Shown: in pieces, positions 1-64,000 of the stretch
How positions within the stretch are numbered: the stretch's first letter is position 1
How the letters are laid out: the number at the start of each line of letters is the position of its first letter
DNA from: Escherichia coli
Lineage (GTDB): Bacteria; Pseudomonadota; Gammaproteobacteria; Enterobacterales; Enterobacteriaceae
Strand: one strand, 5' to 3'
Length of the DNA stretch: 64,000 nt
Assembly (NCBI RefSeq): GCF_044324875.1
Contig: NZ_CP172185.1
The notes under the pieces: generated by a model
The model's input: the letters and a program-made list of their open reading frames with translations, nothing else
The model's database searches: none
Told to the model about the DNA's origin: nothing
Translations under genes and position numbers: made by a program

Positions 1-411
1 TGCCATTGAAGCGGAGCGTCCCGTGCCGGAACGTTACCTCACAGCTGATACTGAGGGTTTCCGGGTCCTCTGCGAGCGATTCTGGCTGTTCGGCAGCTGC
101 ATCGAGAGTCACAGGAAGTAGCTGGGGGCTCTCTGAAGAAGGTAATAGCAGCTTTCCCTCGCGCCATTGTTGTCGCCATTTGAACAACAGATTGGCGTTA
201 ATGCCATTTTCAAGAGCAAGTTTTGAGATGGATATCCCGGGTTCACAGGAGGCAGCAACGAGCTGCTGTTTAAATTCGGGAGGATAATTAGGGCAGCCTT
301 TTCGCCTGCCGGGAGTCACATTTTTCTGCATATCTGACACTTTGGTTCCCACTACTTATTTGGTGGACACCACTTTGTCTAATTCGTCAGATTCTGACCA
401 GACGGTTCAGG
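1..411 (-). mobile_element. Partial IS3-family element. Its orfA (HTH transposase, start at 331) runs off the left window edge; a putative terminal repeat beginning TGAAC lies near 411.
   Basis: Minus-strand translation from 331 gives MQKNVTPGRRKGCPNYPPEFKQQLVAASCEPGISISKLALENGINANLLFKWRQQWREGKL..., an IS3-type OrfA HTH pattern. Family call is from recalled motifs only. Confidence 0.5.
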
Positions 412-843
412 CTGTACGCTTACTGACCTTATCGGTCACCGCGCGGATGGTGGCTGTGGAAACGCTGAAGGCATATAAATCTTCAATCTCCCGACTGATA
501 TCCTGGTAGCTCATTCCCAGCGCAAACAGGCGAATGATCTTGCGTTCGATCTCATCAGACAACGTGGTCTGGTGCTTCTTCACCAGTTGGGGTTAAAAAG
601 TACCATTACGATCGCGCGGAGTCGCCAGTTCGAAGCTACCGGTCGGGGCTTTAATGGTCTTTTTGCCGGAGCCATTTTTACGATTGGCTTCCACATCCTG
701 AGCCAGATGGGATTCAAGCTCTGCAGACAGGGCAGCCTAAGTTAACTGCTTGATTAATGACGTTAAGATTCCATCTTTGCCCGTTAATGCCTAGCCGGAC
801 TGGAGTGCCTTAAGCGCTTTATCGAAATCGAAGGGTTGGGACA
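412..843 (-). pseudogene. IS256-family (mutator-type) transposase, N-terminal ~144 codons only, with three in-frame stop codons; truncated at ~412 by the IS3-family element.
   Basis: Minus-strand translation from ATG at 843: MSQPFDFDKALKALQSG*ALTGKDGILTSLIKQLT*AALSAELESHLAQDVEANRKNGSGKKTIKAPTGSFELATPRDRNGTF*PQLVKKHQTTLSDEIERKIIRLFALGMSYQDISREIEDLYAFSVSTATIRAVTDKVS; similarity is lost below ~412. Confidence 0.55.
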
Positions 844-919
844 TGTGTCATTCCTTTTTGATTGTATATTACTGGAATGACACAGAATTTCTAACACTCC
901 CTTTTTAGATGAAATATAG

Positions 920-1705
920 TTAATCTTCGGTATGAATGTGTTGCAGCCAGTTTTTTATTACTGTATTTACTTCCTTTGCATGAGTGATATTTAGAGCGTG
1001 ATTTGCGTCGGGAATAACTTCAAGCTTGGAGTGTGCAATCACTTTGTGCATTTTAATTGCTTTCTCTAATGGGATTCCCATATCACTGTCACCATGAATA
1101 ATCAGTGTGGGGGTTGTGATTGTGTTAATTTTTTCTGAAATATCGTCACGTTCCAGCATTGCATTCATGGCATTTCTGATATTTTCTGGCTTATGTCCCA
1201 TCCATACTTTTTTCCATTTTTCTGCTTCAGAGACATTATTTCCGAAAAAAATGGGTAATAATAAGGAGATTATATTTTCCTTTATGATTGGGTCTTGCCA
1301 TCCATTACATAACTCCATGTAACTGGACGCGATTTCTGGTGGATCTTGCTCTGCCTGAGTTGCCATAAGGATTAGCCCTGACAAACGTTCTGAATGTGAC
1401 AGAGCAAATCGTAATGATATATATCCGCCCATCGACATTCCCCCTAAAACGAACTTATCCATTTGTAGTGAGTCTGCAACGCTTAAAATATCATCAACGA
1501 TATCATAGAGTGAGAAAGCTTCTGTTTTTTCAGTGTTTTTATCAAAACCCCGAACATTAATACAAACAAACCTGTGTTTTTCTTTTAGTTCGTCAAGTTG
1601 ATATTTAAACATGTCACTATTCATGAAAAATCCATGAACGAGTATGACTGGGGGATTATTTTTGTTTGTTTCAGTGTATCCAGAGTCAGCAAATGAATAT
1701 TTCAT
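920..1705 (-). CDS. Alpha/beta-fold hydrolase (esterase/lipase-like), 261 aa.
   Basis: Intact ORF with HGFFMNSDMF (oxyanion-hole region), GGMSMGG (GxSxG nucleophile elbow) and a C-terminal HGDSD motif; AT-rich context. Confidence 0.75.
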   Translation of the reverse strand: MKYSFADSGYTETNKNNPPVILVHGFFMNSDMFKYQLDELKEKHRFVCINVRGFDKNTEKTEAFSLYDIVDDILSVADSLQMDKFVLGGMSMGGYISLRFALSHSERLSGLILMATQAEQDPPEIASSYMELCNGWQDPIIKENIISLLLPIFFGNNVSEAEKWKKVWMGHKPENIRNAMNAMLERDDISEKINTITTPTLIIHGDSDMGIPLEKAIKMHKVIAHSKLEVIPDANHALNITHAKEVNTVIKNWLQHIHTED

Positions 1706-2330
1706 GGAGCCTCCTTGATTTAGATGAATATATTGTGTGTTTTGTTAGTAATAGTGAAGCATTTCATTATATTGTCGAACTAGGATATATCTGTTGGATA
1801 AATATCCGTTTTAGAGTTTTTCAAATACTCGCCAGTTAAGACTCTTTTGGTGTGTTTACCAGTCTTGAGATATTGTTGTCAAGTATTTAAAAGGATATAA
1901 ACACACTGATTTAATGCTGATACTTATATATCAATAAATATTACCGGATGCCATGGTTAAAACTGGCTTATTTACTTCAGAAGAACAACGGCTAATGGAG
2001 CGATTGAAGTATTGTGGATATACCTATGCGAAGGTGTTTATGCTCGATTGGTTTTAGCAAACACGATAATATCCGAAAATTGCCTACATGGATAGATTTG
2101 TTAATTGCTATTAGCGGATGGGTAAGATTCATTGATGAGGCGGATTGATGGGCAAAGCCCCAGCCTCACGAACTGGTGGTCTTGAAAGCTTACATATTTC
2201 ATTTATTAAAGACGTAAACGTTTTAACTGTGTGGCATAAAAAGCAGAAGAGTGAAAATCCATAAATTACCGAATTATATCGGTGCCAGTCCGAATTTAGC
2301 CTTTGCACGGTTGCACGACTCATTGACTTC

Positions 2331-2603
2331 TCAGTTCTCACTGGACATGGCGAATTTTCTGTACGTTGATGAGGGATTTTCATATATCGTACAACAGGCA
2401 TTTCTTCCCGGTATTCCCTCAAGCGCAATACATCGGGGATTTTTCTGATTAGTGCCGATCATGCATCGGTGGAAAGGGGAGGTTTGTTCAGTAAGTCAGG
2501 TGGGGATAGTACCGCCAGCATCATCGGCTTCAGACCAGTAAAAAGAGACGCGGAAAAATATACAACAGGCACCACACGTCATGCATGGATTCAGATCGCT
2601 CAT
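2331..2603 (-). pseudogene. CxxCxxCC-domain (YkgJ/UPF0153-like zinc/iron-chelating) protein interrupted by one in-frame TGA after codon 35.
   Basis: Minus-strand translation [83 protein letters not shown]...; the C-x2-C-x2-CC signature is present. Confidence 0.45.
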
Positions 2604-2780
2604 TTTTAGTACCATTTTAAAGTTTGACTTTGTATTTTTGCAACGAATCGCTAAAGAGAGCAGAAAAAACTATTCTCCAAAACTTGGTTATAACTACTTG
2701 ATTTTATAGATAGAGGCATGCTGTTTACACAGCAGTAAAAAGCATGCCAAATTTGCTATTAACCTTTTGAATATAAAATA

Positions 2781-3644
2781 CTAATCGTCTATTTCGGAAA
2801 CCTTCTTATTCAGCAGACGAGAAGCGCGCCAGTAAACCAGCAACATCAGGCCCATTACGATAGTCAGCGTAATGCTGGTGGCTGCACCAAACGGCCAGTC
2901 ACGAATATTGAGGAACTGTACCTTGATGACGTTACCGATCAGCAGGTTTTTCGCACCGCCCATCAGGTCGGACACATAGAACAGGCCCATCGCTGGCAGC
3001 ATCACCAGCAGACATCCGGCAATAATTCCCGGCATCGTCAGTGGGATAATGATGCGGATAAAGGTCTGCAACTTGCTGGCACCGAGATCGCGCGCCGCCT
3101 CAAGCAACGGCTTATCCAGTTTTTCGATACTGGAGTACAGCGGCATCACCATAAACGGTAGCAGAATGTAAACCAGACCGATAATCACCGCACTGGGCGT
3201 GAACATGATGCGAATTGGTGTATCAATAACGCCCAGCCAGAGCAAAAACTCGTTGAGATAGCCTTTGGTGCTGAGGAAAATTTTCAGCCCGTAGATACGA
3301 ATCAATGAGTTGGTCCAGAACGGAACAATCAGCAGAAACAGCAGCAGCGGACGCACCTTGTGTGGCAGCTTCGCCAGAAACCAGGCAAAAGGATAGCCCA
3401 GCACCAGGCAGGCGAGGGTGGCGATCAGCGCCATATTCAGCGAGTGCAATAGCACTTCAAAATAGAGCGGATCGAGCAGACGCGTGTAGTTATCCAGCGT
3501 AAAGACCATTTTGACGAAACTGGCGTCGTCGCGGGTCAAAAAGCTGGTGCCAATGATCATCAGGTTGGGCAGAAAGACAAACAACACAAGCCAACCGACA
3601 ATAGTGACAATCACTACATTCTGGAACTTACTTGTGTTCTTCAT
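2781..3644 (-). CDS. potB: Spermidine/putrescine ABC transporter permease PotB; the extreme C-terminus (VSEIDD) may differ from K-12.
   Basis: 287-aa ORF matching recalled PotB sequence ([29 protein letters not shown]...); overlaps potA start. Confidence 0.9.
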
Positions 3645-4764
3645 CAGCCAGTACGACCTCCCAGCTTTCTACCCAATTAATGGCCATTTTTTGGTCGAGA
3701 GAGTGGTCAAAGTCAGGATCGTCTTCATTGAAGAATTCGCTGACCATCACCATCTTGCCATTTTCCAGTTCAACAACCGACTCCAGCGTCATGCCTTTGT
3801 AGTTACGCTCGCGAACGTAACCAATCAGCCCTTCAGCGTGGTTGTCGTCGTTAATCTCTTCAACACGTAAGTCTTCCGGGCGCAGCAGAACATGCAGTTT
3901 TTGCCCCGGTTCAACGGCGAAGTTAACGTAGATATTACATTCGCGGCCTTCAACGTTGGCGCGTACGCGCTGCTCGTCTAGACGTTCGATGACAGTGGCG
4001 TTAAACATATTGATTTCGCCAATAAACCCAGCAACAAACAGGTTTTTCGGCTCTTCATAGATTTCACGCGGCGTGCCGTCTTGCTCAATGCGACCATCGC
4101 GCATCACCACAATCCTGTCCGACATGGTGAGTGCTTCTTCCTGGTCGTGAGTCACGAAGACGAATGTAATGCCAAGCTTACGCTGTAACGCTTTCAGCTC
4201 GTTCTGCATTTGCTTGCGCAGTTTGTAATCCAGCGCTGAGAGCGACTCATCCAGCAACAACAGACGAGGCTTGTTAACCACTGCGCGGGCAATGGCGACG
4301 CGTTGCTGTTGACCACCAGAGAGCTGATGCGGTTTGCGTTGAGCGAAGGTTTCCAGCTGCACCATCCGCAGGGCTTCCATCACGCGGGGCGTAATTTCAG
4401 CAGCGGGGGTTTTTTGCATGCGTAACCCAAAGGCCACATTTTCGAACACGGTCATGTGGGGGAAAAGTGCGTAGCTTTGGAAAACAGTGTTCACATAGCG
4501 GTTTTCCGCCGGAACGTGGGTGATGTCCTCGTTATCCAGCATGATGCGTCCGGAATCAACAGTTTCCAGACCTGCAATCAGGCGAAGAACGGTTGTTTTA
4601 CCGCAGCCAGAAGGGCCAAGCAGCGTGAGGAACTCGCCATTGTTGATAGTCAGATCCAGCTGGGGAATGACCTCTTTACCATCAAAGCATTTGCGAATTC
4701 CCGCCAATTGCACCAGCGGTGAAAGCGAACTCGGTTGTTTATTCAATTTTTTACTCTGTCCCAT
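3628..4764 (-). CDS. potA: Spermidine/putrescine ABC transporter ATPase PotA.
   Basis: 378-aa ORF with Walker [13 protein letters not shown] signature LSGGQQQR and Walker B LLLLDE. Confidence 0.95.
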
Positions 4765-5013
4765 GTAAACGCAACGGATGGCTTACCGATGCGGGGTTTG
4801 TGGTTAACCACCTTGGTGACTCTTAATGAGGGCGGTAATTCTACGGCAAACCGCTTGAATCGCCAATCTTTGTTGTGAATTACTGGCTTAGCTTTATATT
4901 CATTAAGGTAATGCTGATAAATATTCCCGCTTGCAGGGGTAAAAGTGACCTGACGCAATATTTGTCTTTTCTTGCTTCTTAATAATGTTGTCACAAAAAG
5001 TGAGGGTGACTAC

Positions 5014-6240
5014 ATGGATAAACTACTTGAGCGATTTTTGAACTACGTGTCTCTGGATACCCAATCAAAGGCAGGGGTGAGACAGGTTCCCAGCACGGAA
5101 GGCCAATGGAAGTTATTGCATCTGCTGAAAGAGCAGCTCGAAGAGATGGGGCTTATCAATGTGACCTTAAGTGAGAAGGGCACTTTGATGGCGACGTTAC
5201 CGGCTAACGTCCCTGGCGATATCCCGGCGATTGGCTTTATTTCTCATGTGGATACCTCACCGGATTGCAGCGGCAAAAATGTGAATCCGCAAATTGTTGA
5301 AAACTATCGCGGTGGCGATATTGCGCTGGGTATCGGCGATGAAGTTTTATCACCGGTTATGTTCCCGGTGCTGCATCAGCTACTGAGTCAGACGCTGATT
5401 ACCACCGATGGTAAAACCTTGTTAGGAGCCGATGACAAAGCAGGTATTGCAGAAATCATGACCGCGCTGGCGGTATTGCAACAGAAAAACATTCCGCATG
5501 GTGATATTCGCGTCGCCTTTACCCCGGATGAAGAAGTGGGCAAAGGGGCGAAACATTTTGATGTTGACGCCTTCGATGCCCGCTGGGCTTACACCGTTGA
5601 TGGTGGTGGCGTAGGCGAACTGGAGTTTGAAAACTTCAACGCTGCGTCGGTCAATATCAAAATTGTAGGCAATAACGTTCACCCAGGCACAGCGAAAGGT
5701 GTAATGGTGAATGCGCTGTCGCTGGCGGCACGTATTCATGCGGAAGTTCCGGCGGATGAAAGCCCGGAAATGACAGAAGGCTATGAAGGTTTCTATCACC
5801 TGGCGAGCATGAAAGGCACCGTTGAACGGGCCGATATGCACTACATCATCCGTGATTTCGACCGTAAACAGTTTGAAGCGCGTAAACGTAAAATGATGGA
5901 GATCGCCAAAAAAGTGGGCAAAGGGTTACATCCTGATTGCTACATTGAATTGGTGATTGAAGACAGTTACTACAATATGCGCGAGAAAGTGGTTGAGCAT
6001 CCGCATATTCTCGATATCGCCCAGCAGGCGATGCGTGACTGCGATATTGAACCGGAACTGAAACCGATCCGCGGCGGTACCGACGGCGCGCAGTTGTCGT
6101 TTATGGGATTACCGTGCCCGAACCTGTTCACTGGCGGTTACAACTATCATGGTAAGCATGAGTTTGTGACTCTGGAAGGTATGGAAAAAGCGGTGCAGGT
6201 GATCGTCCGTATTGCCGAGTTAACGGCGCAACGGAAGTAA
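5014..6240 (+). CDS. pepT: Peptidase T (tripeptide aminopeptidase).
   Basis: Six-frame ORF 4972..6240; start moved to [17 protein letters not shown] to give the 408-aa K-12 length. Confidence 0.93.
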
Positions 6241-6249
6241 GCGAAAAGG

Positions 6250-6273
6250 GATGCGGCATGTGATGCCGCATCC
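6250..6273. terminator. Bidirectional hairpin terminator between convergent pepT and roxA.
   Basis: Near-perfect inverted repeat GGATGCGGCAT-gtg-ATGCCGCATCC. Confidence 0.6.
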
Positions 6274-6288
6274 GGCTTAAATCCAAAC

Positions 6289-7410
6289 TTACCCTTCGAA
6301 GAACCAATACCCGCTATTGACCAGCGCCGCGAGCATCGCGAGGAATGACGGATCTTCCAGCGCATCGCCAAAATTCTCCGCAGTCAGCGCAATGTTGCTG
6401 GCGAGTGCATCCAGTGCCGGACGGTGCGGGGAATCGATCTTCTCACCATTGGCATACACGTCGTCGCCAATGCGCAATACGCGCAGACCACCCAGACGCA
6501 CCAGCACTTCACCTTGTTTCAGCGCATCGTAGATTTCATCCGGCTGATAAGGCGGCTCTGGCGGCGCGATATCCAGTTCATGGCGTGACTGGGATATAAA
6601 CTCCCCAAACCATTGCTTAAAGTGTTCCGGCTGGTTGATCAATTCGAGCATCATCTCACGCAGTTTATCCATCTCTTGCGGCAGAACATCCGCAGGATGA
6701 GCGCGAGGTGAAACATCAGGATCGCTGTAGTAGTTGCCGCCCAGTTCACGTTGCAGCACATAATCGGCAAATCCGCTAATCAGTTCCCGCGTATTTGGTG
6801 CGCGAAAACCGACGGAATAGTTCATCGCATTTTCCAGCGCGTAGCCTTCATGGGGGAATCCTGGCGGAATATAAAGAATATCGCCTGGCTCCAGTTCTTC
6901 ATCAATGATGGCTTCGAACGGATCAACCTGTAACAGATCCGGGTGCGGGCAGTGCTGTTTCATTTGCAGCTTTTCGCCCACTCGCCAGCGACGACGTCCG
7001 GTACCCTGAATGATAAACACGTCGTACTGATCGAGATGCGGGCCGACGCCGCCGCCAGGTACAGAAAAAGAGATCATCAGATCATCAATACGCCAGTCCG
7101 GTAGTTCACGGAACGGTCGCATCAGCGCGGCGGTCGGCTCATGCCAGTGGTTCACTGCCTGCACTAACAATGACCAGTTAGTTTCACCGAGATGATCGTA
7201 GCTTTCGAACGGGCCGTGGCTGACCTGCCATTTGCCATCCTGGTGGCTGACCAGTCGACTGTCGACTTCGCTTTCCATCGCCAGACCCGCCAACTCGTCT
7301 GGAGAGATCGGGTCAATAAAATTATTAAAGCCGCGTTTTAACACCACCGGACGTTTCTGCCAGTGACGTTCAAGAAAATCGGGCCAGTTAAGAGTGAGTT
7401 GGTATTCCAT
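6289..7410 (-). CDS. roxA: Ribosomal protein L16 arginine hydroxylase (JmjC/cupin 2-oxoglutarate oxygenase) RoxA/YcfD.
   Basis: ORF 6289..7419; start taken at MEYQLTLNWPDFLERHW (373 aa). Confidence 0.9.
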   Translation of the reverse strand: MEYQLTLNWPDFLERHWQKRPVVLKRGFNNFIDPISPDELAGLAMESEVDSRLVSHQDGKWQVSHGPFESYDHLGETNWSLLVQAVNHWHEPTAALMRPFRELPDWRIDDLMISFSVPGGGVGPHLDQYDVFIIQGTGRRRWRVGEKLQMKQHCPHPDLLQVDPFEAIIDEELEPGDILYIPPGFPHEGYALENAMNYSVGFRAPNTRELISGFADYVLQRELGGNYYSDPDVSPRAHPADVLPQEMDKLREMMLELINQPEHFKQWFGEFISQSRHELDIAPPEPPYQPDEIYDALKQGEVLVRLGGLRVLRIGDDVYANGEKIDSPHRPALDALASNIALTAENFGDALEDPSFLAMLAALVNSGYWFFEG

Positions 7411-7611
7411 GTTAAGCATCCACAGGCTGGTATCTGCAACCGATTATAACGGATGCTTAACGTAATGCGTGAAGTATGGGCATACTTTATCAATTAGTGT
7501 TTTTTGCCGTTTCATAATGTTTCAGGTTGTGCATTATGTTTTTGATTATAAACAAATTTGTGATTTTTCTTGTTCCAGCTTGTTTCACGTTGTAGCCCTT
7601 TGTGCAACGAT

Positions 7612-7637
7612 CGGTGTAGTTAATGGTGTAGTTAATT
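7612..7637. repeat. attL core of the integrated element: CGGTGTAGTTAATGGTGTAGTTAATT, itself a tandem GGTGTAGTTAAT duplication.
   Basis: Identical 26-mer at 18721–18746; a further ~45 bp upstream of each copy is imperfectly similar. Confidence 0.65.
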
Positions 7638-8888
7638 GTGATGACCGGATTCAAAATTATGAGCAGAGCACTTAACAAGCTGAGCGATACACAGCTAAGG
7701 AAAATCAACGGCACACCCGCCCAAAAAACAGCCTTTCTTAATGACGGTGGAAACTTGAGCGTCAGGCATTCAACCAGCGGCCTTTTAACCTGGTATTTCA
7801 CTTACAGGGCCGGAACGGGAAGGGGGGCATCACCGGAACGCATTAAGCTGGGAAATTATCCTGATCTGAGCCTGAAATCAGCCAGGGAAAAAGCCGCCCA
7901 GTGTCGCGCATGGCTGGCTGAGGGGAAAAATCCACGTCATGAGATGAATTACACCGTACAGGAAGCGTTAAAGCCTGTAACGGTTGGCGATGCGCTCACC
8001 TACTGGCTTGAGTCGTACGCAAAGGAAAACCGTGTGGATTATGACCCACTGAAAAAGCGGCTAAATAATCACGTAATACAGCACATTGGCCCTATGCCGC
8101 TGGATAAATGCGAGCTACGGCACTGGCTGGCCTGTTTTGATCGGGTGGCAAAGCAAGCCCCTGTTTCCGCCGGGTTCCTGCTACAGACATGCAAACAGGC
8201 GCTTAAGTTCTGCCGGAAGCGGCGCTATGCAATCAGCAACGTTCTTGATGATATGAGTGTGGCTGACGTTGGGAAAAAACCGGATATAGGCGAACGTGTC
8301 TTAAGTACCAAAGAACTGGGCGAATTATTGCAGGCACTGGACAAAAAAATATTTTCCCCTTACTACGTCGCACTAATCCGCCTCCTGATTGTTTTCGGAT
8401 GCCGGACAGTAGAACTGAGGTTATCGGAGATCGGCGAGTGGGATTTTACCGAAATGCTCTGGACCGTTCCGAAGGAGCACAGCAAAACGAAGGTAGCCAT
8501 ATTCCGGCCCATACCGGAAGCGATACTGCCGTTCGTCACGCAGCTGATGGAGCAGAACAGGCACACGGGCTTATTGCTGGGGGAAGTGAAACAGGAAACC
8601 AGCGTGTCGCAGTACGGCAGATTAGTGCACAGGAGGCTTAAACACCCTCACTGGTCACTGCATGACATCCGGCGCACCTTTACAACGATGCTGAACGATT
8701 TAGGCGTGGATCCTCACGTCGTGGAGCAGCTTACAGGCCACCAGATGCCAGGAATGCAGCGAGTTTATAATCATTCCCGTTATCTGGATGCGAAACGCAA
8801 TGCGCTGGATATGTGGACGGAGCGGTTAGGGATACTGGCGGGAGCACATGAAAACGTAACCACGCTACCAGTAACCAGAAGAAAATAA
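7638..8888 (+). CDS. int: Tyrosine-type site-specific integrase (P4-like family).
   Basis: Starts immediately after attL; C-terminal catalytic region ...LHDIRRTFTTMLNDLGVDPHVVEQLTGHQMPGMQRVYNHSRYLDA... (R, H-x-x-R, Y). Start ambiguous: GTG 7638, ATG 7641 or ATG 7659. Confidence 0.85.
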   Translation: MMTGFKIMSRALNKLSDTQLRKINGTPAQKTAFLNDGGNLSVRHSTSGLLTWYFTYRAGTGRGASPERIKLGNYPDLSLKSAREKAAQCRAWLAEGKNPRHEMNYTVQEALKPVTVGDALTYWLESYAKENRVDYDPLKKRLNNHVIQHIGPMPLDKCELRHWLACFDRVAKQAPVSAGFLLQTCKQALKFCRKRRYAISNVLDDMSVADVGKKPDIGERVLSTKELGELLQALDKKIFSPYYVALIRLLIVFGCRTVELRLSEIGEWDFTEMLWTVPKEHSKTKVAIFRPIPEAILPFVTQLMEQNRHTGLLLGEVKQETSVSQYGRLVHRRLKHPHWSLHDIRRTFTTMLNDLGVDPHVVEQLTGHQMPGMQRVYNHSRYLDAKRNALDMWTERLGILAGAHENVTTLPVTRRK

Positions 8889-8936
8889 TTTTTTTCGTGT
8901 TTTTTCAGTATGCGCATACTGGATAAGTGCACAGAT

Positions 8937-8970
8937 ACAACGTGAAACAATAAGCAACAACGTGAAACAA
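8937..8970 (+). promoter_or_regulatory. Two direct CAACGTGAAACAA repeats, candidate integrase arm-type binding sites.
   Basis: The same motif occurs inverted beside attL (7583–7598, CTTGTTTCACGTTG) and beside attR (18681–18700, TGTTCCACGTTGTTTCAT). Confidence 0.4.
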
Positions 8971-9262
8971 CCACGAACAAGAGGTCAAAAAGTATACAGA
9001 TTTATAAGTTGCTGATTTTTAATGCTCAACTGGTTTTTTATACATTAGCGAATAACGCTTTAAATAGTGAGAAAAAAGTCATAAAACGAGATTTTATGCC
9101 TTTGCATAATACTGAATTAAAATGATTTTTATTAAAATCACCCCGTTTCTGTAAAATACCCGCCACCAACATTTGCCAACTCTGAATCACCCTGACACAA
9201 TCAGACACATCCCAACGCAATAGAACACGAAATAACTCTTTAAGAAACGAAAGGGGGCAATA

Positions 9263-9451
9263 GTGTTAAGCACTGATCGGTTTATACGTGAAAAAGAATG
9301 CGAAAAGCTAACAGGCCTTAGCCGCTCATGCCGCTACCGCCTGGAAAAGGCCGGACAATTCCCATCACGGCGTAAGCTGGGCGGTCGTTCCGTTGGCTGG
9401 TCTTTATCCGAAGTTCTGGCATGGAAGGAAAGCTGCGAGGCAGTTCACTAA
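9263..9451 (+). CDS. alpA: AlpA-family phage transcriptional regulator / excisionase-like HTH protein (62 aa, GTG start).
   Basis: MLSTDRFIREKECEKLTGLSRSCRYRLEKAGQFPSRRKLGGRSVGWSLSEVLAWKE matches the AlpA/CP4-57 regulator pattern; sits just downstream of int. Confidence 0.75.
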   Translation: MLSTDRFIREKECEKLTGLSRSCRYRLEKAGQFPSRRKLGGRSVGWSLSEVLAWKESCEAVH

Positions 9452-9777
9452 AAAGACTGGCGGCACACAGCCGCCACCCATCCACTAATACAGAGATTTA
9501 ACCATGAAGACTGGATATACGCCCGAACAGGGGCGGGGCTTCGTTCGGCCTGGTGAAACTGAAAAACAACAAAATCGCGGTTTTTCAGGCATAAAAAAAG
9601 CGGCCCCGATAAGGAGCCGCCTTTCTGAACAATTAACCTACAGCGCAAAAAATGAATCTGAGCAGTGGGATTATATCAACCGTGCAACGAAGCGCCACAA
9701 TTGCCGGATAACGGGCAAAGAAAAGGCCACCTGTCACGGTGGCCAATGTGATCAGTGTGGTGGCTTGCTGGTGGCTA

Positions 9778-9969
9778 TCAACCTTTGGGTTCTATACCGC
9801 GCCGCTTTAGTTCAGCGCGCCCCAACTCTTTAAGCCAGTTGGCTAGGCTTATGCCGTCGCTCTGCGCTTCTTTGTCGAATTGCTCTTTTAGCTCTGGAGA
9901 AATTCGCATTCTGAATTGTGGGGATTGCCCATCACCCTTAGGGCTTTTATCACGTTTGATTGTTGACAA
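9778..9969 (-). CDS. Small ribbon-helix-helix (Arc/CopG-like) DNA-binding protein, candidate repressor, divergent from the replication operon.
   Basis: 63 aa, ...RMRISPELKEQFDKEAQSDGISLANWLKEL...; followed on the minus strand by a stem plus T-run terminator (~9590–9628). Confidence 0.5.
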   Translation of the reverse strand: MSTIKRDKSPKGDGQSPQFRMRISPELKEQFDKEAQSDGISLANWLKELGRAELKRRGIEPKG

Positions 9970-10016
9970 GTGGTCACCTATTAAATTAGCCTTTCTATTG
10001 TTAGGTGGTCACCTTA
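9969..10016. promoter_or_regulatory. Divergent promoter/operator region with two direct GTGGTCACCT repeats.
   Basis: AGTGGTCACCT at 9970 and GGTGGTCACCT at 10005, between the RHH gene start and the first gene of the rightward operon. Confidence 0.35.
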
Positions 10017-10088
10017 ACACGGGGACACTTAAAAAAGCAAAGCCCGAAGGCGCTAGGAACACCAACGGGCTTCTAACCACAAACCGTT

Positions 10089-10301
10089 ATGAGAGGTAGT
10101 TTTATGGCTGTAAGACAGCATACCCCACGACTAGCGCACACACAAACCGCCTTTGTGTGGCGTTTTCTGGCACTGAGTGCCGGAGAATCTCAAATCATCC
10201 ACGTAACCGCCTGGACGGAACGCGAAGCGCGTAGCCGTTGCCCGTCCGGTTGTGTTGCTGTATTCGCCGCCCGTATTCGTCAGGGGGTGTACCATGATTA
10301 A
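10089..10301 (+). CDS. Small protein resembling host cell-division inhibitor Icd-like proteins of P4-type satellites (weak call).
   Basis: MAVRQHTPRLAHTQTAFVWRFLALSAGESQIIHVTAWTEREARSRCPSGCVAVFAARI...; first gene of a translationally coupled operon; alternative start at 10104. Confidence 0.4.
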   Translation: MRGSFMAVRQHTPRLAHTQTAFVWRFLALSAGESQIIHVTAWTEREARSRCPSGCVAVFAARIRQGVYHD

Positions 10302-10662
10302 CCTGTCACTTACCGATCTTAACCGCGTTCAGTTTCGTGAGAAATTTACCGGACAGCTACTCGTCAATGTGGAGAACGGGCGCATAGTGCGTAATTATCA
10401 CCTGCCGGATGGTGCAATTGCCGGAAGCGTTGAAGCATTGCTGGAACTGGCGGAACGTGCGCGACTGATTAAGCCGTCAACGAGCCATCACGATGATGAT
10501 CTGCATTTTACCGGATGTATGGTGAGTCACTACGAAAACGGCGTCGAGGTATCCTGCGAACGGCTGCGTGATGATTGCTGTTTCGGCACACTGCCGGAAT
10601 TTATCGAATTGCTGACCAGTTGCGGATATCAGGTTATTCAGGGGGTGCGCCATGTGCAATAA
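10294..10662 (+). CDS. Hypothetical protein (~122 aa), satellite early operon.
   Basis: ORF with start/stop overlap to both neighbours; no recognisable motif. Confidence 0.55.
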   Translation: MINLSLTDLNRVQFREKFTGQLLVNVENGRIVRNYHLPDGAIAGSVEALLELAERARLIKPSTSHHDDDLHFTGCMVSHYENGVEVSCERLRDDCCFGTLPEFIELLTSCGYQVIQGVRHVQ

Positions 10663-11107
10663 CATCCGTCCGGACGCAGCAGGCGAAGCCATCATAACGC
10701 TAATGCACGCGCTGATTGATATTTCATGCACGGCAGCAACCGCAGAAAAACACATTACCAGAGAGCCGGAATATACAGGGGCAATAATCCCGCATTCGCT
10801 GGCCTACGCACAGCTAACCGCTGATATGGCGCTGAATGAGGCTAAAGCCATCCTGATTGCTGATTGTGAAAATGGGGGGGGGGTTATGCGTGATGATCGT
10901 TTTAATTCCCTGAAACAGGAATTTTCCGGCGTTCCTGATAATGCGGCTGATGCGCTTTCGTCAATATCTGAAATTATGCGGGTGGCTTTTTTCTTTCTTT
11001 GCACTGATGAGCACAGGGATACAGGGCTAAATATTCTTGATATCGCCGCTAATTATGCTGATTTCGTAACGGAAACTGTTTTAAGAAAAACGACGGACGG
11101 GGATTAA
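10652..11107 (+). CDS. Hypothetical protein (151 aa), satellite early operon.
   Basis: Intact ORF overlapping the upstream stop; no recognisable motif. Confidence 0.55.
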   Translation: MCNNIRPDAAGEAIITLMHALIDISCTAATAEKHITREPEYTGAIIPHSLAYAQLTADMALNEAKAILIADCENGGGVMRDDRFNSLKQEFSGVPDNAADALSSISEIMRVAFFFLCTDEHRDTGLNILDIAANYADFVTETVLRKTTDGD

Positions 11108-11108
11108 T

Positions 11109-11342
11109 ATGCGTGATATTTACCACGAAACAATAGACCGCGCATTTCTTGCACTTTCTCACAGTGAAAATATGTTGGAAATATTGCGCATATGTCTTGA
11201 AACGCTTGGAGATAATGAACGTGATAAACAGAAATCAATGATTGTCACGGCATTAATAACGCTTCTTGAGCCTGTAATAAATGAGTTGCAGGAAATAGAG
11301 ACATTACACGACCAGTATAAAGCGCCCCACACCGGAGAATAA
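11109..11342 (+). CDS. Hypothetical protein (77 aa), satellite early operon.
   Basis: Starts 2 bp after the upstream stop. Confidence 0.5.
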   Translation: MRDIYHETIDRAFLALSHSENMLEILRICLETLGDNERDKQKSMIVTALITLLEPVINELQEIETLHDQYKAPHTGE

Positions 11343-11347
11343 AAAAC

Positions 11348-11635
11348 ATGAAAAATAAAAATTCTGGCGTTAATGCCAGCGGCCCCGCTCGTCCTGAAAT
11401 CCGTCCCGGCGATATTTTCCGTGATAACTACGGCGGCACGGTAATGATTAAGGGCGTGGAAGAACGGCGCGTAACCTACCGCCGTGATGGCTACGAATAT
11501 GACTGCGTTATGCCTGTTTATCAGTTCCGGCGTGATTTCACGCTGGTGGGCCATCGTAAAGCCGTTAATCAGAAACGTGCTGCAAGTTATATCCGCAAAA
11601 TCCGTGAAATGCTGGTCGCAGGGGGTAAGAAATGA
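11348..11635 (+). CDS. Hypothetical protein (95 aa), overlaps the replication gene start.
   Basis: Intact ORF; stop overlaps the start of the next gene (ATGA-type coupling). Confidence 0.55.
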   Translation: MKNKNSGVNASGPARPEIRPGDIFRDNYGGTVMIKGVEERRVTYRRDGYEYDCVMPVYQFRRDFTLVGHRKAVNQKRAASYIRKIREMLVAGGKK

Positions 11636-13038
11636 AACTTGCACCGAACGTAAAACTGTTACCGAAAGATAAACACACTGAGGCGGTTATTTTTGCGGGT
11701 GATAATGCTCACTCCTTTGCAGAACATTACATGATTGCACAGGCCAAAAAAGCAGGCGATCCCATCCCTCCGGTTTACCTGGGCCGTTATCAGTTAAGCG
11801 AACTGGACAACTTACAGATTGTTGATGAAGGACGATACAGGGCAAAGGTCATACGCGCCGGAAACCTGGACGATATGCAGATGCTGACCATTGCCACAAA
11901 ACTGGCGATCGCCGGAGTCCAGGAGGCGCGCCTACTTTCTGAAAATTTCGAACTGCTGGAGGACTGGAGCGACCAGCTACCACGACTACGGGAAACATGG
12001 GAGAGAGGGGAAAGCCTGGTCATGAATGGCGGAAAGCGAAAAATCACACTTCCCATCTCATGGGGTTCTGAGGGATTCGATGCGCAGCAAAGCTACGTCA
12101 TTAAGGGGCTTATTCCGGCTGAGTCATTATGCAGCACCTACGGGGCCAGCGGTTCTTATAAATCGTTCCTCGCCATTTCCTGGTCGTGCCATGTTGCCAC
12201 AGGTATGGCATGGGGAGGCCGCAGGGTAAGTAAGGGTGCGGTTATCTATATCGCTGGCGAAGGCAGCATGGGCGTAAAACGCCGCGTTAAGGCGTGGGAG
12301 ATAACCCACGACAAGGTGGTTACAGATTTGTGCATCATTAACGCGCCTGTTTTCCCTGCATCGCCTGACTATGTGGAGCAGGTTATCAGGACTGCCGGAC
12401 TTGTTAAGAGCAGAACGGGCGAAAATGTGCGGCTGATTGTGATCGACACGCTGGCCCGTTGCTTTGGTGGGAATGATGAAAATGATTCCCGTGATATGGG
12501 CGCATTTATCCAGGGGTGTGACGCGATAAAGCAGGCCACAGGGGCCACGGTGCTGGTGGTTCACCATTCCGGCAAGGATGAAACAAAGGGGGCGCGTGGT
12601 TCCAGTGCATTCCGTGCCGCGCTTGATGCAGAGTACCGAATCAGCCGCGAAAATTCAGACGTTACAGCACTGGTCGCAGCATGTACGAAGATGAAGGACG
12701 CAGAGGAGCCAAAAGAGAGCGCATACGACCTTAAAAGCGTGGAGGTGTTCACCGATACAGATGGCGAAGAAATTGTGTCCATGGTGGTGATTGACGTTCC
12801 CCGCGCCCCTGCTGAACTGGAGCGCATCGAGGAGGCAGGCAACAAGACGGAAAACCATACCGCGCTATGGGGGTGCATCCGTTCACGCACACAGAACGGC
12901 GACAAGTGCACGATCCCGCTGTTACGTGATGACATGAAACGGCTTGGGTATGACGTGAAAAATATGCGGCGATGGTTAGCCAAACTGGAAAAAGACGCCG
13001 TGATTTACATTGATGGTGATGATGTAGGACCACTGTAA
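11632..13038 (+). CDS. Replication initiator / RecA-fold P-loop ATPase (RepA/AAA_25-like primase-helicase family).
   Basis: 468 aa; P-loop-like YGASGSYKSF, Walker-B-like LIVIDTLARCFGG, VLVVHHSGKDETKG; followed directly by iterons. Confidence 0.75.
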   Translation: MKLAPNVKLLPKDKHTEAVIFAGDNAHSFAEHYMIAQAKKAGDPIPPVYLGRYQLSELDNLQIVDEGRYRAKVIRAGNLDDMQMLTIATKLAIAGVQEARLLSENFELLEDWSDQLPRLRETWERGESLVMNGGKRKITLPISWGSEGFDAQQSYVIKGLIPAESLCSTYGASGSYKSFLAISWSCHVATGMAWGGRRVSKGAVIYIAGEGSMGVKRRVKAWEITHDKVVTDLCIINAPVFPASPDYVEQVIRTAGLVKSRTGENVRLIVIDTLARCFGGNDENDSRDMGAFIQGCDAIKQATGATVLVVHHSGKDETKGARGSSAFRAALDAEYRISRENSDVTALVAACTKMKDAEEPKESAYDLKSVEVFTDTDGEEIVSMVVIDVPRAPAELERIEEAGNKTENHTALWGCIRSRTQNGDKCTIPLLRDDMKRLGYDVKNMRRWLAKLEKDAVIYIDGDDVGPL

Positions 13039-13240
13039 AAAGTGAGTAGTAAAAGTGAGTAATGGTGAGGTTTTTACAAAATATTAACACAATTACTCAC
13101 TTTCTCACCTGTATACATGCTCAAAAGTGAGCAGTGAAAAAACACTTATGAAACATGCACATATAAAACACAAAAATCTCAAGTGAGACGAAGTGAGACG
13201 CTTTAAAAAGTGAGTAGTAAAAGTGAGAGATGGTGAGCAA
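13039..13240. repeat. Iteron cluster, putative satellite replication origin.
   Basis: A ~30-bp unit AAAAGTGAGTAGTAAAAGTGAG(T/A)(A/G)ATGGTGAG occurs twice (13037–13070 and 13203–13237), with about ten AAGTGAG-type motifs including tandem AAGTGAGACGAAGTGAGACG and an inverted copy. Confidence 0.55.
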
Positions 13241-13608
13241 TGAATAAAAACCGAACAGCAGGACAAAATACCGAAGGTAAATTTATGAACACTGAAATTG
13301 AAACACTGAGCATATCAACTGCCCTTCCTGGCTGGTGGGCTAAGTTCAAAGACGACGACGGCACGGAATGGTATAGCCCAATTGCTGCATGGGCGCTTTG
13401 TGATATCCACCATTTCGGCACCGGAGATACTTACCGCGAAATCTTACCCGTGCTGACCAGTGAGCTGGGCATGAGTCCGCATAGTCCTGATGAGGGAATG
13501 TGCGAGTGCCTTTATCTGCCGGATAAGAAGTTTGTTCACTGTGGTGAATCGATGGTATTTGCCTGGTATCCGGTTAACGACAGCAGCAATAGCGGTACTC
13601 TGGAGTAA
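13240..13608 (+). CDS. Hypothetical protein (122 aa; alternative start MNTEIETL at 13285).
   Basis: ORF immediately downstream of the iterons. Confidence 0.45.
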   Translation: MNKNRTAGQNTEGKFMNTEIETLSISTALPGWWAKFKDDDGTEWYSPIAAWALCDIHHFGTGDTYREILPVLTSELGMSPHSPDEGMCECLYLPDKKFVHCGESMVFAWYPVNDSSNSGTLE

Positions 13609-13611
13609 ATC

Positions 13612-13854
13612 ATGAAGGTAAACCACAAAAAGACAGATCACCGCGCCATTGACCTTACAGAGCACTGGCTGAGGGTGGCGATAAAAATCATCGACCGCAA
13701 CACGGGGGAAGGATACGCGAAAGCACATCCCGAACTGATAAGTGCATTCATGACCACAGCGGCGGCAAACTTTGCCACGCTGACAGAGCGGGATATTGCC
13801 GAAGCAGAACAGGTAACAACCATCAACGTTAAAACCAGTGAGGTGGAATCATGA
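13612..13854 (+). CDS. Hypothetical protein (80 aa).
   Basis: ORF whose stop overlaps the ssb-like start. Confidence 0.45.
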   Translation: MKVNHKKTDHRAIDLTEHWLRVAIKIIDRNTGEGYAKAHPELISAFMTTAAANFATLTERDIAEAEQVTTINVKTSEVES

Positions 13855-14261
13855 CAGCACAGATAGCGGCTTACGGGCGGCTGGTGGACGACCCGCAGGT
13901 AAAACAGACCAGTAAGGGTACACCGATGACGCTGGCGCGTATGGCGGTATCTTTACCATGCGGCCAGGCACAGGACGGACAGGCGACGTTATGGTTATCG
14001 GTCATCGCATTTGGCAAACAGGCCGACTTTCTGGCTAAACATCAAAAAGGCGACGTTGCCAGCGTATCCGGCACGATGCAGGTCAGCCAGTGGACCGGAC
14101 AGAACGGGGAAACGCGGCAGGGTTATCAGGTTATTGCAGACAGCGTAATCAGTGCCCGTGCGGCACGTCCTGGCGGGAACAGACGCAAAACCACAGGCAC
14201 ACAGGGTAATCAGCCACCAGCGGGAGGCGATGACCCTTACGGTGATGATATTCCGTTCTGA
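13851..14261 (+). CDS. ssb: Single-stranded DNA-binding protein homologue (short OB-fold) with a conserved SSB C-terminal tip.
   Basis: WLSVIAFGKQADFLAKHQKGDVASVSGTMQVSQWTGQNGETRQGYQV parallels E. coli SSB [48 protein letters not shown]; Gly/Pro-rich linker; ends ...DPYGDDIPF (E. coli SSB ends DFDDDIPF). Confidence 0.8.
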   Translation: MTAQIAAYGRLVDDPQVKQTSKGTPMTLARMAVSLPCGQAQDGQATLWLSVIAFGKQADFLAKHQKGDVASVSGTMQVSQWTGQNGETRQGYQVIADSVISARAARPGGNRRKTTGTQGNQPPAGGDDPYGDDIPF

Positions 14262-14271
14262 GGGGGTGACG

Positions 14272-14544
14272 ATGGTACATGACCGCATAGCGGAGGAACT
14301 CGAGGCAAAAGGATTTTACCGGAGGGCGGCGGCGCGATGGGGTGAAGTTATGAGGCTGGTGAGCACTGACAAGGAGCGCGAACAGGTGGCAATGCGACGG
14401 CTGGAATGTTCCCTGAAGGCACAGAGGCCACCGGAGCCGCCGGATGATTTAGGCGCTCTGAAAAGGTCAGTTAATCGCACTGAAAAACAAATGGGGATAG
14501 CTGGTATTGGCAAAGCAATATGGCGCAACTACCCGCAGAAGTGA
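14272..14544 (+). CDS. PerC-family transcriptional regulator-like protein (~90 aa).
   Basis: MVHDRIAEELEAKGFYRRAAARWGEVMRL... resembles the PerC N-terminal pattern; six-frame ORF 14152..14544 trimmed to the ATG after the ssb stop. Confidence 0.5.
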   Translation: MVHDRIAEELEAKGFYRRAAARWGEVMRLVSTDKEREQVAMRRLECSLKAQRPPEPPDDLGALKRSVNRTEKQMGIAGIGKAIWRNYPQK

Positions 14545-14550
14545 GCACAC

Positions 14551-14620
14551 AGCCGGAGCAATCCGGCTTTTTTACGCCTAAAAAAAGCCCGATAAGGTCA
14601 AAGGGGGCTTATCGGGCTTT
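14551..14620 (+). terminator. Two tandem rho-independent terminators ending the satellite replication/regulation operon.
   Basis: AGCCGGAGCAATCCGGCTTTTTT, then AAAGCCCGATAAGG-tcaaagggg-CTTATCGGGCTTTT. Confidence 0.6.
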
Positions 14621-14784
14621 TGTAGAGGAGGTTTTTTATGGTGCACTGGCACACATGATCGGGATAATCATTTCATAATTTGCAACATAACTCAATATTG
14701 TTGCGCAAAATGCAATCATGATTATAATCAGGACTGGATGAACATCCAGTTATGATTTTTTAAGTCAAAGAGGAATTTCTGACT

Positions 14785-14991
14785 ATGGCAGAAGAGAAAA
14801 AAGGCGGGGTGACGGTCTACATAAGCCCCGACATCGTGGAGGCGCTCAAGGAACGCCACCAGCAGAATGTAAAAGCAGGCATTGCGGCAGGACTTGATCC
14901 GCTGGCGATGGTTGAGCCGTCAACAGGCTGGCAGGTGCGTACCTATTTACGTGCGGCGCTGGGTATCAATCAGGTTCACGGAGGTGAATAA
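14785..14991 (+). CDS. Hypothetical small protein (68 aa), first gene of the head module (possible scaffold or assembly factor).
   Basis: ORF translationally coupled to the capsid gene; preceded by an AT-rich promoter region with palindromes TGATTATAATCA and TTGCGCAA. Confidence 0.45.
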   Translation: MAEEKKGGVTVYISPDIVEALKERHQQNVKAGIAAGLDPLAMVEPSTGWQVRTYLRAALGINQVHGGE

Positions 14992-16046
14992 TGACAGGCA
15001 AAGCAAAGGCACTTACAACTAACCAGCTTTTCGCGTACCTGAATCGCGGGGATATTTCGGAATATAAATTTAGTCCGCTGTTTACCACGCTGTTTTTCCC
15101 GAACGTGGCGACCTTCAACACCCAAAACATCATGCTGGACACCCTGGACATTGAAGAGGTTACGATGTCAGCGTTCTGTTCTCCTATGGTGGGTAGTCAG
15201 GTCCAGCGCGATAAAGGGTACGAAACCAGCACGATTAAACCAGGCTACATGAAGCCAAAGCACGAAATCGATCCAACAAAGACCATCATGCGCATGGATG
15301 GAGAAGATCCGGCACAGCTTAACGATCCAACTTACCGCCGTATGCGCCTGATTACTGGCAACATGCGCCGCCAGATAAACGCCATTAAGGCGCGCGTGGA
15401 ATGGCTGGCGGTGAATGCGGTAACGACCGGAAAAAACATCATTGAGGGCGAAGGCATAGAACGCTATGAAATCGACTGGAAAATACCGGAAAACTGCATC
15501 ATACAGCAGGCCAGTGGTAAAAAATGGTCCCAGCAGGATAAAGACATGCACGACCCAATCTATGACATCGAGCTTTATGCTGATCAGGCAGGTTGCCCCG
15601 CCAACGTCATGATTATGGGCGGTGAGGTATGGCGCACATTACGCAGCTTTAAAAAATTCCGTGAACTGTACGATCTTTCCCGTGGATCAGAATCCGCCGC
15701 CGAGCTGGCCTGTAAAAACCTGGGCGAAGTGGTGAGCTTTAAAGGCTATCTTGGTGATCTGGCCCTTATCGTCTATTCCGGCAAATACACTGACAGCGAC
15801 GGGACCGAAAAATATTTCCTTGAGCCTGATTTGCTGGTCCTGGGTAACACCAACAATAAAGGGCTGGTGGCATATGGTGCGATTATGGATCAGGAAGCGG
15901 TAAGAACGGGCGCAACGCAAAACATGTACTACCCGAAAAACTGGATTGAGGACGGCGATCCGGCGATTGAGTACGTGCAGACGCACAGCGCACCGCAGCC
16001 TGTACCGGCAGATATTCGCAAATTTGTTACCGTCAAAATTGCTTAA
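14991..16046 (+). CDS. Phage lambda gpE-family major capsid protein homologue.
   Basis: 351 aa; collinear matches to recalled lambda gpE: FSPLFTTLFFP vs FDPLFLRLFF, PGYMKPKHEIDP vs PGYVKPKHEVNP, DPTYRRMR vs DPAYRRRR, VSFKGYLGDLALIVYSG vs VSYKGMYGDVAIVVYSG, YYPKNW vs RYPKNW. Confidence 0.85.
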   Translation: MTGKAKALTTNQLFAYLNRGDISEYKFSPLFTTLFFPNVATFNTQNIMLDTLDIEEVTMSAFCSPMVGSQVQRDKGYETSTIKPGYMKPKHEIDPTKTIMRMDGEDPAQLNDPTYRRMRLITGNMRRQINAIKARVEWLAVNAVTTGKNIIEGEGIERYEIDWKIPENCIIQQASGKKWSQQDKDMHDPIYDIELYADQAGCPANVMIMGGEVWRTLRSFKKFRELYDLSRGSESAAELACKNLGEVVSFKGYLGDLALIVYSGKYTDSDGTEKYFLEPDLLVLGNTNNKGLVAYGAIMDQEAVRTGATQNMYYPKNWIEDGDPAIEYVQTHSAPQPVPADIRKFVTVKIA

Positions 16047-16057
16047 CGGGGGATTCT

Positions 16058-16393
16058 ATGGACGCTCCATACATTGAGTTATTTTCAGGCAGCCAACAGG
16101 TATCCACGACGCTGGTACATTTTGCCGCTGATGCTGGCGTTATTCAGGAATTTACCCCGCTGATGCTGGCAGACAATGGCGAGTTTAAGCCGTGGGATGG
16201 TAAGGAATCTGGCAAGGCTGTTTATCTGACCTCGTACCCTGTGGACACGTCAAAGCAGAAATCAGCACAGTGTTACAAGACGGGGATATTCAATATTGCC
16301 GCCGTTAACTGGCCTGACAGCGTCGACACCGATGCGAAAAAATGCGCCGCCTTTGCGGGTTCCGGCGTATCCGTTCAGCCGCTGGCCCGATAA
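16058..16393 (+). CDS. Phage lambda gpD-like head decoration protein homologue.
   Basis: 111 aa; FTPLMLADNGEFKPWDG / KTGIFNIAAVNWPDSVDTDAKKCAAFAGSGVSV parallels lambda gpD MTPLMLDTSSRKLVAWDG / [34 protein letters not shown]. Confidence 0.7.
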   Translation: MDAPYIELFSGSQQVSTTLVHFAADAGVIQEFTPLMLADNGEFKPWDGKESGKAVYLTSYPVDTSKQKSAQCYKTGIFNIAAVNWPDSVDTDAKKCAAFAGSGVSVQPLAR

Positions 16394-16467
16394 GCAGGGG
16401 GAACGATGGCACAAACCAGGGCGATGACGGCGACATCTATCGCATACTGAAAACCATCTGAGACAAG

Positions 16468-16491
16468 GCCGGAGAAATCCGGCTTTTTTTG
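16468..16491 (+). terminator. Rho-independent terminator after the head genes, just upstream of cos.
   Basis: GGCCGGAGAAATCCGGCTTTTTTT; near-identical to the 14551 terminator. Confidence 0.55.
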
Positions 16492-16499
16492 CGGGTCCT

Positions 16500-16640
16500 T
16501 TCCGGCATGTGGACCCGTTACGGGGCGTCGACCTCGCACGTTTTCGCTATTTATGAAAATTTTCCGGGAAAAAGCATGTCAGTTCTTCTTGTTATTAACA
16601 TATTGTTTTTAAAGAAATAACTATCAAGAAAGAAACGACA
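16500..16640. other. Lambda-type cohesive-end site (cosQ/cosN/cosB-like); predicted 12-nt overhang region GGGCGTCGACCT at 16523–16534.
   Basis: GTTACGGGGCGTCGACCTCGCACGTTTTCGCTATTTATGAAAATTTTCCGG is near-identical to the lambda genome ends (GTTACG|GGGCGGCGACCTCGCGGGTTTTCGCTATTTATGAAAATTTTCCGG); a downstream GAAAGAAACGACA resembles a lambda cosB R site. Confidence 0.8.
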
Positions 16641-16710
16641 TCATAATGATGAAAAATCTGTTTTTTTTGGCATTTCATGTCGTAACTGATTTTTGATAAG
16701 GAATTGCTGA

Positions 16711-17295
16711 ATGAATGTTAATAAAAAGAGGCTTGCCGAAATTTTTAACGTGGACCCGCGGACGATTGAACGCTGGCAGTCACAGGGGCTTCCTTGCGTC
16801 TCCAAAGGCAGTAAGGGCATTGAATCTGTATTTGATACTGCCATGGCAATTCAGTGGTATGCGCGGAGGGAAACTGATATCGAAAACGAAAAGCTCCGCA
16901 AAGAACTGGACGATTTGCGTGCGGCAGCGGAGTCAGATTTACAACCCGGCACCATTGACTATGAACGCTATCGGCTCACAAAAGCGCAGGCAGATGCGCA
17001 GGAACTTAAAAACGAGCGCGATCGCGGTGACGTGATTGATACAGAGTTTTGCATGTACGCGCTTTCAAAACTGGCGAGTCAGATTTCATCAATCATGGAC
17101 AGCCTCCCGCTTACTATGCAAAGGAGCTTCCCACAGATGACCCCCGCCATGCTGGATGGCCTGAAAAAAGAAGTTGTCAGAGCCTGTAACGCATGCACAA
17201 AACTTGATGAAAACATCCCGCGAATGCTGTCCGATTATCTGATGGAAACTACCGGAAATGTGCCTGATAAGTTTCAGCCGGATAAAGACAAGTAA
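16711..17295 (+). CDS. Terminase small subunit, lambda Nu1 family (TerS/Rpp-like).
   Basis: [29 protein letters not shown]...[44 protein letters not shown] tracks lambda Nu1 MEVNKKQLADIFGASIRTIQNWQEQGMPV...[44 protein letters not shown]. Confidence 0.85.
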
Positions 17296-17536
17296 CGTAG
17301 TGCACAATGACCGAAGCCAGTTTACTGACTGGCTTTCAGCGTTGCGCTGGTGGGCGTTATGCGTCAGTGATAAACGTCTCCAATATTACTGATATTCGAC
17401 ATCCCCACCTCTCCACACCAGCTCGAATATCATTTTTCTCATTAAAAACAGGACATTAAAAACTGGTCAGATGTCCCATAAAAAGCCAAATGGGACAGGT
17501 CAAAAGCTTTTTTTGCAGTAATTTTCAATAGGTTAC

Positions 17537-17935
17537 TTGATGTGGTGGTGTCCCATGAAAATTCAAAAATCAGCCGTTTTCCGCGATGCTCCCGCCCCGT
17601 GGCAGGGCACCCCACAAGGAGGACCCGCCATCACTATGGAGGACATGACCATGACCGAGACCGAAGCGCTCGGGATAATCCGCAGTATTACCGGAATCAG
17701 CCAGCAGGCTGGCGAACAGGAGGCCACGCAGCCGGACAGCGTGATCGCCGAAAATTACGTGCGTGTTGTTGCTGATGTAATGCGCCGTGATGGTATTGAG
17801 CTTAACGGCGTGGATATGCGCGACATACGAATCAGAGTACTAGAGTTGCTGGCATACCGTCGACGCGTGGCGATGTATCAGGAGAGCGCGAAAAACACTT
17901 ATCAGTGGAAGAAGCCGGAGCGGTTACGGCGGTAA
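17537..17935 (+). CDS. Hypothetical protein (likely ~100 aa from an internal ATG near 17636, which has an RBS).
   Basis: ORF downstream of terS; no recognisable motif; ends 1 bp before the palindrome array. Confidence 0.45.
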   Translation: MMWWCPMKIQKSAVFRDAPAPWQGTPQGGPAITMEDMTMTETEALGIIRSITGISQQAGEQEATQPDSVIAENYVRVVADVMRRDGIELNGVDMRDIRIRVLELLAYRRRVAMYQESAKNTYQWKKPERLRR

Positions 17936-18560
17936 CTGGTTGATATTTTCGAAATTCGCCAGCGGCGAACATCGGGGAAACCAGCCTAACCAGTTGATTC
18001 TTTCGGAAACAGCCATTGGCGGAATCCGGCGCGGTAACTTGCTGATATTCCCGATAACGCAAAATTGCGCTGGCTACATCCCTCACATCTGAGGACTGAT
18101 AATGCGACATTGCGCTGGCTGGCAAAGTGCAAAATTGCACGATGGCCTAACCCATTGATTATTTCGAAAACCTGCAATGCAGGAAATCGGGGAAGTAAGC
18201 CTAAGCTATTGATTCTTTCGGAAACCTCAATTTGAGGAAGTCGGCGCGGTAACTCGCTGAACTTAAAGCAAACCTCAAAATTGAGCTGGCTGAATAATCA
18301 TTATGATTACGCAGATGATTAAGGAATGACCGAAGGCGGAAATTCGCCTGTGGTTGATGGGGGAGTTGCAGATCTGCAACTCGACCATGAAACTACGGAA
18401 ACTACCCGTAGTTTGGGTAGTAAGAGTAACACCCAGATTTTGGGACTTACTCGTGATACCCAAATTTGGAGTATCGGTGGCAACCATAACGACTTTCGTT
18501 ACGGTTGATGCTTTTACCCCATTGGGGGAAAGGTATTACGATAATCATAACACCTACCGA
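17936..18560. repeat. Array of many distinct short palindromes in a diverged, duplicated scaffold (unknown function).
   Basis: Scaffold TTGAT(A/T)(T/A)TTTCGAAA...ATCGGGGAA..AGCCTAA occurs twice, and TTGATTCTTTCGGAAAC...TCGGCGCGGTAACT..GCTGA twice; different palindromes in each copy (e.g. TTCGCCAGCGGCGAA, CCTGCAATGCAGG, GTTGCAGATCTGCAAC). Full list in findings. Confidence 0.7.
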
Positions 18561-18720
18561 ACAGGTAAAGCCCACCAGCCTGATTGACATTTAACCGGAA
18601 AAAAAGCCAGGTAGCCCCGTTATGTGGATCCCCATATCGACAGCAACGCCCCCTTAAAATTACCCGCCTTTATATTTCTTGTGCCTATTTGTTCCACGTT
18701 GTTTCATACAGTGCGCCGAA

Positions 18721-18746
18721 CGGTGTAGTTAATGGTGTAGTTAATT
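18721..18746. repeat. attR core, direct repeat of attL.
   Basis: Identical 26-mer to 7612–7637. Confidence 0.65.
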
Positions 18747-18826
18747 TGCGATTTTTGGCACTTTTGTTTGTGTATATTTTTAATTAAATCAATACATTAA
18801 CTAATATCGGTGATAAAAGGGCATAT

Positions 18827-20287
18827 TTATTCATCTTTCGGCGCAGAATGCTGGCGACCAAAAATCACCTCCATCCGCGCACCGCCCAGCATGCTCTCTC
18901 CGGCGACGATTTTACCCTCATATTGCTCGGTGATTTCGCGGGCTACCGCCAGCCCTACACCTTGCCCAGGGCGTAAAGTATCAACCCGTTGACCACGGTC
19001 GAAAATGACCTCTCGCTTGCTTAATGGAATACCGGGGCCATCATCCTCGACCACAATATAGAGATGCTCGTCGGTTTGCCTTGCAGATATTTCGACAAAC
19101 TCGAGGCAATATTTACAGGCATTATCCAGCACGTTGCCCATCACCTCGACAAAATCGTTCTGCTCACCGACAAAGCTGATCTCTGGCGAAATATCGAGAG
19201 AGATATTGACCCCTTTGCGTTGATACACTTTGTTCAGCGCCGAGGTGAGATTGTCCAGCAGTGGGGCGACCGGATGTAGCTCGCGGCTAAGCAATGTCCC
19301 GCCGCGCATACTGGCACGATGCAGGTAGTAGCCAATTTGCTGTGAAATGCGACTGATTTGCTCCAGCATTACCGGCTCAGCATCACTGACGCTCATCTTC
19401 TCACTACGCAGAGAACGCAGCGTACTTTGCAGCACCGCCAGTGGCGTTTTCAGACTATGGGTCAGGTCGGTGAGCGTTGTACGATATTTGTCGTAACGTT
19501 CGCGTTCACTTTTTAACAATCGGTTCAGGTTTCGTACCAGACTGGTCAGTTCTCGCGTTGTGGCTGGATTGAGCAATTCGCGGTTATGTTCTTCCAGTTC
19601 GCGGACTTCTTTTGCCAGGGCTTCGATGGGGCGTAAACTCCACCTGGCGGCGACCCACAGCAGCGGGATCACTAACAGCAGATTGGCTGAGAGCACATAG
19701 ATAAACCAGCTCCAGACCATATAGGAACTTTTTAGCTCCACCGGAATGGTATCCACCACCACAATGGTCAACTTTGGCATCCGCGATGTTGCCGGGTAGA
19801 CGTTTACCGCCACCGAGTGGGTCATCTCCGCGTCGTCATCATCTTCCCGCACTTCCTGCAACTGTTGCTGTATCGAATGATCTCCACTCAGCAAGAGGCT
19901 GGTATCGTTAACATCCGCTTCAATTTCATGAAAACCATTCGATTTCAGCCAGTCAGGCTGGATCATCTTCATCAGCCAGGGCACGTCACGTTGCGCCCAT
20001 AAAAGCTGCCCGTTCTCATCATAAATTAGCGTCATAGTGGGGCTTTGCTTGTCGATATTTTCGGGTAACTCGACATGCAACTTATTGTTTTCCCACTTCG
20101 CAAGGGTATAGAACAGATTGCTCTCGCCACGTAACAGCCGAAACGTAGTTTTATCGAAACTGACGCTATAACCGATCAGCGCGACCATTCCGTAGGCAAG
20201 CGAAAGCACCAGTACAACCGCTGCCGTTGCCAATAGAAAACGTACCCGCAGCGAGAGCGGGAAAAAAAGACGCAGTAATTTTTTCAT
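18827..20287 (-). CDS. phoQ: Sensor histidine kinase PhoQ.
   Basis: 486-aa ORF; HAMP/histidine-kinase motifs ([17 protein letters not shown]); overlaps phoP stop. Confidence 0.95.
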
Positions 20288-20958
20288 CAGCGCAATTCGA
20301 ACAGATAGCCCTGGCCGCGAACGGTGGTAATCACTTCTTGCGGATATTGTGCCTGAATTTTTTTGCGCAGACGTCCCATCAGTACATCAATGGTATGGCT
20401 TTCCCGCAGCTCCGCATCCGGATAGAGTTGTAGCATTAACGAATCTTTGCTGACCACTTTGCCATTATTGCGTATCAACGTTTCCATAATGGTGTATTCG
20501 AACGCGGTCAGTTTAATCACTTCGTCATTAATAGATAATTCACGGCGGGAGAGATCAACCTGAAACGGGGGTAGCGAAATGACCTGTGAGGCCAGACCGC
20601 TATTACGCCGCATTAATGCCTGCATTCGCGCCATCACCTCTTCAATATGAAACGGTTTAGTCACGTAATCATCAGCACCGGCACTTAATACTTCGACTTT
20701 GTCCTGCCAGCTTTCACGGGCGGTTAATACCAGAATCGGCAGTGAAACATCATTGCTACGCCAGCGGCGAATCAGTGACAGACCGTCCTCGTCAGGCAAA
20801 CCGAGATCGACAATCGCAATATCCGGTAAATGTTCATTGAGATAATAATCGGCTTCTTTGGCATCTTCTGCGTCATCGACCTGATGACCAGCATCCTGAA
20901 TCTGAACTTTAAGATGGTGACGTAACAACGCATTGTCTTCAACAACCAGTACGCGCAT
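20287..20958 (-). CDS. phoP: Response regulator PhoP.
   Basis: 223 aa, [40 protein letters not shown]... Confidence 0.95.
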
Positions 20959-21016
20959 TTTTTATTTCTCCCTGTCTTAATTATTAAAATAGTGTAACGC
21001 GATTATGTGGTTATGG

Positions 21017-21036
21017 GGGTAAACATTAAATAAACC
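21017..21036 (-). promoter_or_regulatory. PhoP box (direct repeat (T/G)GTTTA-N5-TGTTTA) in the phoPQ promoter.
   Basis: Reverse complement reads GGTTTATTTAATGTTTACC, ~60 bp upstream of the phoP start. Confidence 0.55.
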
Positions 21037-21127
21037 AGCGGGGAGGGGAGGTAAAGTGAAAAAATAAAAAGTGGATAATCTTAATAAGCAGGCCGGACAG
21101 CATCGCCATCCGGCACTGATTTGAGGC

Positions 21128-22501
<1,374 letters not shown>

Positions 22502-23149
22502 TCACAACTCCGGGGTTAAATGAGCAAGAATTTGTTTTGCCTGAGTGGTCAGGCGATTACGAGAAAACATCAGTTGCAGACGTCCGCCGCCGACCTGGTG
22601 CCAGAGCACGGCGGCGCGAATGCCTGCCAGCAGGGTAGCGCGAACTTTCGCCTGCACCTGTGGGCTTTGCAGTACAGCAGGGGAACCGGTGACCTGAATG
22701 CGCGGGCCAAGCGGGCTGATAACATCAACATAGATAGCAGCCATCGCGCTCATCAGCGTTTCGGACTGTAAATCGAAGTGTTCGAGCTGTCGTTGCAGGC
22801 CGTTGATCCGGTTGCCCAGAGTGTCGAGCGCGCCTTTCGCTGAGGAAAGTTTGCGCTCAAGCACCATCAGGCTGAGTGTGTAGCGGGTTAATTCGGCGTT
22901 TAAGCCCTGGCGACTGCTGGCATTGAGCACGCCGAGCAAGGTTTCCAGCCCGACGCGCAGGTTGGCTTCGCTACCGCCAAAAACCGCCAGCGTCGAGCTG
23001 GGGTTCATATCAATAATACTGTTGAGTGAGACGTGTAGCGCATCGGCATCACAATGCCCCTGGTGAGCGAGTTGTTGCACCAGGCGTGCCGACTGACAAA
23101 TACCGGCCAGGGCGAGGGTGATGTCATAGTAATTCTTTGCCACGTTCAC
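22502..23149 (-). CDS. hflD: High-frequency lysogenization protein HflD.
   Basis: ORF matching HflD (..[26 protein letters not shown]..); true start may be the GTG at 23143. Confidence 0.9.
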
Positions 23150-23178
23150 TGCTTCCTTGTTTTAAGTAAAGATAATAA

Positions 23179-24800
<1,622 letters not shown>

Positions 24801-24809
24801 TTTGCATCC

Positions 24810-25463
24810 TTAATCTGTCACTTCTCGCCATTCGCCATTGGCAAGATTATCCAAAGAGTAATCACCCATCGCATAGCGAATCAGTCGCAGCGTGGGGAAA
24901 CCAACATGGGCGGTCATACGACGCACCTGGCGATTACGTCCTTCATATAAGGTGATCTTCAGCCAGCTGGTGGGAATACTTTTGCGTTCACGAATTGGTG
25001 GATTCCGCGGCCATAACCACGCGGGTTCTTCAACCAGCTCCGCGCCTGCGGGCAGGGTAGGGCCATCATTTAAGGTTACGCCATTGCGCAAGGCTTCAAG
25101 TGCGTCTTGTGTGGGAATACCTTCCACCTGCACATAATAGATTTTTCCGGTGCGTTTACCCGGCTGGGTTAAACGCGCCTGCAACGCGCCGTTATTGGTC
25201 AGCACCAGTAACCCTTCGCTATCGCGGTCAAGACGACCTGCTGCATAAACGCCCTGAACCGGGATGAATTCTTTTAATGTTTTGCGTCCGGCTTCATCGG
25301 TGAACTGCGGAAGAACATCGTAGGGTTTATTGAACAGGATCACACGCGTGGGCTGGTTTTCAGGTTTACGCCTGGTAGAACGTTGCGAGCTGAATCGCTT
25401 AACCTGGTGATTTCTAAAAGAAGTTTTTTGCATGGTATTTTCAGAGATTATGAATTGCCGCAT
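24810..25463 (-). CDS. rluE: 23S rRNA pseudouridine(2457) synthase RluE.
   Basis: 217 aa with RsuA-family motifs ([17 protein letters not shown]). Confidence 0.9.
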
Positions 25464-25640
25464 TATAGCCTAATAACGCGCATCTTTCATGACGGCAAAC
25501 AATAGGGTAGTATTGACAAGCCAATTACAAATCATTAACAAAAAATTGCTCTAAAGCATCCGTATCGCAGGACGCAAATGCATATGCATATGCAACGTGG
25601 TGGCAGACGAGCAAACCAGTAGCGCTCGAAGGAGAGGTGA

Positions 25641-26891
25641 ATGGAAAGTAAAGTAGTTGTTCCGGCACAAGGCAAGAAGATCACCCTGCAAAACGGCAAA
25701 CTCAACGTTCCTGAAAATCCGATTATCCCTTACATTGAAGGTGATGGAATCGGTGTAGATGTAACCCCAGCCATGCTGAAAGTGGTCGACGCTGCAGTCG
25801 AGAAAGCCTATAAAGGCGAGCGTAAAATCTCCTGGATGGAAATTTACACCGGTGAAAAATCCACACAGGTTTATGGTCAGGATGTCTGGCTACCTGCTGA
25901 AACCCTTGATCTGATTCGTGAATATCGCGTTGCCATCAAAGGCCCGCTGACCACTCCGGTTGGTGGCGGTATTCGCTCTCTGAACGTTGCCCTGCGCCAG
26001 GAGCTGGATCTCTATATCTGCCTGCGTCCGGTACGTTACTACCAGGGCACCCCAAGCCCGGTTAAACACCCTGAACTGACCGATATGGTTATCTTCCGTG
26101 AAAACTCGGAAGACATTTATGCGGGTATCGAATGGAAAGCAGACTCTGCCGACGCTGAGAAAGTGATTAAATTCCTGCGTGAAGAGATGGGCGTGAAGAA
26201 AATTCGCTTCCCGGAACATTGCGGCATCGGTATTAAGCCGTGTTCTGAAGAAGGCACCAAACGTCTGGTTCGTGCAGCGATCGAATACGCAATTGCTAAC
26301 GATCGTGACTCTGTGACCCTGGTGCACAAAGGCAACATCATGAAATTCACCGAAGGCGCGTTTAAAGACTGGGGCTACCAGCTGGCGCGTGAAGAGTTTG
26401 GCGGTGAACTGATCGACGGCGGCCCGTGGCTGAAAGTTAAAAACCCGAATACCGGCAAAGAGATCGTCATTAAAGACGTGATTGCTGATGCATTCCTGCA
26501 ACAGATCCTGCTGCGTCCGGCTGAATATGACGTTATCGCCTGTATGAACCTGAACGGTGACTACATTTCTGACGCCCTGGCAGCGCAGGTTGGCGGTATC
26601 GGTATCGCCCCTGGCGCAAACATCGGTGATGAATGCGCCCTGTTTGAAGCCACCCACGGTACTGCGCCGAAATATGCCGGTCAGGACAAAGTAAACCCAG
26701 GCTCTATTATTCTCTCCGCTGAGATGATGTTACGCCATATGGGTTGGACTGAAGCCGCAGACCTGATTGTTAAAGGTATGGAAGGCGCGATCAACGCGAA
26801 GACTGTAACCTATGACTTCGAACGTCTGATGGAAGGCGCTAAACTGCTGAAATGTTCAGAGTTTGGTGATGCGATCATCAAGAACATGTAA
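25641..26891 (+). CDS. icd: Isocitrate dehydrogenase (NADP).
   Basis: 416 aa, [41 protein letters not shown]... Confidence 0.97.
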
Positions 26892-26896
26892 TCACT

Positions 26897-26938
26897 ACAT
26901 GTGTTAAATATTGAAACGGGCGTATAACACGCCCGTTG
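26897..26938 (+). terminator. icd terminator hairpin, copy 1 of a duplicated ~42-bp sequence.
   Basis: ACATGTGTTAAATATTGAAACGGGCGTATAACACGCCCGTTG (stem AACGGGCGT / ACGCCCGTT) followed by a T-rich run. Confidence 0.7.
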
Positions 26939-26993
26939 TTTTATTTATGTGGATATTATTAATAGCATGTCGAGCATATTTATATGAAGCCCA

Positions 26994-27317
26994 TTACTTG
27001 AGTCCATATGGGCATATTTTTATAATACAACTATTATGCAAACATTTATTTGGTATTTCGCTTTCTCCTGGAGGACACTCTTGACTGCTTTTGAGTAAAC
27101 TCCATAAATCCTTGTTGAATGGTGTTATGTTATAAATAGTAATAGGGTATTCTTTATCCTTAAAGATAATACCAGACTTAACCGGTGTAAATATACTTCC
27201 AGGAGGGAGAAATATAGTAGATTGATACCAGATGATCATTTTCATATCACCCCATATGGCTGAAAAAGATATGCCGCATGTAGGTTGAATTACCGTGTCA
27301 ATTACTATCCACTTCAT
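26994..27317 (-). CDS. iraM: Anti-adaptor protein IraM (RpoS stabiliser).
   Basis: 107 aa, [43 protein letters not shown]...; AT-rich context. Confidence 0.85.
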
Positions 27318-27761
27318 TTGTTATGTCTTATCCCACGGTATTTAATATGGTTCATTAGGATGTTTATTTCTTGATTTTGCATATGAGTATATTACCCCCT
27401 CAAAAAACAAATTAATTAAAAATTAAAACCATTGTTTAGATAAAACAAAATTTAAAGCAAGAAATCTCAATAGATATTAAACAAAATGAGATTTAGTGAA
27501 AACATTAAATTATTCACTTCGTTTTAGATTTGTTTAGCTAAAATGTTATACATTCAAATGACTGAACATCCTGTAATTAAAACATAGCCTTTATACTACT
27601 TTGTGCCAATTTGCTAAACATTATGGTTGGCCTTTTATTTAACGATAATGACGAATATAAGCATAACATGAGAATAAGATTTCAGTTTTTTAGTTATATA
27701 GGAATGGTTTAACCCATTCCTGGCTAAAATACATATAACTGGATGATGACTAAACCAAAAC

Positions 27762-27804
27762 ACATGTGCGTTAAGTATTGAAACGGGCGTATGGCACGCC
27801 CGTT
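27762..27804 (+). repeat. Second copy of the icd-terminator sequence, interrupted at its 3' end by IS2.
   Basis: ACACATGTGCGTTAAGTATTGAAACGGGCGTATGGCACGCCCGTTG; the continuation TTTTTTATAAAT resumes after IS2 at ~29151. Confidence 0.6.
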
Positions 27805-27896
27805 GTAGACTGGCCCCCTGAATCTCCAGACAACCAGTATCACTTAAATAAGTGATAGTCTTAATACTAGTTTTTAGACTAGTCATTGGAGAACAG

Positions 27897-28262
27897 ATGA
27901 TTGATGTCTTAGGGCCGGAGAAACGCAGACGGCGTACCACACAGGAAAAGATCGCAATTGTTCAGCAGAGCTTTGAACCGGGGATGACGGTCTCCCTCGT
28001 TGCCCGGCAACATGGTGTAGCAGCCAGCCAGTTATTTCTCTGGCGTAAGCAATACCAGGAAGGAAGTCTTACTGCTGTCGCCGCCGGAGAACAGGTTGTT
28101 CCTGCCTCTGAACTTGCTGCCGCCATGAAGCAGATTAAAGAACTCCAGCGCCTGCTCGGCAAGAAAACGATGGAAAATGAACTCCTCAAAGAAGCCGTTG
28201 AATATGGACGGGCAAAAAAGTGGATAGCGCACGCGCCCTTATTGCCCGGGGATGGGGAGTAA
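27897..28262 (+). CDS. insC: IS2 transposase OrfA (InsC).
   Basis: [56 protein letters not shown]... Confidence 0.9.
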
Positions 28263-29125
28263 GCTTAGTCAGCCGTTGTCTCCGGGTGTCGCGTGCGCAG
28301 TTGCACGTCATTCTCAGACGAACCGATGACTGGATGGATGGCCGCCGCAGTCGTCACACTGATGATACGGATGTGCTTCTCCGTATACACCATGTTATCG
28401 GAGAGCTGCCAACGTATGGTTATCGTCGGGTATGGGCGCTGCTTCGCAGACAGGCAGAACTTGATGGTATGCCTGCGATCAATGCCAAACGTGTTTACCG
28501 GATCATGCGCCAGAATGCGCTGTTGCTTGAGCGAAAACCTGCTGTACCGCCATCGAAACGGGCACATACAGGCAGAGTGGCTGTGAAAGAAAGTAATCAG
28601 CGATGGTGCTCTGACGGGTTCGAGTTCCGCTGTGATAACGGAGAAAAACTGCGAGTCACGTTCGCGCTGGACTGCTGTGACCGTGAGGCACTGCACTGGG
28701 CGGTCACTACGGGCGGCTTCAACAGTGAAACAGTACAGGACGTCATGCTGGGAGCGGTGGAACGCCGCTTCGGCAACGAGCTTCCGGCGTCTCCAGTAGA
28801 GTGGCTGACGGATAATGGTTCATGCTACCGGGCTAATGAAACACGGCAGTTTGCCCGGATGTTGGGGCTTGAACCGAAGAGCACGGCGGTGCGGAGTCCG
28901 GAGAGTAACGGCATAGCAGAGAGCTTCGTGAAAACGATAAAGCGTGACTACATCAGTGTCATGCCCAAACCAGACGGGTTAACGGCAGCAAAGAACCTTG
29001 CAGAGGCGTTCGAGCATTATAACGAATGGCATCCGCATAGTGCACTGGGTTATCGCTCGCCACGGGAATATCTACGGCAGCAAGCCAGTAATGGGTTAAG
29101 TGATAACAGGTGTCTGGAAATATAG
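28220..29125 (+). CDS. insD: IS2 transposase OrfB (InsD, DDE domain); expressed as an OrfAB fusion by -1 frameshifting.
   Basis: 301-aa ORF overlapping orfA in the -1 frame. Confidence 0.9.
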
Positions 29126-29356
29126 GGGCAAATCCACGTTGTTTTTTATAAATATGTTAACCGCTATAAAATAACGTATAGAAAGTCAAGTGATCACATT
29201 TCAAATATCAAGTTGATAGTATTGATCTGGTGATTATTTATGGGTGGCAATAAAAAGATAGTATTACTCATCCATATGAATAGTCTCTGCACTTTTATTT
29301 CCATTATGCTAATGCCTTACTGAATTATGAAGCATTTTTTAAGCGTCCAACTTTAG

Positions 29357-29761
29357 CTAGATTAATGGTTTATTATTTTCTACATCTTCAATATATAAAA
29401 GCGTATTATCAATGGTGTAGTAACTGCGTTTGTTATGATTAACATCAGTAACCCACCGGAAAACGCCCGCGTCTGCCAGTGTTGAACAGTATTCCCGAAA
29501 TGTTGATTTTCCGCAAATATGAAGCAATGCGGCCTCTTTTATTTTAGCAGGGTTCTTGGTCGTACTAACTTTTAACAGGTTCCTGGTTCCTCTTAATAAC
29601 AAAACCGTGTCATCGTGAGTAATAATTCTGATGTTATCCGTAGCCAGATAATAAATGTAATGTGCAATACGGTGATGTTTTAATTCTGAATAAAACCAGG
29701 AGAAGTTTTGCTCTTTTCTCACTTGCTCAAACATCTTTTGAAAAACAACAACCTGATCCAT
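29357..29761 (-). CDS. ycgX: DUF1398-family protein YcgX.
   Basis: 134-aa ORF in the K-12-syntenic position between iraM and bluR. Confidence 0.8.
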   Translation of the reverse strand: MDQVVVFQKMFEQVRKEQNFSWFYSELKHHRIAHYIYYLATDNIRIITHDDTVLLLRGTRNLLKVSTTKNPAKIKEAALLHICGKSTFREYCSTLADAGVFRWVTDVNHNKRSYYTIDNTLLYIEDVENNKPLI

Positions 29762-29981
29762 CAGGATAATAACCTCTTGTTAGTTGTGAGACTGCGTAGT
29801 GTGCACGATCGGTTTTACCACTTCAATCTGGTCTGTCCTTTGGCTGTGATATGTACAAAGTGTGAAAGGGGAATTACCTGAATTCTCCCGGTGAGCATTT
29901 TGCAACGGACCAGCTCCGGTACAAACGCTGTTGTGGGTTCAGATTATAACATTCTGTCTAAGGGGCGGGATAAAGGTGAAA

Positions 29982-30713
29982 TTAGGGGGTATGAAAGATG
30001 ACTTTATAACCTTGCTCACCCCAATGTTGTAAAAGTTCGTTTTGCCTTCTCGTTGGTGCCATGCCTGTCCAGACAATCAATGTTTGCGTCGGGAACAGTT
30101 CCGGGCGCGGCGATTCAATGGGATCAGCAAGAACAGAAATGTGCCATCCTGATAATGATAAACGCCATGCTTCCAGCCACAATCGGGCTCTCTCTTCAAC
30201 ATTCCACGCCATCAGAATGGCTTCTTTACCGGGCTTACGACGCATTTCGAAAAGCGAGGCTGCTGCGTATTCAATTAATGCGCCGTCAAACATACTGCTC
30301 ATAATGCGGGAGGTGTTGTGATCAAGCACGAGACGCTGACGAACAGGAAGGTAAACATGATTAATCAATTGATCTACCGGGTACTCTCGACCCAGTGAAA
30401 TAATTCTCGCGCGTAGTTTGGCAGGATTAGCCATACGAAGAATTGACATCATCTCTTCTTGCAGGCGGCTCCAGTCATCTTCCGTATCCTGGCTGGTGGT
30501 TTCCAGTAATGCTTTAACTTTGCCTACAGGGACGCCATTACTTATCCAACGCTTGATCTCTTCGATGCGTTGTATGTCTTCTTCATCAAAGAGTCGGTGT
30601 CCGCCTTCACTGCGCTGTGGTTTTAACAAACCGTAGCGGCGTTGCCAGGCCCGGAGAGTGACAGGATTAATCCCGCAACGTTCAGCAACATCACCAATGC
30701 TGTAATAAGCCAC
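29982..30713 (-). CDS. bluR: MerR-family repressor BluR (YcgE).
   Basis: 243 aa, N-terminal Mer[36 protein letters not shown]. Confidence 0.9.
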
Positions 30714-30917
30714 AATTCCTCCTTGCGGTCATAAATCTCCGTCGCCTGTACACGACCCAATAATACTTTGTACAATATACGCTAAAATTGTACAAAGTAT
30801 AAATAAGATTTCAGCTAAATTGGATGAAACATTATTTTTAATGTGGATTAAATTAAAACATAACGTATTCATTTTCACGATGATTTCCAGAAATCATGCG
30901 AAATAATGTGCTGAAAA

Positions 30918-32129
30918 TTATTTTTTCTCCGGCCACGCAACTGAAGGGATACCATTCAATTTAGCTTTGGCAAACAGATCTCCCTGAAACATCTCAATTC
31001 CTGCAGATTCAAGCCACATCCACTCTTCTGGTGTTGTCACACCCATAGCAGAGACTTGAATTTCAAGTGATGTACAGCATTTTATGATCGCCTGAATAAT
31101 TGCCTGCCGTGGCCCGCTTTTATGAACGTTGGTAATCAATTCCTGACTGATTTTAATTCTGTCAGGCTGGAAGCGTGACAGGAGTAACAAACCGGCAAAA
31201 CCTGCGCCAAAATGATCAATTGCTACACTGATACCGGCAGCCTTTAGCGATTTAACCGCTTCGGCAAACTCATCAAACCGAGATATGACTTCACTTTCAG
31301 TAAATTCAACGATGATTTGTTCCGGCACCAGACCATTGGCCTTTATTTCATCAAGTAAAAAAGAGACTGCGTCAGGCTCGTTAACCAGGGTCATAGGTAA
31401 TAGATTGATTGAAATCATTTTATCACCGAGGTCAAGTGCGTGTGCCATCGCGAATGCAAGCGCCTTACTTTTGAGATCCGCTGTGTAGATTTCCCCTTCT
31501 TTACGCTGCCCAACCGCTATAGCTGACGGGCTGTCTTCATTTTTTTGCACAATGGCTTCAAAAGCGATTATCCGCCGCGATAAGGGATCGACAATAGGAT
31601 GAAAGGCAAAGTGGTCGTTTATATTTGGTGAAAGGGTGCAGGAATCAAGTTCTTTATCAGATCCGTCAGCGATAAAAAGCCAGGAGTCTTCAGCAGGGAT
31701 CTCGAAATAGGTTGATTGTTCGGTTGCAAGGACAAAAGTACGAAAAAATTGTAGCGCTCTGTCATCATAGGTTAGCTGAAATTTTGATGTACCCTTGTCG
31801 AATACGGCCTGTAAAACGTCATCTCGCTCGTGCAGGCGTAAATCAAATAATTCCATTCCTGCTTTGCCAAAACGGCGAGCAGGCGCGTAATCGCACAACA
31901 GTTCAACAATATTATAGTGCCGTGGATCCTGACATATAGCCCGATATATCAGTTGAACCTGTTCTTCCGGACCTTCCAAAAGCTGGAAAAAATGGGAACC
32001 ATTAAACAGTAAGATCCCTGTTACGTCAGACTGCATGTTTCTGCGATTTGCTATCGAAACCATTTCTTCGATTTTTTTGACAGGTTCGTCGTCACGTATA
32101 TGGCTACGATAAATAAGGGTGGTAAGCAT
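30918..32129 (-). CDS. bluF: Blue-light sensor BluF (BLUF plus degenerate EAL domain; YcgF).
   Basis: ORF 30918..32207; start taken at MLTTLIYRSHIRDDEP (403 aa). Confidence 0.9.
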   Translation of the reverse strand: MLTTLIYRSHIRDDEPVKKIEEMVSIANRRNMQSDVTGILLFNGSHFFQLLEGPEEQVQLIYRAICQDPRHYNIVELLCDYAPARRFGKAGMELFDLRLHERDDVLQAVFDKGTSKFQLTYDDRALQFFRTFVLATEQSTYFEIPAEDSWLFIADGSDKELDSCTLSPNINDHFAFHPIVDPLSRRIIAFEAIVQKNEDSPSAIAVGQRKEGEIYTADLKSKALAFAMAHALDLGDKMISINLLPMTLVNEPDAVSFLLDEIKANGLVPEQIIVEFTESEVISRFDEFAEAVKSLKAAGISVAIDHFGAGFAGLLLLSRFQPDRIKISQELITNVHKSGPRQAIIQAIIKCCTSLEIQVSAMGVTTPEEWMWLESAGIEMFQGDLFAKAKLNGIPSVAWPEKK

Positions 32130-43859: not shown

Positions 43860-44672
43860 TTATCCTCCGAACAAGCGTTTGAGGAAGCCTTTCTTCTCTT
43901 CTTCAATGAAGCGGAAAGGACGTTCTTCTCCCAACAGACGTTCTACGGTATCTGCGTAGGCTTTACCCGCATCGGCGTTAATGTCGAGAATGACCGGTTC
44001 ACCCTGGTTAGAGGCGCGCAATACTGATTGATCCTCAGGGATCACGCCGACGAGTTTGATGCGCAGGATCTCCAGCACATCTTCCATGCTCAGCATGTCA
44101 CCTCTGCTTACGCGGCCTGGGTTATAGCGCGTTAACAGCAGGTGCTCTTTAATAGGCTCTTCGCCATTTTCTGCGCGGCGTGATTTCGACGCCAGAATGC
44201 CTAAAATACGGTCAGAGTCGCGTACTGAGGAGACTTCCGGGTTGGTGGTAATAATGGCTTCGTCTGCAAAATAGAGTGCCATTAACGCACCGGTTTCAAT
44301 CCCTGCCGGGGAGTCGCAAACAATAAATTCAAAGTCCATCGCTTTCAGATCATCAAGAACTTTGGCGACCCCTTCACGGGTGAGGGCATCTTTATCGCGA
44401 GTTTGCGATGCCGGAAGAATATAGAGATTTTCAGTACGCTTATCTTTAATTAACGCCTGATTTAGCGTTGCATCGCCCTGAATGACGTTGACGAAATCGT
44501 AAACGACCCGGCGTTCGCAACCCATAATCAGGTCGAGATTACGCAGGCCGATATCAAAATCTATCACGACAGTTTTCTTTCCCTTCTGGGCCAAACCAGT
44601 GGCGATGGCCGCGCTGGAGGTTGTCTTACCAACACCCCCTTTGCCCGAAGTAACAACAATAATGCGTGCCAT
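43860..44672 (-). CDS. minD: Septum site-determining ATPase MinD.
   Basis: 270 aa with deviant Walker A GKGGVGKTT. Confidence 0.95.
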   Translation of the reverse strand: MARIIVVTSGKGGVGKTTSSAAIATGLAQKGKKTVVIDFDIGLRNLDLIMGCERRVVYDFVNVIQGDATLNQALIKDKRTENLYILPASQTRDKDALTREGVAKVLDDLKAMDFEFIVCDSPAGIETGALMALYFADEAIITTNPEVSSVRDSDRILGILASKSRRAENGEEPIKEHLLLTRYNPGRVSRGDMLSMEDVLEILRIKLVGVIPEDQSVLRASNQGEPVILDINADAGKAYADTVERLLGEERPFRFIEEEKKGFLKRLFGG

Positions 44673-44695
44673 AGAAATTCCTTGTTAAAAAGGGA

Positions 44696-45391
44696 TCAAT
44701 TTAACGGTTGAACGGTCAAAGCGTTTTCGACTAACTGCAGTCGCGCCGCTTTGCCATAAAATTCTGCTGGGATTTGATCACTCAGCCAGTATTCACCTGC
44801 GATGGACACCAGTTCCGCCATCAGGTTCGTACAAAATATTTGCGTTTCCCGGTCACCACTTGCCCCTGCCAGCGCACGACCGCGCATCATGCCATAGACA
44901 TGAATGTTACCATCGGCAATCAATTCGGCCCCAGCGCTAACGTGGCTTGTAACAATCAGATCACATTGTGGAGCATAAATACGCTGACCGGAACGCACCG
45001 GGGTATCTATTAAACGCGTTTTTGTGACCGGCGTTGTATTTTGCGCTGGAGCCTGCGGTGCGGGAGCTGGACGCGGCGCTTTTTCCTTTCCTTCCGTCAG
45101 GATAGGCAGCCCCATTTTTTCAATTTCGGCTTTAAGTTGCGCATCTTTGCAGCCACTTACGCCAATAACCCGCAAACCGGTTGCCGAAACCGCCTTATGC
45201 ATCGCTGACCAGTTTACCGGGTCTTCCAGTGCACTGACGTTGAGTACAACGGGGGCATGTTTTAAAAATGCGGGGGCCTGAGCGATTTTGTCTTCCAGCG
45301 CCTGATGGATAACCTTAGGTTCTGCCTCATGCAGATGAACCACAGATAAAGTGAAGCTACTGCCTTTAAGCTCGATTGGCGTGTTTGACAT
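44696..45391 (-). CDS. minC: Septum formation inhibitor MinC.
   Basis: ORF 44696..45406; start taken at [13 protein letters not shown]. Confidence 0.93.
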
Positions 45392-45909
45392 CCTGGCCTT
45401 ACTCAATTAGCTATTAATCATCGCCAGCGCGCGATGATGTTCCGAAGACTATAAGGCATGTTATAGTCTGGATTATATTGAGGCAAGTCACCCTCCCATT
45501 TATTCAGAGTAAAAGTCTATTCTGTGATAAATGGCGCTGATTCATAGCTTAAAAAATACCCTTGTCAATCAACCCATTGCCGTCGTACTTTTGATTCTTC
45601 TTATTTACGCTTCCTTTTTCCGCACCCTAATCGTGACAGCATCTTCAGGCCTGTTTAAATATCCAGTATTGAGGCAAGTGTATTTTTTCACCACGCCAGG
45701 CTTTCTTAACTTTCCATTTTTGCGGCATCATTAAAGAACAGATACCCGTTATCTTAATATCCGCCACAGAATTGCTCTATCATAGAAACCGCAGAAGACG
45801 TCTGATACTTCTGTCAGGTCATCGTAACTCGTCCAGGTCAGCGGTTTTGATTACGGATTGATGATGAAATGAGCATAAGTGTTGTACGGTTGGATTATCA
45901 GGATGTGCT

Positions 45910-46278
45910 ATGAATATGATGCGTATTTTTTATATCGGATTGTCAGGTGTGGGGATGATGTTCTCATCAATGGCGTCTGGAAATGACGCTGGCGGACTTC
46001 AATCTCCGGCGTGCGGCGTTGTTTGCGACCCGTATATTTGTGTGAACTCAGATGGCATTTCCCCAGAGTTAACAAGGAAATATCTCGGCGAAAAAGCCGC
46101 TGAAAACTTACAATCATTACAAGGCTACGATCCCAGCGAATTTACATTCGCTAACGGTGTATTTTGCGATGTTAAAGAAAAATTATGTCGTGATGATCGT
46201 TATTTTGGTGTGGATGGTAAGCGGAGTGGAAAAATCAATCAAACCACCACAAAGATGTTATTTATGTGTCGTGAGTGA
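45910..46278 (+). CDS. ycgJ: YcgJ.
   Basis: 122-aa ORF with signal peptide; K-12 synteny. Confidence 0.8.
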   Translation: MNMMRIFYIGLSGVGMMFSSMASGNDAGGLQSPACGVVCDPYICVNSDGISPELTRKYLGEKAAENLQSLQGYDPSEFTFANGVFCDVKEKLCRDDRYFGVDGKRSGKINQTTTKMLFMCRE

Positions 46279-46397
46279 TGCCTTGTTTACATTATGTTCT
46301 ATTCGGCATTGTCTGCTATTCGTCATTAACCTCTTGAGCGACAGAGAGGAGTGGGGCGTTAACGTTTATGACGGGGAGAGTCCCCGTCGGTTGACAT

Positions 46398-46799
46398 TTA
46401 CTTAATTTGAATATCGACGTTATATTTTTTAGTTTTGTTTTTACTGGCGTCGTTTCGAGTTTGCAGCACTCGCAGCTCATATTTGCCAGAAGCAGGGAGT
46501 GAGTATTGTCCGTGACTATCGAGTTCTGGGGAATATCTGGATAAATCAACAGAATCATCGATTCCTGGCCCGAAGAGGTAAGTATCAGCGCCTTCATTAG
46601 AGATACTCACATGCACTTTCTGACCTTTTTTGGCATAGAAGGTATATGTATCGTAATCGTATCCCTTTATTTCGCCGGAGTACTGAGCGCTGCTATGGCC
46701 TTTTCTGAACTCAACATTGACATTCTTACCCGCAGCAAAGCTCGTGGAGGTTAGCAGTGCAAGCAATAATACAGCCTTACTGATGCCCTTGATTTTCAT
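46398..46799 (-). CDS. pliG: Periplasmic inhibitor of g-type lysozyme PliG (YcgK).
   Basis: 133-aa ORF with signal peptide; K-12 synteny. Confidence 0.8.
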
Positions 46800-47006
46800 A
46801 GGTAGTCTCCTGTTCAGAATGAGGACGATGAACTGTTATAATATAACAATTCATCACAGGAGAATTCCAGTGGCTTTCCTGCGTTCGGTTAAATCCCGGC
46901 GCGGCATTTTTGCCGGGGGATCACTTATTAAGGGCGCATGGACTGAACAAACCGCAGAAATCTACAGCTGGCTGGCTTGTGGCGCGGGTTTCATTGATGT
47001 TAGCTT

Positions 47007-47333
47007 ATGCCAAAACCTGGCATCTCAAAGAGTAAAAGTATGTTTTGTGTGATTTATCGAAGCAGCAAGCGTGACCAGACCTATTTATATGTCGAAAAAA
47101 AAGACGATTTTTCGCGTGTACCTGAGGAACTGATGAAAGGTTTTGGTCAGCCTCAGTTAGCGATGATTCTGCCGCTGGATGGGCGGAAGAAACTGGTCAA
47201 TGCCGATATTGAAAAGGTTAAACAGGCATTAACCGAGCAAGGTTACTATTTGCAGTTACCGCCACCACCCGAAGATTTGCTGAAGCAACATCTTTCCGTC
47301 ATGGGGCAGAAAACAGACGACACGAACAAATAA
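47007..47333 (+). CDS. ycgL: YcgL (DUF709).
   Basis: 108-aa ORF; K-12 synteny. Confidence 0.8.
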
Positions 47334-47404
47334 CCGATATCCGGCGGTGGCATTATCTTTGTCGGCGCGGGTTTTCATATCCACGATAAGGTGAGGGGAA
47401 CGTT

Positions 47405-48064
47405 ATGTATCAACATCACAACTGGCAAGGTGCGCTGCTGGATTATCCGGTGAGTAAAGTAGTCTGTGTTGGTAGTAACTATGCCAAACATATTAAAGAG
47501 ATGGGTAGCGCAGTGCCCGAAGAGCCAGTGCTGTTTATTAAACCAGAAACGGCACTGTGCGATCTGCGGCAGCCATTGGCGATCCCATCCGATTTCGGTT
47601 CAGTTCATCATGAAGTCGAACTGGCGGTATTGATTGGCGCGACGCTGCGTCAGGCTACGGAAGAGCATGTCCGTAAAGCCATTGCCGGTTACGGCGTGGC
47701 GCTCGATCTGACATTGCGTGATGTTCAGGGAAAAATGAAGAAAGCCGGGCAGCCGTGGGAAAAGGCCAAAGCGTTTGATAACTCTTGTCCGCTTTCCGGG
47801 TTTATTCCCGCGGCGGAATTCACCGGCGATCCGCAAAATACAACGCTGGGCCTGAGCGTAAACGGCGAACAACGCCAGCAAGGTACGACTGCGGACATGA
47901 TCCATAAAATCGTTCCGCTGATCGCTTATATGAGCAAGTTCTTTACCCTCAAGGCCGGTGACGTTGTGCTGACAGGCACGCCTGATGGCGTCGGCCCGTT
48001 GCAAAGTGGTGATGAGCTGACAGTCACTTTCGATGGGCATTCTTTGACAACTCGCGTTTTGTAA
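47405..48064 (+). CDS. ycgM: Fumarylacetoacetate-hydrolase-family protein YcgM.
   Basis: 219-aa ORF. Confidence 0.85.
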
Positions 48065-48140
48065 TACTTTTTGTCGCCTGAAAGCGGCGGCAAAACTTGC
48101 ATCGCTGTGCCAGACTGGTTATAAGGTGCGTTTTAACGTA

Positions 48141-48602
48141 ATGGCGGAACACCTGATGAGCGATGTACCTTTCTGGCAAAGTAAAACCCTGGACGAAATG
48201 AGCGATGCGGAATGGGAGTCGTTGTGTGATGGTTGCGGTCAGTGTTGCCTGCATAAACTGATGGATGAAGACACCGACGAAATCTACTTCACTAACGTCG
48301 CCTGTCGCCAGCTCAATATTAAAACCTGTCAATGTCGGAACTACGAACGTCGTTTCGAGTTTGAACCTGACTGCATTAAATTAACCCGTGAAAATCTGCC
48401 AACATTCGAATGGCTGCCAATGACCTGCGCTTATCGCTTGCTGGCGGAAGGTAAAGATTTACCTGCGTGGCATCCGCTGCTTACTGGTTCGAAAGCGGCA
48501 ATGCATGGCGAACGTATCTCTGTGCGTCATATCGCAGTGAAAGAATCAGAAGTGATTGACTGGCAGGATCATATCTTAAATAAACCTGACTGGGCGCAGT
48601 GA
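48141..48602 (+). CDS. ycgN: UPF0260 protein YcgN (CxxCxxCC-type).
   Basis: ORF 48126..48602; ...[12 protein letters not shown]... motif. Confidence 0.8.
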
Positions 48603-48808
48603 TAAATTTAATAGATGTTGATGGGGGCTTTCTTAATATACGTCTGGATACTCGCCATTTCGTAGCCCTGTTTTTGAAAGCGCTCTGTCATAATGAGAGT
48701 TACCCGATACCTTATTATCAACAGGTAACTCTCAATCTTTAAAAAACGGCTGTGTTTTTAAATGTGATAAACTTTATACCTTGAGTACATGGAGAGAATA
48801 ATCGCTTA

Positions 48809-49720
48809 TCAGACTTCAGGTACCTCAAAGAGTGTCTTTTTACCGTGTCTTTTCTGATACTCATTACAGGTGTTAATCATTTTTTTGGCCGCTTCTTTTA
48901 GCAAAGAAAGCATTAAATCATCATAATCAACGTAGAATCTGGTTGTTTCAGTTTCCGTTTTTATCTCCCCGATGGCGGCTATTTCGGTGGTTAATTTCAA
49001 TTTGGCGGCATCGATATCTTTATTCGCTTGTTTAACCGTGTTAGACAGGGTGGTAAAGAAACTCTGCACAGATTTTAACTTGTTCTTCAATTCTGGAATC
49101 AGTTTCCCTTCAACTACGCCCGCAGCAATAGAATAGGAAATGATTAATCCAAATGGACCGGCGACGACACCGGCTGCGGCACCGGCATACGCTTCCTTCC
49201 TGATTTTATCTACCTGTGACTGGAAATAGCTGCTTTTTTCTGAAAAATCATTGGTTAACTGGCTATCTAACGCCAGCAGTTTTCCGGAAGCGTTGTTGAA
49301 ACTTTGTGAGCTTACCAGCAGGGATTTTTGCGCTTCATTCAGCTTCGTGATGCCGTCATCCAGTACCTTAATGAGAATGTCTTTCTGGGCGGATGCTTTC
49401 TTCTCATTGTACTCATCAAATAGCAAAATATATGCTGCGAGCAATTGCGTCGCAACACCACACCATTCATACACCGTTTGGGTTGCTTCAAAATACTTAT
49501 CCTGGCTATCCATAAGTAAGGTTTTAATATCGCCAACTAAAACGGAGGCTGCCTGTGAATACTCCTGTTTAAAGCGACTTAACTCTTTTATGGTTTCATC
49601 GAAGGTCTGCCAGGGGATGACCTGATCGAGATATTTATTATAAAGGTCTAATGCTCCATCTGCGGTTCCGATTGCGTTTTTAACTACCTCTACCGTTTTA
49701 TCTGCAACGATTTCAGTCAT
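48809..49720 (-). CDS. hlyE: Pore-forming haemolysin E (HlyE/ClyA).
   Basis: ORF 48809..49864; start taken at MTEIVADKTVEVVKNAI (303 aa). Confidence 0.9.
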   Translation of the reverse strand: MTEIVADKTVEVVKNAIGTADGALDLYNKYLDQVIPWQTFDETIKELSRFKQEYSQAASVLVGDIKTLLMDSQDKYFEATQTVYEWCGVATQLLAAYILLFDEYNEKKASAQKDILIKVLDDGITKLNEAQKSLLVSSQSFNNASGKLLALDSQLTNDFSEKSSYFQSQVDKIRKEAYAGAAAGVVAGPFGLIISYSIAAGVVEGKLIPELKNKLKSVQSFFTTLSNTVKQANKDIDAAKLKLTTEIAAIGEIKTETETTRFYVDYDDLMLSLLKEAAKKMINTCNEYQKRHGKKTLFEVPEV

Positions 49721-50052
49721 AATCATTTGCCTCTTTAAATATATAAATTGTAATGAAACTCCTGTTTTACAACTATTAATGAATTTTACTTCATCTAATT
49801 CATAGTTAGCCGGGCGAGATGCGTCAATGTCTTTATTTCTATTAATATGATAAATATCAAACAATGTTTAATGTCATTATGGCGAATGCTTCTATTCTAT
49901 TTTTTAGCCGGGTGATATTTTTCATTTCTGCTGGATGAGCGTCGTCGCCAGAAGGCGCGTGAGCACAGGATAAGAGAACGAAAAATCAGCAGTCTATGCA
50001 GCGACAAATATTGATAGCCTGAATCAGTATTGATCTGCTGGCAAGAACAGAC

Positions 50053-50072
50053 TACTGTATATAAAAACAGTA
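50053..50072 (+). promoter_or_regulatory. LexA (SOS) box upstream of umuDC.
   Basis: TACTGTATATAAAAACAGTA fits CTGT-N8-ACAG, ~20 bp upstream of umuD. Confidence 0.8.
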
Positions 50073-50091
50073 TAACTTCAGGCAGATTATT

Positions 50092-50511
50092 ATGTTGTTT
50101 ATCAAGCCTGCGGATCTCCGCGAAATTGTGACTTTTCCGCTATTTAGCGATCTTGTTCAGTGTGGCTTTCCTTCACCGGCCGCAGATTACGTTGAACAGC
50201 GCATCGATCTGAATCAACTGTTGATCCAGCATCCCAGCGCGACTTACTTCGTCAAAGCAAGTGGTGATTCTATGATTGACGGTGGGATTAGTGACGGTGA
50301 TTTACTGATTGTCGATAGCGCTATTACCGCCAGCCATGGTGATATTGTCATCGCTGCTGTTGACGGCGAGTTTACGGTGAAAAAATTGCAACTACGCCCG
50401 ACTGTACAGCTTATTCCCATGAACAGTGCATATTCACCCATTACCATCAGTAGCGAAGATACGCTGGATGTCTTTGGTGTGGTGATCCACGTCGTTAAGG
50501 CGATGCGCTGA
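50092..50511 (+). CDS. umuD: Translesion polymerase V subunit UmuD.
   Basis: 139 aa, LexA-like self-cleaving fold; stop overlaps umuC start. Confidence 0.95.
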
Positions 50512-51779
50512 TGTTTGCCCTCTGTGATGTAAACGCGTTTTATGCCAGCTGTGAGACGGTGTTTCGCCCTGATTTATGGGGTAAACCAGTGGTTGTGCTA
50601 TCGAATAATGACGGTTGCGTTATCGCCCGAAACGCTGAGGCAAAGGCGCTGGGTGTTAAAATGGGCGATCCCTGGTTCAAACAAAAAGATCTGTTTCGTC
50701 GCTGTGGCGTGGTTTGCTTTAGCAGCAATTATGAGCTTTACGCAGACATGAGCAATCGGGTGATGTCGACGCTGGAAGAGCTATCGCCCCGCGTCGAGAT
50801 TTACAGTATTGATGAGGCATTCTGCGATCTGACCGGTGTGCGTAATTGTCGCGATCTGACTGATTTTGGCAGAGAAATTCGCGTAACGGTACTACAACGT
50901 ACCCATCTTACTGTTGGTGTGGGGATCGCCCAGACCAAAACGCTGGCTAAGCTTGCCAATCATGCGGCAAAAAAATGGCAGCGGCAGACGGGTGGGGTGG
51001 TGGATTTATCAAATCTGGAACGCCAGCGTAAATTAATGTCTGCTCTCCCCGTGGATGAAGTCTGGGGGATTGGACGGCGGATCAGCAAAAAACTGGATGC
51101 GATGGGGATCAAAACCGTTCTCGATTTGGCGGATACAGATATCCGGTTTATCCGTAAACATTTTAATGTCGTGCTCGAAAGAACGGTGCGTGAACTGCGC
51201 GGCGAACCCTGTTTGCAACTGGAAGAGTTTGCACCGACGAAGCAGGAAATTATCTGTTCCCGCTCGTTTGGTGAACGCATCACGGATTATACGTCGATGC
51301 GGCAGGCCATTTGTAGTTACGCTGCCCGGGCGGCGGAAAAACTTCGCAGTGAGCATCAATATTGTCGGTTTATTTCCACGTTTATTAAGACGTCACCATT
51401 TGCGCTCAATGAACCTTATTACGGCAATAGCGCGTCGGTAAAACTGCTGACGCCCACTCAGGACAGCAGGGATATCATTAACGCCGCTACGCGATCTCTG
51501 GATGCCATCTGGCAAGCGGGCCATCGTTACCAAAAAGCGGGCGTGATGCTGGGGGATTTCTTCAGTCAGGGAGTCGCGCAGCTCAATTTATTCGATGACA
51601 ACGCACCGCGCCCCGGGAGTGAGCAATTGATGGCGGTAATGGATACGCTAAATGCTAAAGAGGGCAGAGGAACACTCTATTTTGCCGGGCAGGGGATCCA
51701 GCAACAATGGCAGATGAAGCGTGCCATGCTTTCACCACGTTATACAACGCGAAGTTCTGATTTACTGCGGGTCAAATAA
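50511..51779 (+). CDS. umuC: Translesion polymerase V catalytic subunit UmuC.
   Basis: 422 aa, [40 protein letters not shown] (Y-family polymerase). Confidence 0.95.
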   Translation: MFALCDVNAFYASCETVFRPDLWGKPVVVLSNNDGCVIARNAEAKALGVKMGDPWFKQKDLFRRCGVVCFSSNYELYADMSNRVMSTLEELSPRVEIYSIDEAFCDLTGVRNCRDLTDFGREIRVTVLQRTHLTVGVGIAQTKTLAKLANHAAKKWQRQTGGVVDLSNLERQRKLMSALPVDEVWGIGRRISKKLDAMGIKTVLDLADTDIRFIRKHFNVVLERTVRELRGEPCLQLEEFAPTKQEIICSRSFGERITDYTSMRQAICSYAARAAEKLRSEHQYCRFISTFIKTSPFALNEPYYGNSASVKLLTPTQDSRDIINAATRSLDAIWQAGHRYQKAGVMLGDFFSQGVAQLNLFDDNAPRPGSEQLMAVMDTLNAKEGRGTLYFAGQGIQQQWQMKRAMLSPRYTTRSSDLLRVK

Positions 51780-51794
51780 ACATAGCGGCAGGAA

Positions 51795-51817
51795 AAAAGC
51801 GCTCCCGCAGGAGCGCT
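51795..51817. terminator. Bidirectional terminator between umuC and dsbB.
   Basis: AGCGCTCC-cgcag-GAGCGCT hairpin flanked by A/T runs. Confidence 0.5.
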
Positions 51818-51824
51818 GAATGGA

Positions 51825-52355
51825 TTAGCGACCGAACAGGTCACGTTTTTTCGCTTTAAACGGCTGGGAAATCACCACCAGCACCGCGACAATCAGGTAA
51901 GCGATAAAAATACCGAGCAACCACTGCGGCATTTCCAGACCTAAAAAATCCCACTGACGCTCGGCGCAATCGCCAGAGGCGACAAACACTTGCGGCACCC
52001 ATTTATCCAGCGGCAGCCATTCCGGGAAACGAACCATAAAATCACAGGTCGCAAACGGCGAAGGATAGAGCTGAAGCATGGTGTGCTCGTAAGTTAACTG
52101 CACACCGCGGAACGCACTATACAACCAGATAACCATCGCTACATAACGCAGCGGAGTTTTCGGGGCGATCGCGCCAATCAGCGCAGCACCCAGAACGCCG
52201 AATAACGCGCAGCGTTCATAAATACAGAGCACGCAAGGTTTCAGTAACATCACATGCTGGAACCACAGTGCCGTCAGTTCCAGTGCCAGAGCGGTAAACG
52301 CCATCAACAGCCACGCGCCCCGGCCTTGTGAACATTGGTTCAAAAATCGCAACAT
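51825..52355 (-). CDS. dsbB: Disulfide bond formation protein DsbB.
   Basis: ORF 51825..52361; start taken at [17 protein letters not shown] (176 aa). Confidence 0.9.
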
Positions 52356-52500
52356 AATCATTTCCCTGCAATATGCATAGAGTGCGCAGTTTAAACCAAT
52401 TCATTCGCTGCGCCACCAGGAGGCAGCAAAAATAGGACGCAATTGGACAATTATCGGGCGAAAAGGCAAACCGGGCATTTATATGCCCGGTAAGTTGTTA

Positions 52501-54042
52501 TCAAAGCGTTGCTATCCAGCCCATTTGCATAAACCATTCGGTTACAGGGGCAAGCGTAAACTCGACGCAAAGTAGTCCGACGAGTGTCAGGACGAGGGTG
52601 TAAGGCAGGGCCATCCACACCATGCGGCCATAAGAGAGGCGAATCAATGGCGCGAGTGCAGAGGTCAGCAGGAACAGGAACGCAGCCTGACCGTTCGGCG
52701 TAGCGACGGAGGGCAGATTGGTACCGGTATTAATGGCGACCGCCAGCAGCTCGTATTGCTTCAACGTGATAGCGCCGCTTTCCATTGCCGCTTTCGCTTC
52801 GTTGATATAAATCGTCCCCACGAAGACGTTATCCGAAATGGATGACAGCAGACCGTTGAAAATATAGAACAGCGACAGCTGAGCATGTTCCGATGCCTGC
52901 AACACAAACTGAATAATCGGCGAAAACAGTTGTTGGTCGATAATCACCGCGACTACCGAGAAAAACACCGTCAACAGTGCGGTGAATGGCAGAGATTCGG
53001 TGAAGGCTTTACCGATAGCATGTTCATCGGTGACACCGGTCAATGATGTCGCCAGAATAATGACCGACAAACCAATCAAGCCAACTTCCGCCAGATGCAA
53101 CGCCAGCGCAGTCACCAGCCAGACGCCAATAATCGCCTGGACAATCAGACGGATTTTATCCTGACGGGTACGCTGGTGGCGGCTTTGATCGTCAAACTGT
53201 TGCAACACTTCGCGGACTTTCTCCGGCAGCGTTTCACCGTAGCCAAACCAACGCAGCTTCTCTACCAGCAGGCAGGTTAACAGGCCACAAATCAGAACCG
53301 GAACGGTCACTGGCGACATGCGCAGGAAGAAATCGCCAAAATGCCAGCCAGCAGCTTTAGCGATGATCAGGTTCTGTGGTTCGCCCACCATGGTCATCAC
53401 GCCGCCTAATGCAGTGCCGACACCGGCATGCATCATCAGGCTACGCAGAAAGCCACGGAACTGTTCCAGAACCACTTTGTAATGCTTGTCGATATGACTA
53501 TCGTCTTGCAGGTCGGTATCTTCGGTACGGGAAGAGGCTACGCGGTGATAAATACCATAAAAACCGACAGCAACGCTGATCACCACCGCCACGACGGTTA
53601 AGGCATCGAGGAACGCGGAGAGGAACGCCGCCGCCACGCAAAAAGAGAGCGACAGCAGCATTTTGGAGCGAATGCTTAACAGCAAACGGGTAAATATGAA
53701 CAGCAACAGCTGTTTCATAAAATAGATACCCGCCACCATAAACATCAGTAACAGCAAGACTTCAAGATTTGCCGCCACCTCTTCACGGACGTGTTCCGCG
53801 CTGGTCATGCCGATGAATACCGCTTCGATAGCCAACAGACCACCGGGGAGCAGCGGGTAGCATTTCAGGGCCATCGCCAGAGTGAAAATAAATTCCGCTA
53901 CCAGCAACCAGCCCGCGACGAAAGGGCTGATGAGGAAAATTAACGGATTTACGATTAAGAAAATGATGAGGGCGAGTTTGTACCAGTCGGGGGACTGGCC
54001 CAAAAAATTGCGCCATAGCGCGCGGCCCCAGGAGATCTCCAT
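52501..54042 (-). CDS. nhaB: Na+/H+ antiporter NhaB.
   Basis: ORF 52501..54096; start taken at [16 protein letters not shown] (513 aa), polytopic membrane protein. Confidence 0.9.
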
Positions 54043-54263
54043 GATGGTTTCCCTTACCTTACAAATAATCAATGATGTTTTTATGTTTAAACGCAAAGCT
54101 TAACGGTCAGGCAGGAGTGAGGCAAGTCTTGATAGTCAAGGGGAAAGAGATGCGGAAAATGAAGCCTTGATCCCTTTTTTCTTCTTTTTGTCTGCTATCA
54201 GCGTAGTTAGCCCTCTGGTATGATGAGTCCAACTTTGTTTTGCTGTGTTATGGAAATCTCACT

Positions 54264-54983
54264 ATGGTCATTAAGGCGCAAAGCCCGGCGGGTTTCGCGG
54301 AAGAGTACATTATTGAAAGTATCTGGAATAACCGCTTCCCTCCCGGGACTATTTTGCCCGCAGAACGTGAACTTTCAGAATTAATTGGCGTAACGCGTAC
54401 TACGTTACGTGAAGTGTTACAGCGTCTGGCACGAGATGGCTGGTTGACCATTCAACATGGCAAGCCGACGAAGGTGAATAATTTCTGGGAAACTTCCGGT
54501 TTAAATATCCTTGAAACACTGGCGCGACTGGATCACGAAAGTGTGCCGCAGCTTATTGATAATTTGCTGTCGGTGCGTACCAATATTTCCACTATTTTTA
54601 TTCGCACCGCGTTTCGTCAGCATCCCGATAAAGCGCAGGAGGTGCTGGCTACCGCTAATGAAGTGGCCGATCACGCCGATGCCTTTGCCGAGCTGGATTA
54701 CAACATATTCCGCGGTCTGGCGTTTGCTTCCGGCAACCCGATTTACGGTCTGATCCTTAACGGGATGAAAGGACTGTATACGCGCATTGGTCGTCACTAT
54801 TTCGCCAATCCGGAAGCGCGCAGTCTGGCGCTGGGCTTCTACCAGAAACTGTCGGCGTTGTGCAGTGAAGGCGCGCACGATCAGGTGTACGAAACAGTGC
54901 GTCGCTATGGGCATGAGAGTGGCGAGATTTGGCACCGGATGCAGAAAAATCTGCCGGGTGATTTAGCCATTCAGGGGCGATAA
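54264..54983 (+). CDS. fadR: Fatty-acid metabolism regulator FadR (GntR family).
   Basis: ORF 54240..54983; start taken at [21 protein letters not shown] (239 aa). Confidence 0.93.
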
Positions 54984-55002
54984 TCCCTTCCGTTTAAAAA
55001 GC

Positions 55003-55032
55003 AAACCCCTCAAACGAGGGGTTTTTGTTGTT
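55003..55032. terminator. Bidirectional terminator between fadR and ycgB.
   Basis: AAACCCCTC-aaacg-AGGGGTTT followed by a T-run. Confidence 0.6.
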
Positions 55033-55033
55033 T

Positions 55034-64000: not shown

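Follow-up and report, generated by a model that had tools for sequence, protein, structure and literature searches.

Near-identical predicted terminator hairpins at two module boundaries of an EcCICFT073-family satellite in Escherichia coli

The satellite element and its genes

The window, the whole 64-kb stretch of Escherichia coli DNA analyzed here, carries an element flanked by att repeats of 26 bp (7612 and 18721), which encodes an integrase (int, 7638-8888), AlpA (PF05930), an AAA_25 helicase, SSB, PerC, capsid E, decoration protein D and Nu1. The left-end int and alpA, the replication genes, the cos site(s), the att repeats, a size in the ~10-15 kb range and the lack of lysis or tail genes in the element are the traits of an EcCICFT073-type PICI, and its roxA/phoQ insertion site and gene order place it in the published EcCICFT073 family of PICIs. 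The first-pass annotation recorded neither this family membership nor the lambda-type cos that abuts hairpin 2. The features around the two hairpins are as follows.

14272-14544, plus strand: perC-family regulator gene (Pfam PF06069, E = 4e-38; annotated as PerC in relatives)
14551-14573, plus strand: hairpin 1, predicted intrinsic terminator with a 7-bp stem (AGCCGGA/UCCGGCU), a GCAA tetraloop and U6
14701-14760, plus strand: putative head-operon promoter, read from the sequence (-35 TTGCGC at 14701-14706; -10 TATAAT at 14723-14728)
14785-16393, plus strand: head operon between the two hairpins (68-aa ORF, capsid and decoration genes)
14991-16046, plus strand: major capsid protein, E-type
16058-16393, plus strand: head decoration protein
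16467-16490, plus strand: hairpin 2, predicted intrinsic terminator with stem (G)GCCGGA/UCCGGC(U), a GAAA tetraloop and U7
16493-16710, plus strand: lambda-type cos, directly after hairpin 2 (cosQ GGGTCCT at 16493-16499)
16711-17295, plus strand: Nu1-type gene (PF07471)

The element has in common with EcCICFT073, the model Gram-negative cos PICI, the roxA/phoQ site, int, alpA, replication genes, SSB, perC, the E-type capsid and decoration genes and cos. Two cos sites have been published for EcCICFT073 (Fillol-Salom et al. 2018; 2019, PMC6739421), and in both elements one is forward and one inverted. The window element differs in having a RepA-type helicase in place of the primase and in the loss of a connector-like gene, and where EcCICFT073 has RppA it carries a full-length Nu1-type small terminase and a phage-like cosB, 93% identical to PhiR5_1. 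The connector-like gene of the relatives was lost through a 358-bp deletion with its junction at about 16403-16411, and the spacing from hairpin 1 to hairpin 2 is 1916 nt in the window compared with 2271-2275 nt in relatives. The putative head promoter is followed by a leader hairpin (14732-14751) and U-run with a predicted fold of -13.4 kcal/mol (z -4.63), and this promoter/leader region is conserved in Salmonella and divergent E. coli PICIs; it would be the start of the transcription unit that hairpin 2 ends.

The two hairpins and the neighboring terminators

Within the 64 kb, GCCGGAG-N-AATCCGGC with a T6-7 run behind it is confined to 14552 and 16468, and none of 100 shuffles gave a match. 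Allowing up to three mismatches to GCCGGAGNAATCCGGCTTTTT on both strands likewise returned two matches in the 64 kb versus none in 100 dinucleotide shuffles, with all 20 specified bases identical between the copies. Both hairpins have 6-7 bp stems, GNRA tetraloops and U-tracts directly 3'. The arms of hairpin 1 (14551-14557 and 14562-14568) enclose the GCAA loop (14558-14561) and its T-run lies at 14568-14573; hairpin 2 comprises GCCGGA (16468-16473), GAAA (16474-16477), TCCGGC (16478-16483) and the T-run (16484-16490), with an optional G-U pair between 16467 and 16484. The 16468 start given by the first-pass annotation is correct for the shared core, and the extended stem begins at 16467. Predicted RNA folds reach -12.6 kcal/mol (z -5.05) for hairpin 1 and -14.2 kcal/mol (z -3.46) for hairpin 2.

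Hairpin 1 follows the co-oriented perC stop codon (14542-14544) after a gap of 7 nt, and hairpin 2 lies 6 nt after a co-oriented TGA (16459-16461) that is the connector-gene stop in the frame used by relatives. Each thus combines a stable, GC-rich, short-loop stem with a 3' U-tract and a co-oriented post-stop position, as intrinsic terminators do. The opposite strand reads TGTGTGC or CTTGTCT beyond the hairpins, so both would be one-directional. A consensus terminator scan of the window listed hairpin 1 but not hairpin 2, probably since the maximal stem of the latter (AAGGCCGGA/UCCGGCUUU) takes up part of the U-run. These findings bear out the earlier description of near-identical terminator hairpins at two module boundaries: hairpin 1 closes the replication/regulation block, of which perC is the final gene, and hairpin 2 closes the head block of E-type capsid, decoration protein and, in relatives, the connector-like gene. 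The identity island of the two copies is exactly the hairpin and its T-tract, with only the loop N varying freely; beyond 22 nt the flanks showed background identity, with a weak CA-rich preference upstream. No known RNA family turned up when the whole element (7400-19000) was compared with Rfam at E ≤ 1.

Two further terminators were relevant to the comparison.

14580-14621, both strands: second, two-way terminator; A7, stem GCCCGATAAG (14587-14596) / CTTATCGGGC (14608-14617), T4
9593-9621, minus strand: separate terminator, GCGGCUCC-UUAUC-GGGGCCGC-U7; predicted fold -21.6 kcal/mol, z -4.07

The two-way terminator lies 6 nt past the hairpin 1 U-run, presenting U7 on the minus and U4 on the plus strand, with predicted folds of -24.2 kcal/mol (plus) and -19.3 kcal/mol (minus); in relatives its arms are conserved at 0.94-1.0 and its loop is variable. 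The terminator at 9593-9621 is downstream of a HicB-like gene (9778-9969, minus strand) and of another terminator (9744-9725, minus strand). A third terminator with a CCGATAAGG core had been proposed to be reused at both places. The 9-mer does occur at 14589-14597 and 9606-9614, each in a hairpin with A7 on the plus strand (U7 on the minus), but reuse at 9590-9628 does not hold, the pairing being different: at 14589 the 9-mer lies inside the 5' arm of the stem, whereas at 9606 it runs from the end of one arm through the 5-nt loop into the beginning of the other (GCGGCCCC-GATAA-GGAGCCGC, 9600-9620) and is mostly loop. With one mismatch allowed, CCGATAAGG was not enriched (17 matches versus 11.0 ± 3.6 expected), and in relatives the 9606 copy is altered to GATAT or GAAAT, EcCICFT073 having a different hairpin there. 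The differing pairing roles, the lack of enrichment and the lack of conservation at 9606 rule out CCGATAAGG as a functional shared core, and its occurrence at both sites is, on these comparisons, best seen as coincidence.

Conservation and context in related satellites

In EcCICFT073 (locus L122) hairpin 1 lies at 9008 and hairpin 2 at 11280, with loops as in the window, and more than 100 related satellites have the hairpin at these gene-block boundaries too. Eighty relatives were gathered via the capsid gene, independently of the hairpin, and almost all of their loci covering the relevant positions have hairpins ~440 nt upstream and ~1.8 kb downstream of the capsid start. Hairpin 2 was conserved in 51 of 51 unique boundary-2 sequences, a set selected as being within three mismatches of the hairpin, and among hairpin-selected sequences all columns were 1.00 identical save the loop N (0.38-0.54) and one further loop position. 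The stem is invariant within the lineage, so there are no compensatory changes to read there, and the T-tract in relatives ranges from 5 to 9 T.

At larger distances, structure rather than sequence appears to be kept. The orthologous SSB-end hairpin of a divergent PICI, L204, is GCCGGGA-UUUU-UCCCGGC, with one added pair across both arms, and that of L205 is a G-U variant; L204 has a further hairpin, UCGCGAGGUU-GGCAA-GGCCUCGCGA, and the hairpin before cos in Salmonella L200 is AAGCCGA-UUCCC-UCGGCUU. More distant PICIs, in the few examples at hand, have terminators with other stems at the same boundaries. Whether related satellites conserve the hairpin sequence or just its structure, as the first-pass annotation asked, depends on distance: the sequence is kept in the close lineage (152 of 163 copies exact in the capsid-anchored relatives), and the few distant PICIs compared keep a hairpin but not the stem sequence.

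The units that meet at the hairpin are highly varied. Upstream there are several perC alleles, SSB, a 74-aa cassette or the connector gene, and downstream the bidirectional terminator, five cos types, the 74-aa cassette or an HK97-type capsid module, giving at least six upstream and at least ten downstream context types in many combinations. The flanks of this short conserved sequence assort independently, as seen in an upstream by downstream contingency table, in the element architectures and in the alignment. Some relatives have a third copy of the hairpin, and two direct copies flank the 74-aa single-gene cassette. The proposal of modular assembly fits these comparative data, the same hairpin standing between interchangeable upstream and downstream units. 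All 65 connector-end copies have A as the loop base, and copies that follow the SSB end, window-type perC, CFT-type perC or the cassette end have C, regardless of the downstream unit; the loop base tracks the upstream gene type, and the hairpin belongs to the upstream unit.

An element of E. coli O157:H7 illustrates the extent of this exchange. It has the left arm (int, alpA, SSB, perC) in common with the window element, and two exact hairpins flank its 74-aa cassette, but in place of lambda-type head genes and cos, the second hairpin is followed by a complete packaging module of the HK97 type, with annotated genes for an HK97-type capsid, protease, portal, head closure protein, connector, HNH endonuclease, TerS and TerL. 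We liken this element to the capsid-forming EcCIEDL933 type (Alqurainy et al., bioRxiv 10.1101/2022.09.08.507074) without equating it with EcCIEDL933 itself.

Such junctions raise the question of whether, besides terminating transcription, the 22-bp identical sequence is a crossover point for satellite block swaps, including lambda-type head plus cos for the HK97-type module, insertion of the 74-aa cassette and exchange of cos cassettes, by short-homology recombination possibly involving helper-phage recombinases. The alignments break close to the hairpin, similarity to EcCICFT073 starting 5 nt before hairpin 1 (query position 107) and similarity in other perC-bearing elements stopping at the end of the U-run (query position 134), which, with the number of contexts that one hairpin joins, the cassette between direct copies and the position of the O157:H7 hairpin between the shared left arm and the capsid, protease, portal and terminase module, would be consistent with this reading. 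However, the almost perfect tie between loop base and upstream unit places exchanges 3' of the loop or past the hairpin altogether, as for a simple unit end, and the mosaic break at boundary 2 lies in cosB, not at the hairpin. Illegitimate recombination and subsequent selection for function are in any case expected to leave junctions at operon ends even where no dedicated linker exists, and 22 bp is short for RecA-dependent exchange; we consider a crossover role possible but rather unlikely. Somewhat more doubtful still is the broader idea of the terminator as a portable joint, retained wherever two blocks meet to let right arms be exchanged by short-homology recombination. If true, it would explain how PICIs and capsid-forming PICIs (cf-PICIs) have one left arm in common, and would allow swaps of single-gene cassettes and of cos cassettes that differ in helper specificity, for example by helper recombinases during co-replication.

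In mosaic lambdoid phages, moron genes or blocks with their own terminators lie between conserved modules, and short conserved junction sequences have unrelated flanks. The satellite boundaries differ from this architecture in that the conserved junction is the terminator itself, and in that the elements are satellites, not phages. The hairpin 1 region (14500-14800) matched nothing in a phage collection, so the hairpin 1 junction appears to be satellite-specific.

The hairpin sequence also occurs well outside the satellites. The exact 21-mer was found in unrelated bacteria of 29-69% G+C and in at least ~19 unrelated viral contexts, all totals of this exact-pattern scan being lower bounds to be read as "at least"; among the matches listed, the copy is the only one in 118 of 120 unrelated bacterial genome loci, and no locus has a PICI-like context. 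A REP/BIME-like repeat was ruled out, there being no copy (≤3 mismatches) in the ~53 kb of flanking chromosome in the window. Recurrence in so many unrelated bacteria and viruses, and the lack of flanking homology beyond 22 nt, would be consistent with hairpins 1 and 2 having arisen independently, GCCGGA-GNAA-UCCGGC-Un being a favored short-terminator optimum. Yet a member of the satellite family usually has two or three copies within 0.35-2.4 kb (51 of 121 satellite loci versus 2 of 120 unrelated genome loci, among the matches listed), a multiplicity that would also suit a crossover point; the other terminators of the same element have stems unrelated to hairpins 1 and 2, and distant PICIs are without this sequence. 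Independent origin is on this evidence improbable, although identity over at most 22 nt without flanking homology, in a 21-mer that is convergent in unrelated genomes, does not amount to proof of common origin. Our comparisons instead point to a strong intrinsic terminator of a generic kind, passed down in one lineage, and not to a recognition site.

The cos junction and the proposed role of the hairpins

Hairpin 2 is separated from cosQ by 8 nt (the U-run plus GC). The cohesive-end equivalent GGGCGTCGACCT follows at 16523-16534, and a cosB-like region extends to the Nu1-type gene. The cosQ GGGTCCT, the 12-nt cohesive-end sequence and the start of cosB align after hairpin 2 with lambda, DE3 (annotated "cos site") and PhiR5_1, similarity beginning at 16487-16488, inside the U-run. 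The same starting point was seen in 103 phage records, which read ATCATTATCA(C/T)TTT where the satellite has its hairpin; these phages thus differ in having no hairpin upstream of cosQ. Lambda late transcription must cross cos, and a terminator upstream of cosQ would block it. The inverted second cos has no hairpin, either in the window (~17626-17560, minus strand) or in EcCICFT073, and the distance from hairpin to cosQ is 8-11 nt in the close lineage, other hairpins of distant PICIs lying 22 and 45 nt away. With phages and the second cos lacking it and the spacing variable, the hairpin was rejected as a part of cos.

The same junction bears on the earlier suggestion that proteins or RNA may also recognize these sites; the hairpin could in that case be a cos accessory for packaging termination or a boxB-like antiterminator target. 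The short distance to cosQ in the lineage, the presence of a copy before all five cos types, an invariant stem between diverged flanks and loops of the GNRA or GAAAA kind might be taken in this sense, and such loops resemble the lambda boxB fold. A nut site, however, consists of an upstream boxA followed by a boxB with a 5-bp stem, a GNRNA pentaloop and no U-tract. No boxA-like CGCTCTTA was visible on direct reading upstream of hairpins 1 and 2, and this, together with the tetraloop, the 6-7 bp stem and the U6-7 run, rules out a lambda-type nut or boxB-like site. No cos follows hairpin 1 of the window, U-run length varies from 6 to 9, and neither the EcCICFT073 Rpp paper (PMC6739421) nor the cf-PICI preprint (10.1101/2022.09.08.507074) mentions a terminator or a nucleic-acid hairpin. 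With distant stems that differ, a 21-mer common in unrelated bacteria, variable cosQ spacing and a second cos without a hairpin, a recognition role finds no footing in the comparison and is very improbable.

Both hairpins are probably Rho-independent terminators of an EcCICFT073-family PICI satellite and would act as such in vivo. The nascent RNA would fold into GCCGGA-GNAA-UCCGGC, a GC-rich stem of 6-7 bp capped by a GNRA loop, and the following six or seven U would release RNA polymerase. Hairpin 1 would end the rightward replication/regulation operon after perC, with the two-way terminator 6 nt further on as backup, and together the two would insulate the head-gene promoter against upstream and antisense transcription. 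Hairpin 2 would end the head operon before cosQ, keeping head transcription out of cos and the Nu1/Rpp gene. With an efficient hairpin 2, that gene would depend on read-through or on a promoter of its own; no clear candidate for such a promoter was found downstream of cos in the window.

The near-identity of the copies would result from common descent in the satellite lineage, each copy traveling as the 3' end of its upstream unit, with purifying selection on the short stem leaving only the N of GNRA free, and gene blocks would be exchanged among relatives at or just after these terminators. We infer termination in vivo, the insulating role and the common origin from what was directly observed, namely the sequences, their predicted folds, their positions relative to genes and cos, their family-wide conservation and their shuffled flanks. 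An invariant stem amid unalignable flanks could also reflect sequence-specific selection or homogenizing recombination.

As a mechanism, a strong generic terminator reused within one lineage is ordinary. Like other intrinsic terminators of E. coli and its phages, the hairpins have a GC-rich stem, a stable tetraloop, an immediate U-tract, one-directional polarity and a position after a stop codon at an operon end, and their distant relatives retain structure rather than sequence; they differ in that several near-identical copies, with predicted termination, lie in one 11-kb element and at the same junctions lineage-wide. Our literature search found no description of these terminators: they are unmentioned in the 2019 EcCICFT073 Rpp paper of Fillol-Salom et al. 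(PMC6739421), and a paper on helper-embedded PICIs mentions terminators in unrelated contexts only.

From the hairpins, a predicted map of transcription units can be drawn for the EcCICFT073 and EcCIEDL933 families, described in neither the Rpp paper nor the cf-PICI preprint: an early operon runs to perC or SSB, the head operon is insulated and has its own control region, which is deeply conserved, and past the terminator lies a cos/terS unit. They also mark the exact point where classical and capsid-forming PICI architectures diverge, and the map would be useful for satellite annotation, for synthetic PICI design and for tests of packaging-module exchange.

A reused hairpin at two unit ends of the satellite

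A first-pass annotation, made from sequence alone, had proposed that near-identical terminator hairpins are reused in the satellite, and direct reading located both sequences where it had placed them:

14551-14573, plus strand: hairpin 1 (stem 14551-14557 / 14562-14568, loop GCAA, T-run 14568-14573)
16467-16490, plus strand: hairpin 2 (core GCCGGA 16468-16473, loop GAAA, TCCGGC 16478-16483, T-run 16484-16490)

With up to three mismatches, the pattern GCCGGAGNAATCCGGCTTTTT matched these two sites alone in the 64 kb scanned, and nothing in 100 dinucleotide-preserving shuffles. Both loops are GNRA, and the copies differ solely in the second loop base and the outermost pair (A-U versus G-U); RNA folding gave -12.6 kcal/mol (z -5.05) for hairpin 1 and -14.2 kcal/mol (z -3.46) for hairpin 2. 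A consensus terminator scan listed hairpin 1 and missed hairpin 2, which we attribute to a longer possible stem that uses up part of the U-run.

The element is an island of 11.1 kb that lies between roxA and phoQ and is bounded by a 26-bp direct repeat CGGTGTAGTTAATGGTGTAGTTAATT (7612-7637 and 18721-18746), the copies of which are probably the attL and attR cores. Its Pfam content comprises an integrase, AlpA, an AAA_25 helicase, SSB and PerC, as well as a major capsid protein of lambda E type, a decoration protein of lambda D type and a small terminase of Nu1 type. Site and gene order are identical to those of the model satellite EcCICFT073, in which the two hairpins also occur, with identical loops. 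Hairpin 1 lies 7 nt past the stop codon of perC, and hairpin 2 lies 6 nt past the one that closes a connector-like gene in relatives. This gene (414 bp in relatives) was lost from the window element by a 358-bp deletion (junction ~16403-16411, region 16394-16467) with 9-bp microhomologies, two copies of ACGATGGCA, at its endpoints; a 14-codon remnant ORF is left, and one IMG/VR contig (L042/L124) has the identical deletion. The hairpins are therefore 1916 nt apart in the window versus 2271-2275 nt in relatives.

The hairpins are likely, in our view, to be intrinsic terminators that mark out three units and insulate them from one another. The first would end and insulate the early operon and the second the head operon, setting apart a third unit of cos and a terS-like gene; the copies would have been passed down within the satellite lineage, with selection on the short stem keeping their sequence unchanged. 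Such terminators were not described in the satellite literature searched.

Conservation and shuffled contexts in relatives

The reused hairpin is real and much wider than is visible from the window sequence alone. An exact-pattern scan of viral contigs found at least 120 loci, and with one further E. coli locus the 121 satellite loci hold at least 181 copies; among the matches listed, 42 loci have two copies and nine have three. Independent convergence of hairpins 1 and 2 is possible yet improbable, because few loci outside this family hold more than one copy. In 80 loci sampled through the capsid protein, and thus independently of the hairpin, nearly every locus that covers the positions concerned has hairpins ~440 nt upstream and ~1.8 kb downstream of the capsid start. 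Of 163 copies, 152 are exact; variation is usually in the loop N, and there are a few single-base variants. In the pooled copies the identity block is exactly 22 nt (hairpin plus T-run), with background identity on both flanks.

The genes that precede the boundary-1 hairpin (several perC alleles, SSB, a 74-aa cassette gene) cannot be aligned, and the sequences converge at the hairpin. At boundary 2 the hairpin lies within conserved sequence that runs from the connector gene to cosN, and divergence starts in cosB. Many pairings of upstream and downstream context types occur. Some relatives have a cos cassette directly 3' of the boundary-1 hairpin; in others, a 74-aa single-gene cassette (MPMKFDEILKQRDKYH...), set between two direct hairpin copies like a phage moron (loci L044, 8850-9235, and L334, 6112-6486), occurs both in lambda-type PICIs and in one HK97-type, capsid-forming element. 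These shuffled flanks and flanked cassettes favour the identical 22 bp also serving as a crossover point for block exchange, a tentative reading that is compatible with a terminator role. However, the loop base tracks the upstream type (A in 65/65 connector-end copies, C after most other types), so the hairpin goes with the upstream unit as its 3' end, and the break at boundary 2 falls in cosB; both points weaken the crossover reading.

In L334 (E. coli O157:H7 ECP19-798, 6466-12133) the second hairpin copy adjoins a complete HK97-type module (capsid, protease, portal, HNH, TerS, TerL), a layout of capsid, protease, portal and terminase that is the capsid-forming PICI architecture (10.1101/2022.09.08.507074). 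The hairpin there joins this module to the shared PICI left arm (int to perC), and is the point where classical and capsid-forming PICIs differ.

Neighbouring hairpins, control region and cos

Further features lie between hairpin 1 and the head genes and in a minus-strand region:

14580-14621: second hairpin, 6 nt 3' of the hairpin 1 U-run
14701-14728: candidate head-operon promoter (TTGCGC, 16 nt, TATAAT; direct reading)
14732-14760: leader hairpin GACTGGATGAACATCCAGTT with U-run
9778-9969, minus strand: HicB-like (ribbon-helix-helix type) gene
9744-9725 and 9628-9590, minus strand: two tandem terminators after the HicB-like gene
9476-9458: further hairpin adjoining the alpA end

Preceded by A7 and followed by T4, the hairpin at 14580-14621 is predicted to be a better minus-strand than plus-strand terminator. 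A third terminator had been proposed to recur at 14582-14620 and ~9590-9628; both hairpins are real, but they are two different hairpins rather than one reused. The shared 9-mer CCGATAAGG lies at 14589 within a stem arm conserved in relatives, whereas at 9606 it runs from one arm through the loop into the other arm of the minus-strand terminator, whose loop is GATAT or GAAAT in relatives and which is replaced in EcCICFT073 by an entirely different hairpin. Given these different pairing roles, its lack of conservation at 9606 and no enrichment in the window with one mismatch allowed, we rejected the 9-mer as a functional link and regard it as coincidence. In many relatives, similarity recurs as an isolated patch over 53 nt around the 9590 terminator.

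The head-operon control region, which also includes the inverted repeat TTGCAACA..TGTTGCGCAA, is kept from E. coli to Salmonella PICIs (window 14668-14760; Salmonella locus L200, 3600-3700; divergent E. coli locus L204, 3690-3735), whereas the terminators upstream of it differ. The leader hairpin could be a regulated attenuator.

Hairpin 2 adjoins a lambda-type cos (cosQ GGGTCCT 16493-16499, cohesive-end equivalent 16523-16534) in a region annotated as 'cos site' in the matching DE3 record. Likeness to lambda, DE3 and 100 other phage records starts within its U-run (16487-16488), and the hairpin is absent at the cos-equivalent position in these records. Nor was it found ahead of an inverted, minus-strand cos-like site (~17560-17630; cosQ GGGTCCT 17626-17620, cosN-like ACGGGGCGGG from 17600) within the ORF 17537-17935. 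Specific recognition of the hairpin, for example as a cos accessory or boxB-like element, is very unlikely. EcCICFT073 was published with two cos sites (PMC6739421), a layout matched by the window's forward and inverted sites, the latter paralleling its cos2. The window cos region has ~93% DNA identity to phage PhiR5_1; 16540-17295 holds a cosB that resembles those of phages and a Nu1-type small terminase of full length (PF07471), whose counterparts in EcCICFT073 are a cosB of divergent sequence and RppA, a difference that may reflect another packaging and interference strategy.

A generic stem at fixed positions

Close relatives keep the sequence itself, but distant PICIs, located through capsid homologues (52-68% identity), carry terminators with other stems at the same boundaries: AAGCCGA-UUCCC-UCGGCUU 22 nt before cosQ in a Salmonella PICI, and UCGCGAGGUU-GGCAA-GGCCUCGCGA 45 nt before cosQ in the divergent E. 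coli group, which at the orthologous SSB-end position has GCCGGGA-UUUU-UCCCGGC, one pair more on both arms. A Lelliottia PICI (L206) has a different hairpin (AGAGGCGGCTTAACGG...) twice (3056-3079 and 3445-3467), flanking an iteron-rich putative origin and preceding a cos-like region.

When one genome per bacterial species was scanned, the exact 21-mer turned up in at least 120 loci from unrelated phyla (29-69% G+C), single-copy in 118 of the 120 listed and in a PICI-like context in none of these. The other stems in distant PICIs and the 21-mer in unrelated bacteria point to a generic sequence that recurs as an answer to the need for a short, strong terminator; what is specific to the satellite lineage is its multiplicity and fixed positions alone. 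In kind the feature is ordinary, a predicted terminator reused where operons end in a satellite family already known, and duplication of terminators at block boundaries may be widespread among these satellites.

Follow-up and report, generated by a model that had tools for sequence, protein, structure and literature searches.

The locus raises the question of why a phage satellite should carry genes for a λ gpE-like major capsid protein (MCP) and a λ gpD-like decoration protein while the rest of a head operon is missing. The 64-kb window (the whole stretch of E. coli DNA that was analysed) contains an 11.1-kb island (Table 1) whose ends and gene content show that it is a classical cos-type Gram-negative PICI, an allelic mosaic variant of EcCICFT073. 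Its length falls within the roughly 10-15 kb of EcCICFT073-type PICIs; as in these, perfect direct repeats enclose the island and the integrase gene stands at its left end, and its insertion site, roxA/phoQ, is that of EcCICFT073. An alpA gene, the inducible master activator of Gram-negative PICIs (PMC6092414), and a RepA-family helicase with an SSB give it the regulator and pri/rep replication module of a cos-type PICI; relatives of the helicase carry the annotation "helicase RepA family protein", and those of the perC-like gene are annotated in RefSeq as PerC family. The 94-aa product of the last gene is 73% identical to that of the last EcCICFT073 gene and is found in 61 of 80 related loci. 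The initial annotation had called the element a phage satellite, and its integrase, alpA, helicase, SSB, PerC, cos, TerS and att repeats confirm this.

Table 1. Features of the satellite island and its right flank.
Feature	Coordinates	Strand	Basis or remark
attL	7612..7637	+	CGGTGTAGTTAATGGTGTAGTTAATT; 26-bp direct repeat, left end of 11.1-kb satellite
Tyrosine integrase	7638..8888	+	PHROG 1 integrase, E 3.4e-73
AlpA-type excisionase/transcriptional regulator	9263..9451	+	PHROG 2790, E 1.3e-17
RepA-family replicative helicase	11632..13038	+	PHROG 2850, E 1.7e-187; also PHROG 906
Single-stranded DNA-binding protein (SSB)	13851..14261	+	PHROG 44, E 1.5e-40
PerC-family transcriptional activator	14272..14544	+	PHROG 994, E 7e-41; PHROG 10396 "transcriptional activator"
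orf68, small satellite-specific protein	14785..14991	+	PHROG 3255, E 8.7e-36; conserved ORF
λ gpE-family (HK97-fold) MCP homologue, c1499 orthologue	14991..16046	+	PF03864, PHROG 29; 351 aa
gpD/SHP-family head decoration homologue, c1500 orthologue	16058..16393	+	PF02924, PHROG 49; 111 aa
c1501-like gene remnant	16406..16461	+	start codon joined out of frame to last ~50 nt
Terminator-like hairpin	16468..16490	+	GCCGG-AGAAAT-CCGGC then T7, read from sequence; closes capsid gene block
λ-like cos	16487..16640	+	cosN GGGCGTCGACCT at 16523-16534, then cosB-like region
Full-length Nu1-type TerS	16711..17295	+	PHROG 57, E 4.3e-68; occupies position of EcCICFT073 Rpp
Conserved 94-aa protein, last island gene	17651..17935	+	PHROG 1561, E 3.9e-49
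attR	18721..18746	+	right end of satellite; perfect 26-bp match to 7612-7637
phoQ	18827-20287	-	adjoins attR

An ORF and PHROG survey of the island (7.6-18.7 kb) gave no homologue of portal, protease/scaffold, TerL, W, FI or FII; tail and lysis genes are missing as well, as is characteristic of cos-type PICIs, and in tblastn searches with λ A, B, W, FI and FII as queries, no match lay within 6 kb at any of the 80 related loci. The statement that the other head genes are absent therefore holds for portal, protease/scaffold and TerL and has to be corrected for the packaging functions, since a cos and a full-length TerS gene lie just downstream. The only gpC match among the 80 relatives, in locus L027, belongs to an adjoining prophage-like segment.

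The island's cosN has one mismatch to that of λ, and the cos region is 77% identical both to λ nucleotides 1-123 and to the stretch 5' of the CFT073 icd-prophage terS; it is the helper-type cos expected of a cos-type PICI. Most E. coli genomes have cos regions that this segment matches. A second, inverted cos like cos2 of EcCICFT073 was looked for in the island and not found. The TerS protein is 71% identical over 176 aa to that of the CFT073 icd prophage and 53% identical over 180 aa to λ Nu1, and its ATG lies 188 nt from cosN, compared to 191 nt in λ. Rpp, the protein that reprograms helper TerS, is absent from the island, and because a full-length TerS gene stands in its place we assign the element to the known TerS-encoding subgroup of PICIs and not to the Rpp subgroup; Gram-negative PICIs that encode TerS had already been noted (PMC6092414). 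The length of the island is a quarter of a λ headful (4 × 11.1 = 44.5 kb).

In both EcCICFT073 and the window element the PerC gene is followed by orf68, the E-like and D-like genes, cos, the packaging gene and the 93/94-aa gene, and the trio orf68-E-D has the same gene lengths in both (207, 1056 and 336 nt), with protein identities of 93%, 95% and 96%. The two elements differ in that EcCICFT073 has a Pri primase, an intact c1501 gene, RppA and two cos sites, whereas the window has the RepA helicase, a deleted c1501, the full-length Nu1-type TerS and one cos. Other TerS-encoding E. coli PICIs (in IHE3034, Nissle 1917, O157:H7 EC4115 and O26 RM8426) also have the trio followed by cos and terS, but they carry a 180-aa TerS allele, with a median identity of 53% to the 194-aa TerS of the window, and nearly all retain the c1501-like gene. 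The cf-PICIs, such as EcCIEDL933, resemble the island in the type of their int, alpA and rep backbone and in encoding a capsid protein, but they encode everything for head and packaging (protease, portal and connectors as well as HNH, TerS and TerL) and make small capsids of their own; no portal, protease or TerL was found in the island or in its 80 relatives, and it does not belong to that group.

The identification of the first capsid gene as a gpE homologue is borne out, and its ORF, that of the decoration gene and orf68 all lie at exactly the coordinates first given. The MCP matches PHROG 29 "major head protein" (E 1.7e-108), Pfam Phage_cap_E (PF03864; E 2.3e-49), whose model it covers from position 14 to position 328 of 329, and the λ gpE chains of cryo-EM structure 7VI9 (E 4.4e-81). 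It aligns colinearly with λ gpE (42.6% identity over 343 aa) and is 45.8% identical to E of the CFT073 icd prophage. It is 95.2% identical to c1499 of EcCICFT073, of which PDB 3BQW is the crystal structure (E 4.8e-229, 95% identity), and 3BQW has served as molecular-replacement model for the HK97-fold capsid protein of YSD1 (PMC7385642); a proposed check against the HK97 fold had thus been answered by experiment, and the protein has both the full-length family match and the fold of an HK97-type MCP. The gpD claim is confirmed too. The second product is 96.4% identical to EcCICFT073 c1500 and 41% identical to D of the CFT073 icd prophage, and by profile and sequence it belongs to the gpD/SHP family (Pfam HDPD PF02924, E 1.4e-17; PHROG 49 "head decoration", E 1.2e-26; phage 21 SHP, 1TD0, E 3.4e-12; λ gpD, 1C5E and 7VII, E about 1e-8). 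Like their counterparts in λ and phage 21 the two proteins are full-length and colinear members of these families; they differ from those of λ in being just 43% (E) and 34% (D) identical, in the gene order E-D rather than D-E, and in that no head operon containing B, C and Nu3 surrounds them. The D-like protein would be expected to bind as a trimer at the three-fold sites of an expanded shell, and such a cognate partner makes sense only alongside an E-like protein whose lattice expands and offers three-fold sites.

The gene upstream, orf68, precedes the MCP gene in all 80 related loci, and its stop codon and the start codon of the MCP gene overlap (ATGA); the two genes are translationally coupled. 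The protein belongs to a narrow Enterobacterales family. It had been suggested that orf68 might be an assembly partner, but this scaffold role is unsupported: the protein has no similarity to λ or prophage head proteins and no Pfam or NCBIfam family, and its AF2 model has a beta-alpha-alpha topology (pLDDT 76) that looks more like a ribbon-helix-helix, a small DNA-binding fold, than a scaffold, although the model has no Foldseek match in the PDB at E <= 0.001 and neither reading of the fold is confirmed. A sigma-70 promoter scan around the capsid module gave fewer hits than shuffled controls.

A possible scaffold-like partner is encoded by c1501, the gene that follows the decoration gene in EcCICFT073. 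The c1501 protein gives no match in Pfam or NCBIfam; it matches PHROG 53 at E 1e-8 over profile positions 495-567 of 583 and the C-terminus of gpC at 37% over 83 aa; the E-value of this pairwise comparison should not be given much weight, the database being tiny. It thus seems to resemble the C-terminal, Nu3/scaffold end of gpC. Nearly all untruncated relatives (36 of 38) keep an intact c1501-like gene, and the window has lost it through a microhomology deletion of about 350 bp: to either side of the gap the window and CFT073 sequences align, and frame 2 of the remnant reads ...NQGDDGDIYRILKTI*, the c1501 C-terminus. Because the window allele lacks a scaffold-like partner that nearly all its relatives keep, its capsid module may be partly disabled.

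In 597 of 5426 complete E. coli genomes (about 11%) the orf68-E-D trio is annotated and matches the query over its full length; carriers include O157:H7, O145, O26 and Nissle 1917. All 33 ORFs of the trio are intact across 11 alleles, and their median dN/dS values (MCP 0.12, decoration protein 0.15, orf68 0.21) point clearly to purifying selection. The late modules are mosaic among alleles, and allele differences in the MCP concentrate in a variable patch at residues 161-192; positive selection on this patch was considered and rejected, because its pN/pS is 0.23 and its pS is raised too, as expected of a mosaic rather than an adaptive segment. Among 50,697 phage genomes no relative more than 47% identical was found, which argues that the capsid genes are not a recent capture; to judge from their sequences, the MCP and D-like genes are a satellite-specific lineage distinct from phage genes.

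The possibility, raised at first, that such genes were undescribed in enterobacterial satellites falls away: c1499 and c1500, 95% and 96% identical to the window proteins, were named as capsid and head-decoration proteins by Fillol-Salom 2018 (PMC6092414), and 21 of 29 reference Gram-negative PICIs have a major capsid gene (PMC10111431, PMC6893505). Helper induction, packaging and transfer have been demonstrated experimentally for EcCICFT073 only (PMC6092414). All the DNA it packaged was of phage size; when c1499 or c1500 was deleted, the native helper transferred the island as before and λ was interfered with to the same extent; and cat in place of c1499 gave the highest transfer (PMC6092414). 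Transfer also went up once marker size was corrected (PMC6092414), as expected if multimers are packaged from cos into full heads. We considered whether these knock-outs were confounded by their "c1501::tetA" marker disrupting the scaffold-like gene, and the supplementary primers rule this out: one arm of the marker consists of the final 60 nt of c1501 with the stop codon and the other of the sequence that comes directly after, so the marker lies after an intact c1501 and the module was intact in the knock-out strains. The pair is therefore real and conserved, yet already published, crystallised and knocked out without phenotype, and searches of the literature to 2026 turned up no function assigned to the capsid genes of classical PICIs.

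The best explanation taken as a whole, to which we give a probability of about one half, is that this is the capsid module of an EcCICFT073-type PICI and supplies accessory shell and cementing subunits for full-size helper heads. By analogy with the EcCICFT073 literature and from the anatomy of the island, a lambdoid helper would induce AlpA-driven expression, excision and replication. The island TerS, to judge by its 71% identity to a lambdoid prophage TerS and its λ-like cos-to-ATG spacing, would recognise the island's own cos and recruit the helper's TerL, and about four tandem genome copies (44.5 kb) would be packaged into full-size λ-type heads for which the helper provides portal, protease/scaffold, head-completion proteins and tails. 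The satellite's E- and D-like subunits would most likely enter helper-driven head assembly to give mixed or satellite-made full-size shells, and could make the satellite less reliant on the supply or compatibility of helper E and D; these are the least certain steps. The satellite MCP may co-assemble with or replace the helper coat protein in full-size heads. The genes would be accessory, neither essential nor size-redirecting, because the DNA that was packaged was of phage size, the deletions had no effect and the marker lay outside the module (PMC6092414); against a useful co-assembly, these deletions might have been expected to show some transfer defect. A bolder form of the explanation, in which orf68, the E- and D-like proteins and c1501 are a minimal shell kit that builds satellite-made or chimeric full-size heads on the portal of some natural lambdoid helpers, seems to us doubtful. 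If this is true, classical PICIs would stand, in evolution and in function, between the satellites that take whole capsids from their helpers and the cf-PICIs that steal only tails, and the published lack of phenotype would reflect redundancy with the three helpers tested.

The initial annotation had proposed small capsids of the kind directed by Ccm. The staphylococcal SaPIbov5, like the island, is a cos satellite with an HK97-fold homologue of the helper MCP and without portal or TerL, and it sets a precedent for size redirection, as does PmCI172, which encodes a capsid homologue and makes small capsids (PMC6092414, PMC6893505). With other helpers, the satellite MCP, perhaps with the c1501 protein, could in the same way build small one-genome heads that exclude the helper genome, and the retention of a gene resembling a scaffold C-terminus in most relatives recalls the logic of SaPI CpmB. 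But Ccm switches assembly to small capsids and blocks the helper, and in the published tests the EcCICFT073 orthologue had neither effect; Ccm has no sequence relationship to the window MCP, which moreover is accompanied by a decoration protein. The phage-sized DNA and deletions without effect leave the proposal unsupported, the rise in transfer on marker-size correction and the island length of exactly a quarter headful fit full heads instead, and the window allele has lost the scaffold-like gene. We consider size redirection quite unlikely.

Quite improbable, too, is that the proteins are poison subunits that mix into helper heads and cut the viable yield, redundantly with the packaging interference based on Rpp or TerS. 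Helper interference by classical PICIs is strong (PMC6739421), and an identity of 43-46% to helper E is in the range where mixed defective assemblies are conceivable, but λ plaques were not restored by deletion of c1499 or c1500 (PMC6092414), an effect that Rpp may mask, and a poison subunit has no need of a co-evolving decoration protein of its own.

Related PICIs integrate within helper late genes, most often in gene E (PMC10111431), and the 201 helper-embedded PICIs that sit there carry their own E, from which the authors raise the idea that the satellite's copy serves as a back-up coat for the interrupted one (PMC10111431). The satellite's E, and its D too, would then replace the helper's, and in relatives integrated in the chromosome the module would persist by frequent exchange; the mosaic late modules would fit this, as would the IMG/VR locus L027, in which 3.4 kb separate the satellite MCP gene from a gpC gene with 96% identity to that of the CFT073 prophage. 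We hold this to be very unlikely: the window element is integrated in the chromosome and not in a prophage, purifying selection is evident across chromosomal alleles, and an embedded PICI excises and so restores gene E anyway (PMC10111431).

The lack of a structural phenotype in the published deletions (PMC6092414), the resemblance of the orf68 model to a small DNA-binding protein and the clustering of allele differences at MCP residues 161-192 could suggest a role outside the virion, as decoy or trigger for capsid-sensing immunity or in regulation. We think this highly improbable, as the MCP is full length, colinear with gpE and paired with a cognate decoration protein, and the raised synonymous divergence of the variable patch indicates mosaicism. 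That the genes are functionless vestiges, left over from helper late genes once captured or from an ancestor that formed capsids, as their dispensability in the laboratory (PMC6092414) and the decay of the adjoining c1501-like gene might suggest, is scarcely tenable and already largely refuted by the selection data, the intact ORFs, the presence of the trio in so many genomes and the distance from any phage gene.

As a discovery the gene pair carries little weight, since it is known from the best-studied Gram-negative PICI, where it has been published, crystallised and put to genetic tests. What we report as new are the trio counts, the selection on the trio, its divergence from phage genes, the c1501-like fourth gene and its loss, and the cos/TerS allele. 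These sharpen a paradox: a satellite-specific pair is carried by about a tenth of complete E. coli genomes, clearly under purifying selection, yet has no known phenotype. The unannotated c1501, with its likeness to the scaffold end of gpC, offers a handle on whether satellites contribute to head assembly; if they do, this would matter for the range of helpers and for how virulence islands are transferred. We note that no helper prophage was found in the 64-kb window, which has no lambdoid prophage; 3' of icd lie IS elements, EAL-domain genes and an autotransporter gene, then IS21, hlyE and umuC.

This satellite is a cos-type Gram-negative PICI whose λ E-like (MCP) and D-like (Dec) genes encode genuine structural-family proteins under selection. 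It lies in E. coli chromosomal sequence with roxA upstream and phoQ, phoP, purB, hflD, mnmA and icd downstream, in flanks that are 98% identical to those of strain CFT073, and all of its genes but a small Arc-like ORF are co-oriented. Known GN-PICI helper prophages are located at the icd site (PMC10111431); no e14-type or lambdoid prophage is present at that site in the window strain. The terminator-like hairpins on both sides of the orf68-MCP-Dec block hint that its expression may require read-through or antitermination.

Features of the island, with its genes in order, and of the downstream region
Feature	Position	Remarks
att direct repeat, left	7612-7637	26 bp, perfect; bounds the 11.1-kb island
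Integrase gene		
AlpA-type regulator gene		
RepA-family helicase gene		
SSB gene		
PerC-family activator gene		
Terminator-like hairpins	14551-14568, 14732-14751	upstream of the block, after perC
orf68	14785-14991	68 aa
MCP gene	14991-16046	351 aa
Dec gene	16058-16393	111 aa
c1501-like remnant	16406-16461	start codon joined out of frame to last ~50 nt
Terminator-like hairpin	16468-16490	downstream of the block, before cos
λ-like cos and Nu1-type TerS gene	16487-17295	colinear with the left end of λ
Last island gene	17651-17935	94 aa; PHROG 1561 (unknown function); in 61/80 relatives; 73% identical to CFT073 counterpart
att direct repeat, right	18721-18746	26 bp, perfect; bounds the 11.1-kb island
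IS2 copy	27852-29125	downstream of icd
Adjacent ORFs	36259-37863, 37860-38558	match consecutive portions of autotransporter adhesins; apparently a single gene broken by a frameshift
IS21-family element (istB/istA)	38555-40973	directly after the split autotransporter ORFs

The MCP matches nearly the entire Pfam PF03864 model (E 2.3e-49), PHROG 29 (E 1.7e-108) and the cryo-EM chains of λ gpE (E 4.4e-81), is 42.6% identical to gpE over 343 colinear residues, and by homology is a full-length member of the gpE family. Dec matches PF02924 (E 1.4e-17), PHROG 49 and the phage 21 SHP and λ gpD structures, and by the same measure is a gpD/SHP-family decoration protein. Homologues of portal, protease/scaffold, TerL, W, FI or FII are absent from the island, and 80 related IMG/VR loci likewise lack them within 6 kb of their capsid genes. 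The initial annotation, that the satellite carries E and D homologues and lacks other head genes, is thus borne out, and we add to it the cos site and TerS gene immediately 3' of the capsid genes. The structural check that it proposed already existed as a crystal structure, PDB 3BQW ("putative capsid protein of prophage", 351 aa), which has the sequence of c1499, the CFT073 capsid gene product, and has been used as a search model in the molecular replacement of an HK97-fold capsid protein.

The gene pair and the element type are already known. EcCICFT073, the allelic model PICI of CFT073, occupies the same roxA/phoQ site and carries the same trio of 207, 1056 and 336 nt; the window orf68, MCP and Dec share 92.6%, 95.2% and 96.4% identity with its products, of which Fillol-Salom et al. 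2018 described c1499 as a putative capsid protein and c1500 as a head decoration protein (PMC6092414), so the pair is not new to enterobacterial satellites. The same authors had explicitly raised, and tested, an analogy with SaPIbov5 Ccm for EcCICFT073. The small-capsid mechanism put forward in the initial annotation is contradicted by their results with this 95%-identical orthologue: all DNA packaged from an island-carrying λ lysogen was phage-sized, deletion of c1499 or c1500 neither restored λ plaques nor changed transfer by the resident helper, and transfer was highest from an island with cat in place of c1499 (PMC6092414). Subsequent publications make the same point. The observation itself is confirmed and its interpretation partly supported. 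Ccm-like size redirection with helpers other than those already tried is unlikely, and equally so is a poisoning of the helper that interference by TerS or Rpp (the EcCICFT073 packaging protein) would mask. A later functional assignment of the capsid genes was not found in the literature up to mid-2026.

Among 50,697 phage genomes, none encodes a protein that exceeds 47% identity to the MCP. The E and D proteins of the CFT073 icd lambdoid prophage share 45.8% and 41% identity with the MCP and Dec, and the E of that prophage is itself 61.6% identical to λ E; the lineage is old and satellite-specific, not a recent capture. In the 80 related loci orf68 always accompanies the MCP gene and Dec does so in 79, and the packaging gene in the 38 loci with enough downstream sequence is TerS in 23, Rpp in 10 and neither in 5. 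In one IMG/VR locus (IMGVR_UViG_2617271340_000001) a satellite-type MCP gene (3565-4617) lies 3.4 kb from a gpC-like gene (8050-9552) that is 96% identical to the CFT073 icd-prophage gpC, which probably makes it a PICI embedded in its helper, as described in PMC10111431. A back-up coat gene, tied to that lifestyle, is a slightly less likely function than size redirection or helper poisoning.

From the EcCICFT073 work and the island's anatomy, we infer that the island would replicate after helper induction, that its TerS would bind its own cosB and recruit helper TerL, and that about four tandem copies (44.5 kb, ~92% of λ length) would fill a full-size helper-type head. Least certain is what E and D do; we favour an accessory structural role, as subunits that would join the helper-driven assembly of full-size shells, because the MCP is full length, colinear with gpE and strongly constrained, and retains a cognate decoration partner, for which an expanded lattice is the only possible binding surface. 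The identity part of this explanation is nearly certain; the whole, comprising PICI identity, packaging route and accessory role, has a probability of about 0.5. A non-structural role for two such proteins is improbable.

The trio is present, annotated and at full query coverage, in 597 of 5426 complete E. coli genomes, including O157:H7, O145, O26 and Nissle 1917. Across 11 alleles of the trio all 33 ORFs are intact, with median pairwise dN/dS of 0.12 (MCP), 0.15 (Dec) and 0.21 (orf68), and these are maintained genes; the selection data largely refute a vestigial remnant, which is very improbable. MCP allele differences concentrate at residues 161–192 (15471-15566) and at the N-terminus (residues 1–20, 14991-15050). 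Positive selection on the former patch was rejected, as its pN/pS of 0.23 and raised synonymous divergence look like recombinational mosaicism instead. The orf68 gene is tightly coupled to the MCP gene and belongs to a narrow Enterobacterales family that has no Pfam match; its AlphaFold model (strand-helix-helix, pLDDT 76) looks ribbon-helix-helix-like, and a fold search with it gave no confirming match. Prevalence, selection, lineage, architecture, allele structure and the orf68 data go beyond the earlier literature.

The remaining interest lies in a capsid module that has no phenotype yet is conserved, and in the scaffold-like c1501 (WP_000224596, 137 aa; 2084-2497 of the EcCICFT073 locus), the next gene after c1500 in CFT073, which is absent from the window and has no functional annotation in the supplement of PMC6092414. 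Its match to PHROG 53, the head-maturation-protease/scaffold family, falls at the C-terminal end of the profile (positions 495–567 of 583, E 1e-8), and an 83-residue alignment with the C-terminus of gpC from the CFT073 icd prophage shows 37% identity. In λ, the C-terminal part of gpC is the portion in common with the scaffold Nu3, and c1501 resembles this end of lambdoid gpC, a likeness newly noted here. A c1501-like gene is kept in 36 of the 38 loci with enough downstream sequence; its loss from the window is a ~350-bp deletion between 9-bp repeats (ACGATGGCA). The 99.8% identical element of strain ECCNB12-2 also has no annotated c1501-like gene. The marker name c1501::tetA raised the possibility that the published knock-outs were made in an already crippled module, which the supplementary primer table rejects: tetA was targeted with the final 60 nt of c1501, including the stop codon, as one homology arm and the region just downstream as the other, so the marker follows an intact c1501 and the published negative results stand.

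The element belongs to the TerS-encoding subgroup of cos-type Gram-negative PICIs. Its cos is 77% identical to λ nt 1–123, with 188 nt from cosN to the TerS start codon versus 191 nt in λ, and a second, inverted cos was not found in the island. The full-length TerS shares 71% identity with its counterpart in the CFT073 icd prophage, 53% with Nu1 and only ~53% with the common PICI TerS allele, which suggests that the packaging module was recently swapped with a helper-like phage. We note that the element of E. coli JNE151685, which also lacks c1501, has a terS that equals the window's in length (585 nt) and is annotated on the strand opposite to its capsid genes (4129-4713 of that locus); this may reflect inversion of the cos-terS segment.

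Follow-up and report, generated by a model that had tools for sequence, protein, structure and literature searches.

The window, that is, the whole 64-kb stretch of Escherichia coli DNA that was analysed, contains a Gram-negative PICI of 11.1 kb sited between roxA and phoQ. The island has a unit length of 11,109 bp, within the usual range of PICIs (~10-15 kb), and is bounded by exact 26-bp direct repeats, the attL core CGGTGTAGTTAATGGTGTAGTTAATT at 7612-7637 and its copy, the attR core, at 18721-18746, which are embedded in a 75-nt repeat of 79% identity. A PICI integrase gene, int (7638-8888), begins directly after the attL core and is followed by alpA (9263-9451), coding for a PICI AlpA regulator, and by a replication module that includes repA, an AAA_25/RepA-type helicase gene (11632-13038), and an SSB gene (13851-14261). 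The int, alpA and replication genes all run in one direction, as annotated in relatives, and phoQ (18827-20287) lies downstream of attR.

Only three phage structural or packaging genes are found in the island, all on the plus strand. The first codes for a major capsid protein of the lambda gpE family (14991-16046; Pfam Phage_cap_E, 2.1e-49; 42% identity to a lambda-type gpE), the second for a head decoration protein of the lambda gpD family (16058-16393; Pfam HDPD, 1.2e-17; 34% identity to a gpD-type protein), and the third, terS, for a Nu1-family small terminase. Neither gene content nor Pfam and PHROG comparisons revealed TerL, portal, tail or lysis genes in the island, and the rest of the 64-kb window, otherwise made of chromosomal genes and IS elements, yielded neither a TerL nor a helper. 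The gene set as a whole agrees with the definition of PICIs by five components, of which terS is 'responsible for redirecting the packaging' (PMC10085698). A capsid-forming PICI (cf-PICI) was considered and ruled out, as such elements encode a TerL, a portal, a protease, head-tail connectors and an HNH protein, all of which the island lacks. An earlier note on this DNA had described a satellite with a Nu1-like small terminase and no large terminase, a description that the PICI gene set, the att repeats 11.1 kb apart and the Pfam and TerL searches support.

The lambda-family cos, together with genes of the Nu1, E-like and D-like kinds, could also evoke a degraded lambdoid prophage remnant. The conserved int-alpA-rep-capsid-terS order of PICIs within 11.1 kb, the intact att repeats, and an organisation common to many islands at different sites, helper prophages included, make this reading hardly credible, and it was rejected on architecture.

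Smaller features surround the packaging genes. A 14-codon remnant (16406-16450, plus strand) is what is left of a 137-aa gene (PHROG 1999) that relatives keep intact and whose product is akin to the end of the head protease/scaffold family; relative to island L006, some 350 bp (roughly 9990-10340 of L006) are absent here, with the deletion junction at 16403-16411. Just 5' of cosQ, folding of 16452-16497 (-19.1 kcal/mol, z = -3.5) predicts a terminator-like hairpin with a T-run at 16465-16490 (plus strand), which was missed by a consensus promoter and terminator scan that was otherwise uninformative. On the 3' side of terS lies a conserved 94-aa ORF (17651-17935, plus strand; PHROG 1561) with no PDB or Pfam match. 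An Rfam scan of the island returned zero matches.

The cos site and its small terminase

A complete lambda-family cos site, comprising cosQ, cosN and a cosB with the R3-I1-R2-R1 array, spans positions 16493-16688. cosQ (GGGTCCT, 16493-16499, plus strand) lies 30 nt 5' of cosN, as in lambda. The predicted 12-nt cohesive end at cosN, GGGCGTCGACCT (16523-16534, plus strand), placed by alignment to the mapped ends of lambda and phage 21, is identical to both at 11 of 12 positions, the sole change being G6T, and keeps the conserved CG flanks of lambda-family sites (ACG-GGGCGTCGACCT-CG at 16520-16536, within GTTACG-GGGCGTCGACCT-CGCACG). From -32 to +46 of cosN, 65 of 78 positions are identical to lambda and 61 to phage 21. 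The 21-nt cos core GTTACGGGGCGKCGACCTCGC occurs once in the 64 kb, against 0.02 occurrences expected, and the cos-gene 1 region of phage 21 matches the island module with a BLAST E value of 5e-162, so the resemblance of the cos-terS region is not due to chance. No second cos site, such as that of EcCICFT073, was found in the 64-kb window.

The earlier note had read this locus as a near-exact lambda cos. The string that it quoted is present, and its 51 bases differ from lambda at three positions, namely G6T in the overhang and GG replaced by AC just to the right of it; the likeness holds for cosQ, cosN and the I2 block but stops at cosB. Its suggestion that the overhang substitution sets helper specificity finds no favour here. 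G6T also occurs in related islands and in a prophage of strain TUM1886 carrying TerS, TerL and portal genes, and is thus not satellite-specific. Because this terminase-carrying prophage has an identical cosN, and because genetics of the lambda and N15 terminases showed no cosN specificity (PMC4669245), G6T is unlikely to set helper specificity, and the overhang was rejected as the specificity determinant.

The I2 IHF-site equivalent (16552-16566, plus strand), whose position was carried over from the annotation of phage 21, falls in a conserved block and precedes a cosB arranged as R3(+)/I1/R2(-)/R1(+). R3 (AAGCATGTCAGTTCTT, 16572-16587, plus strand) and R1 (TTTCATGTCGTAACTG, 16673-16688, plus strand) were both located by motif match and by alignment to phage 21, in which R3 is annotated. 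The inverted R2 (16630-16645, minus strand), which reads AAGAAACGACATCATA on the plus strand, includes the GAAAGAAACGACA element (16628-16640) that had been noted earlier as cosB-like and that proves to be part of a genuine array. The I1 IHF-site equivalent (TATTAACATATTG, 16593-16608, plus strand), also placed from the phage 21 annotation, agrees with WATCAANNNNTTR at 12 of 13 positions, the match to the IHF consensus being read at 16593-16605. R3 starts at +49 from cosN, exactly as in phage 21 and as befits a lambda-family cosB. Three ATGTCRNNNCT boxes lie within a span of 112 bp in cosB, compared with nine in the whole window, and a repeat search within cosB found nothing beyond the R boxes defined by alignment.

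The R boxes of the island have an ATGTC(A/G) core and not the CGTTTCC core of lambda. Relative to the CrTGTCGG-type boxes of phage 21, R1 and R2 keep ATGTCG followed by T instead of G, and R3 reads ATGTCAG. A prophage in strain PS2Canimalfeces12 is identical to the island cosB segment at 174 of 180 positions, and phage PhiR5_1 shares 93.7% identity with it; judged by these comparisons, the segment belongs to the PhiR5_1 phage class, a specificity class other than that of lambda. In R3, the most critical cosB box, the contact region matches phage 21 at seven of nine positions and differs at two contact bp (TGTCAGTTC vs TGTCGGTAC), one of which, bp 59, reportedly lies near TerS residue 20. TerS residues 20 and 24 discriminate lambda from 21, and E24 contacts R3 bp 56 (PMC9026076, PMC4669245).

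The terS gene (16711-17295, plus strand) codes for a chimeric Nu1-family protein of 194 aa and is free of frameshifts and stop codons. The protein matches Phage_Nu1 over residues 1-161 (Pfam PF07471, 1.4e-71), PHROG 57 (4e-68) and the solved N-terminal fragment of lambda TerS (PDB 6HN7 chain B, 2e-36), with a further PDB match, 1J9I, at 8e-20. Its ATG is 188 bp from cosN, the distance being 188 bp in phage 21 and 190 bp in lambda, which bears out the lambda-style cos-terS layout proposed earlier. Residues 1-100 are identical to phage 21 gp1 at 97 positions and include the whole winged-helix DNA-binding domain (65 of 68 identical), with the same recognition helix and A30V as the only wing change. 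The helix reads PRTIERWQS, as against IRTIQNWQE in lambda; neither this helix nor the R-box core is of the lambda specificity type, and the DNA-binding domain is that of phage 21. The division of TerS into a DNA-binding part at the N-terminus and a part at the C-terminus that binds TerL, and the existence of working lambda-21 chimeras, are established (PMC9026076). Residues 101-194 are presumed to be the oligomerisation and TerL-binding part; the last 41 aligned residues share only 29-46% identity with every phage TerS compared (14 of 41 with lambda), and the class of the helper TerL is therefore not assignable from TerS. In the phages compared, terS ends within an overlap with the TerL gene; here, terS is followed by the 94-aa ORF and then by attR.

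Such a DNA-binding domain could also act on the helper's terminase. The Rpp proteins of E. coli PICIs mimic the dimer interface of the TerS DNA-binding domain (PMC6739421; PMC9026076), and the domain of the island differs very little from the one in 21-class prophages; rather than replace the helper TerS, the island TerS might mainly form mixed dimers or oligomers with it through its 21-type dimerising domain and thereby change or block helper specificity. This is very improbable, given that the protein has the full length of a Nu1-family TerS and retains a C-terminal half of the TerL-binding kind, and that the island yielded no Rpp homologue: when the window TerS, the TerS of relatives, the 137-aa protein and the ORF 3' of terS were searched against PDB sequences, the single match was that of the window TerS to RppC, with E = 0.16. 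An Rpp system proper was likewise set aside on this match and on the presence of phage R boxes.

Mosaic origin and distribution of the module

Comparison with phages and related islands shows that the cos-terS module is a four-part mosaic of satellite and phage pieces joined at conserved sequence blocks. The PICI lineage is the source of cosQ and cosN, both of which have exactly the sequence seen in the closest relative island, and binned identities place the left crossover within 16530-16568, in the conserved I2 block. The second segment (16560-16739, plus strand) contains the PhiR5_1-class cosB and the first ~10 terS codons; it is the segment of 174/180 identity to the PS2Canimalfeces12 prophage, and is identical at only 125 of the 180 positions to phage 21 and at 95 to island L006. 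The third (16740-17009, plus strand) codes for the phage-21-class DNA-binding domain and linker helix (~aa 10-100) and is identical at 267 of 270 positions to the TUM1886 prophage and at 261 to phage 21. The fourth (17010-17295, plus strand) is the PICI-family C-terminal half of TerS (aa 101-194); here 299 of 300 nt (17010-17309) are identical to L006, within a longer block (16983-17947) of 98.8% identity that also covers the 94-aa ORF.

The two phage-derived segments are mismatched. In nine of nine phage contexts, the partner of the PhiR5_1-class cosB is a TerS with the helix IRTIDRWQT and the wing QISGGGKGVEVI, and the PRTIERWQS helix next to the cosB of the island thus makes the pairing non-cognate. 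Binding of the island TerS to its adjacent cosB would be a putative function of this non-cognate pair. Both the chimeric TerS and the mismatch had escaped the earlier note. No donor with both the PhiR5_1-class cosB and the 21-type DNA-binding domain was found among 5,426 complete E. coli genomes, in which the best full-length match reached 82%. In 50,697 phage records, the PhiR5_1-class cosB was present only in PhiR5_1, next to the TerS type proper to that phage. A search of IMG/VR for the exact 44-mer found 0 matches, and a looser pattern retrieved seven contigs, each of which carries the other type of TerS.

The exact chimeric TerS protein occurs on 107 contigs, and the module resides in two island backgrounds that have diverged, one of which retains the 137-aa gene, as variant L012 does, and the other of which lacks it. 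Every inspected contig carries the island at one phoQ site, so clonal inheritance could account for its abundance. The same TerS C-terminal half is found in many TerS proteins of E. coli PICIs, in clusters on up to 659 contigs, and the usual pattern of this family is a private cosB with a private TerS; the combination of phage-derived N-terminal domain and cosB was absent from ~25 fetched family members, save for partial copies of the same protein. One relative island with this C-terminal half is inserted in a prophage, within the portal gene; the TerS of this prophage and the N-terminus of its TerL are identical to those of lambda.

These data bear on whether the module works at all. The module could be a mere scar, left when the island recombined with resident lambdoid prophages at cos and terS blocks that are conserved, and inherited vertically in one E. 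coli lineage; the mismatch of DNA-binding domain and cosB together with the loss of the scaffold-like gene would then make the island packaging-defective. The ~350 bp deletion in the adjoining 137-aa gene, the single chromosomal site and the combination being found in 0 of the 5,426 complete genomes speak for this view. The undisrupted terS, the intact att sites, the full set of intact cos subsites at correct spacing and the presence of the module in two diverged backgrounds all oppose it, and we regard it as rather improbable.

Proposed packaging route and comparison with known systems

We consider it probable, though by no means assured, that the module packages the PICI by means of its own TerS and a helper TerL. 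A helper TerL would be required since the island encodes none, and appears to be the only available packaging route. Induction of the island by a lambdoid helper phage would be followed by excision and replication into concatemers, after which the PICI-type C-terminal half of TerS could recruit the helper large terminase. The helper TerL would then nick cosN at 16523-16534, giving packaged DNA with predicted 12-nt 5' ends GGGCGTCGACCT, and pump island DNA into helper-derived heads until packaging ends at the downstream cosQ/cosN. A phage-sized head may hold about four units (44.4 kb), or fewer if the E-like and D-like proteins remodel heads. The anatomy of the module, the homology of all its parts, its mosaic origin and the lack of a TerL are shown by the sequence comparisons, and the binding of TerS to cosB and to a helper TerL, the identity of the helper and the positions of the DNA ends are inferred.

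The PICI architecture, a complete cos at phage spacing, an intact TerS with a Nu1 DNA-binding domain, the link to a helper provided by the relative island inside a lambda-like prophage, and persistence on 107 contigs in two island backgrounds all support this route. Counting against it are the non-cognate cosB, the differences at R3 contact bp, the divergent TerS C-terminus and possible clonal spread; in tests from 2018, neither of two E. coli PICIs that encode a TerS was transferred (PMC6092414). The use of an own TerS with a helper TerL, which the earlier note also proposed and which fits an island without TerL, is not new but corresponds to the standard model of PICIs in the literature, where terS counts among the core components (PMC10085698). 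The novelty lies in the module anatomy, i.e., a mosaic cos with a chimeric TerS.

Alternatively, the island cos could mimic that of a helper, whose own TerS-TerL would cut it and leave the island TerS dispensable, or at most an interference factor. The near identity of the island cosB to that of the PhiR5_1 class, the cognate TerS that this class carries in nine of nine cases and the documented satellites that possess a helper cos alone (P4, SaPIbov5, 11capE) are in keeping with such mimicry. Nevertheless, terS is an intact ORF whose conservation extends over 107 contigs, the private cosB and private TerS of the PICI family argue that TerS is in use, and mimicry would work only with a rare class (1 record in 50,697 phages); we deem it plausible but unlikely. 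A bolder reading, which we hold to be quite improbable, makes the non-cognate combination itself functional and adaptive, as a 'two-key' module: PhiR5_1-class helpers would read the island cosB by means of their own TerS, and the chimeric TerS would exploit 21-class helpers or sabotage them by occupying their cosB. If so, one 11-kb satellite could make use of several lambdoid packaging-specificity classes or disturb them, and satellites might retune their helper range through independent swaps of cosB and DNA-binding-domain cassettes.

The satellite-encoded small terminase is textbook knowledge for pac-type SaPIs. Our literature search found no experimental study on the mechanism of a cos-type E. 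coli PICI TerS, Rpp being the only E. coli PICI packaging mechanism dissected. The mosaic favours a modular picture, with cosB and the DNA-binding domain of TerS shuttling between helpers and satellites: the site-recognition cassette has been swapped with phages at conserved blocks and the presumed TerL-docking half has remained satellite-specific. The island offers a test case for cross-reaction between the 21 and PhiR5_1 classes and for the TerL partner of the PICI C-terminal half, with a practical bearing on predicting, for pathogenic E. coli, the prophages able to mobilise islands of this kind.

Compared with phage cos sites, the island shares cosQ, cosN, I2, R3-I1-R2-R1 and the distance to terS with lambda, 21 and PhiR5_1; these phages have TerL downstream, whereas the island has none and mixes the cosB of one class with the DNA-binding domain of another. 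SaPI1 and SaPIbov1 likewise package satellite DNA with a satellite small terminase and helper TerL, but they are pac-type elements that package by headful, their TerS belongs to an unrelated family and interference falls to a separate protein, Ppi, in contrast to this cos-type island. EcCICFT073, an Rpp-type cos PICI, also has a lambda-like cosQ/cosN followed by a winged-helix gene that sets packaging specificity; it lacks both TerS and an R-box cosB and needs helper TerS retargeted by Rpp, whereas the island has a Nu1-family TerS and R3-I1-R2-R1. The organisation also agrees with that of the TerS-encoding E. coli PICIs (SatelliteFinder 'PICI' model; EcCI of IHE3034, 18098, Fillol-Salom 2018), which have the same int, alpA, pri/rep, capsid and terS, no TerL, and an essentially identical TerS C-terminal half, but keep their own divergent N-terminal domain (MKSHLMNKK...ATAFDKWGV...) and a private cosB where the island has phage-derived replacements. 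Finally, in the lambda-21 hybrids of the Feiss laboratory, as in the island, a 21-type N-terminal domain is fused, in a conserved mid-protein stretch, to a foreign TerL-binding half, and such chimeric TerS constructs defined the two specificity domains (PMC9026076). The island, with a natural version of this fusion in a TerL-less satellite, a PICI-type C-terminal half and an adjacent cosB that is not cosB-21, can be seen as the natural counterpart of that classic experiment.

The cos-terS module and the lack of a large terminase

The cos-terS module closes off, on the right, an island of 11,109 bp located between roxA and phoQ and bounded by exact 26-bp att direct repeats (7612-7637 and 18721-18746). 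The terS ORF (16711-17295) encodes a small terminase (TerS) of the Nu1 family, as the earlier note had proposed; it is full-length (Pfam, 1.4e-71), and its match to the N-terminal fragment of lambda TerS with a solved structure has an E of 2e-36. The distance between its ATG and the start of cosN is 188 bp, exactly as in phage 21 and close to the 190 bp of lambda, and the lambda-style layout is confirmed. The large terminase (TerL) gene, also claimed to be missing, is indeed absent from the island and from the rest of the 64-kb window.

The string quoted in the earlier note as a near-exact lambda cos junction was found exactly in its place. Its cosN, GGGCGTCGACCT (16523-16534), is the sole such site in the window, and the 51 quoted bases differ from lambda at three positions: the overhang carries G6T, and directly to the right of it AC replaces GG. 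Over positions -32 to +46 relative to cosN, 65/78 bases agree with lambda and 61/78 with phage 21, and cosQ (GGGTCCT, 16493-16499) lies 30 nt upstream of cosN, the same spacing as in lambda. Three boxes that share the core ATGTC(A/G) align to the annotated R boxes of phage 21 and are equivalent to R3 (16572-16587, + strand), R2 (16630-16645, - strand) and R1 (16673-16688, + strand); an IHF-consensus match is located between R3 and R2, and the cosB-like GAAAGAAACGACA pointed out earlier falls inside the R2 box. Because the cos-gene 1 region of phage 21 matches the module with a BLAST E of 5e-162, this likeness reflects homology, not chance. The lambda label holds for cosQ, cosN and the IHF site I2, but cosB belongs to another class and the TerS specificity domain is that of phage 21.

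A mosaic with a non-cognate cosB

A comparison in 30-nt bins, with the closest island (L006, strain TUM1886), two prophages and phage 21 as references, mapped the mosaic. In the stretch up to 16529, the best match of cosQ and the left part of cosN is the TUM1886 island (100%). From 16560 to about 16739, the whole of cosB and the first ~10 terS codons follow the PS2Canimalfeces12 prophage (174/180) and phage PhiR5_1 (93.7%), versus 125/180 for phage 21 and 95/180 for the TUM1886 island. The next segment (about 16740-17009, TerS residues ~10-100) matches a TUM1886 prophage at 267/270 and phage 21 at 261/270; TerS residues 1-100 are 97/100 identical to 21 gp1, with the same recognition helix, PRTIERWQS. 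From 17010, TerS's C-terminal half and what follows it are near-identical to the TUM1886 island (299/300 nt over 17010-17309; 98.8% over the block 16983-17947). The joints fall in blocks conserved family-wide, i.e., the I2 region (16530-16568), the terS 5' end and 16983-17012 (encoding AQADAQELK), as would be expected for homologous recombination.

Natural phages sort clearly by class: in the lambda class, the R core CGTTTCC goes with helix IRTIQNWQE; in the 21 class (phage 21, the TUM1886 prophage and phage IdasGreatGrand), CrTGTCGG goes with PRTIERWQS; and in the PhiR5_1 class, ATGTC(A/G)(G/T) goes with IRTIDRWQT in 9/9 contexts (PhiR5_1, the PS2Canimalfeces12 prophage and seven IMG/VR contigs). 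Judged by these pairings, the island's cosB is of the PhiR5_1 class and its DNA-binding domain of the 21 class, a predicted non-cognate combination. At the R3 contact positions, bp 55-63, the sequence is TTTCCGTTC in lambda and TGTCGGTAC in phage 21; the island has the intermediate TGTCAGTTC, with bp 59 and bp 62 differing from phage 21. Sippy et al. 2015 reportedly placed R3 bp 59 near TerS residue 20. The island TerS carries E20 and S24, versus D20 and T24 in the cognate TerS of its cosB class; residues 20 and 24 discriminate lambda from 21, and E24 contacts R3 bp 56 (PMC9026076, PMC4669245). Phage-derived cosB and DNA-binding domain in the same non-cognate combination were found in none of 5,426 complete E. 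coli genomes, none of 50,697 phage records and none of the IMG/VR contigs matching two cosB patterns.

Among ~25 members of the PICI TerS family, a phage-type N-terminal domain occurs only in the window protein and truncated copies; ordinary members have a divergent one (MKSHLMNKK...ATAFDKWGV...), a private cosB and a C-terminal half in common with the island's. The chimera could be a non-functional recombination scar inherited clonally: the identical TerS is found on 107 contigs, in every case in this island at phoQ. On the other side stand the full-length ORF and the presence of chimeric terS in two island backgrounds, and we consider such a scar quite improbable.

One of these backgrounds keeps a 137-aa gene of which the window retains a 14-codon remnant (16403-16450; ~350 bp deleted). 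In relatives, the intact gene lies between the decoration gene and cos (L006, 9984-10397; L012, a variant keeping it, 395-808). Its product, PHROG 1999, weakly resembles the C-terminal end of a head maturation protease family (5.5e-9), a region that would represent the Nu3-like scaffold part.

Proposed packaging with a helper terminase

With its cos complete and its TerS intact, but lacking TerL, the island must use a helper TerL for packaging. The best supported model, which we favor at somewhat better than even confidence, is of the PICI/SaPI type and combines island TerS with helper TerL; the earlier note's suggestion to this effect was reasonable, but is already the standard PICI model. 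Island TerS would bind island cosB together with IHF, and its C-terminal half would bring in helper TerL, which would nick cosN to generate GGGCGTCGACCT ends and fill helper-derived heads. A head of lambda size would be filled by four island units (44.4 kb); another option is that head size is changed by the island's own E-like and D-like proteins.

A PhiR5_1-class helper might instead package the island through its own TerS, with the island mimicking its cos. The class of cosB fits such mimicry and the intact island terS speaks against it; we rate it as unlikely. Rpp-like heterodimerization of island TerS with a helper TerS could also be envisaged, but seems very unlikely.

Many E. coli genomes contain relative islands, which occupy several sites. 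One (L005 in E. coli FDAARGOS_1287, whole locus; L009), with the same TerS C-terminal half, is inserted in the portal gene of a lambda-like prophage whose TerS and first 96 TerL residues are identical or nearly identical to lambda. This ties the PICI C-terminal half to a lambda-type terminase only circumstantially: the last 41 aligned residues of island TerS are just 34% identical to lambda, 29% to phage 21 and 46% to the PhiR5_1 type.

The earlier note suggested that substitutions in the overhang could set helper specificity. The overhang change is not specific to satellites: the same cosN and right flank (CGCACG) occur in the 21-class TUM1886 prophage, which carries TerS, TerL and portal genes. 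The PICI of that strain also has G6T, which suggests that cos is exchanged between islands and resident prophages. G6T recurs in relative islands, another of which has the lambda version. As no cosN specificity was seen for lambda and N15 terminases and natural variation lies mostly at bp 7-12 (PMC4669245), G6T is a slightly unusual, evidently tolerated left-half variant.

The island among known satellites

The genes run in a single direction: integrase, AlpA, RepA/AAA_25 helicase with iteron-like repeats, SSB, PerC, a lambda-E family capsid protein, a lambda-D family decoration protein, cos and terS. This content fits the published five-component PICI definition, where terS is called "responsible for redirecting the packaging" (PMC10085698); that the island is instead a prophage remnant, as its phage-like genes might suggest, is hardly credible. 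The capsid and decoration proteins (14991-16393) are 42% and 34% identical to their lambda-type counterparts, and their order, E then D, is the reverse of lambda. The replication-origin iterons are probably a 37-nt direct repeat just 3' of the replicase gene (13033-13069 and 13201-13237), whose copies are 92% identical and rich in AAAGTGAGTAGT. After terS come a conserved 94-aa ORF (PHROG 1561, 17651-17935) and, at 17933-18291, two copies of a 113-nt repeat (74% identical) and three of the 23-nt motif GATAAYGCRAMATTGCGCTGGCT. Elsewhere in the window, at 36259-40973, an autotransporter appears split (ORFs 36259-37863 and 37860-38558) and is adjoined on the opposite strand by IS21-type istB and istA (38555-40973); a further transposase lies at 28220-29125.

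At the same roxA-phoQ site, the GF4 island (L004) is devoid of terS and has the same cosQ and cosN at 11416, with a second, inverted cos-like copy ~500 bp downstream (about 11905-11981), whose cosB-like sequence is different and abounds in GGTGGTTGTTG.

No published study was found that deals with how cos-type PICI TerS functions in E. coli. The presence of terS in some Gram-negative PICIs, and of cosQ and cosN like those of lambda in E. coli PICIs, was already known (Fillol-Salom et al., 2018; PMC6092414). The island-in-prophage arrangement of L005 corresponds to the "helper-embedded satellite" of Tommasini et al., and the tandem doubled motif of the att core (GGTGTAGTTAAT twice, in both 7612-7637 and 18721-18746) is similar to the "doubled DNA sequence motif" described in attP regions of such satellites and related PICIs. 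The element is of a known kind, a PICI with cos and terS; what is new in it, as far as found, is a phage-derived, non-cognate pair of cosB and DNA-binding domain on a satellite TerS. For packaging specificity, the module is a useful experiment of nature within established principles.

Follow-up and report, generated by a model that had tools for sequence, protein, structure and literature searches.

A phage satellite island of the PICI type in Escherichia coli carries at its attR end a stretch of DNA in which short palindromes are crowded together, and the question raised by this locus is what these palindromes are, where their sequences come from and which proteins might read them. We analyzed the locus within a window of 64,000 nucleotides (64 kb). 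Counting inverted repeats with arms of at least 5 nt and a centre of at most 3 nt, we found 12 distinct perfect repeats between positions 17933 and 18560, compared with 2.06 ± 1.41 (maximum 9) in 500 dinucleotide shuffles; this is the highest count for segments of the same size and is matched by none elsewhere in the 64 kb. The density described in the first-pass annotation is thus real (12 perfect repeats vs about 2 expected), although several of the 'palindromes' listed there, such as CGCAA-AA-TTGCG, are inverted repeats whose arms are separated by a centre of 1-3 nt. The array starts at 17933 rather than 17936, the TAA stop codon of the preceding reading frame belonging to the first unit. 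No convincing open reading frame was found in the region, as had been stated, and the proposed duplication of a higher-order scaffold is borne out by the comparison of 17933-18045 with 18148-18260 (74% identity over 113 nt). Overall, the region consists of two parts, a variable array of 48-54-bp units (17933-18330) and a block that is near-invariant between islands (18330-18560). About ten short modules follow each other in a string, the palindromes differing between modules, with three copies of the family GATAACGCAAAATTGCGCTGGCT in the array. Three familiar types of repeat had been set aside from the letters alone, and our results agree: the scaffold copies are 74-87% alike with palindromes as the variable parts, and no cas-like reading frames occur among the neighbouring genes, which does not fit CRISPR; the palindromes all differ and the array lies about 5 kb from the replication gene (11632-13038), which does not fit plasmid-type iterons; and Tandem Repeats Finder detects no array in the region, its sole match being at 18722-18745, while no gene intervenes before phoQ, which does not fit a ToxI array.

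Read on the opposite strand, the recurring TTGAT scaffold corresponds to the consensus WATCAANNNNTTR for IHF, a DNA-bending protein of the host. Exact matches to this consensus occur 13 times in the window, and four of them fall within the 282 bp from 17933 to 18214, all on the minus strand; with the looser pattern WATCARNNNNTTR (WATCAR), the array holds 5 of the 18 matches in the window. Units in the first half of the region follow a common plan, in which the IHF site (reading TAAnnnnTTGAT on the plus strand) is followed by an 11-nt spacer and a palindrome centred about 23 bp from TTGAT. Counted from the first T of TTGAT, the palindrome centre is found at +22.5 to +24 bp in island units, and nearly all of the approximately 65 unit occurrences scored in 22 arrays keep this distance despite differing spacer sequences, the two exceptions being B1-type units in which the script chose an adjacent repeat. 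On the minus strand, TTT(T/C)CG follows each palindrome. The description of 17933-18330 as an array of composite sites, each combining a predicted IHF site with a palindromic operator at fixed distance, is well supported at the level of sequence.

Seven palindrome types, present in eight units, match palindromes of lambdoid phages exactly or nearly. The phage counterparts are always located in a Rha-domain gene, at identical codons and with constant relative orientation, and were found in roi of HK022, HK620 and H-19B, in gene L14 of phiP27, in Stx-phage genes annotated "DNA-binding protein" and in Rha-only genes. The array units themselves are non-coding fragments of about 50 nt that do not lie inside any Rha-domain coding sequence. 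Unit A1 (17933-17986, minus strand, as are all units and modules up to 18294) combines the exact IHF consensus TATCAACCAGTTA (17933-17945) with the palindrome TTCGCCAGCGGCGAA (17955-17969), for which the closest phage counterpart is TTCGCCATTGGCGCA in the Rha/KilAC 'DNA-binding protein' gene after cro of Stx2 phage EH2201 (Stx2_EH2201, the counterpart of the TTCGCCA.. palindrome). Unit B1 (17987-18034) has the exact consensus AATCAACTGGTTA (17987-17999) and the 13-mer palindrome CAGCCATTGGCGG (18010-18022), identical at the equivalent place in phiP27 gene L14 ('anti-repressor Ant'). The second pair is arranged likewise: unit A2 (18148-18201) carries the exact consensus AATCAATGGGTTA (18148-18160) and CCTGCAATGCAGG (18171-18183), matching the HK022 roi palindrome CTGCATTGCAG and roi alleles in IMG/VR, and unit B2 (18202-18249) carries the exact consensus AATCAATAGCTTA (18202-18214) and CCTCAATTTGAGG (18225-18237), whose counterpart is found in roi of HK620, H-19B and Stx phages. 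Positions 18197-18244, covering most of B2, are 94% identical over 48 nt, in antisense, to roi of these phages and of Kapi1. In related islands, the palindromes CCCCCATTGGGGG and TTCCACAGACTGTGGAA have their counterparts in PPMV and PQTVE alleles, respectively.

Each of the two pairs is followed by a class II unit, in which the palindrome precedes CTGGCT. The first (18035-18080) has the IHF-like head TATCAGCAAGTTA (18035-18047), which fits WATCARNNNNTTR, and the palindrome CGCAAAATTGCG (18058-18069), found also in phage Rha-family genes with the flank TTGGCT, where it encodes R-N-F-A. The second (18250-18294) has the head TAACTCGCTGAAC (18250-18262) and the palindrome CTCAAAATTGAG (18274-18285), and 22 of 23 nt of this unit match a Klebsiella phage Rha-family gene at homologous codons (K-L-N-F-E-V). 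The class II counterparts are Rha-only genes (TIGR02681 Rha), while the domains of HK022 Roi are Phage_pRha and ANT/KilAC. Between the two halves of the array lie three palindromic modules without a full head (18081-18147), namely CCTCACATCTGAGG (18081-18094), the degenerate copy GATAATGCGACATTGCGCTGGCT (18098-18120) and GTGCAAAATTGCAC (18127-18140); these modules yielded no phage counterpart, and the matches obtained in a scan for GTGCAAAATTGCAC all lack a Rha-gene context. The variable part ends with the palindrome TAATCATTATGATTA, after which come CGCAG and, as a third half-site, ATGATTA (18295-18329); in other islands this palindrome is swapped for TGGTCATAATGACCA or TGGTGATAATCACCA, both arms changing together. 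The block that follows (18330-18560) contains the long palindromes GGCGGAAATTCGCC and GAGTTGCAGATCTGCAACTC, nested AAACTAC repeats, and CCCAGATTTTGGG, CCAAATTTGG, CAACCATAACGACTTTCGTTACGGTTG and CCCCATTGGGG. It is near-invariant among the islands that carry it, coexists with different att-arm repeats, is absent from some islands, and probably represents a further set of putative protein sites. No phage counterparts were found for the palindromes in 18295-18560, and when the class II region and the block were compared with phage genomes by BLAST, nothing significant was returned except the 23-nt match in the Klebsiella Rha gene.

In the phage genes, the palindromes coincide with the codons that specify the wing of the DNA-binding domain, and they adjoin an intragenic IHF site. 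HK022 roi contains a single exact IHF consensus, located 10 nt after an 11-bp palindrome with its centre at +23, as in the island units. Clerget and Boccard (1996, cited in PMC3430580) reportedly observed that HK022 Roi binds a site inside its own gene beside an IHF site and that IHF stabilizes this binding, and the position of the single consensus is consistent with that observation. Binding of a phage Rha/Roi protein to its own palindrome is not known beyond HK022 Roi. The island units resemble this site in geometry, with an exact IHF consensus 10-11 nt on from the palindrome and a distance of 23 bp between the palindrome centre and the far end of the ATCAA core, and partly in sequence, A2 having an HK022-type and B2 an HK620/H-19B-type palindrome. 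They differ in context, however: a roi-type site occurs once per phage gene, inside the coding sequence of its presumed binder, and serves that gene, whereas the island strings together about ten tandem sites of differing specificity in non-coding DNA without any Rha/Roi gene. Phage alleles differ from one another mainly in the recognition helix and at the palindrome codons, the remaining domain being near-invariant. Synonymous variation drops over the site in phage roi (P = 1.4e-4), a value confounded by the way in which the allele class was picked. A profile-based locus search for Roi relatives yielded near-identical alleles only and did not widen the palindrome catalogue. The first-pass annotation, made from the letters alone, could not reveal that the palindromes, together with the flanking sequence, copy intragenic phage Rha/Roi sites.

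Related PICIs, including the prototype EcCICFT073, carry the module with reshuffled units, and unit content differs even between islands that are alike in other respects. The region is matched at least partly in 1,914 of 5,426 complete E. coli genomes, and the module keeps a constant place even though the islands differ in packaging genes, att sites and arm repeats. REP/ERIC elements had likewise been set aside in the first-pass annotation; REP/BIME elements, including the IHF-binding RIP type, would be expected as dispersed chromosomal copies in which REP consensus palindromes flank the IHF site. Judged by distribution, homologues of the array are confined to satellite 3' ends and phage Rha genes rather than dispersed over intergenic sites. 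A scan of genome contigs with a degenerate unit pattern was swamped by chance AT-rich matches in unrelated phyla and says nothing on taxonomic breadth. In a comparison of 23 distinct class I units taken from 22 island arrays, information content was 1.7-2.0 bits at the TAA of the consensus and 0.6-1.2 bits at the four N positions before TTGAT. This pattern of fixed IHF consensus bases and free N positions points to a role at the DNA level rather than as antisense or structured RNA.

The nearest protein-coding neighbour is a small conserved reading frame of 99 aa (17636-17935, plus strand; PHROG 1561), the TAA stop codon of which (17933-17935) forms part of the first IHF consensus. It is always located directly upstream of the array in the islands examined. 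The product has no Pfam domain and gave no meaningful PDB fold match; its AlphaFold model consists of three helices (mean pLDDT 68), and a locus search of genome contigs with the protein sequence returned no match. As the partner of the array, a role that the first-pass annotation had proposed as a possibility, the product would have to recognize about a dozen different palindromes, and its sequence is far too conserved for that. Within the conserved block, RefSeq calls a 52-aa hypothetical protein in some genomes.

The most likely reading, to which we give nearly an even chance, is that the array is an accessory, multi-specific platform for phage Rha/Roi proteins and IHF that acts as a trap. 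As no Rha-domain protein was found encoded in the island, the array would be recognized in trans, its ligands being the Rha/Roi early proteins of any lambdoid phage that is growing in the cell. IHF would strengthen each of these complexes, the array would present a multi-specific trap of high affinity, replication of the island would multiply its effect, and the trapping would disturb the self-regulated dosage or timing of the phage regulators. Phage lambda, in which no Rha/Roi gene was found, is a proven helper and mobilizes the array-bearing EcCICFT073 (PMC6092414), which makes the array an accessory element needed neither for induction nor for packaging; it is outside the core satellite life cycle. 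The benefit of trapping Rha/Roi is speculative, because the biological role of these proteins is itself unclear, and it speaks against a trap that decoys for a self-repressing regulator mainly delay its accumulation and lower its steady level little. More tentatively, as a possibility that we would put below even odds by some way, satellites may carry a fast-evolving 'operator library' of IHF-boosted decoys copied from the Rha/Roi self-regulatory sites of many phages, which would interfere with or manipulate lambdoid phages through DNA only, free of any protein, and whose units would be reshuffled between islands like an immune repertoire. If trapping is true, it would add a new, non-coding level to the conflict between satellites and phages, found in EcCICFT073 and at least partly in about one third of sequenced E. 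coli. It would also give direct experimental access to Rha-domain proteins, a very common group in temperate phages that has been without clear function for 30 years, and would imply that these proteins recognize a site within their own wing-coding codons, so that specificity diversifies with each allele. Since both EcCICFT073 and its helpers are in established laboratory use, the idea is directly testable.

The same binding events could have an architectural outcome, which we judge unlikely but worth considering before all other alternatives: Rha/Roi and IHF would build a bent nucleoprotein structure near attR that serves as a helper sensor or architectural element and might, for instance, stimulate excision, shield attP-int from late transcription or mark the DNA. 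The IHF sites are phased at 54 bp in one orientation, and the array lies about 200-850 bp from the att core, coming to lie upstream of int once the island is circularized. There is also precedent for a helper protein directing satellite excision, in PexA of ICP1 and the Vibrio PLE. Such a sensor is, however, difficult to reconcile with the induction and mobilization of EcCICFT073 by lambda, which does not supply Rha/Roi (PMC6092414), and with a related PICI in which the plasmid-borne alpA promoter alone responds to the helper (PMC11773190). Moreover, the array coexists with different arm repeats and att sites and is far from the core for an att arm.

Among the three candidate readings offered by the first-pass annotation, the evidence favours a set of decoy or operator sites over a structured RNA or single-stranded DNA hairpins. 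On an RNA reading, readthrough from the late operon would produce a 3' tail with segments antisense to the roi/rha mRNAs of many phages, with complementary hairpin loops that start pairing and silence the genes. In the direction of island transcription, every unit does read antisense to its phage gene, identity to phage alleles is 94-100% in blocks of 19-48 nt, and there is no terminator between the small reading frame and the array: the array scan revealed no promoter-like and no convincing terminator-like site, the plus-strand terminator-like matches at 17921 and 18140 being no more than shuffles yield. An RNA-level, antisense contribution may therefore exist. Yet the N positions are invariant in the phage targets and free in the units, where the IHF bases are conserved instead; the spacers diverge from the phage sequence with the geometry kept; and the island unit with TTCCACAG has a perfect IHF consensus that is absent from the phage allele bearing the same palindrome. 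Folding of the plus strand is better than that of shuffles (z -3.7), but the opposite strand folds nearly as well, and since palindromes fold on either strand the folding check does not discriminate. The imperfect palindromes show no G.T vs A.C bias, the wobble expected to mark an RNA strand, and the best match in the region in a search of Rfam 15 is manA RNA, which scores 15.9 bits where the gathering score is 55.2, so that no family is assigned. Covariation analysis of 18330-18560 met with too little variation between islands. Taken with the conservation pattern of the IHF sites, these results leave structured or antisense RNA improbable as the main function.

Non-functional debris, in the form of scars left where the island recombined repeatedly with phage rha/roi genes and maintained by linkage alone, appears more improbable again. 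Minus-strand translation does give fragments of the Rha wing motif (..VSERINxLG, ..NFEVC..), and the units, at 54 and 48 nt, have lengths divisible by three, which suggests that they derive from coding sequence. However, the islands never retain more of the gene than the approximately 50 nt with the IHF site and the palindrome, the pieces run head to tail in a single orientation, consensus positions are selectively conserved, and the position is constant across island lineages, with matches in about one third of E. coli genomes.

The location at the attR end together with the IHF sites could also suggest an attachment-site arm, with sites for the island integrase, the excisionase (AlpA) and IHF in a recombination complex. 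The distal end of the island, outside the array (18561-18795), contains the motif CCCACCAGCC (18571), a tandem of two copies of GGTGTAGTTAAT (18722-18745) that is found again at 7612, beside int, and a probable att core near TTAATTAAATCAAT (18780-18793). A sequence belonging to the arm would co-vary with the integrase or att type and lie within about 250 bp of the core. The array and the block instead occur with different arm repeats (GGTGTAGTTAAT vs TGTGTGGTCAGT) and in islands with different insertion sites (phoQ, tqsA, upstream of clpS), the distance to the core is 215-850 bp, and the palindromes match phage genes and not one another, which renders this explanation very unlikely. Least likely of all are single-stranded hairpins for replication or packaging, or a minus-strand terminator or insulator against transcription from phoQ, for although hairpin potential is dense on both strands and TTT(T/C)CG follows the palindromes on the minus strand, cosN is 1.4 kb away beside terS, the iteron cluster was placed at first reading at 13039-13240 next to the replication gene, no minus-strand terminator-like site passed the scan, and neither the identity to phage Rha genes nor the IHF consensus would be explained.

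A literature search for a multi-specific array of foreign operators in a satellite found none described; the parts are known, namely IHF sites and the operator palindromes of one family of phage regulators, and it is their assembly that is unfamiliar. The closest functional parallels to a platform that traps Rha/Roi are titration loci. The E. coli datA locus consists of DnaA boxes and an IHF site and depends on IHF. In datA, the P1 incA iterons and synthetic decoy arrays (PMC7826281), clustered high-affinity sites sequester a DNA-binding regulator, as the island array would do for the proteins it is predicted to bind. The known loci, however, present one repeated specificity for a protein of their own element or cell, whereas the array presents many specificities for proteins of foreign elements. 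Centromere-like sites offer a parallel in layout: F sopC is built from tandem 43-bp repeats that individually contain an inverted repeat, and P1 parS has an IHF site flanked by ParB boxes. The tandem units of about 50 bp with an inverted repeat, and assembly assisted by IHF, are shared features, but centromere repeats are identical and their partner is encoded alongside, whereas the array palindromes differ and no partition genes are present. Lambda-like cosB (R3-I1-R2-R1; PMC9026076) likewise has an IHF site between protein-binding repeats and lies in the neighbourhood of the packaging module; its R sites, however, are not palindromes of varied sequence, and the cos of the island is located upstream of terS, apart from the array. 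The array was considered as a cos site in its own right and rejected, a cosN-like GGGCGTCGACCT being found at 16523, upstream of terS. With CRISPR arrays and solitary-repeat RNA decoys, finally, the array shares the character of a fast-changing modular catalogue of short phage-derived sequences in a repeated scaffold, but it is without cas genes, its variable palindromes come from one position in one gene family, and its scaffold is an IHF site.

A PICI-type phage satellite spans ~7600-18800 of the E. coli window and encodes an integrase, a small HTH protein, an Icd-like protein, a helicase/primase and a PerC-like regulator, as well as a lambda E-like capsid gene (14991-16046) with a D-like decoration gene, a Nu1-like small terminase gene (16711-17295) and a 99-aa ORF (17636-17935). 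A gene-free stretch of ~850 bp separates this small ORF from phoQ (18827-20287, minus strand). The cosN-like site GGGCGTCGACCT (16523-16534, one mismatch relative to lambda GGGCGGCGACCT) is located 177 bp upstream of the terminase gene, with an equivalent at L574:2559 in the locus retrieved for the island EcCICFT073, which puts the cos of the window's island at 16523-16534 rather than in the array of palindromes. A direct repeat of 26 nt made of two tandem 12-mers, CGGTGTAGTTAATGGTGTAGTTAATT, is found beside int (7612-7637) and near attR (18721-18746), with looser similarity of ~70 nt surrounding both copies. These repeats are probably integrase arm-type sites; other islands, such as the retrieved locus L129, carry TGTGTGGTCAGT twice in their place.

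The first-pass annotation, read from the sequence alone, had described dense palindromes in two alternating scaffolds at 17936-18560, and both features were borne out. Twelve distinct perfect inverted repeats (arms of at least 5, centre of at most 3) fall within 17933-18560, as compared to 2.06 ± 1.41 in shuffled sequences, and no segment of that length elsewhere in the 64 kb has as many; 17933-18045 is 74% identical to 18148-18260. A third scaffold family, GATAACGCAAAATTGCGCTGGCT, is shorter and present in three copies. The array matched no Rfam family, and neither promoter-like sites nor convincing terminator-like ones were detected in it; two terminator-like matches on the plus strand (17921, 18140) are no more numerous than in shuffles.

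Read on the minus strand, the scaffold TTGAT corresponds to the consensus of the DNA-bending protein IHF, WATCAANNNNTTR. The array holds four of the 13 exact consensus matches in the 64 kb, each of them minus-strand (17933, 17987, 18148, 18202), and a fifth, IHF-like site at 18035 fits the WATCAR form. Comparison of the sequence that follows the small ORF in 22 distinct islands shows that all arrays are mosaics of units built on one plan, in which a head, TAAnnnn(T/C)TGA(T), is followed by a spacer of 10-11 nt and a palindrome. Counted from the first T of TTGAT, the palindrome centre falls at 22.5-24 bp in all but two of ~65 scored unit occurrences, the exceptions being B1-type units for which the script chose the neighbouring repeat CGGAATCCG, and the spacers vary in sequence while this distance holds. 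Across 23 distinct class I units, the consensus TAA carries 1.7-2.0 bits and the four N positions before TTGAT 0.6-1.2 bits. Judged by sequence, this combination of fixed consensus and free N positions is the expected signature of an IHF site, unlike that of simple homology or antisense pairing.

Several of the palindromes have counterparts in phage genes. Read in the inverse orientation, positions 18197-18244 share 94% identity with a 48-nt stretch inside roi or 'anti-repressor Ant' genes, namely those from HK620, H-19B, Kapi1 and many Stx phages. Viral contigs scanned for the scaffold yielded roi-type genes of 235-263 aa; their motif, at codons ~40-60, encodes P-x-x-x-V-[S/F]-E-x-I-N-N-L-G and the x-x-x codons form an allele-specific 13-bp palindrome (CCTCAATTTGAGG, CCTGCAATGCAGG, CCACCATTGGGGG or TCACCGTTGGTGG). 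In targeted searches, CAGCCATTGGCGG of phiP27 L14 proved identical to unit B1 (17987-18034) and TTCGCCATTGGCGCA of Stx2_EH2201 close to unit A1 (17933-17986), while TTCCACAG(A/T)CTGTGGAA of another roi class occurs in units of related islands. The class II units (18035-18080, 18250-18294) are matched by Rha-only genes carrying CGCAAAATTGCG with a TTGGCT flank, and CTCAAAATTGAG; their counterparts are TIGR02681 Rha proteins. HK022 roi, whose product combines Phage_pRha and ANT/KilAC domains, contains CTGCATTGCAG and, 10 nt on, the gene's only exact IHF consensus, in the same geometry as the island units. Among seven aligned Roi alleles, the recognition helix and palindrome codons hold most of the variation, and residues 60-100 are nearly invariant. 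None of the island proteins has a Rha domain, and minus-strand translation of the array yields just fragments of 14-18 residues of the Rha wing motif.

Several smaller observations concern these genes. In the alignment of Roi N-termini, the HK022 and L007 (a retrieved locus) classes, otherwise divergent, share a CTGCA half-site and V/I in the recognition helix (..NVK[V/I]S..), where other classes have R or Q, which hints at a possible residue-to-base correspondence. The Rha/KilAC gene with palindrome and IHF site has an early position in the immunity region of Stx2_EH2201 (L141 958-1665), where it directly follows cro, and of phiP27 (L142 951-1658), where it is near immunity-region HTH genes, and that of HK022 is in the nin region. 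'Eru' Stx phages also encode Rha proteins in the immunity region (PMC8951638). At 17933-18297, adjacent units are spaced 54 or 48 bp, both multiples of three, and on the minus strand several consecutive units share one frame and give pseudo-peptides (..SQLNFEVCFKFSELPRRLPQIEVSERINSLG..); other islands break this frame, so we regard it as a trace of coding origin and not a gene.

Taken as a whole, the units are very probably protein-binding DNA sites derived from Rha-gene operators. The main alternative, an antisense or structured RNA, would accommodate the orientation of all units, antisense relative to island transcription, and the lack of a terminator ahead of them. However, the IHF consensus is conserved against free N positions, and the spacers drift from the phage sequence while geometry is kept. 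Moreover, the roi class with TTCCACAG(A/T)CTGTGGAA (protein ..FPQTVEIENKQSLG..; L348, L361, L365, L373, L386, IMG/VR) has no IHF consensus beside its palindrome, whereas the unit with this palindrome in islands L099/L116 has a perfect one, TAAACCGTTGATT. Also speaking against RNA, a G.T versus A.C bias is absent among 43 imperfect palindromes, and folding z-scores are alike on both strands. Of 74 windows in phage roi, the one across the site has the least synonymous variation (rank 1, P = 1.4e-4); this test is confounded by allele-class choice.

HK022 Roi is reportedly a DNA-binding protein (work of Clerget and Boccard, 1996) whose target lies in the roi gene itself, close to an IHF site; its binding is said to be stabilised by IHF, and Roi reportedly blocks lytic growth in IHF mutants. 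The Rha proteins of phi80 and P22 are said to behave similarly (Henthorn and Friedman, 1995). Together with the fitting HK022 sequence, this leads us to read the phage element as a putative IHF-helped self-regulatory operator, and the island units would be copies of such operators from many alleles, set on an IHF scaffold.

As the matching proteins differ in their C-terminal domains, functions requiring DNA binding only fit best. The favoured, though tentative, reading is that the array would serve, with assistance from IHF, as a multi-specific trap for the Rha/Roi proteins of phages and be amplified upon island replication; second in likelihood comes a role as a sensor or architectural element. 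The varied insertion sites of the module of ORF and array (phoQ, tqsA, upstream of clpS) and differing arm repeats rule out an attachment-site arm. The module occupies the 3' end of islands with differing packaging genes (a ClpP-capsid fusion with DUF1441 in some, the lambda-like set in others), and otherwise similar islands differ in unit content. The prototype among E. coli PICIs, the experimentally studied EcCICFT073, is found at the same site next to phoQ in strain CFT073 and shares gene order and small ORF with the window's island, its non-coding tail being related. Three exact IHF sites are present in its array (L574, NC_004431 1385000-1389208), along with the palindromes TTCGCCAGCGGCGAA, CCTCAAATTGAAG (imperfect), TCCCCCATTGGGGGA and TTTCCACCATTGGTGGAAA. 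Lambda, a proven EcCICFT073 helper (PMC6092414), lacks a Rha/Roi gene, and the alpA promoter of a related PICI suffices by itself to sense the helper (PMC11773190), so the array is dispensable for induction and packaging; it is an accessory module. In the literature we found no paper linking PICIs with Rha/Roi proteins or describing the array: its components are of known kinds, and a multi-specific array in a satellite is new.

Positions 18330-18560 form a separate block, nearly invariant in most islands, with long palindromes (20-27 bp) and nested AAACTAC repeats in a geometry unlike that of the array units; no phage counterpart was found for it. The block is missing from some islands, e.g. 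L079, and largely replaced in EcCICFT073. It contains a candidate 60-aa ORF (18326-18508, plus strand) in a poor ribosome-binding context, part of which some RefSeq genomes annotate as a hypothetical protein of 52 aa, WP_001364204.1 (L002 8488-8646); its between-island substitutions are few and about half are non-synonymous. Just upstream, at 18295-18323, palindrome TAATCATTATGATTA is swapped for TGGTCATAATGACCA or TGGTGATAATCACCA in other islands (L006, L099 and L029 compared), both arms changing together; CGCAG and a third half-site-like copy come after it. The pattern suggests a second family of variable-specificity sites. Many islands carry 1-3 copies of the motif (A/C)(T/C)CCACCAGC(T/C/A) in their distal non-coding tails, often where modules join; examples are 18571-18580 in the window and the distal regions of L079, L029 and L139.

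Follow-up and report, generated by a model that had tools for sequence, protein, structure and literature searches.

Two copies of the icd terminator bracket iraM in Escherichia coli and point to probable successive integrations into icd

The window analyzed here is a 64,000-nucleotide stretch of Escherichia coli DNA (contig NZ_CP172185.1, assembly GCF_044324875.1). The part of interest starts with icd, which is followed by its terminator (copy 1, or T1). The convergent genes icd and iraM have this terminator in common. A second version of the same sequence (copy 2, or T2) is located on the other side of the iraM segment, where it is interrupted by IS2, and ymgL and ycgX lie to the right of copy 2. 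The features are listed in Table 1.

Table 1. Features of the icd-iraM-ycgX region (positions are those of the window)
Feature	Position	Strand	Description and basis
icd (isocitrate dehydrogenase), intact, 416 aa	25641-26891	+	ORF; 96-97% identical to K-12 and BL21 icd; annotated icd in matching genomes
Junction point of e14-type and phage-21-type elements (attB crossover region)	26727-26733		165 bp before the icd stop; vacant in the window
Copy 1 (T1), icd terminator	26897-26949	+	Hairpin 26915-26937, A-run before, T-run after; repeat and terminator scan
iraM (anti-adaptor protein IraM, 107 aa)	26994-27317	-	93-94% identical to E. coli IraM clusters, Pfam PF11183; matches phrog_4407
AT-rich region upstream of iraM, including ymgK	27318-27761	-	25-30% G+C
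ymgK, 14 codons	27577-27621	-	Placed by BLAST from K-12
Copy 2 (T2), left part	27762-27805	+	Spacer, hairpin 27782-27804, first CGTTG 27801-27805
IS2, complete, 1331 bp	27806-29136	+	Terminal inverted repeats; tnpA within 27852-28262, tnpB 28220-29125
Second CGTTG, T-run completing copy 2, ~55 nt of arm homology	29137-29196	+	CGTTG 29137-29141; degenerate TTATCAAAA-type repeats
ymgL, 36-codon small ORF, intact	29194-29304	-	93% identical to K-12 ymgL; no internal stop
ycgX (DUF1398)	29357-29761	-	Matches phrog_413

A repeat search of the window matched positions 26900 to 26939 with positions 27767 to 27806, an ungapped match of 40 nt that was 90% identical. When IS2 was excised, a gapped alignment of copy 1 (26897 to 26949) with copy 2 (27762 to 27805, resuming at 29142 to ~29150) covered ~54 columns at ~89% identity, and the aligned ends read ACATGT..GTTAAATATTGAAACGGGCGTATAACACGCCCGTTGTTTTATTTAT in copy 1 and ACATGTGCGTTAAGTATTGAAACGGGCGTATGGCACGCCCGTTGTTTTTTAT in copy 2. 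Both results agreed with an initial annotation, which had described the icd 3' hairpin as repeated at ~90% identity. The copies also matched each other in a blastn-short search of a small local database composed of the window and seven loci (E = 4e-8). The identity extended beyond the stem to the loop-flanking and spacer bases (GTTAA.TATTGAAA and ACATGTG), and we therefore regarded the repeat as homology and not as convergence. All of the differences between the copies were located to the left of CACGCCCGTTGTTTT. When the icd end with its hairpin was searched by blastn-short in the entire window and in the early loci, only these two copies were recovered, with no third, older terminator or icd fragment farther to the right.

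Copy 1 is an intrinsic (Rho-independent) terminator, as indicated by its G+C-rich hairpin, U-run, and conserved stem. Specifically, the terminator scan identified a 9-bp stem, 6 pairs of which are G-C, with TTGTTTTATTT after it, RNA folding gave -21.7 kcal/mol (z -4.6) for the plus strand and -17.3 kcal/mol (z -4.8) for the minus strand, and the stem showed no variation in any locus of the hairpin comparison. The window has retained an intact copy 2 hairpin, with a minus-strand folding energy of -17.1 kcal/mol. Its minus-strand tail, UUUCAAUACUU, was a poor U-run, and its plus-strand T-run was 1.3 kb away, beyond IS2. In the K-12 and BL21 types, uncompensated changes broke the copy 2 stem, and the K-12 fold had an energy of -9.7 kcal/mol (z -1.45). 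Across positions 26500 to 29800, no match to a known RNA family came close to threshold.

The IS2 element had been placed inside the second copy with a 5-bp CGTTG duplication, and this placement was borne out by the CGTTG sequences at 27801 to 27805 and 29137 to 29141, which flank the element. The length, the inverted repeats (imperfect terminal repeats that were detected in the repeat search), the 5-bp duplication, and the presence of tnpA and tnpB identified the element as IS2 of the IS3 family. TnpA scored 275.8 bits against an NCBIfam cut-off of 229 ("IS2 repressor TnpA") and TnpB scored 713 bits against a cut-off of 597 ("IS2 transposase TnpB"). The window contained just one copy of IS2. 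None of 5426 E. coli genomes shared the junction seen in this strain, and the IS2 insertion was the only strain-specific part of the locus.

The segment between the copies (26950 to 27761) had a G+C content of 30%, compared to 50.5% in icd, which bore out the earlier description of an AT-rich iraM segment of ~820 bp between direct repeats. The only sizeable gene in the segment was iraM. Besides iraM, ORF and BLAST analyses of the sequence between the copies yielded the 14-codon ymgK and no integrase or excisionase gene or remnant. Based on its sequence, the IraM protein of the window is a member of the IraM/PmrD-like family (PF11183) and a putative anti-adaptor. IraM couples the PhoPQ low-magnesium signal to stabilization of the stress sigma factor RpoS. 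All of the IraM relatives that we found outside the icd locus were located in lambdoid prophages, among them relatives with 62 to 71% identity. The YcgX relatives that we examined were located in lambdoid prophages, where genes of this type belong to the late regions, or at chromosomal sites; the Escherichia albertii ycgX homologue was found between Rz and Nu1 of a prophage, and ybcV of an O157 prophage belonged to the same family as ycgX. YcgX homologues were rejected as a way to an empty site, as the E. albertii copies were in prophages and the other Escherichia copies were at the fliC-yedEF locus. The idea that the hairpin is part of a mobile iraM module was also rejected, as the flanks of three phage-borne iraM genes had different terminators and no similarity.

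We surveyed haplotypes of the locus in 5426 complete E. coli genomes. The order icd, hairpin, iraM, and second hairpin was found in 3864 genomes (~71%), including K-12 and BL21, and the two-copy layout is therefore the standard E. coli arrangement and not a strain peculiarity. One hairpin without iraM was found in 1037 genomes, including strain 536 and F11, and 19 genomes carried a larger cassette (haplotype C). In the genomes without iraM, the single hairpin joined icd straight to the copy 2 flank and the break was exactly at the repeat. Thus, the iraM segment is a presence/absence polymorphism with the repeats as its end points. Over 2.7 kb of the right flank, the iraM-less haplotype was as close to the window as K-12 was (2.6 to 3.0% difference), and haplotype C was the outgroup (5 to 6% difference). 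These relationships favored loss of iraM in the iraM-less lineage, a direction that was read from 2.7 kb of a recombining region. Outgroup information came indirectly, from protein look-ups, and yielded no true outgroup species whose site was unambiguously empty; the hairpin scan of one genome per species recovered at least one contig, which was E. coli-like contamination of a Sporosarcina MAG.

A BLAST search with the K-12 icd-e14-iraM region matched the window in the flanks alone and detected no e14 DNA, which confirmed that e14 is absent, as the initial annotation had stated. That annotation had also equated the hairpin repeat with the e14-type attachment site, which proved to be incorrect. 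In genomes with a prophage in icd, the match to the query started only at window positions 26727 to 26733, and the alignment with K-12 icdC started at 26727. Hence, the prophage junctions were 165 bp upstream, inside icd, and the hairpin is merely part of the icd 3' copy that icd-integrating elements carry. In e14, AACGGGAGCGTAACGCTCCCGTT was followed by three copies of TTATCAAAA; in an O157 lambdoid prophage, a native-type hairpin was followed by three copies of TTCCCCAAAA. Neither the window nor K-12 showed significant homology to icd coding sequence to the left of copy 2. In neither was copy 2 preceded by a displaced icdC-type fragment starting at the crossover, and haplotype C had the last four codons only. 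Because no icd coding sequence was detectable to the left of copy 2, the icdC-type signature would have to be regarded as eroded in the window.

The right flank of copy 2 provided a link to e14-family elements. In haplotypes A and B, ~55 nt to the right of copy 2 could be aligned in register to four e14-family P' arms, and the score was reached by 0 to 7 of 5000 shuffles. The controls for this test were negative, as the phage-21-type arm and the copy 1 flank were not similar; in the window, the copy 1 flank showed no likeness to e14-type or phage-21-type arms. In addition, a BLAST comparison of haplotype C T1 plus its arm with K-12 T2 plus its flank yielded 76% identity over 92 nt (E = 1e-9). 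By these alignments, an e14-type P' arm directly follows the hairpin in the right flank of copy 2 and in haplotype C copy 1, but not in copy 1 of the window. The initial annotation had named, as evidence that would count against its reading, K-12-like genomes without e14 in which both copies are a normal feature unrelated to the e14 attP. The copies are indeed normal, as they are found in K-12 (which carries e14), in BL21, and in ~71% of the genomes, but a relation to the e14 arm was found.

Haplotype C had the order icd, hairpin, e14-type arm, 455-aa ORF, TrkH-like gene, iraM, ymgB-like gene, copy 2, and ycgX. The e14-type arm was 98.6% identical over 142 nt to an e14-like attL; this arm could represent a more recent layer than iraM does. 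Between the iraM stop and copy 2, haplotype C and the window were collinear except for ~230 nt that were absent from the window just to the left of copy 2, and the region upstream of iraM (27318 to 27761) was 72% identical to its haplotype C counterpart. Copy 2 of haplotype C was preceded by ATCAAGAATATGTTAA, which corresponds to the last four codons and the stop region of icd. In an anchored test of this icd end, 4 to 47 of 5000 shuffles reached the score, and tblastn recovered the residues IKNM. An nhmmer profile search yielded no icd homology beyond ~21 nt in haplotype C. Longer icd alignments to the left of this copy were dropped, as they depended on the gap parameters (p of about 0.002 to 0.05), and the last ~21 nt were kept. 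None of the cassettes, including that of haplotype C, contained a recombinase or a remnant of an integrase.

We believe that the locus was probably shaped by successive integrations into icd, with copy 2 being a displaced earlier icd end and iraM being surviving cargo. Elements of the e14 and phage 21 types would cross over within icd, 165 bp upstream of its stop, and would bring their own icd 3' end, terminator hairpin, and adjacent integrase-arm region. Because such an element supplies its own icd 3' end, each integration would shift the previous icd end to the right. Copy 2 and the ~55 nt on its right may be the left junction of an older e14-family element, and ymgL and ycgX may be the decayed remainder of that element. 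A later icd-integrating element with iraM as cargo would then have been the source of copy 1 and would have moved the older end over by the length of the element. This later element would have decayed to the ~820-bp iraM segment, and the displaced icd coding fragment would have been deleted. At present, copy 1 acts in both directions, as the terminator of icd and of iraM. Copy 2 would be a decaying relic that may still stop ycgX-ymgL transcripts ahead of the iraM promoter. The direct repeat was the likely substrate of the iraM deletion in the strain 536/F11 lineage, and in this strain, IS2 has subsequently landed in copy 2. The initial annotation had interpreted the locus as the scar of an integration at the icd attachment site that also brought iraM. 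The core of that proposal was retained, given the arm homology to the right of copy 2, the cassette and icd codons of haplotype C, the polymorphism at the repeat, and the phage relatives of IraM. In contrast, its details had to be changed, as the hairpin was not the crossover, the layout was not special to an e14-free genome, and no icd coding sequence was found to the left of copy 2.

An unlikely alternative is a single insertion with the crossover in the hairpin, in which a small iraM element used the icd terminator as attB, the two copies are attL and attR, and the single-hairpin genomes represent the ancestral empty site. The polymorphism that breaks exactly at the repeat, the confinement of the copy differences to one side of CACGCCCGTTGTTTT (as predicted for an attP x attB hybrid), and the window without icd coding sequence to the left of copy 2 would all fit such an event. 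However, copy 2 of haplotype C runs through the icd stop and the last four codons, the single hairpin of the "empty" genomes itself has an e14-type arm relic after it, and the flank does not place the haplotype without iraM outside those that carry it. Recombination between copies 1 and 2 would yield an identical empty product, and the prophage junctions seen here were all at 26727 to 26733. To our knowledge, no integrase targets the icd terminator hairpin. We consider it less probable still that the terminator was duplicated locally, by slippage or unequal recombination and with no mobile element, and that iraM then arrived from a lambdoid phage by illegitimate recombination. The shortness of the repeat (~54 nt), the lack of shared flanking sequence between phage iraM genes and the chromosomal locus, and the absence of an integrase are consistent with this idea, but it leaves unexplained the e14-type arm to the right of copy 2, the e14-type arm to the right of copy 1 in haplotype C, and the icd codons to the left of copy 2 in haplotype C. 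Finally, it is extremely improbable that copy 2 is an independently evolved ycgX-ymgL terminator that merely resembles the icd terminator; it does form a minus-strand hairpin downstream of ymgL and ycgX, with a folding energy of -17 kcal/mol in the window, but the identity includes loop-flanking and spacer bases and not the stem alone, the stem is broken without compensation in the K-12 and BL21 types, and the minus-strand U-run is poor.

Serial integration into icd led us to a broader proposal, which we make tentatively: the DNA downstream of icd may preserve, layer upon layer, three or more successive integrations at one attachment site, each with its own icd-terminator copy. The layers would be an e14-family element (ymgL-ycgX, possibly with further parts of the AT-rich bluRF/ycgZ-ymgAB region), an iraM-bearing element, and a third element that only some strains have, either e14 or a lambdoid prophage. 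If this proposal is correct, then IraM, a species-wide regulator of RpoS stability, is domesticated prophage cargo, and the leftover repeat later mediated the clean loss of iraM in the strain 536/F11 lineage, which presumably has the phage-borne paralogue iraL in place of iraM. The two terminator copies would provide a concrete, datable account of the arrival of iraM at icd, and they would explain the absence of iraM from whole lineages, in which the breakpoints are at the repeat. The locus would also be a compact example of how old junctions accumulate next to a housekeeping gene when one attachment site is used again and again, and of how they can be read as strata. The known mechanism is unchanged; it is the history of a well-studied locus that is refined.

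One of the closest known systems is e14 in K-12, in which attL and attR correspond to the icd/icdC duplication (Hill et al. 1989, as summarized in PMC6379469). As in that system, direct repeats of the icd 3' end surround foreign AT-rich DNA; the e14 element supplies an icd end, hairpin, and TTATCAAAA arm, and the sequence to the right of copy 2 shares homology with this arm. In K-12, however, the e14 repeat is ~210 bp long, starts at the crossover inside icd, and surrounds a 15-kb element with intE and xisE, whereas the repeat in the window is ~54 nt, begins after the stop codon, and brackets 820 bp without a recombinase. In addition, the iraM bracket is present in most E. coli and is not strain specific. 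iraM itself has been placed "on e14" (PMC4045071), but its actual position is outside the annotated prophage. Phage-21-like and O157 lambdoid prophages in icd use the same att region, carry DUF1398 genes that resemble ycgX, and have an almost identical version of the icd end with its hairpin, as far as window position 26944, but their arm repeats (TTCCCCAAAA) are unlike either flank in the window. In the O157 strain that we examined, the prophage was accompanied by loss of iraM through ycgH. The iraL gene of the CFT073 potB island is prophage-borne and antisense to the late operon (PMC4045071). Like IraM of the window, the products of iraL and of the iraM-like genes downstream of stx2B, which are likewise prophage-borne and antisense to the late operon, are PF11183 members, but these genes, unlike iraM, are within recognizable prophages elsewhere and their flanks share nothing with the icd locus. 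Serial or tandem prophage integration, which leaves decayed "grounded" prophages, is known at tRNA and other hot-spot att sites (reviewed in PMC6379469). The history proposed for the iraM locus would resemble it in the reuse of one att site, the displacement of older junctions, and decay that spares host-useful cargo. It would differ from the usual cases in that the strata are very compact, with two scars within 900 bp, and in that one stratum is now a near-universal regulator gene of the species.

The hairpin-bearing sequence directly after the icd stop codon (copy 1) occurred a second time 867 bp further on (copy 2), and the bracketed DNA, which carried iraM, had a G+C content of 30%, compared to 50.5% in icd. 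The repeat was 90% identical over 40 nt without gaps and ~89% identical over ~54 columns in a gapped alignment with IS2 taken out. Because the spacer and the loop-flanking bases matched as well, the repeat reflects homology rather than two similar stems. K-12 and BL21 were 96.5 to 97.5% identical to the region, whose source is thus E. coli in the broad sense.

Copy 2 was interrupted by an IS2 element of exactly 1331 bp with CGTTG at either side, and both IS2 proteins scored above the NCBIfam IS2 cut-offs. These results, and the finding of no e14 DNA in the window, confirmed what the initial annotation had described: an icd hairpin duplicated around an AT-rich iraM segment, an IS2 insertion in the second copy with a 5-bp duplication, and the absence of e14. 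The junction between IS2 and the second hairpin was found in none of the 5426 complete E. coli genomes. In this strain, IS2 parted the plus-strand T-run of copy 2 from its hairpin and lay 489 bp upstream of the iraM start codon. No other IS2 copy occurred in the window, where a ycgH-like AIDA-type autotransporter gene was also fragmented by an IS21-family element; the two elements suggest an IS-rich strain.

Coordinates of the features discussed, in the window unless a comparison locus from another genome or phage (L number) is named
Feature	Position	Strand
mnmA, nudJ, rluE	left of icd	minus
icd	25641-26891	plus
Copy 1	26897-26949	
iraM	26994-27317	minus
Copy 2	27762-27805, continuing at 29142-~29150	
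IS2	27806-29136	
ymgL	29194-29304	minus
ycgX	29357-29761	minus
bluR, bluF	beyond ycgX	
ycgH-like gene, fragmented	36259-41566 (ORFs 36259-37863, 37860-38558, 41009-41566)	
istB (IS21 family)	38555-39553	minus
istA (IS21 family)	39327-40973	minus
41-nt stretch, first site	42721-42761 (far right of locus)	
41-nt stretch, second site	L068 8365-8405	reverse
Second hairpin of K-12	L001 17964-17988	
Haplotype-C cassette	L068 4150-10460 (also L072-L074, L062)	reverse
Genes in usual rluE place	L068 16049-18195	
iraM-family genes downstream of stx2B	L006 5001-5324; L013 3206-3541; L007 3417-3737	
Locus of the ~85% identical relative	L064 4095-5923	reverse
Locus of the ~85% identical relative	L064 2148-2255	

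The duplication was the normal state of the species. The stretch from the icd end to copy 2 was contiguous in 3864 of the 5426 complete genomes, which had two hairpins with iraM between them (haplotype A, the arrangement of the window). K-12, in which e14 was present, and BL21 also had the two copies, in matching relative positions, and the absence of e14 was therefore unrelated to the presence of the repeat. Another 1037 of the 5426 genomes had one hairpin in a contiguous junction and no iraM (haplotype B); these included strains 536 and F11, which belong to phylogroup B2. When viral contigs were scanned for the hairpin, most matches were prophage predictions that ran into the chromosome, with both copies ~860 bp apart; in three loci, a single hairpin instead linked the icd end straight to the DNA right of copy 2. 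The absence of iraM from CFT073 has been reported (PMC4045071).

The third arrangement (haplotype C; 19/5426) was traced from an IraM allele at 71% identity and contained a large cassette, ~6.3 kb between icd and ycgX. Its order was icd, hairpin, e14-type arm (a putative integrase-arm region), a 455-aa ORF, a TrkH-like gene, iraM, a ymgB-like gene, second hairpin, ymgL, and ycgX. An e14-like attL matched its first 142 nt, comprising the end of icd, the hairpin, and the arm, at 98.6% identity. Between the iraM stop and the second hairpin, haplotype C was collinear with the window at 72 to 80% identity, and ~230 nt directly left of its copy 2 were missing from the window. The 455-aa ORF had two similar halves, the adjacent potassium transporter was TrkH/TrkG-like, the ymgB-like gene was ymgB/ariR-like, and some genomes had an iraM allele shortened to 81 aa. 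A 41-nt stretch in the interval from the TrkH-like gene to iraM was 92.7% identical to one in the window and may be a small repeat element. Some haplotype-C genomes had DUF8209 and DUF1493 genes and an IS3-family transposase in the usual place of rluE, suggesting that the promoter side of icd had received another insertion; L072-L074 had a normal rluE there.

The initial annotation had taken the hairpin for an e14-type attachment site, which was not borne out. Where a genome had a prophage in icd, its match to the window began at 26727-26733, and the K-12 icdC alignment likewise started from 26727. This is 165 bp before the icd stop, as in the literature (PMC6379469, citing Hill et al. 1989), and because the prophage junctions fall there, the hairpin is not the e14 crossover site. 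It is, however, part of a block carried by icd-integrating elements. The e14 block consisted of the last 165 bp of icd, a diverged hairpin of its own (AACGGGAGCGTAACGCTCCCGTT), and three TTATCAAAA repeats. In an O157 lambdoid prophage, the block was identical to the native sequence up to window position 26944; after this came three TTCCCCAAAA repeats and then the integrase gene. By position and repetition, both repeat types are putative integrase arm sites.

Two independent tests tied copy 2 to an icd 3' end putatively supplied by an e14-family element. In haplotypes A and B, the 55 nt to its right could be aligned in register with four arms, one from K-12 e14 and the others from three e14-like elements; when the T-run at the start was kept fixed, the score was reached by 0 to 7 of 5000 dinucleotide shuffles, and the controls (a phage-21-type arm and the window copy-1 flank) showed no similarity. 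To the left of copy 2, haplotype C had ATCAAGAATATGTTAA, corresponding to the last four icd codons (IKNM; found by tblastn) and the stop region, and then a recognizable spacer (4 to 47 of 5000 shuffles in an anchored test). No further icd sequence was detectable there, and no icd coding sequence was detectable left of the window copy 2. In an independent BLAST comparison, the haplotype-C hairpin and arm matched K-12 copy 2 and its flank at 76% over 92 nt (E = 1e-9). The copy 1 stem was invariant, whereas that of copy 2, in the K-12 and BL21 types, had substitutions that were not compensated; this fits a relic under weak constraint. The K-12 second hairpin had two such changes (AACGGACGTG...CACGGCCGTT) and folded no better than shuffled sequence, the BL21-type allele had one, and the window allele was intact.

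All IraM relatives found outside the icd locus (62 to 71% identity) were in lambdoid prophages, between the Q antiterminator and lysis genes, antisense, and often directly after stx2B; their flanking DNA had nothing in common with the chromosomal locus. In Stx2a and Stx2c phages, an iraM-family gene was directly 3' of stx2B on the opposite strand, ahead of nanS-p. A prophage-borne putative RssB anti-adaptor beside toxin genes could change RpoS levels in lysogens. The precomputed Pfam family of every IraM relative was PF11183, named PmrD; IraM, like PmrD, is a small connector protein, and both are PhoP-regulated. YcgX belonged to DUF1398/phrog_413, members of which were in the prophage late region near lysis genes in E. 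albertii (between Rz and Nu1) and in the O157 prophage. In a relative ~85% identical to E. coli (L064), icd was succeeded by a hairpin that differed and by three arm repeats of the TTCCCCAAAA type, with a ycgX-like DUF1398 gene immediately behind them and two icd 3' fragments ~6 kb away; this locus is a parallel decayed element, or pile-up, at the same att site. The DNA bracketed there contained a TibC-like glycosyltransferase, an AIDA-type autotransporter, and a PapB-like gene. Among the genome-collection matches listed, which included no Escherichia genome, the sole hairpin match was a 5.2-kb contig (L008; DYWT01000019.1) filed under a Sporosarcina psychrophila MAG. The contig was plainly E. 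coli-like icd sequence that included an e14-like element, and it is probably contamination of that MAG.

The best explanation, and in our judgment a probable one, is serial integration into icd. An older e14-family element would have left behind an icd end with its hairpin and arm, now copy 2 and its flank; ymgL and ycgX come next. A later icd-integrating element with iraM would have pushed that end away and supplied copy 1, and what decay left of it would be the large cassette of haplotype C and, in the window, only 820 bp; the displaced icd coding fragment would then have been deleted. Over 2.7 kb of right flank, haplotype B was as close to the window as K-12 was (2.6 to 3.0% difference), haplotype C was the outgroup at 5 to 6%, and haplotypes A and C had in common the cassette and the point at which it joins copy 2. 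For these reasons, one gain of iraM followed by loss in haplotype B would be the most economical reading, which rests on a short, recombining region, and the haplotype B deletion would end within the two copies. A single insertion with a crossover inside the hairpin would account for the clean presence/absence polymorphism, but it is unlikely because it leaves unexplained the icd codons left of the haplotype-C copy 2, the arm relic also present in "empty" genomes, and the flank distances. Local duplication without a mobile element, which accounts for neither arm, is more doubtful still, and convergent terminators are excluded, to near certainty, by the identity outside the stem.

The hairpin of copy 1 was strong, had a T-run on each strand, and lay between the convergent icd and iraM genes. 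Copy 2, between ymgL and the iraM upstream region, could serve as a minus-strand stop for ycgX-ymgL transcripts, but it had a poor tail and a stem that was not conserved. Previous work has described iraM as patchy and prophage-associated and has placed it, loosely, "on e14" (PMC4045071). No description of the duplicated terminator, the adjoining e14-type arm relic, or the three haplotypes was found in the literature searched. Prophage att scars and the repeated use of one att site are well known, and this locus is a further instance.
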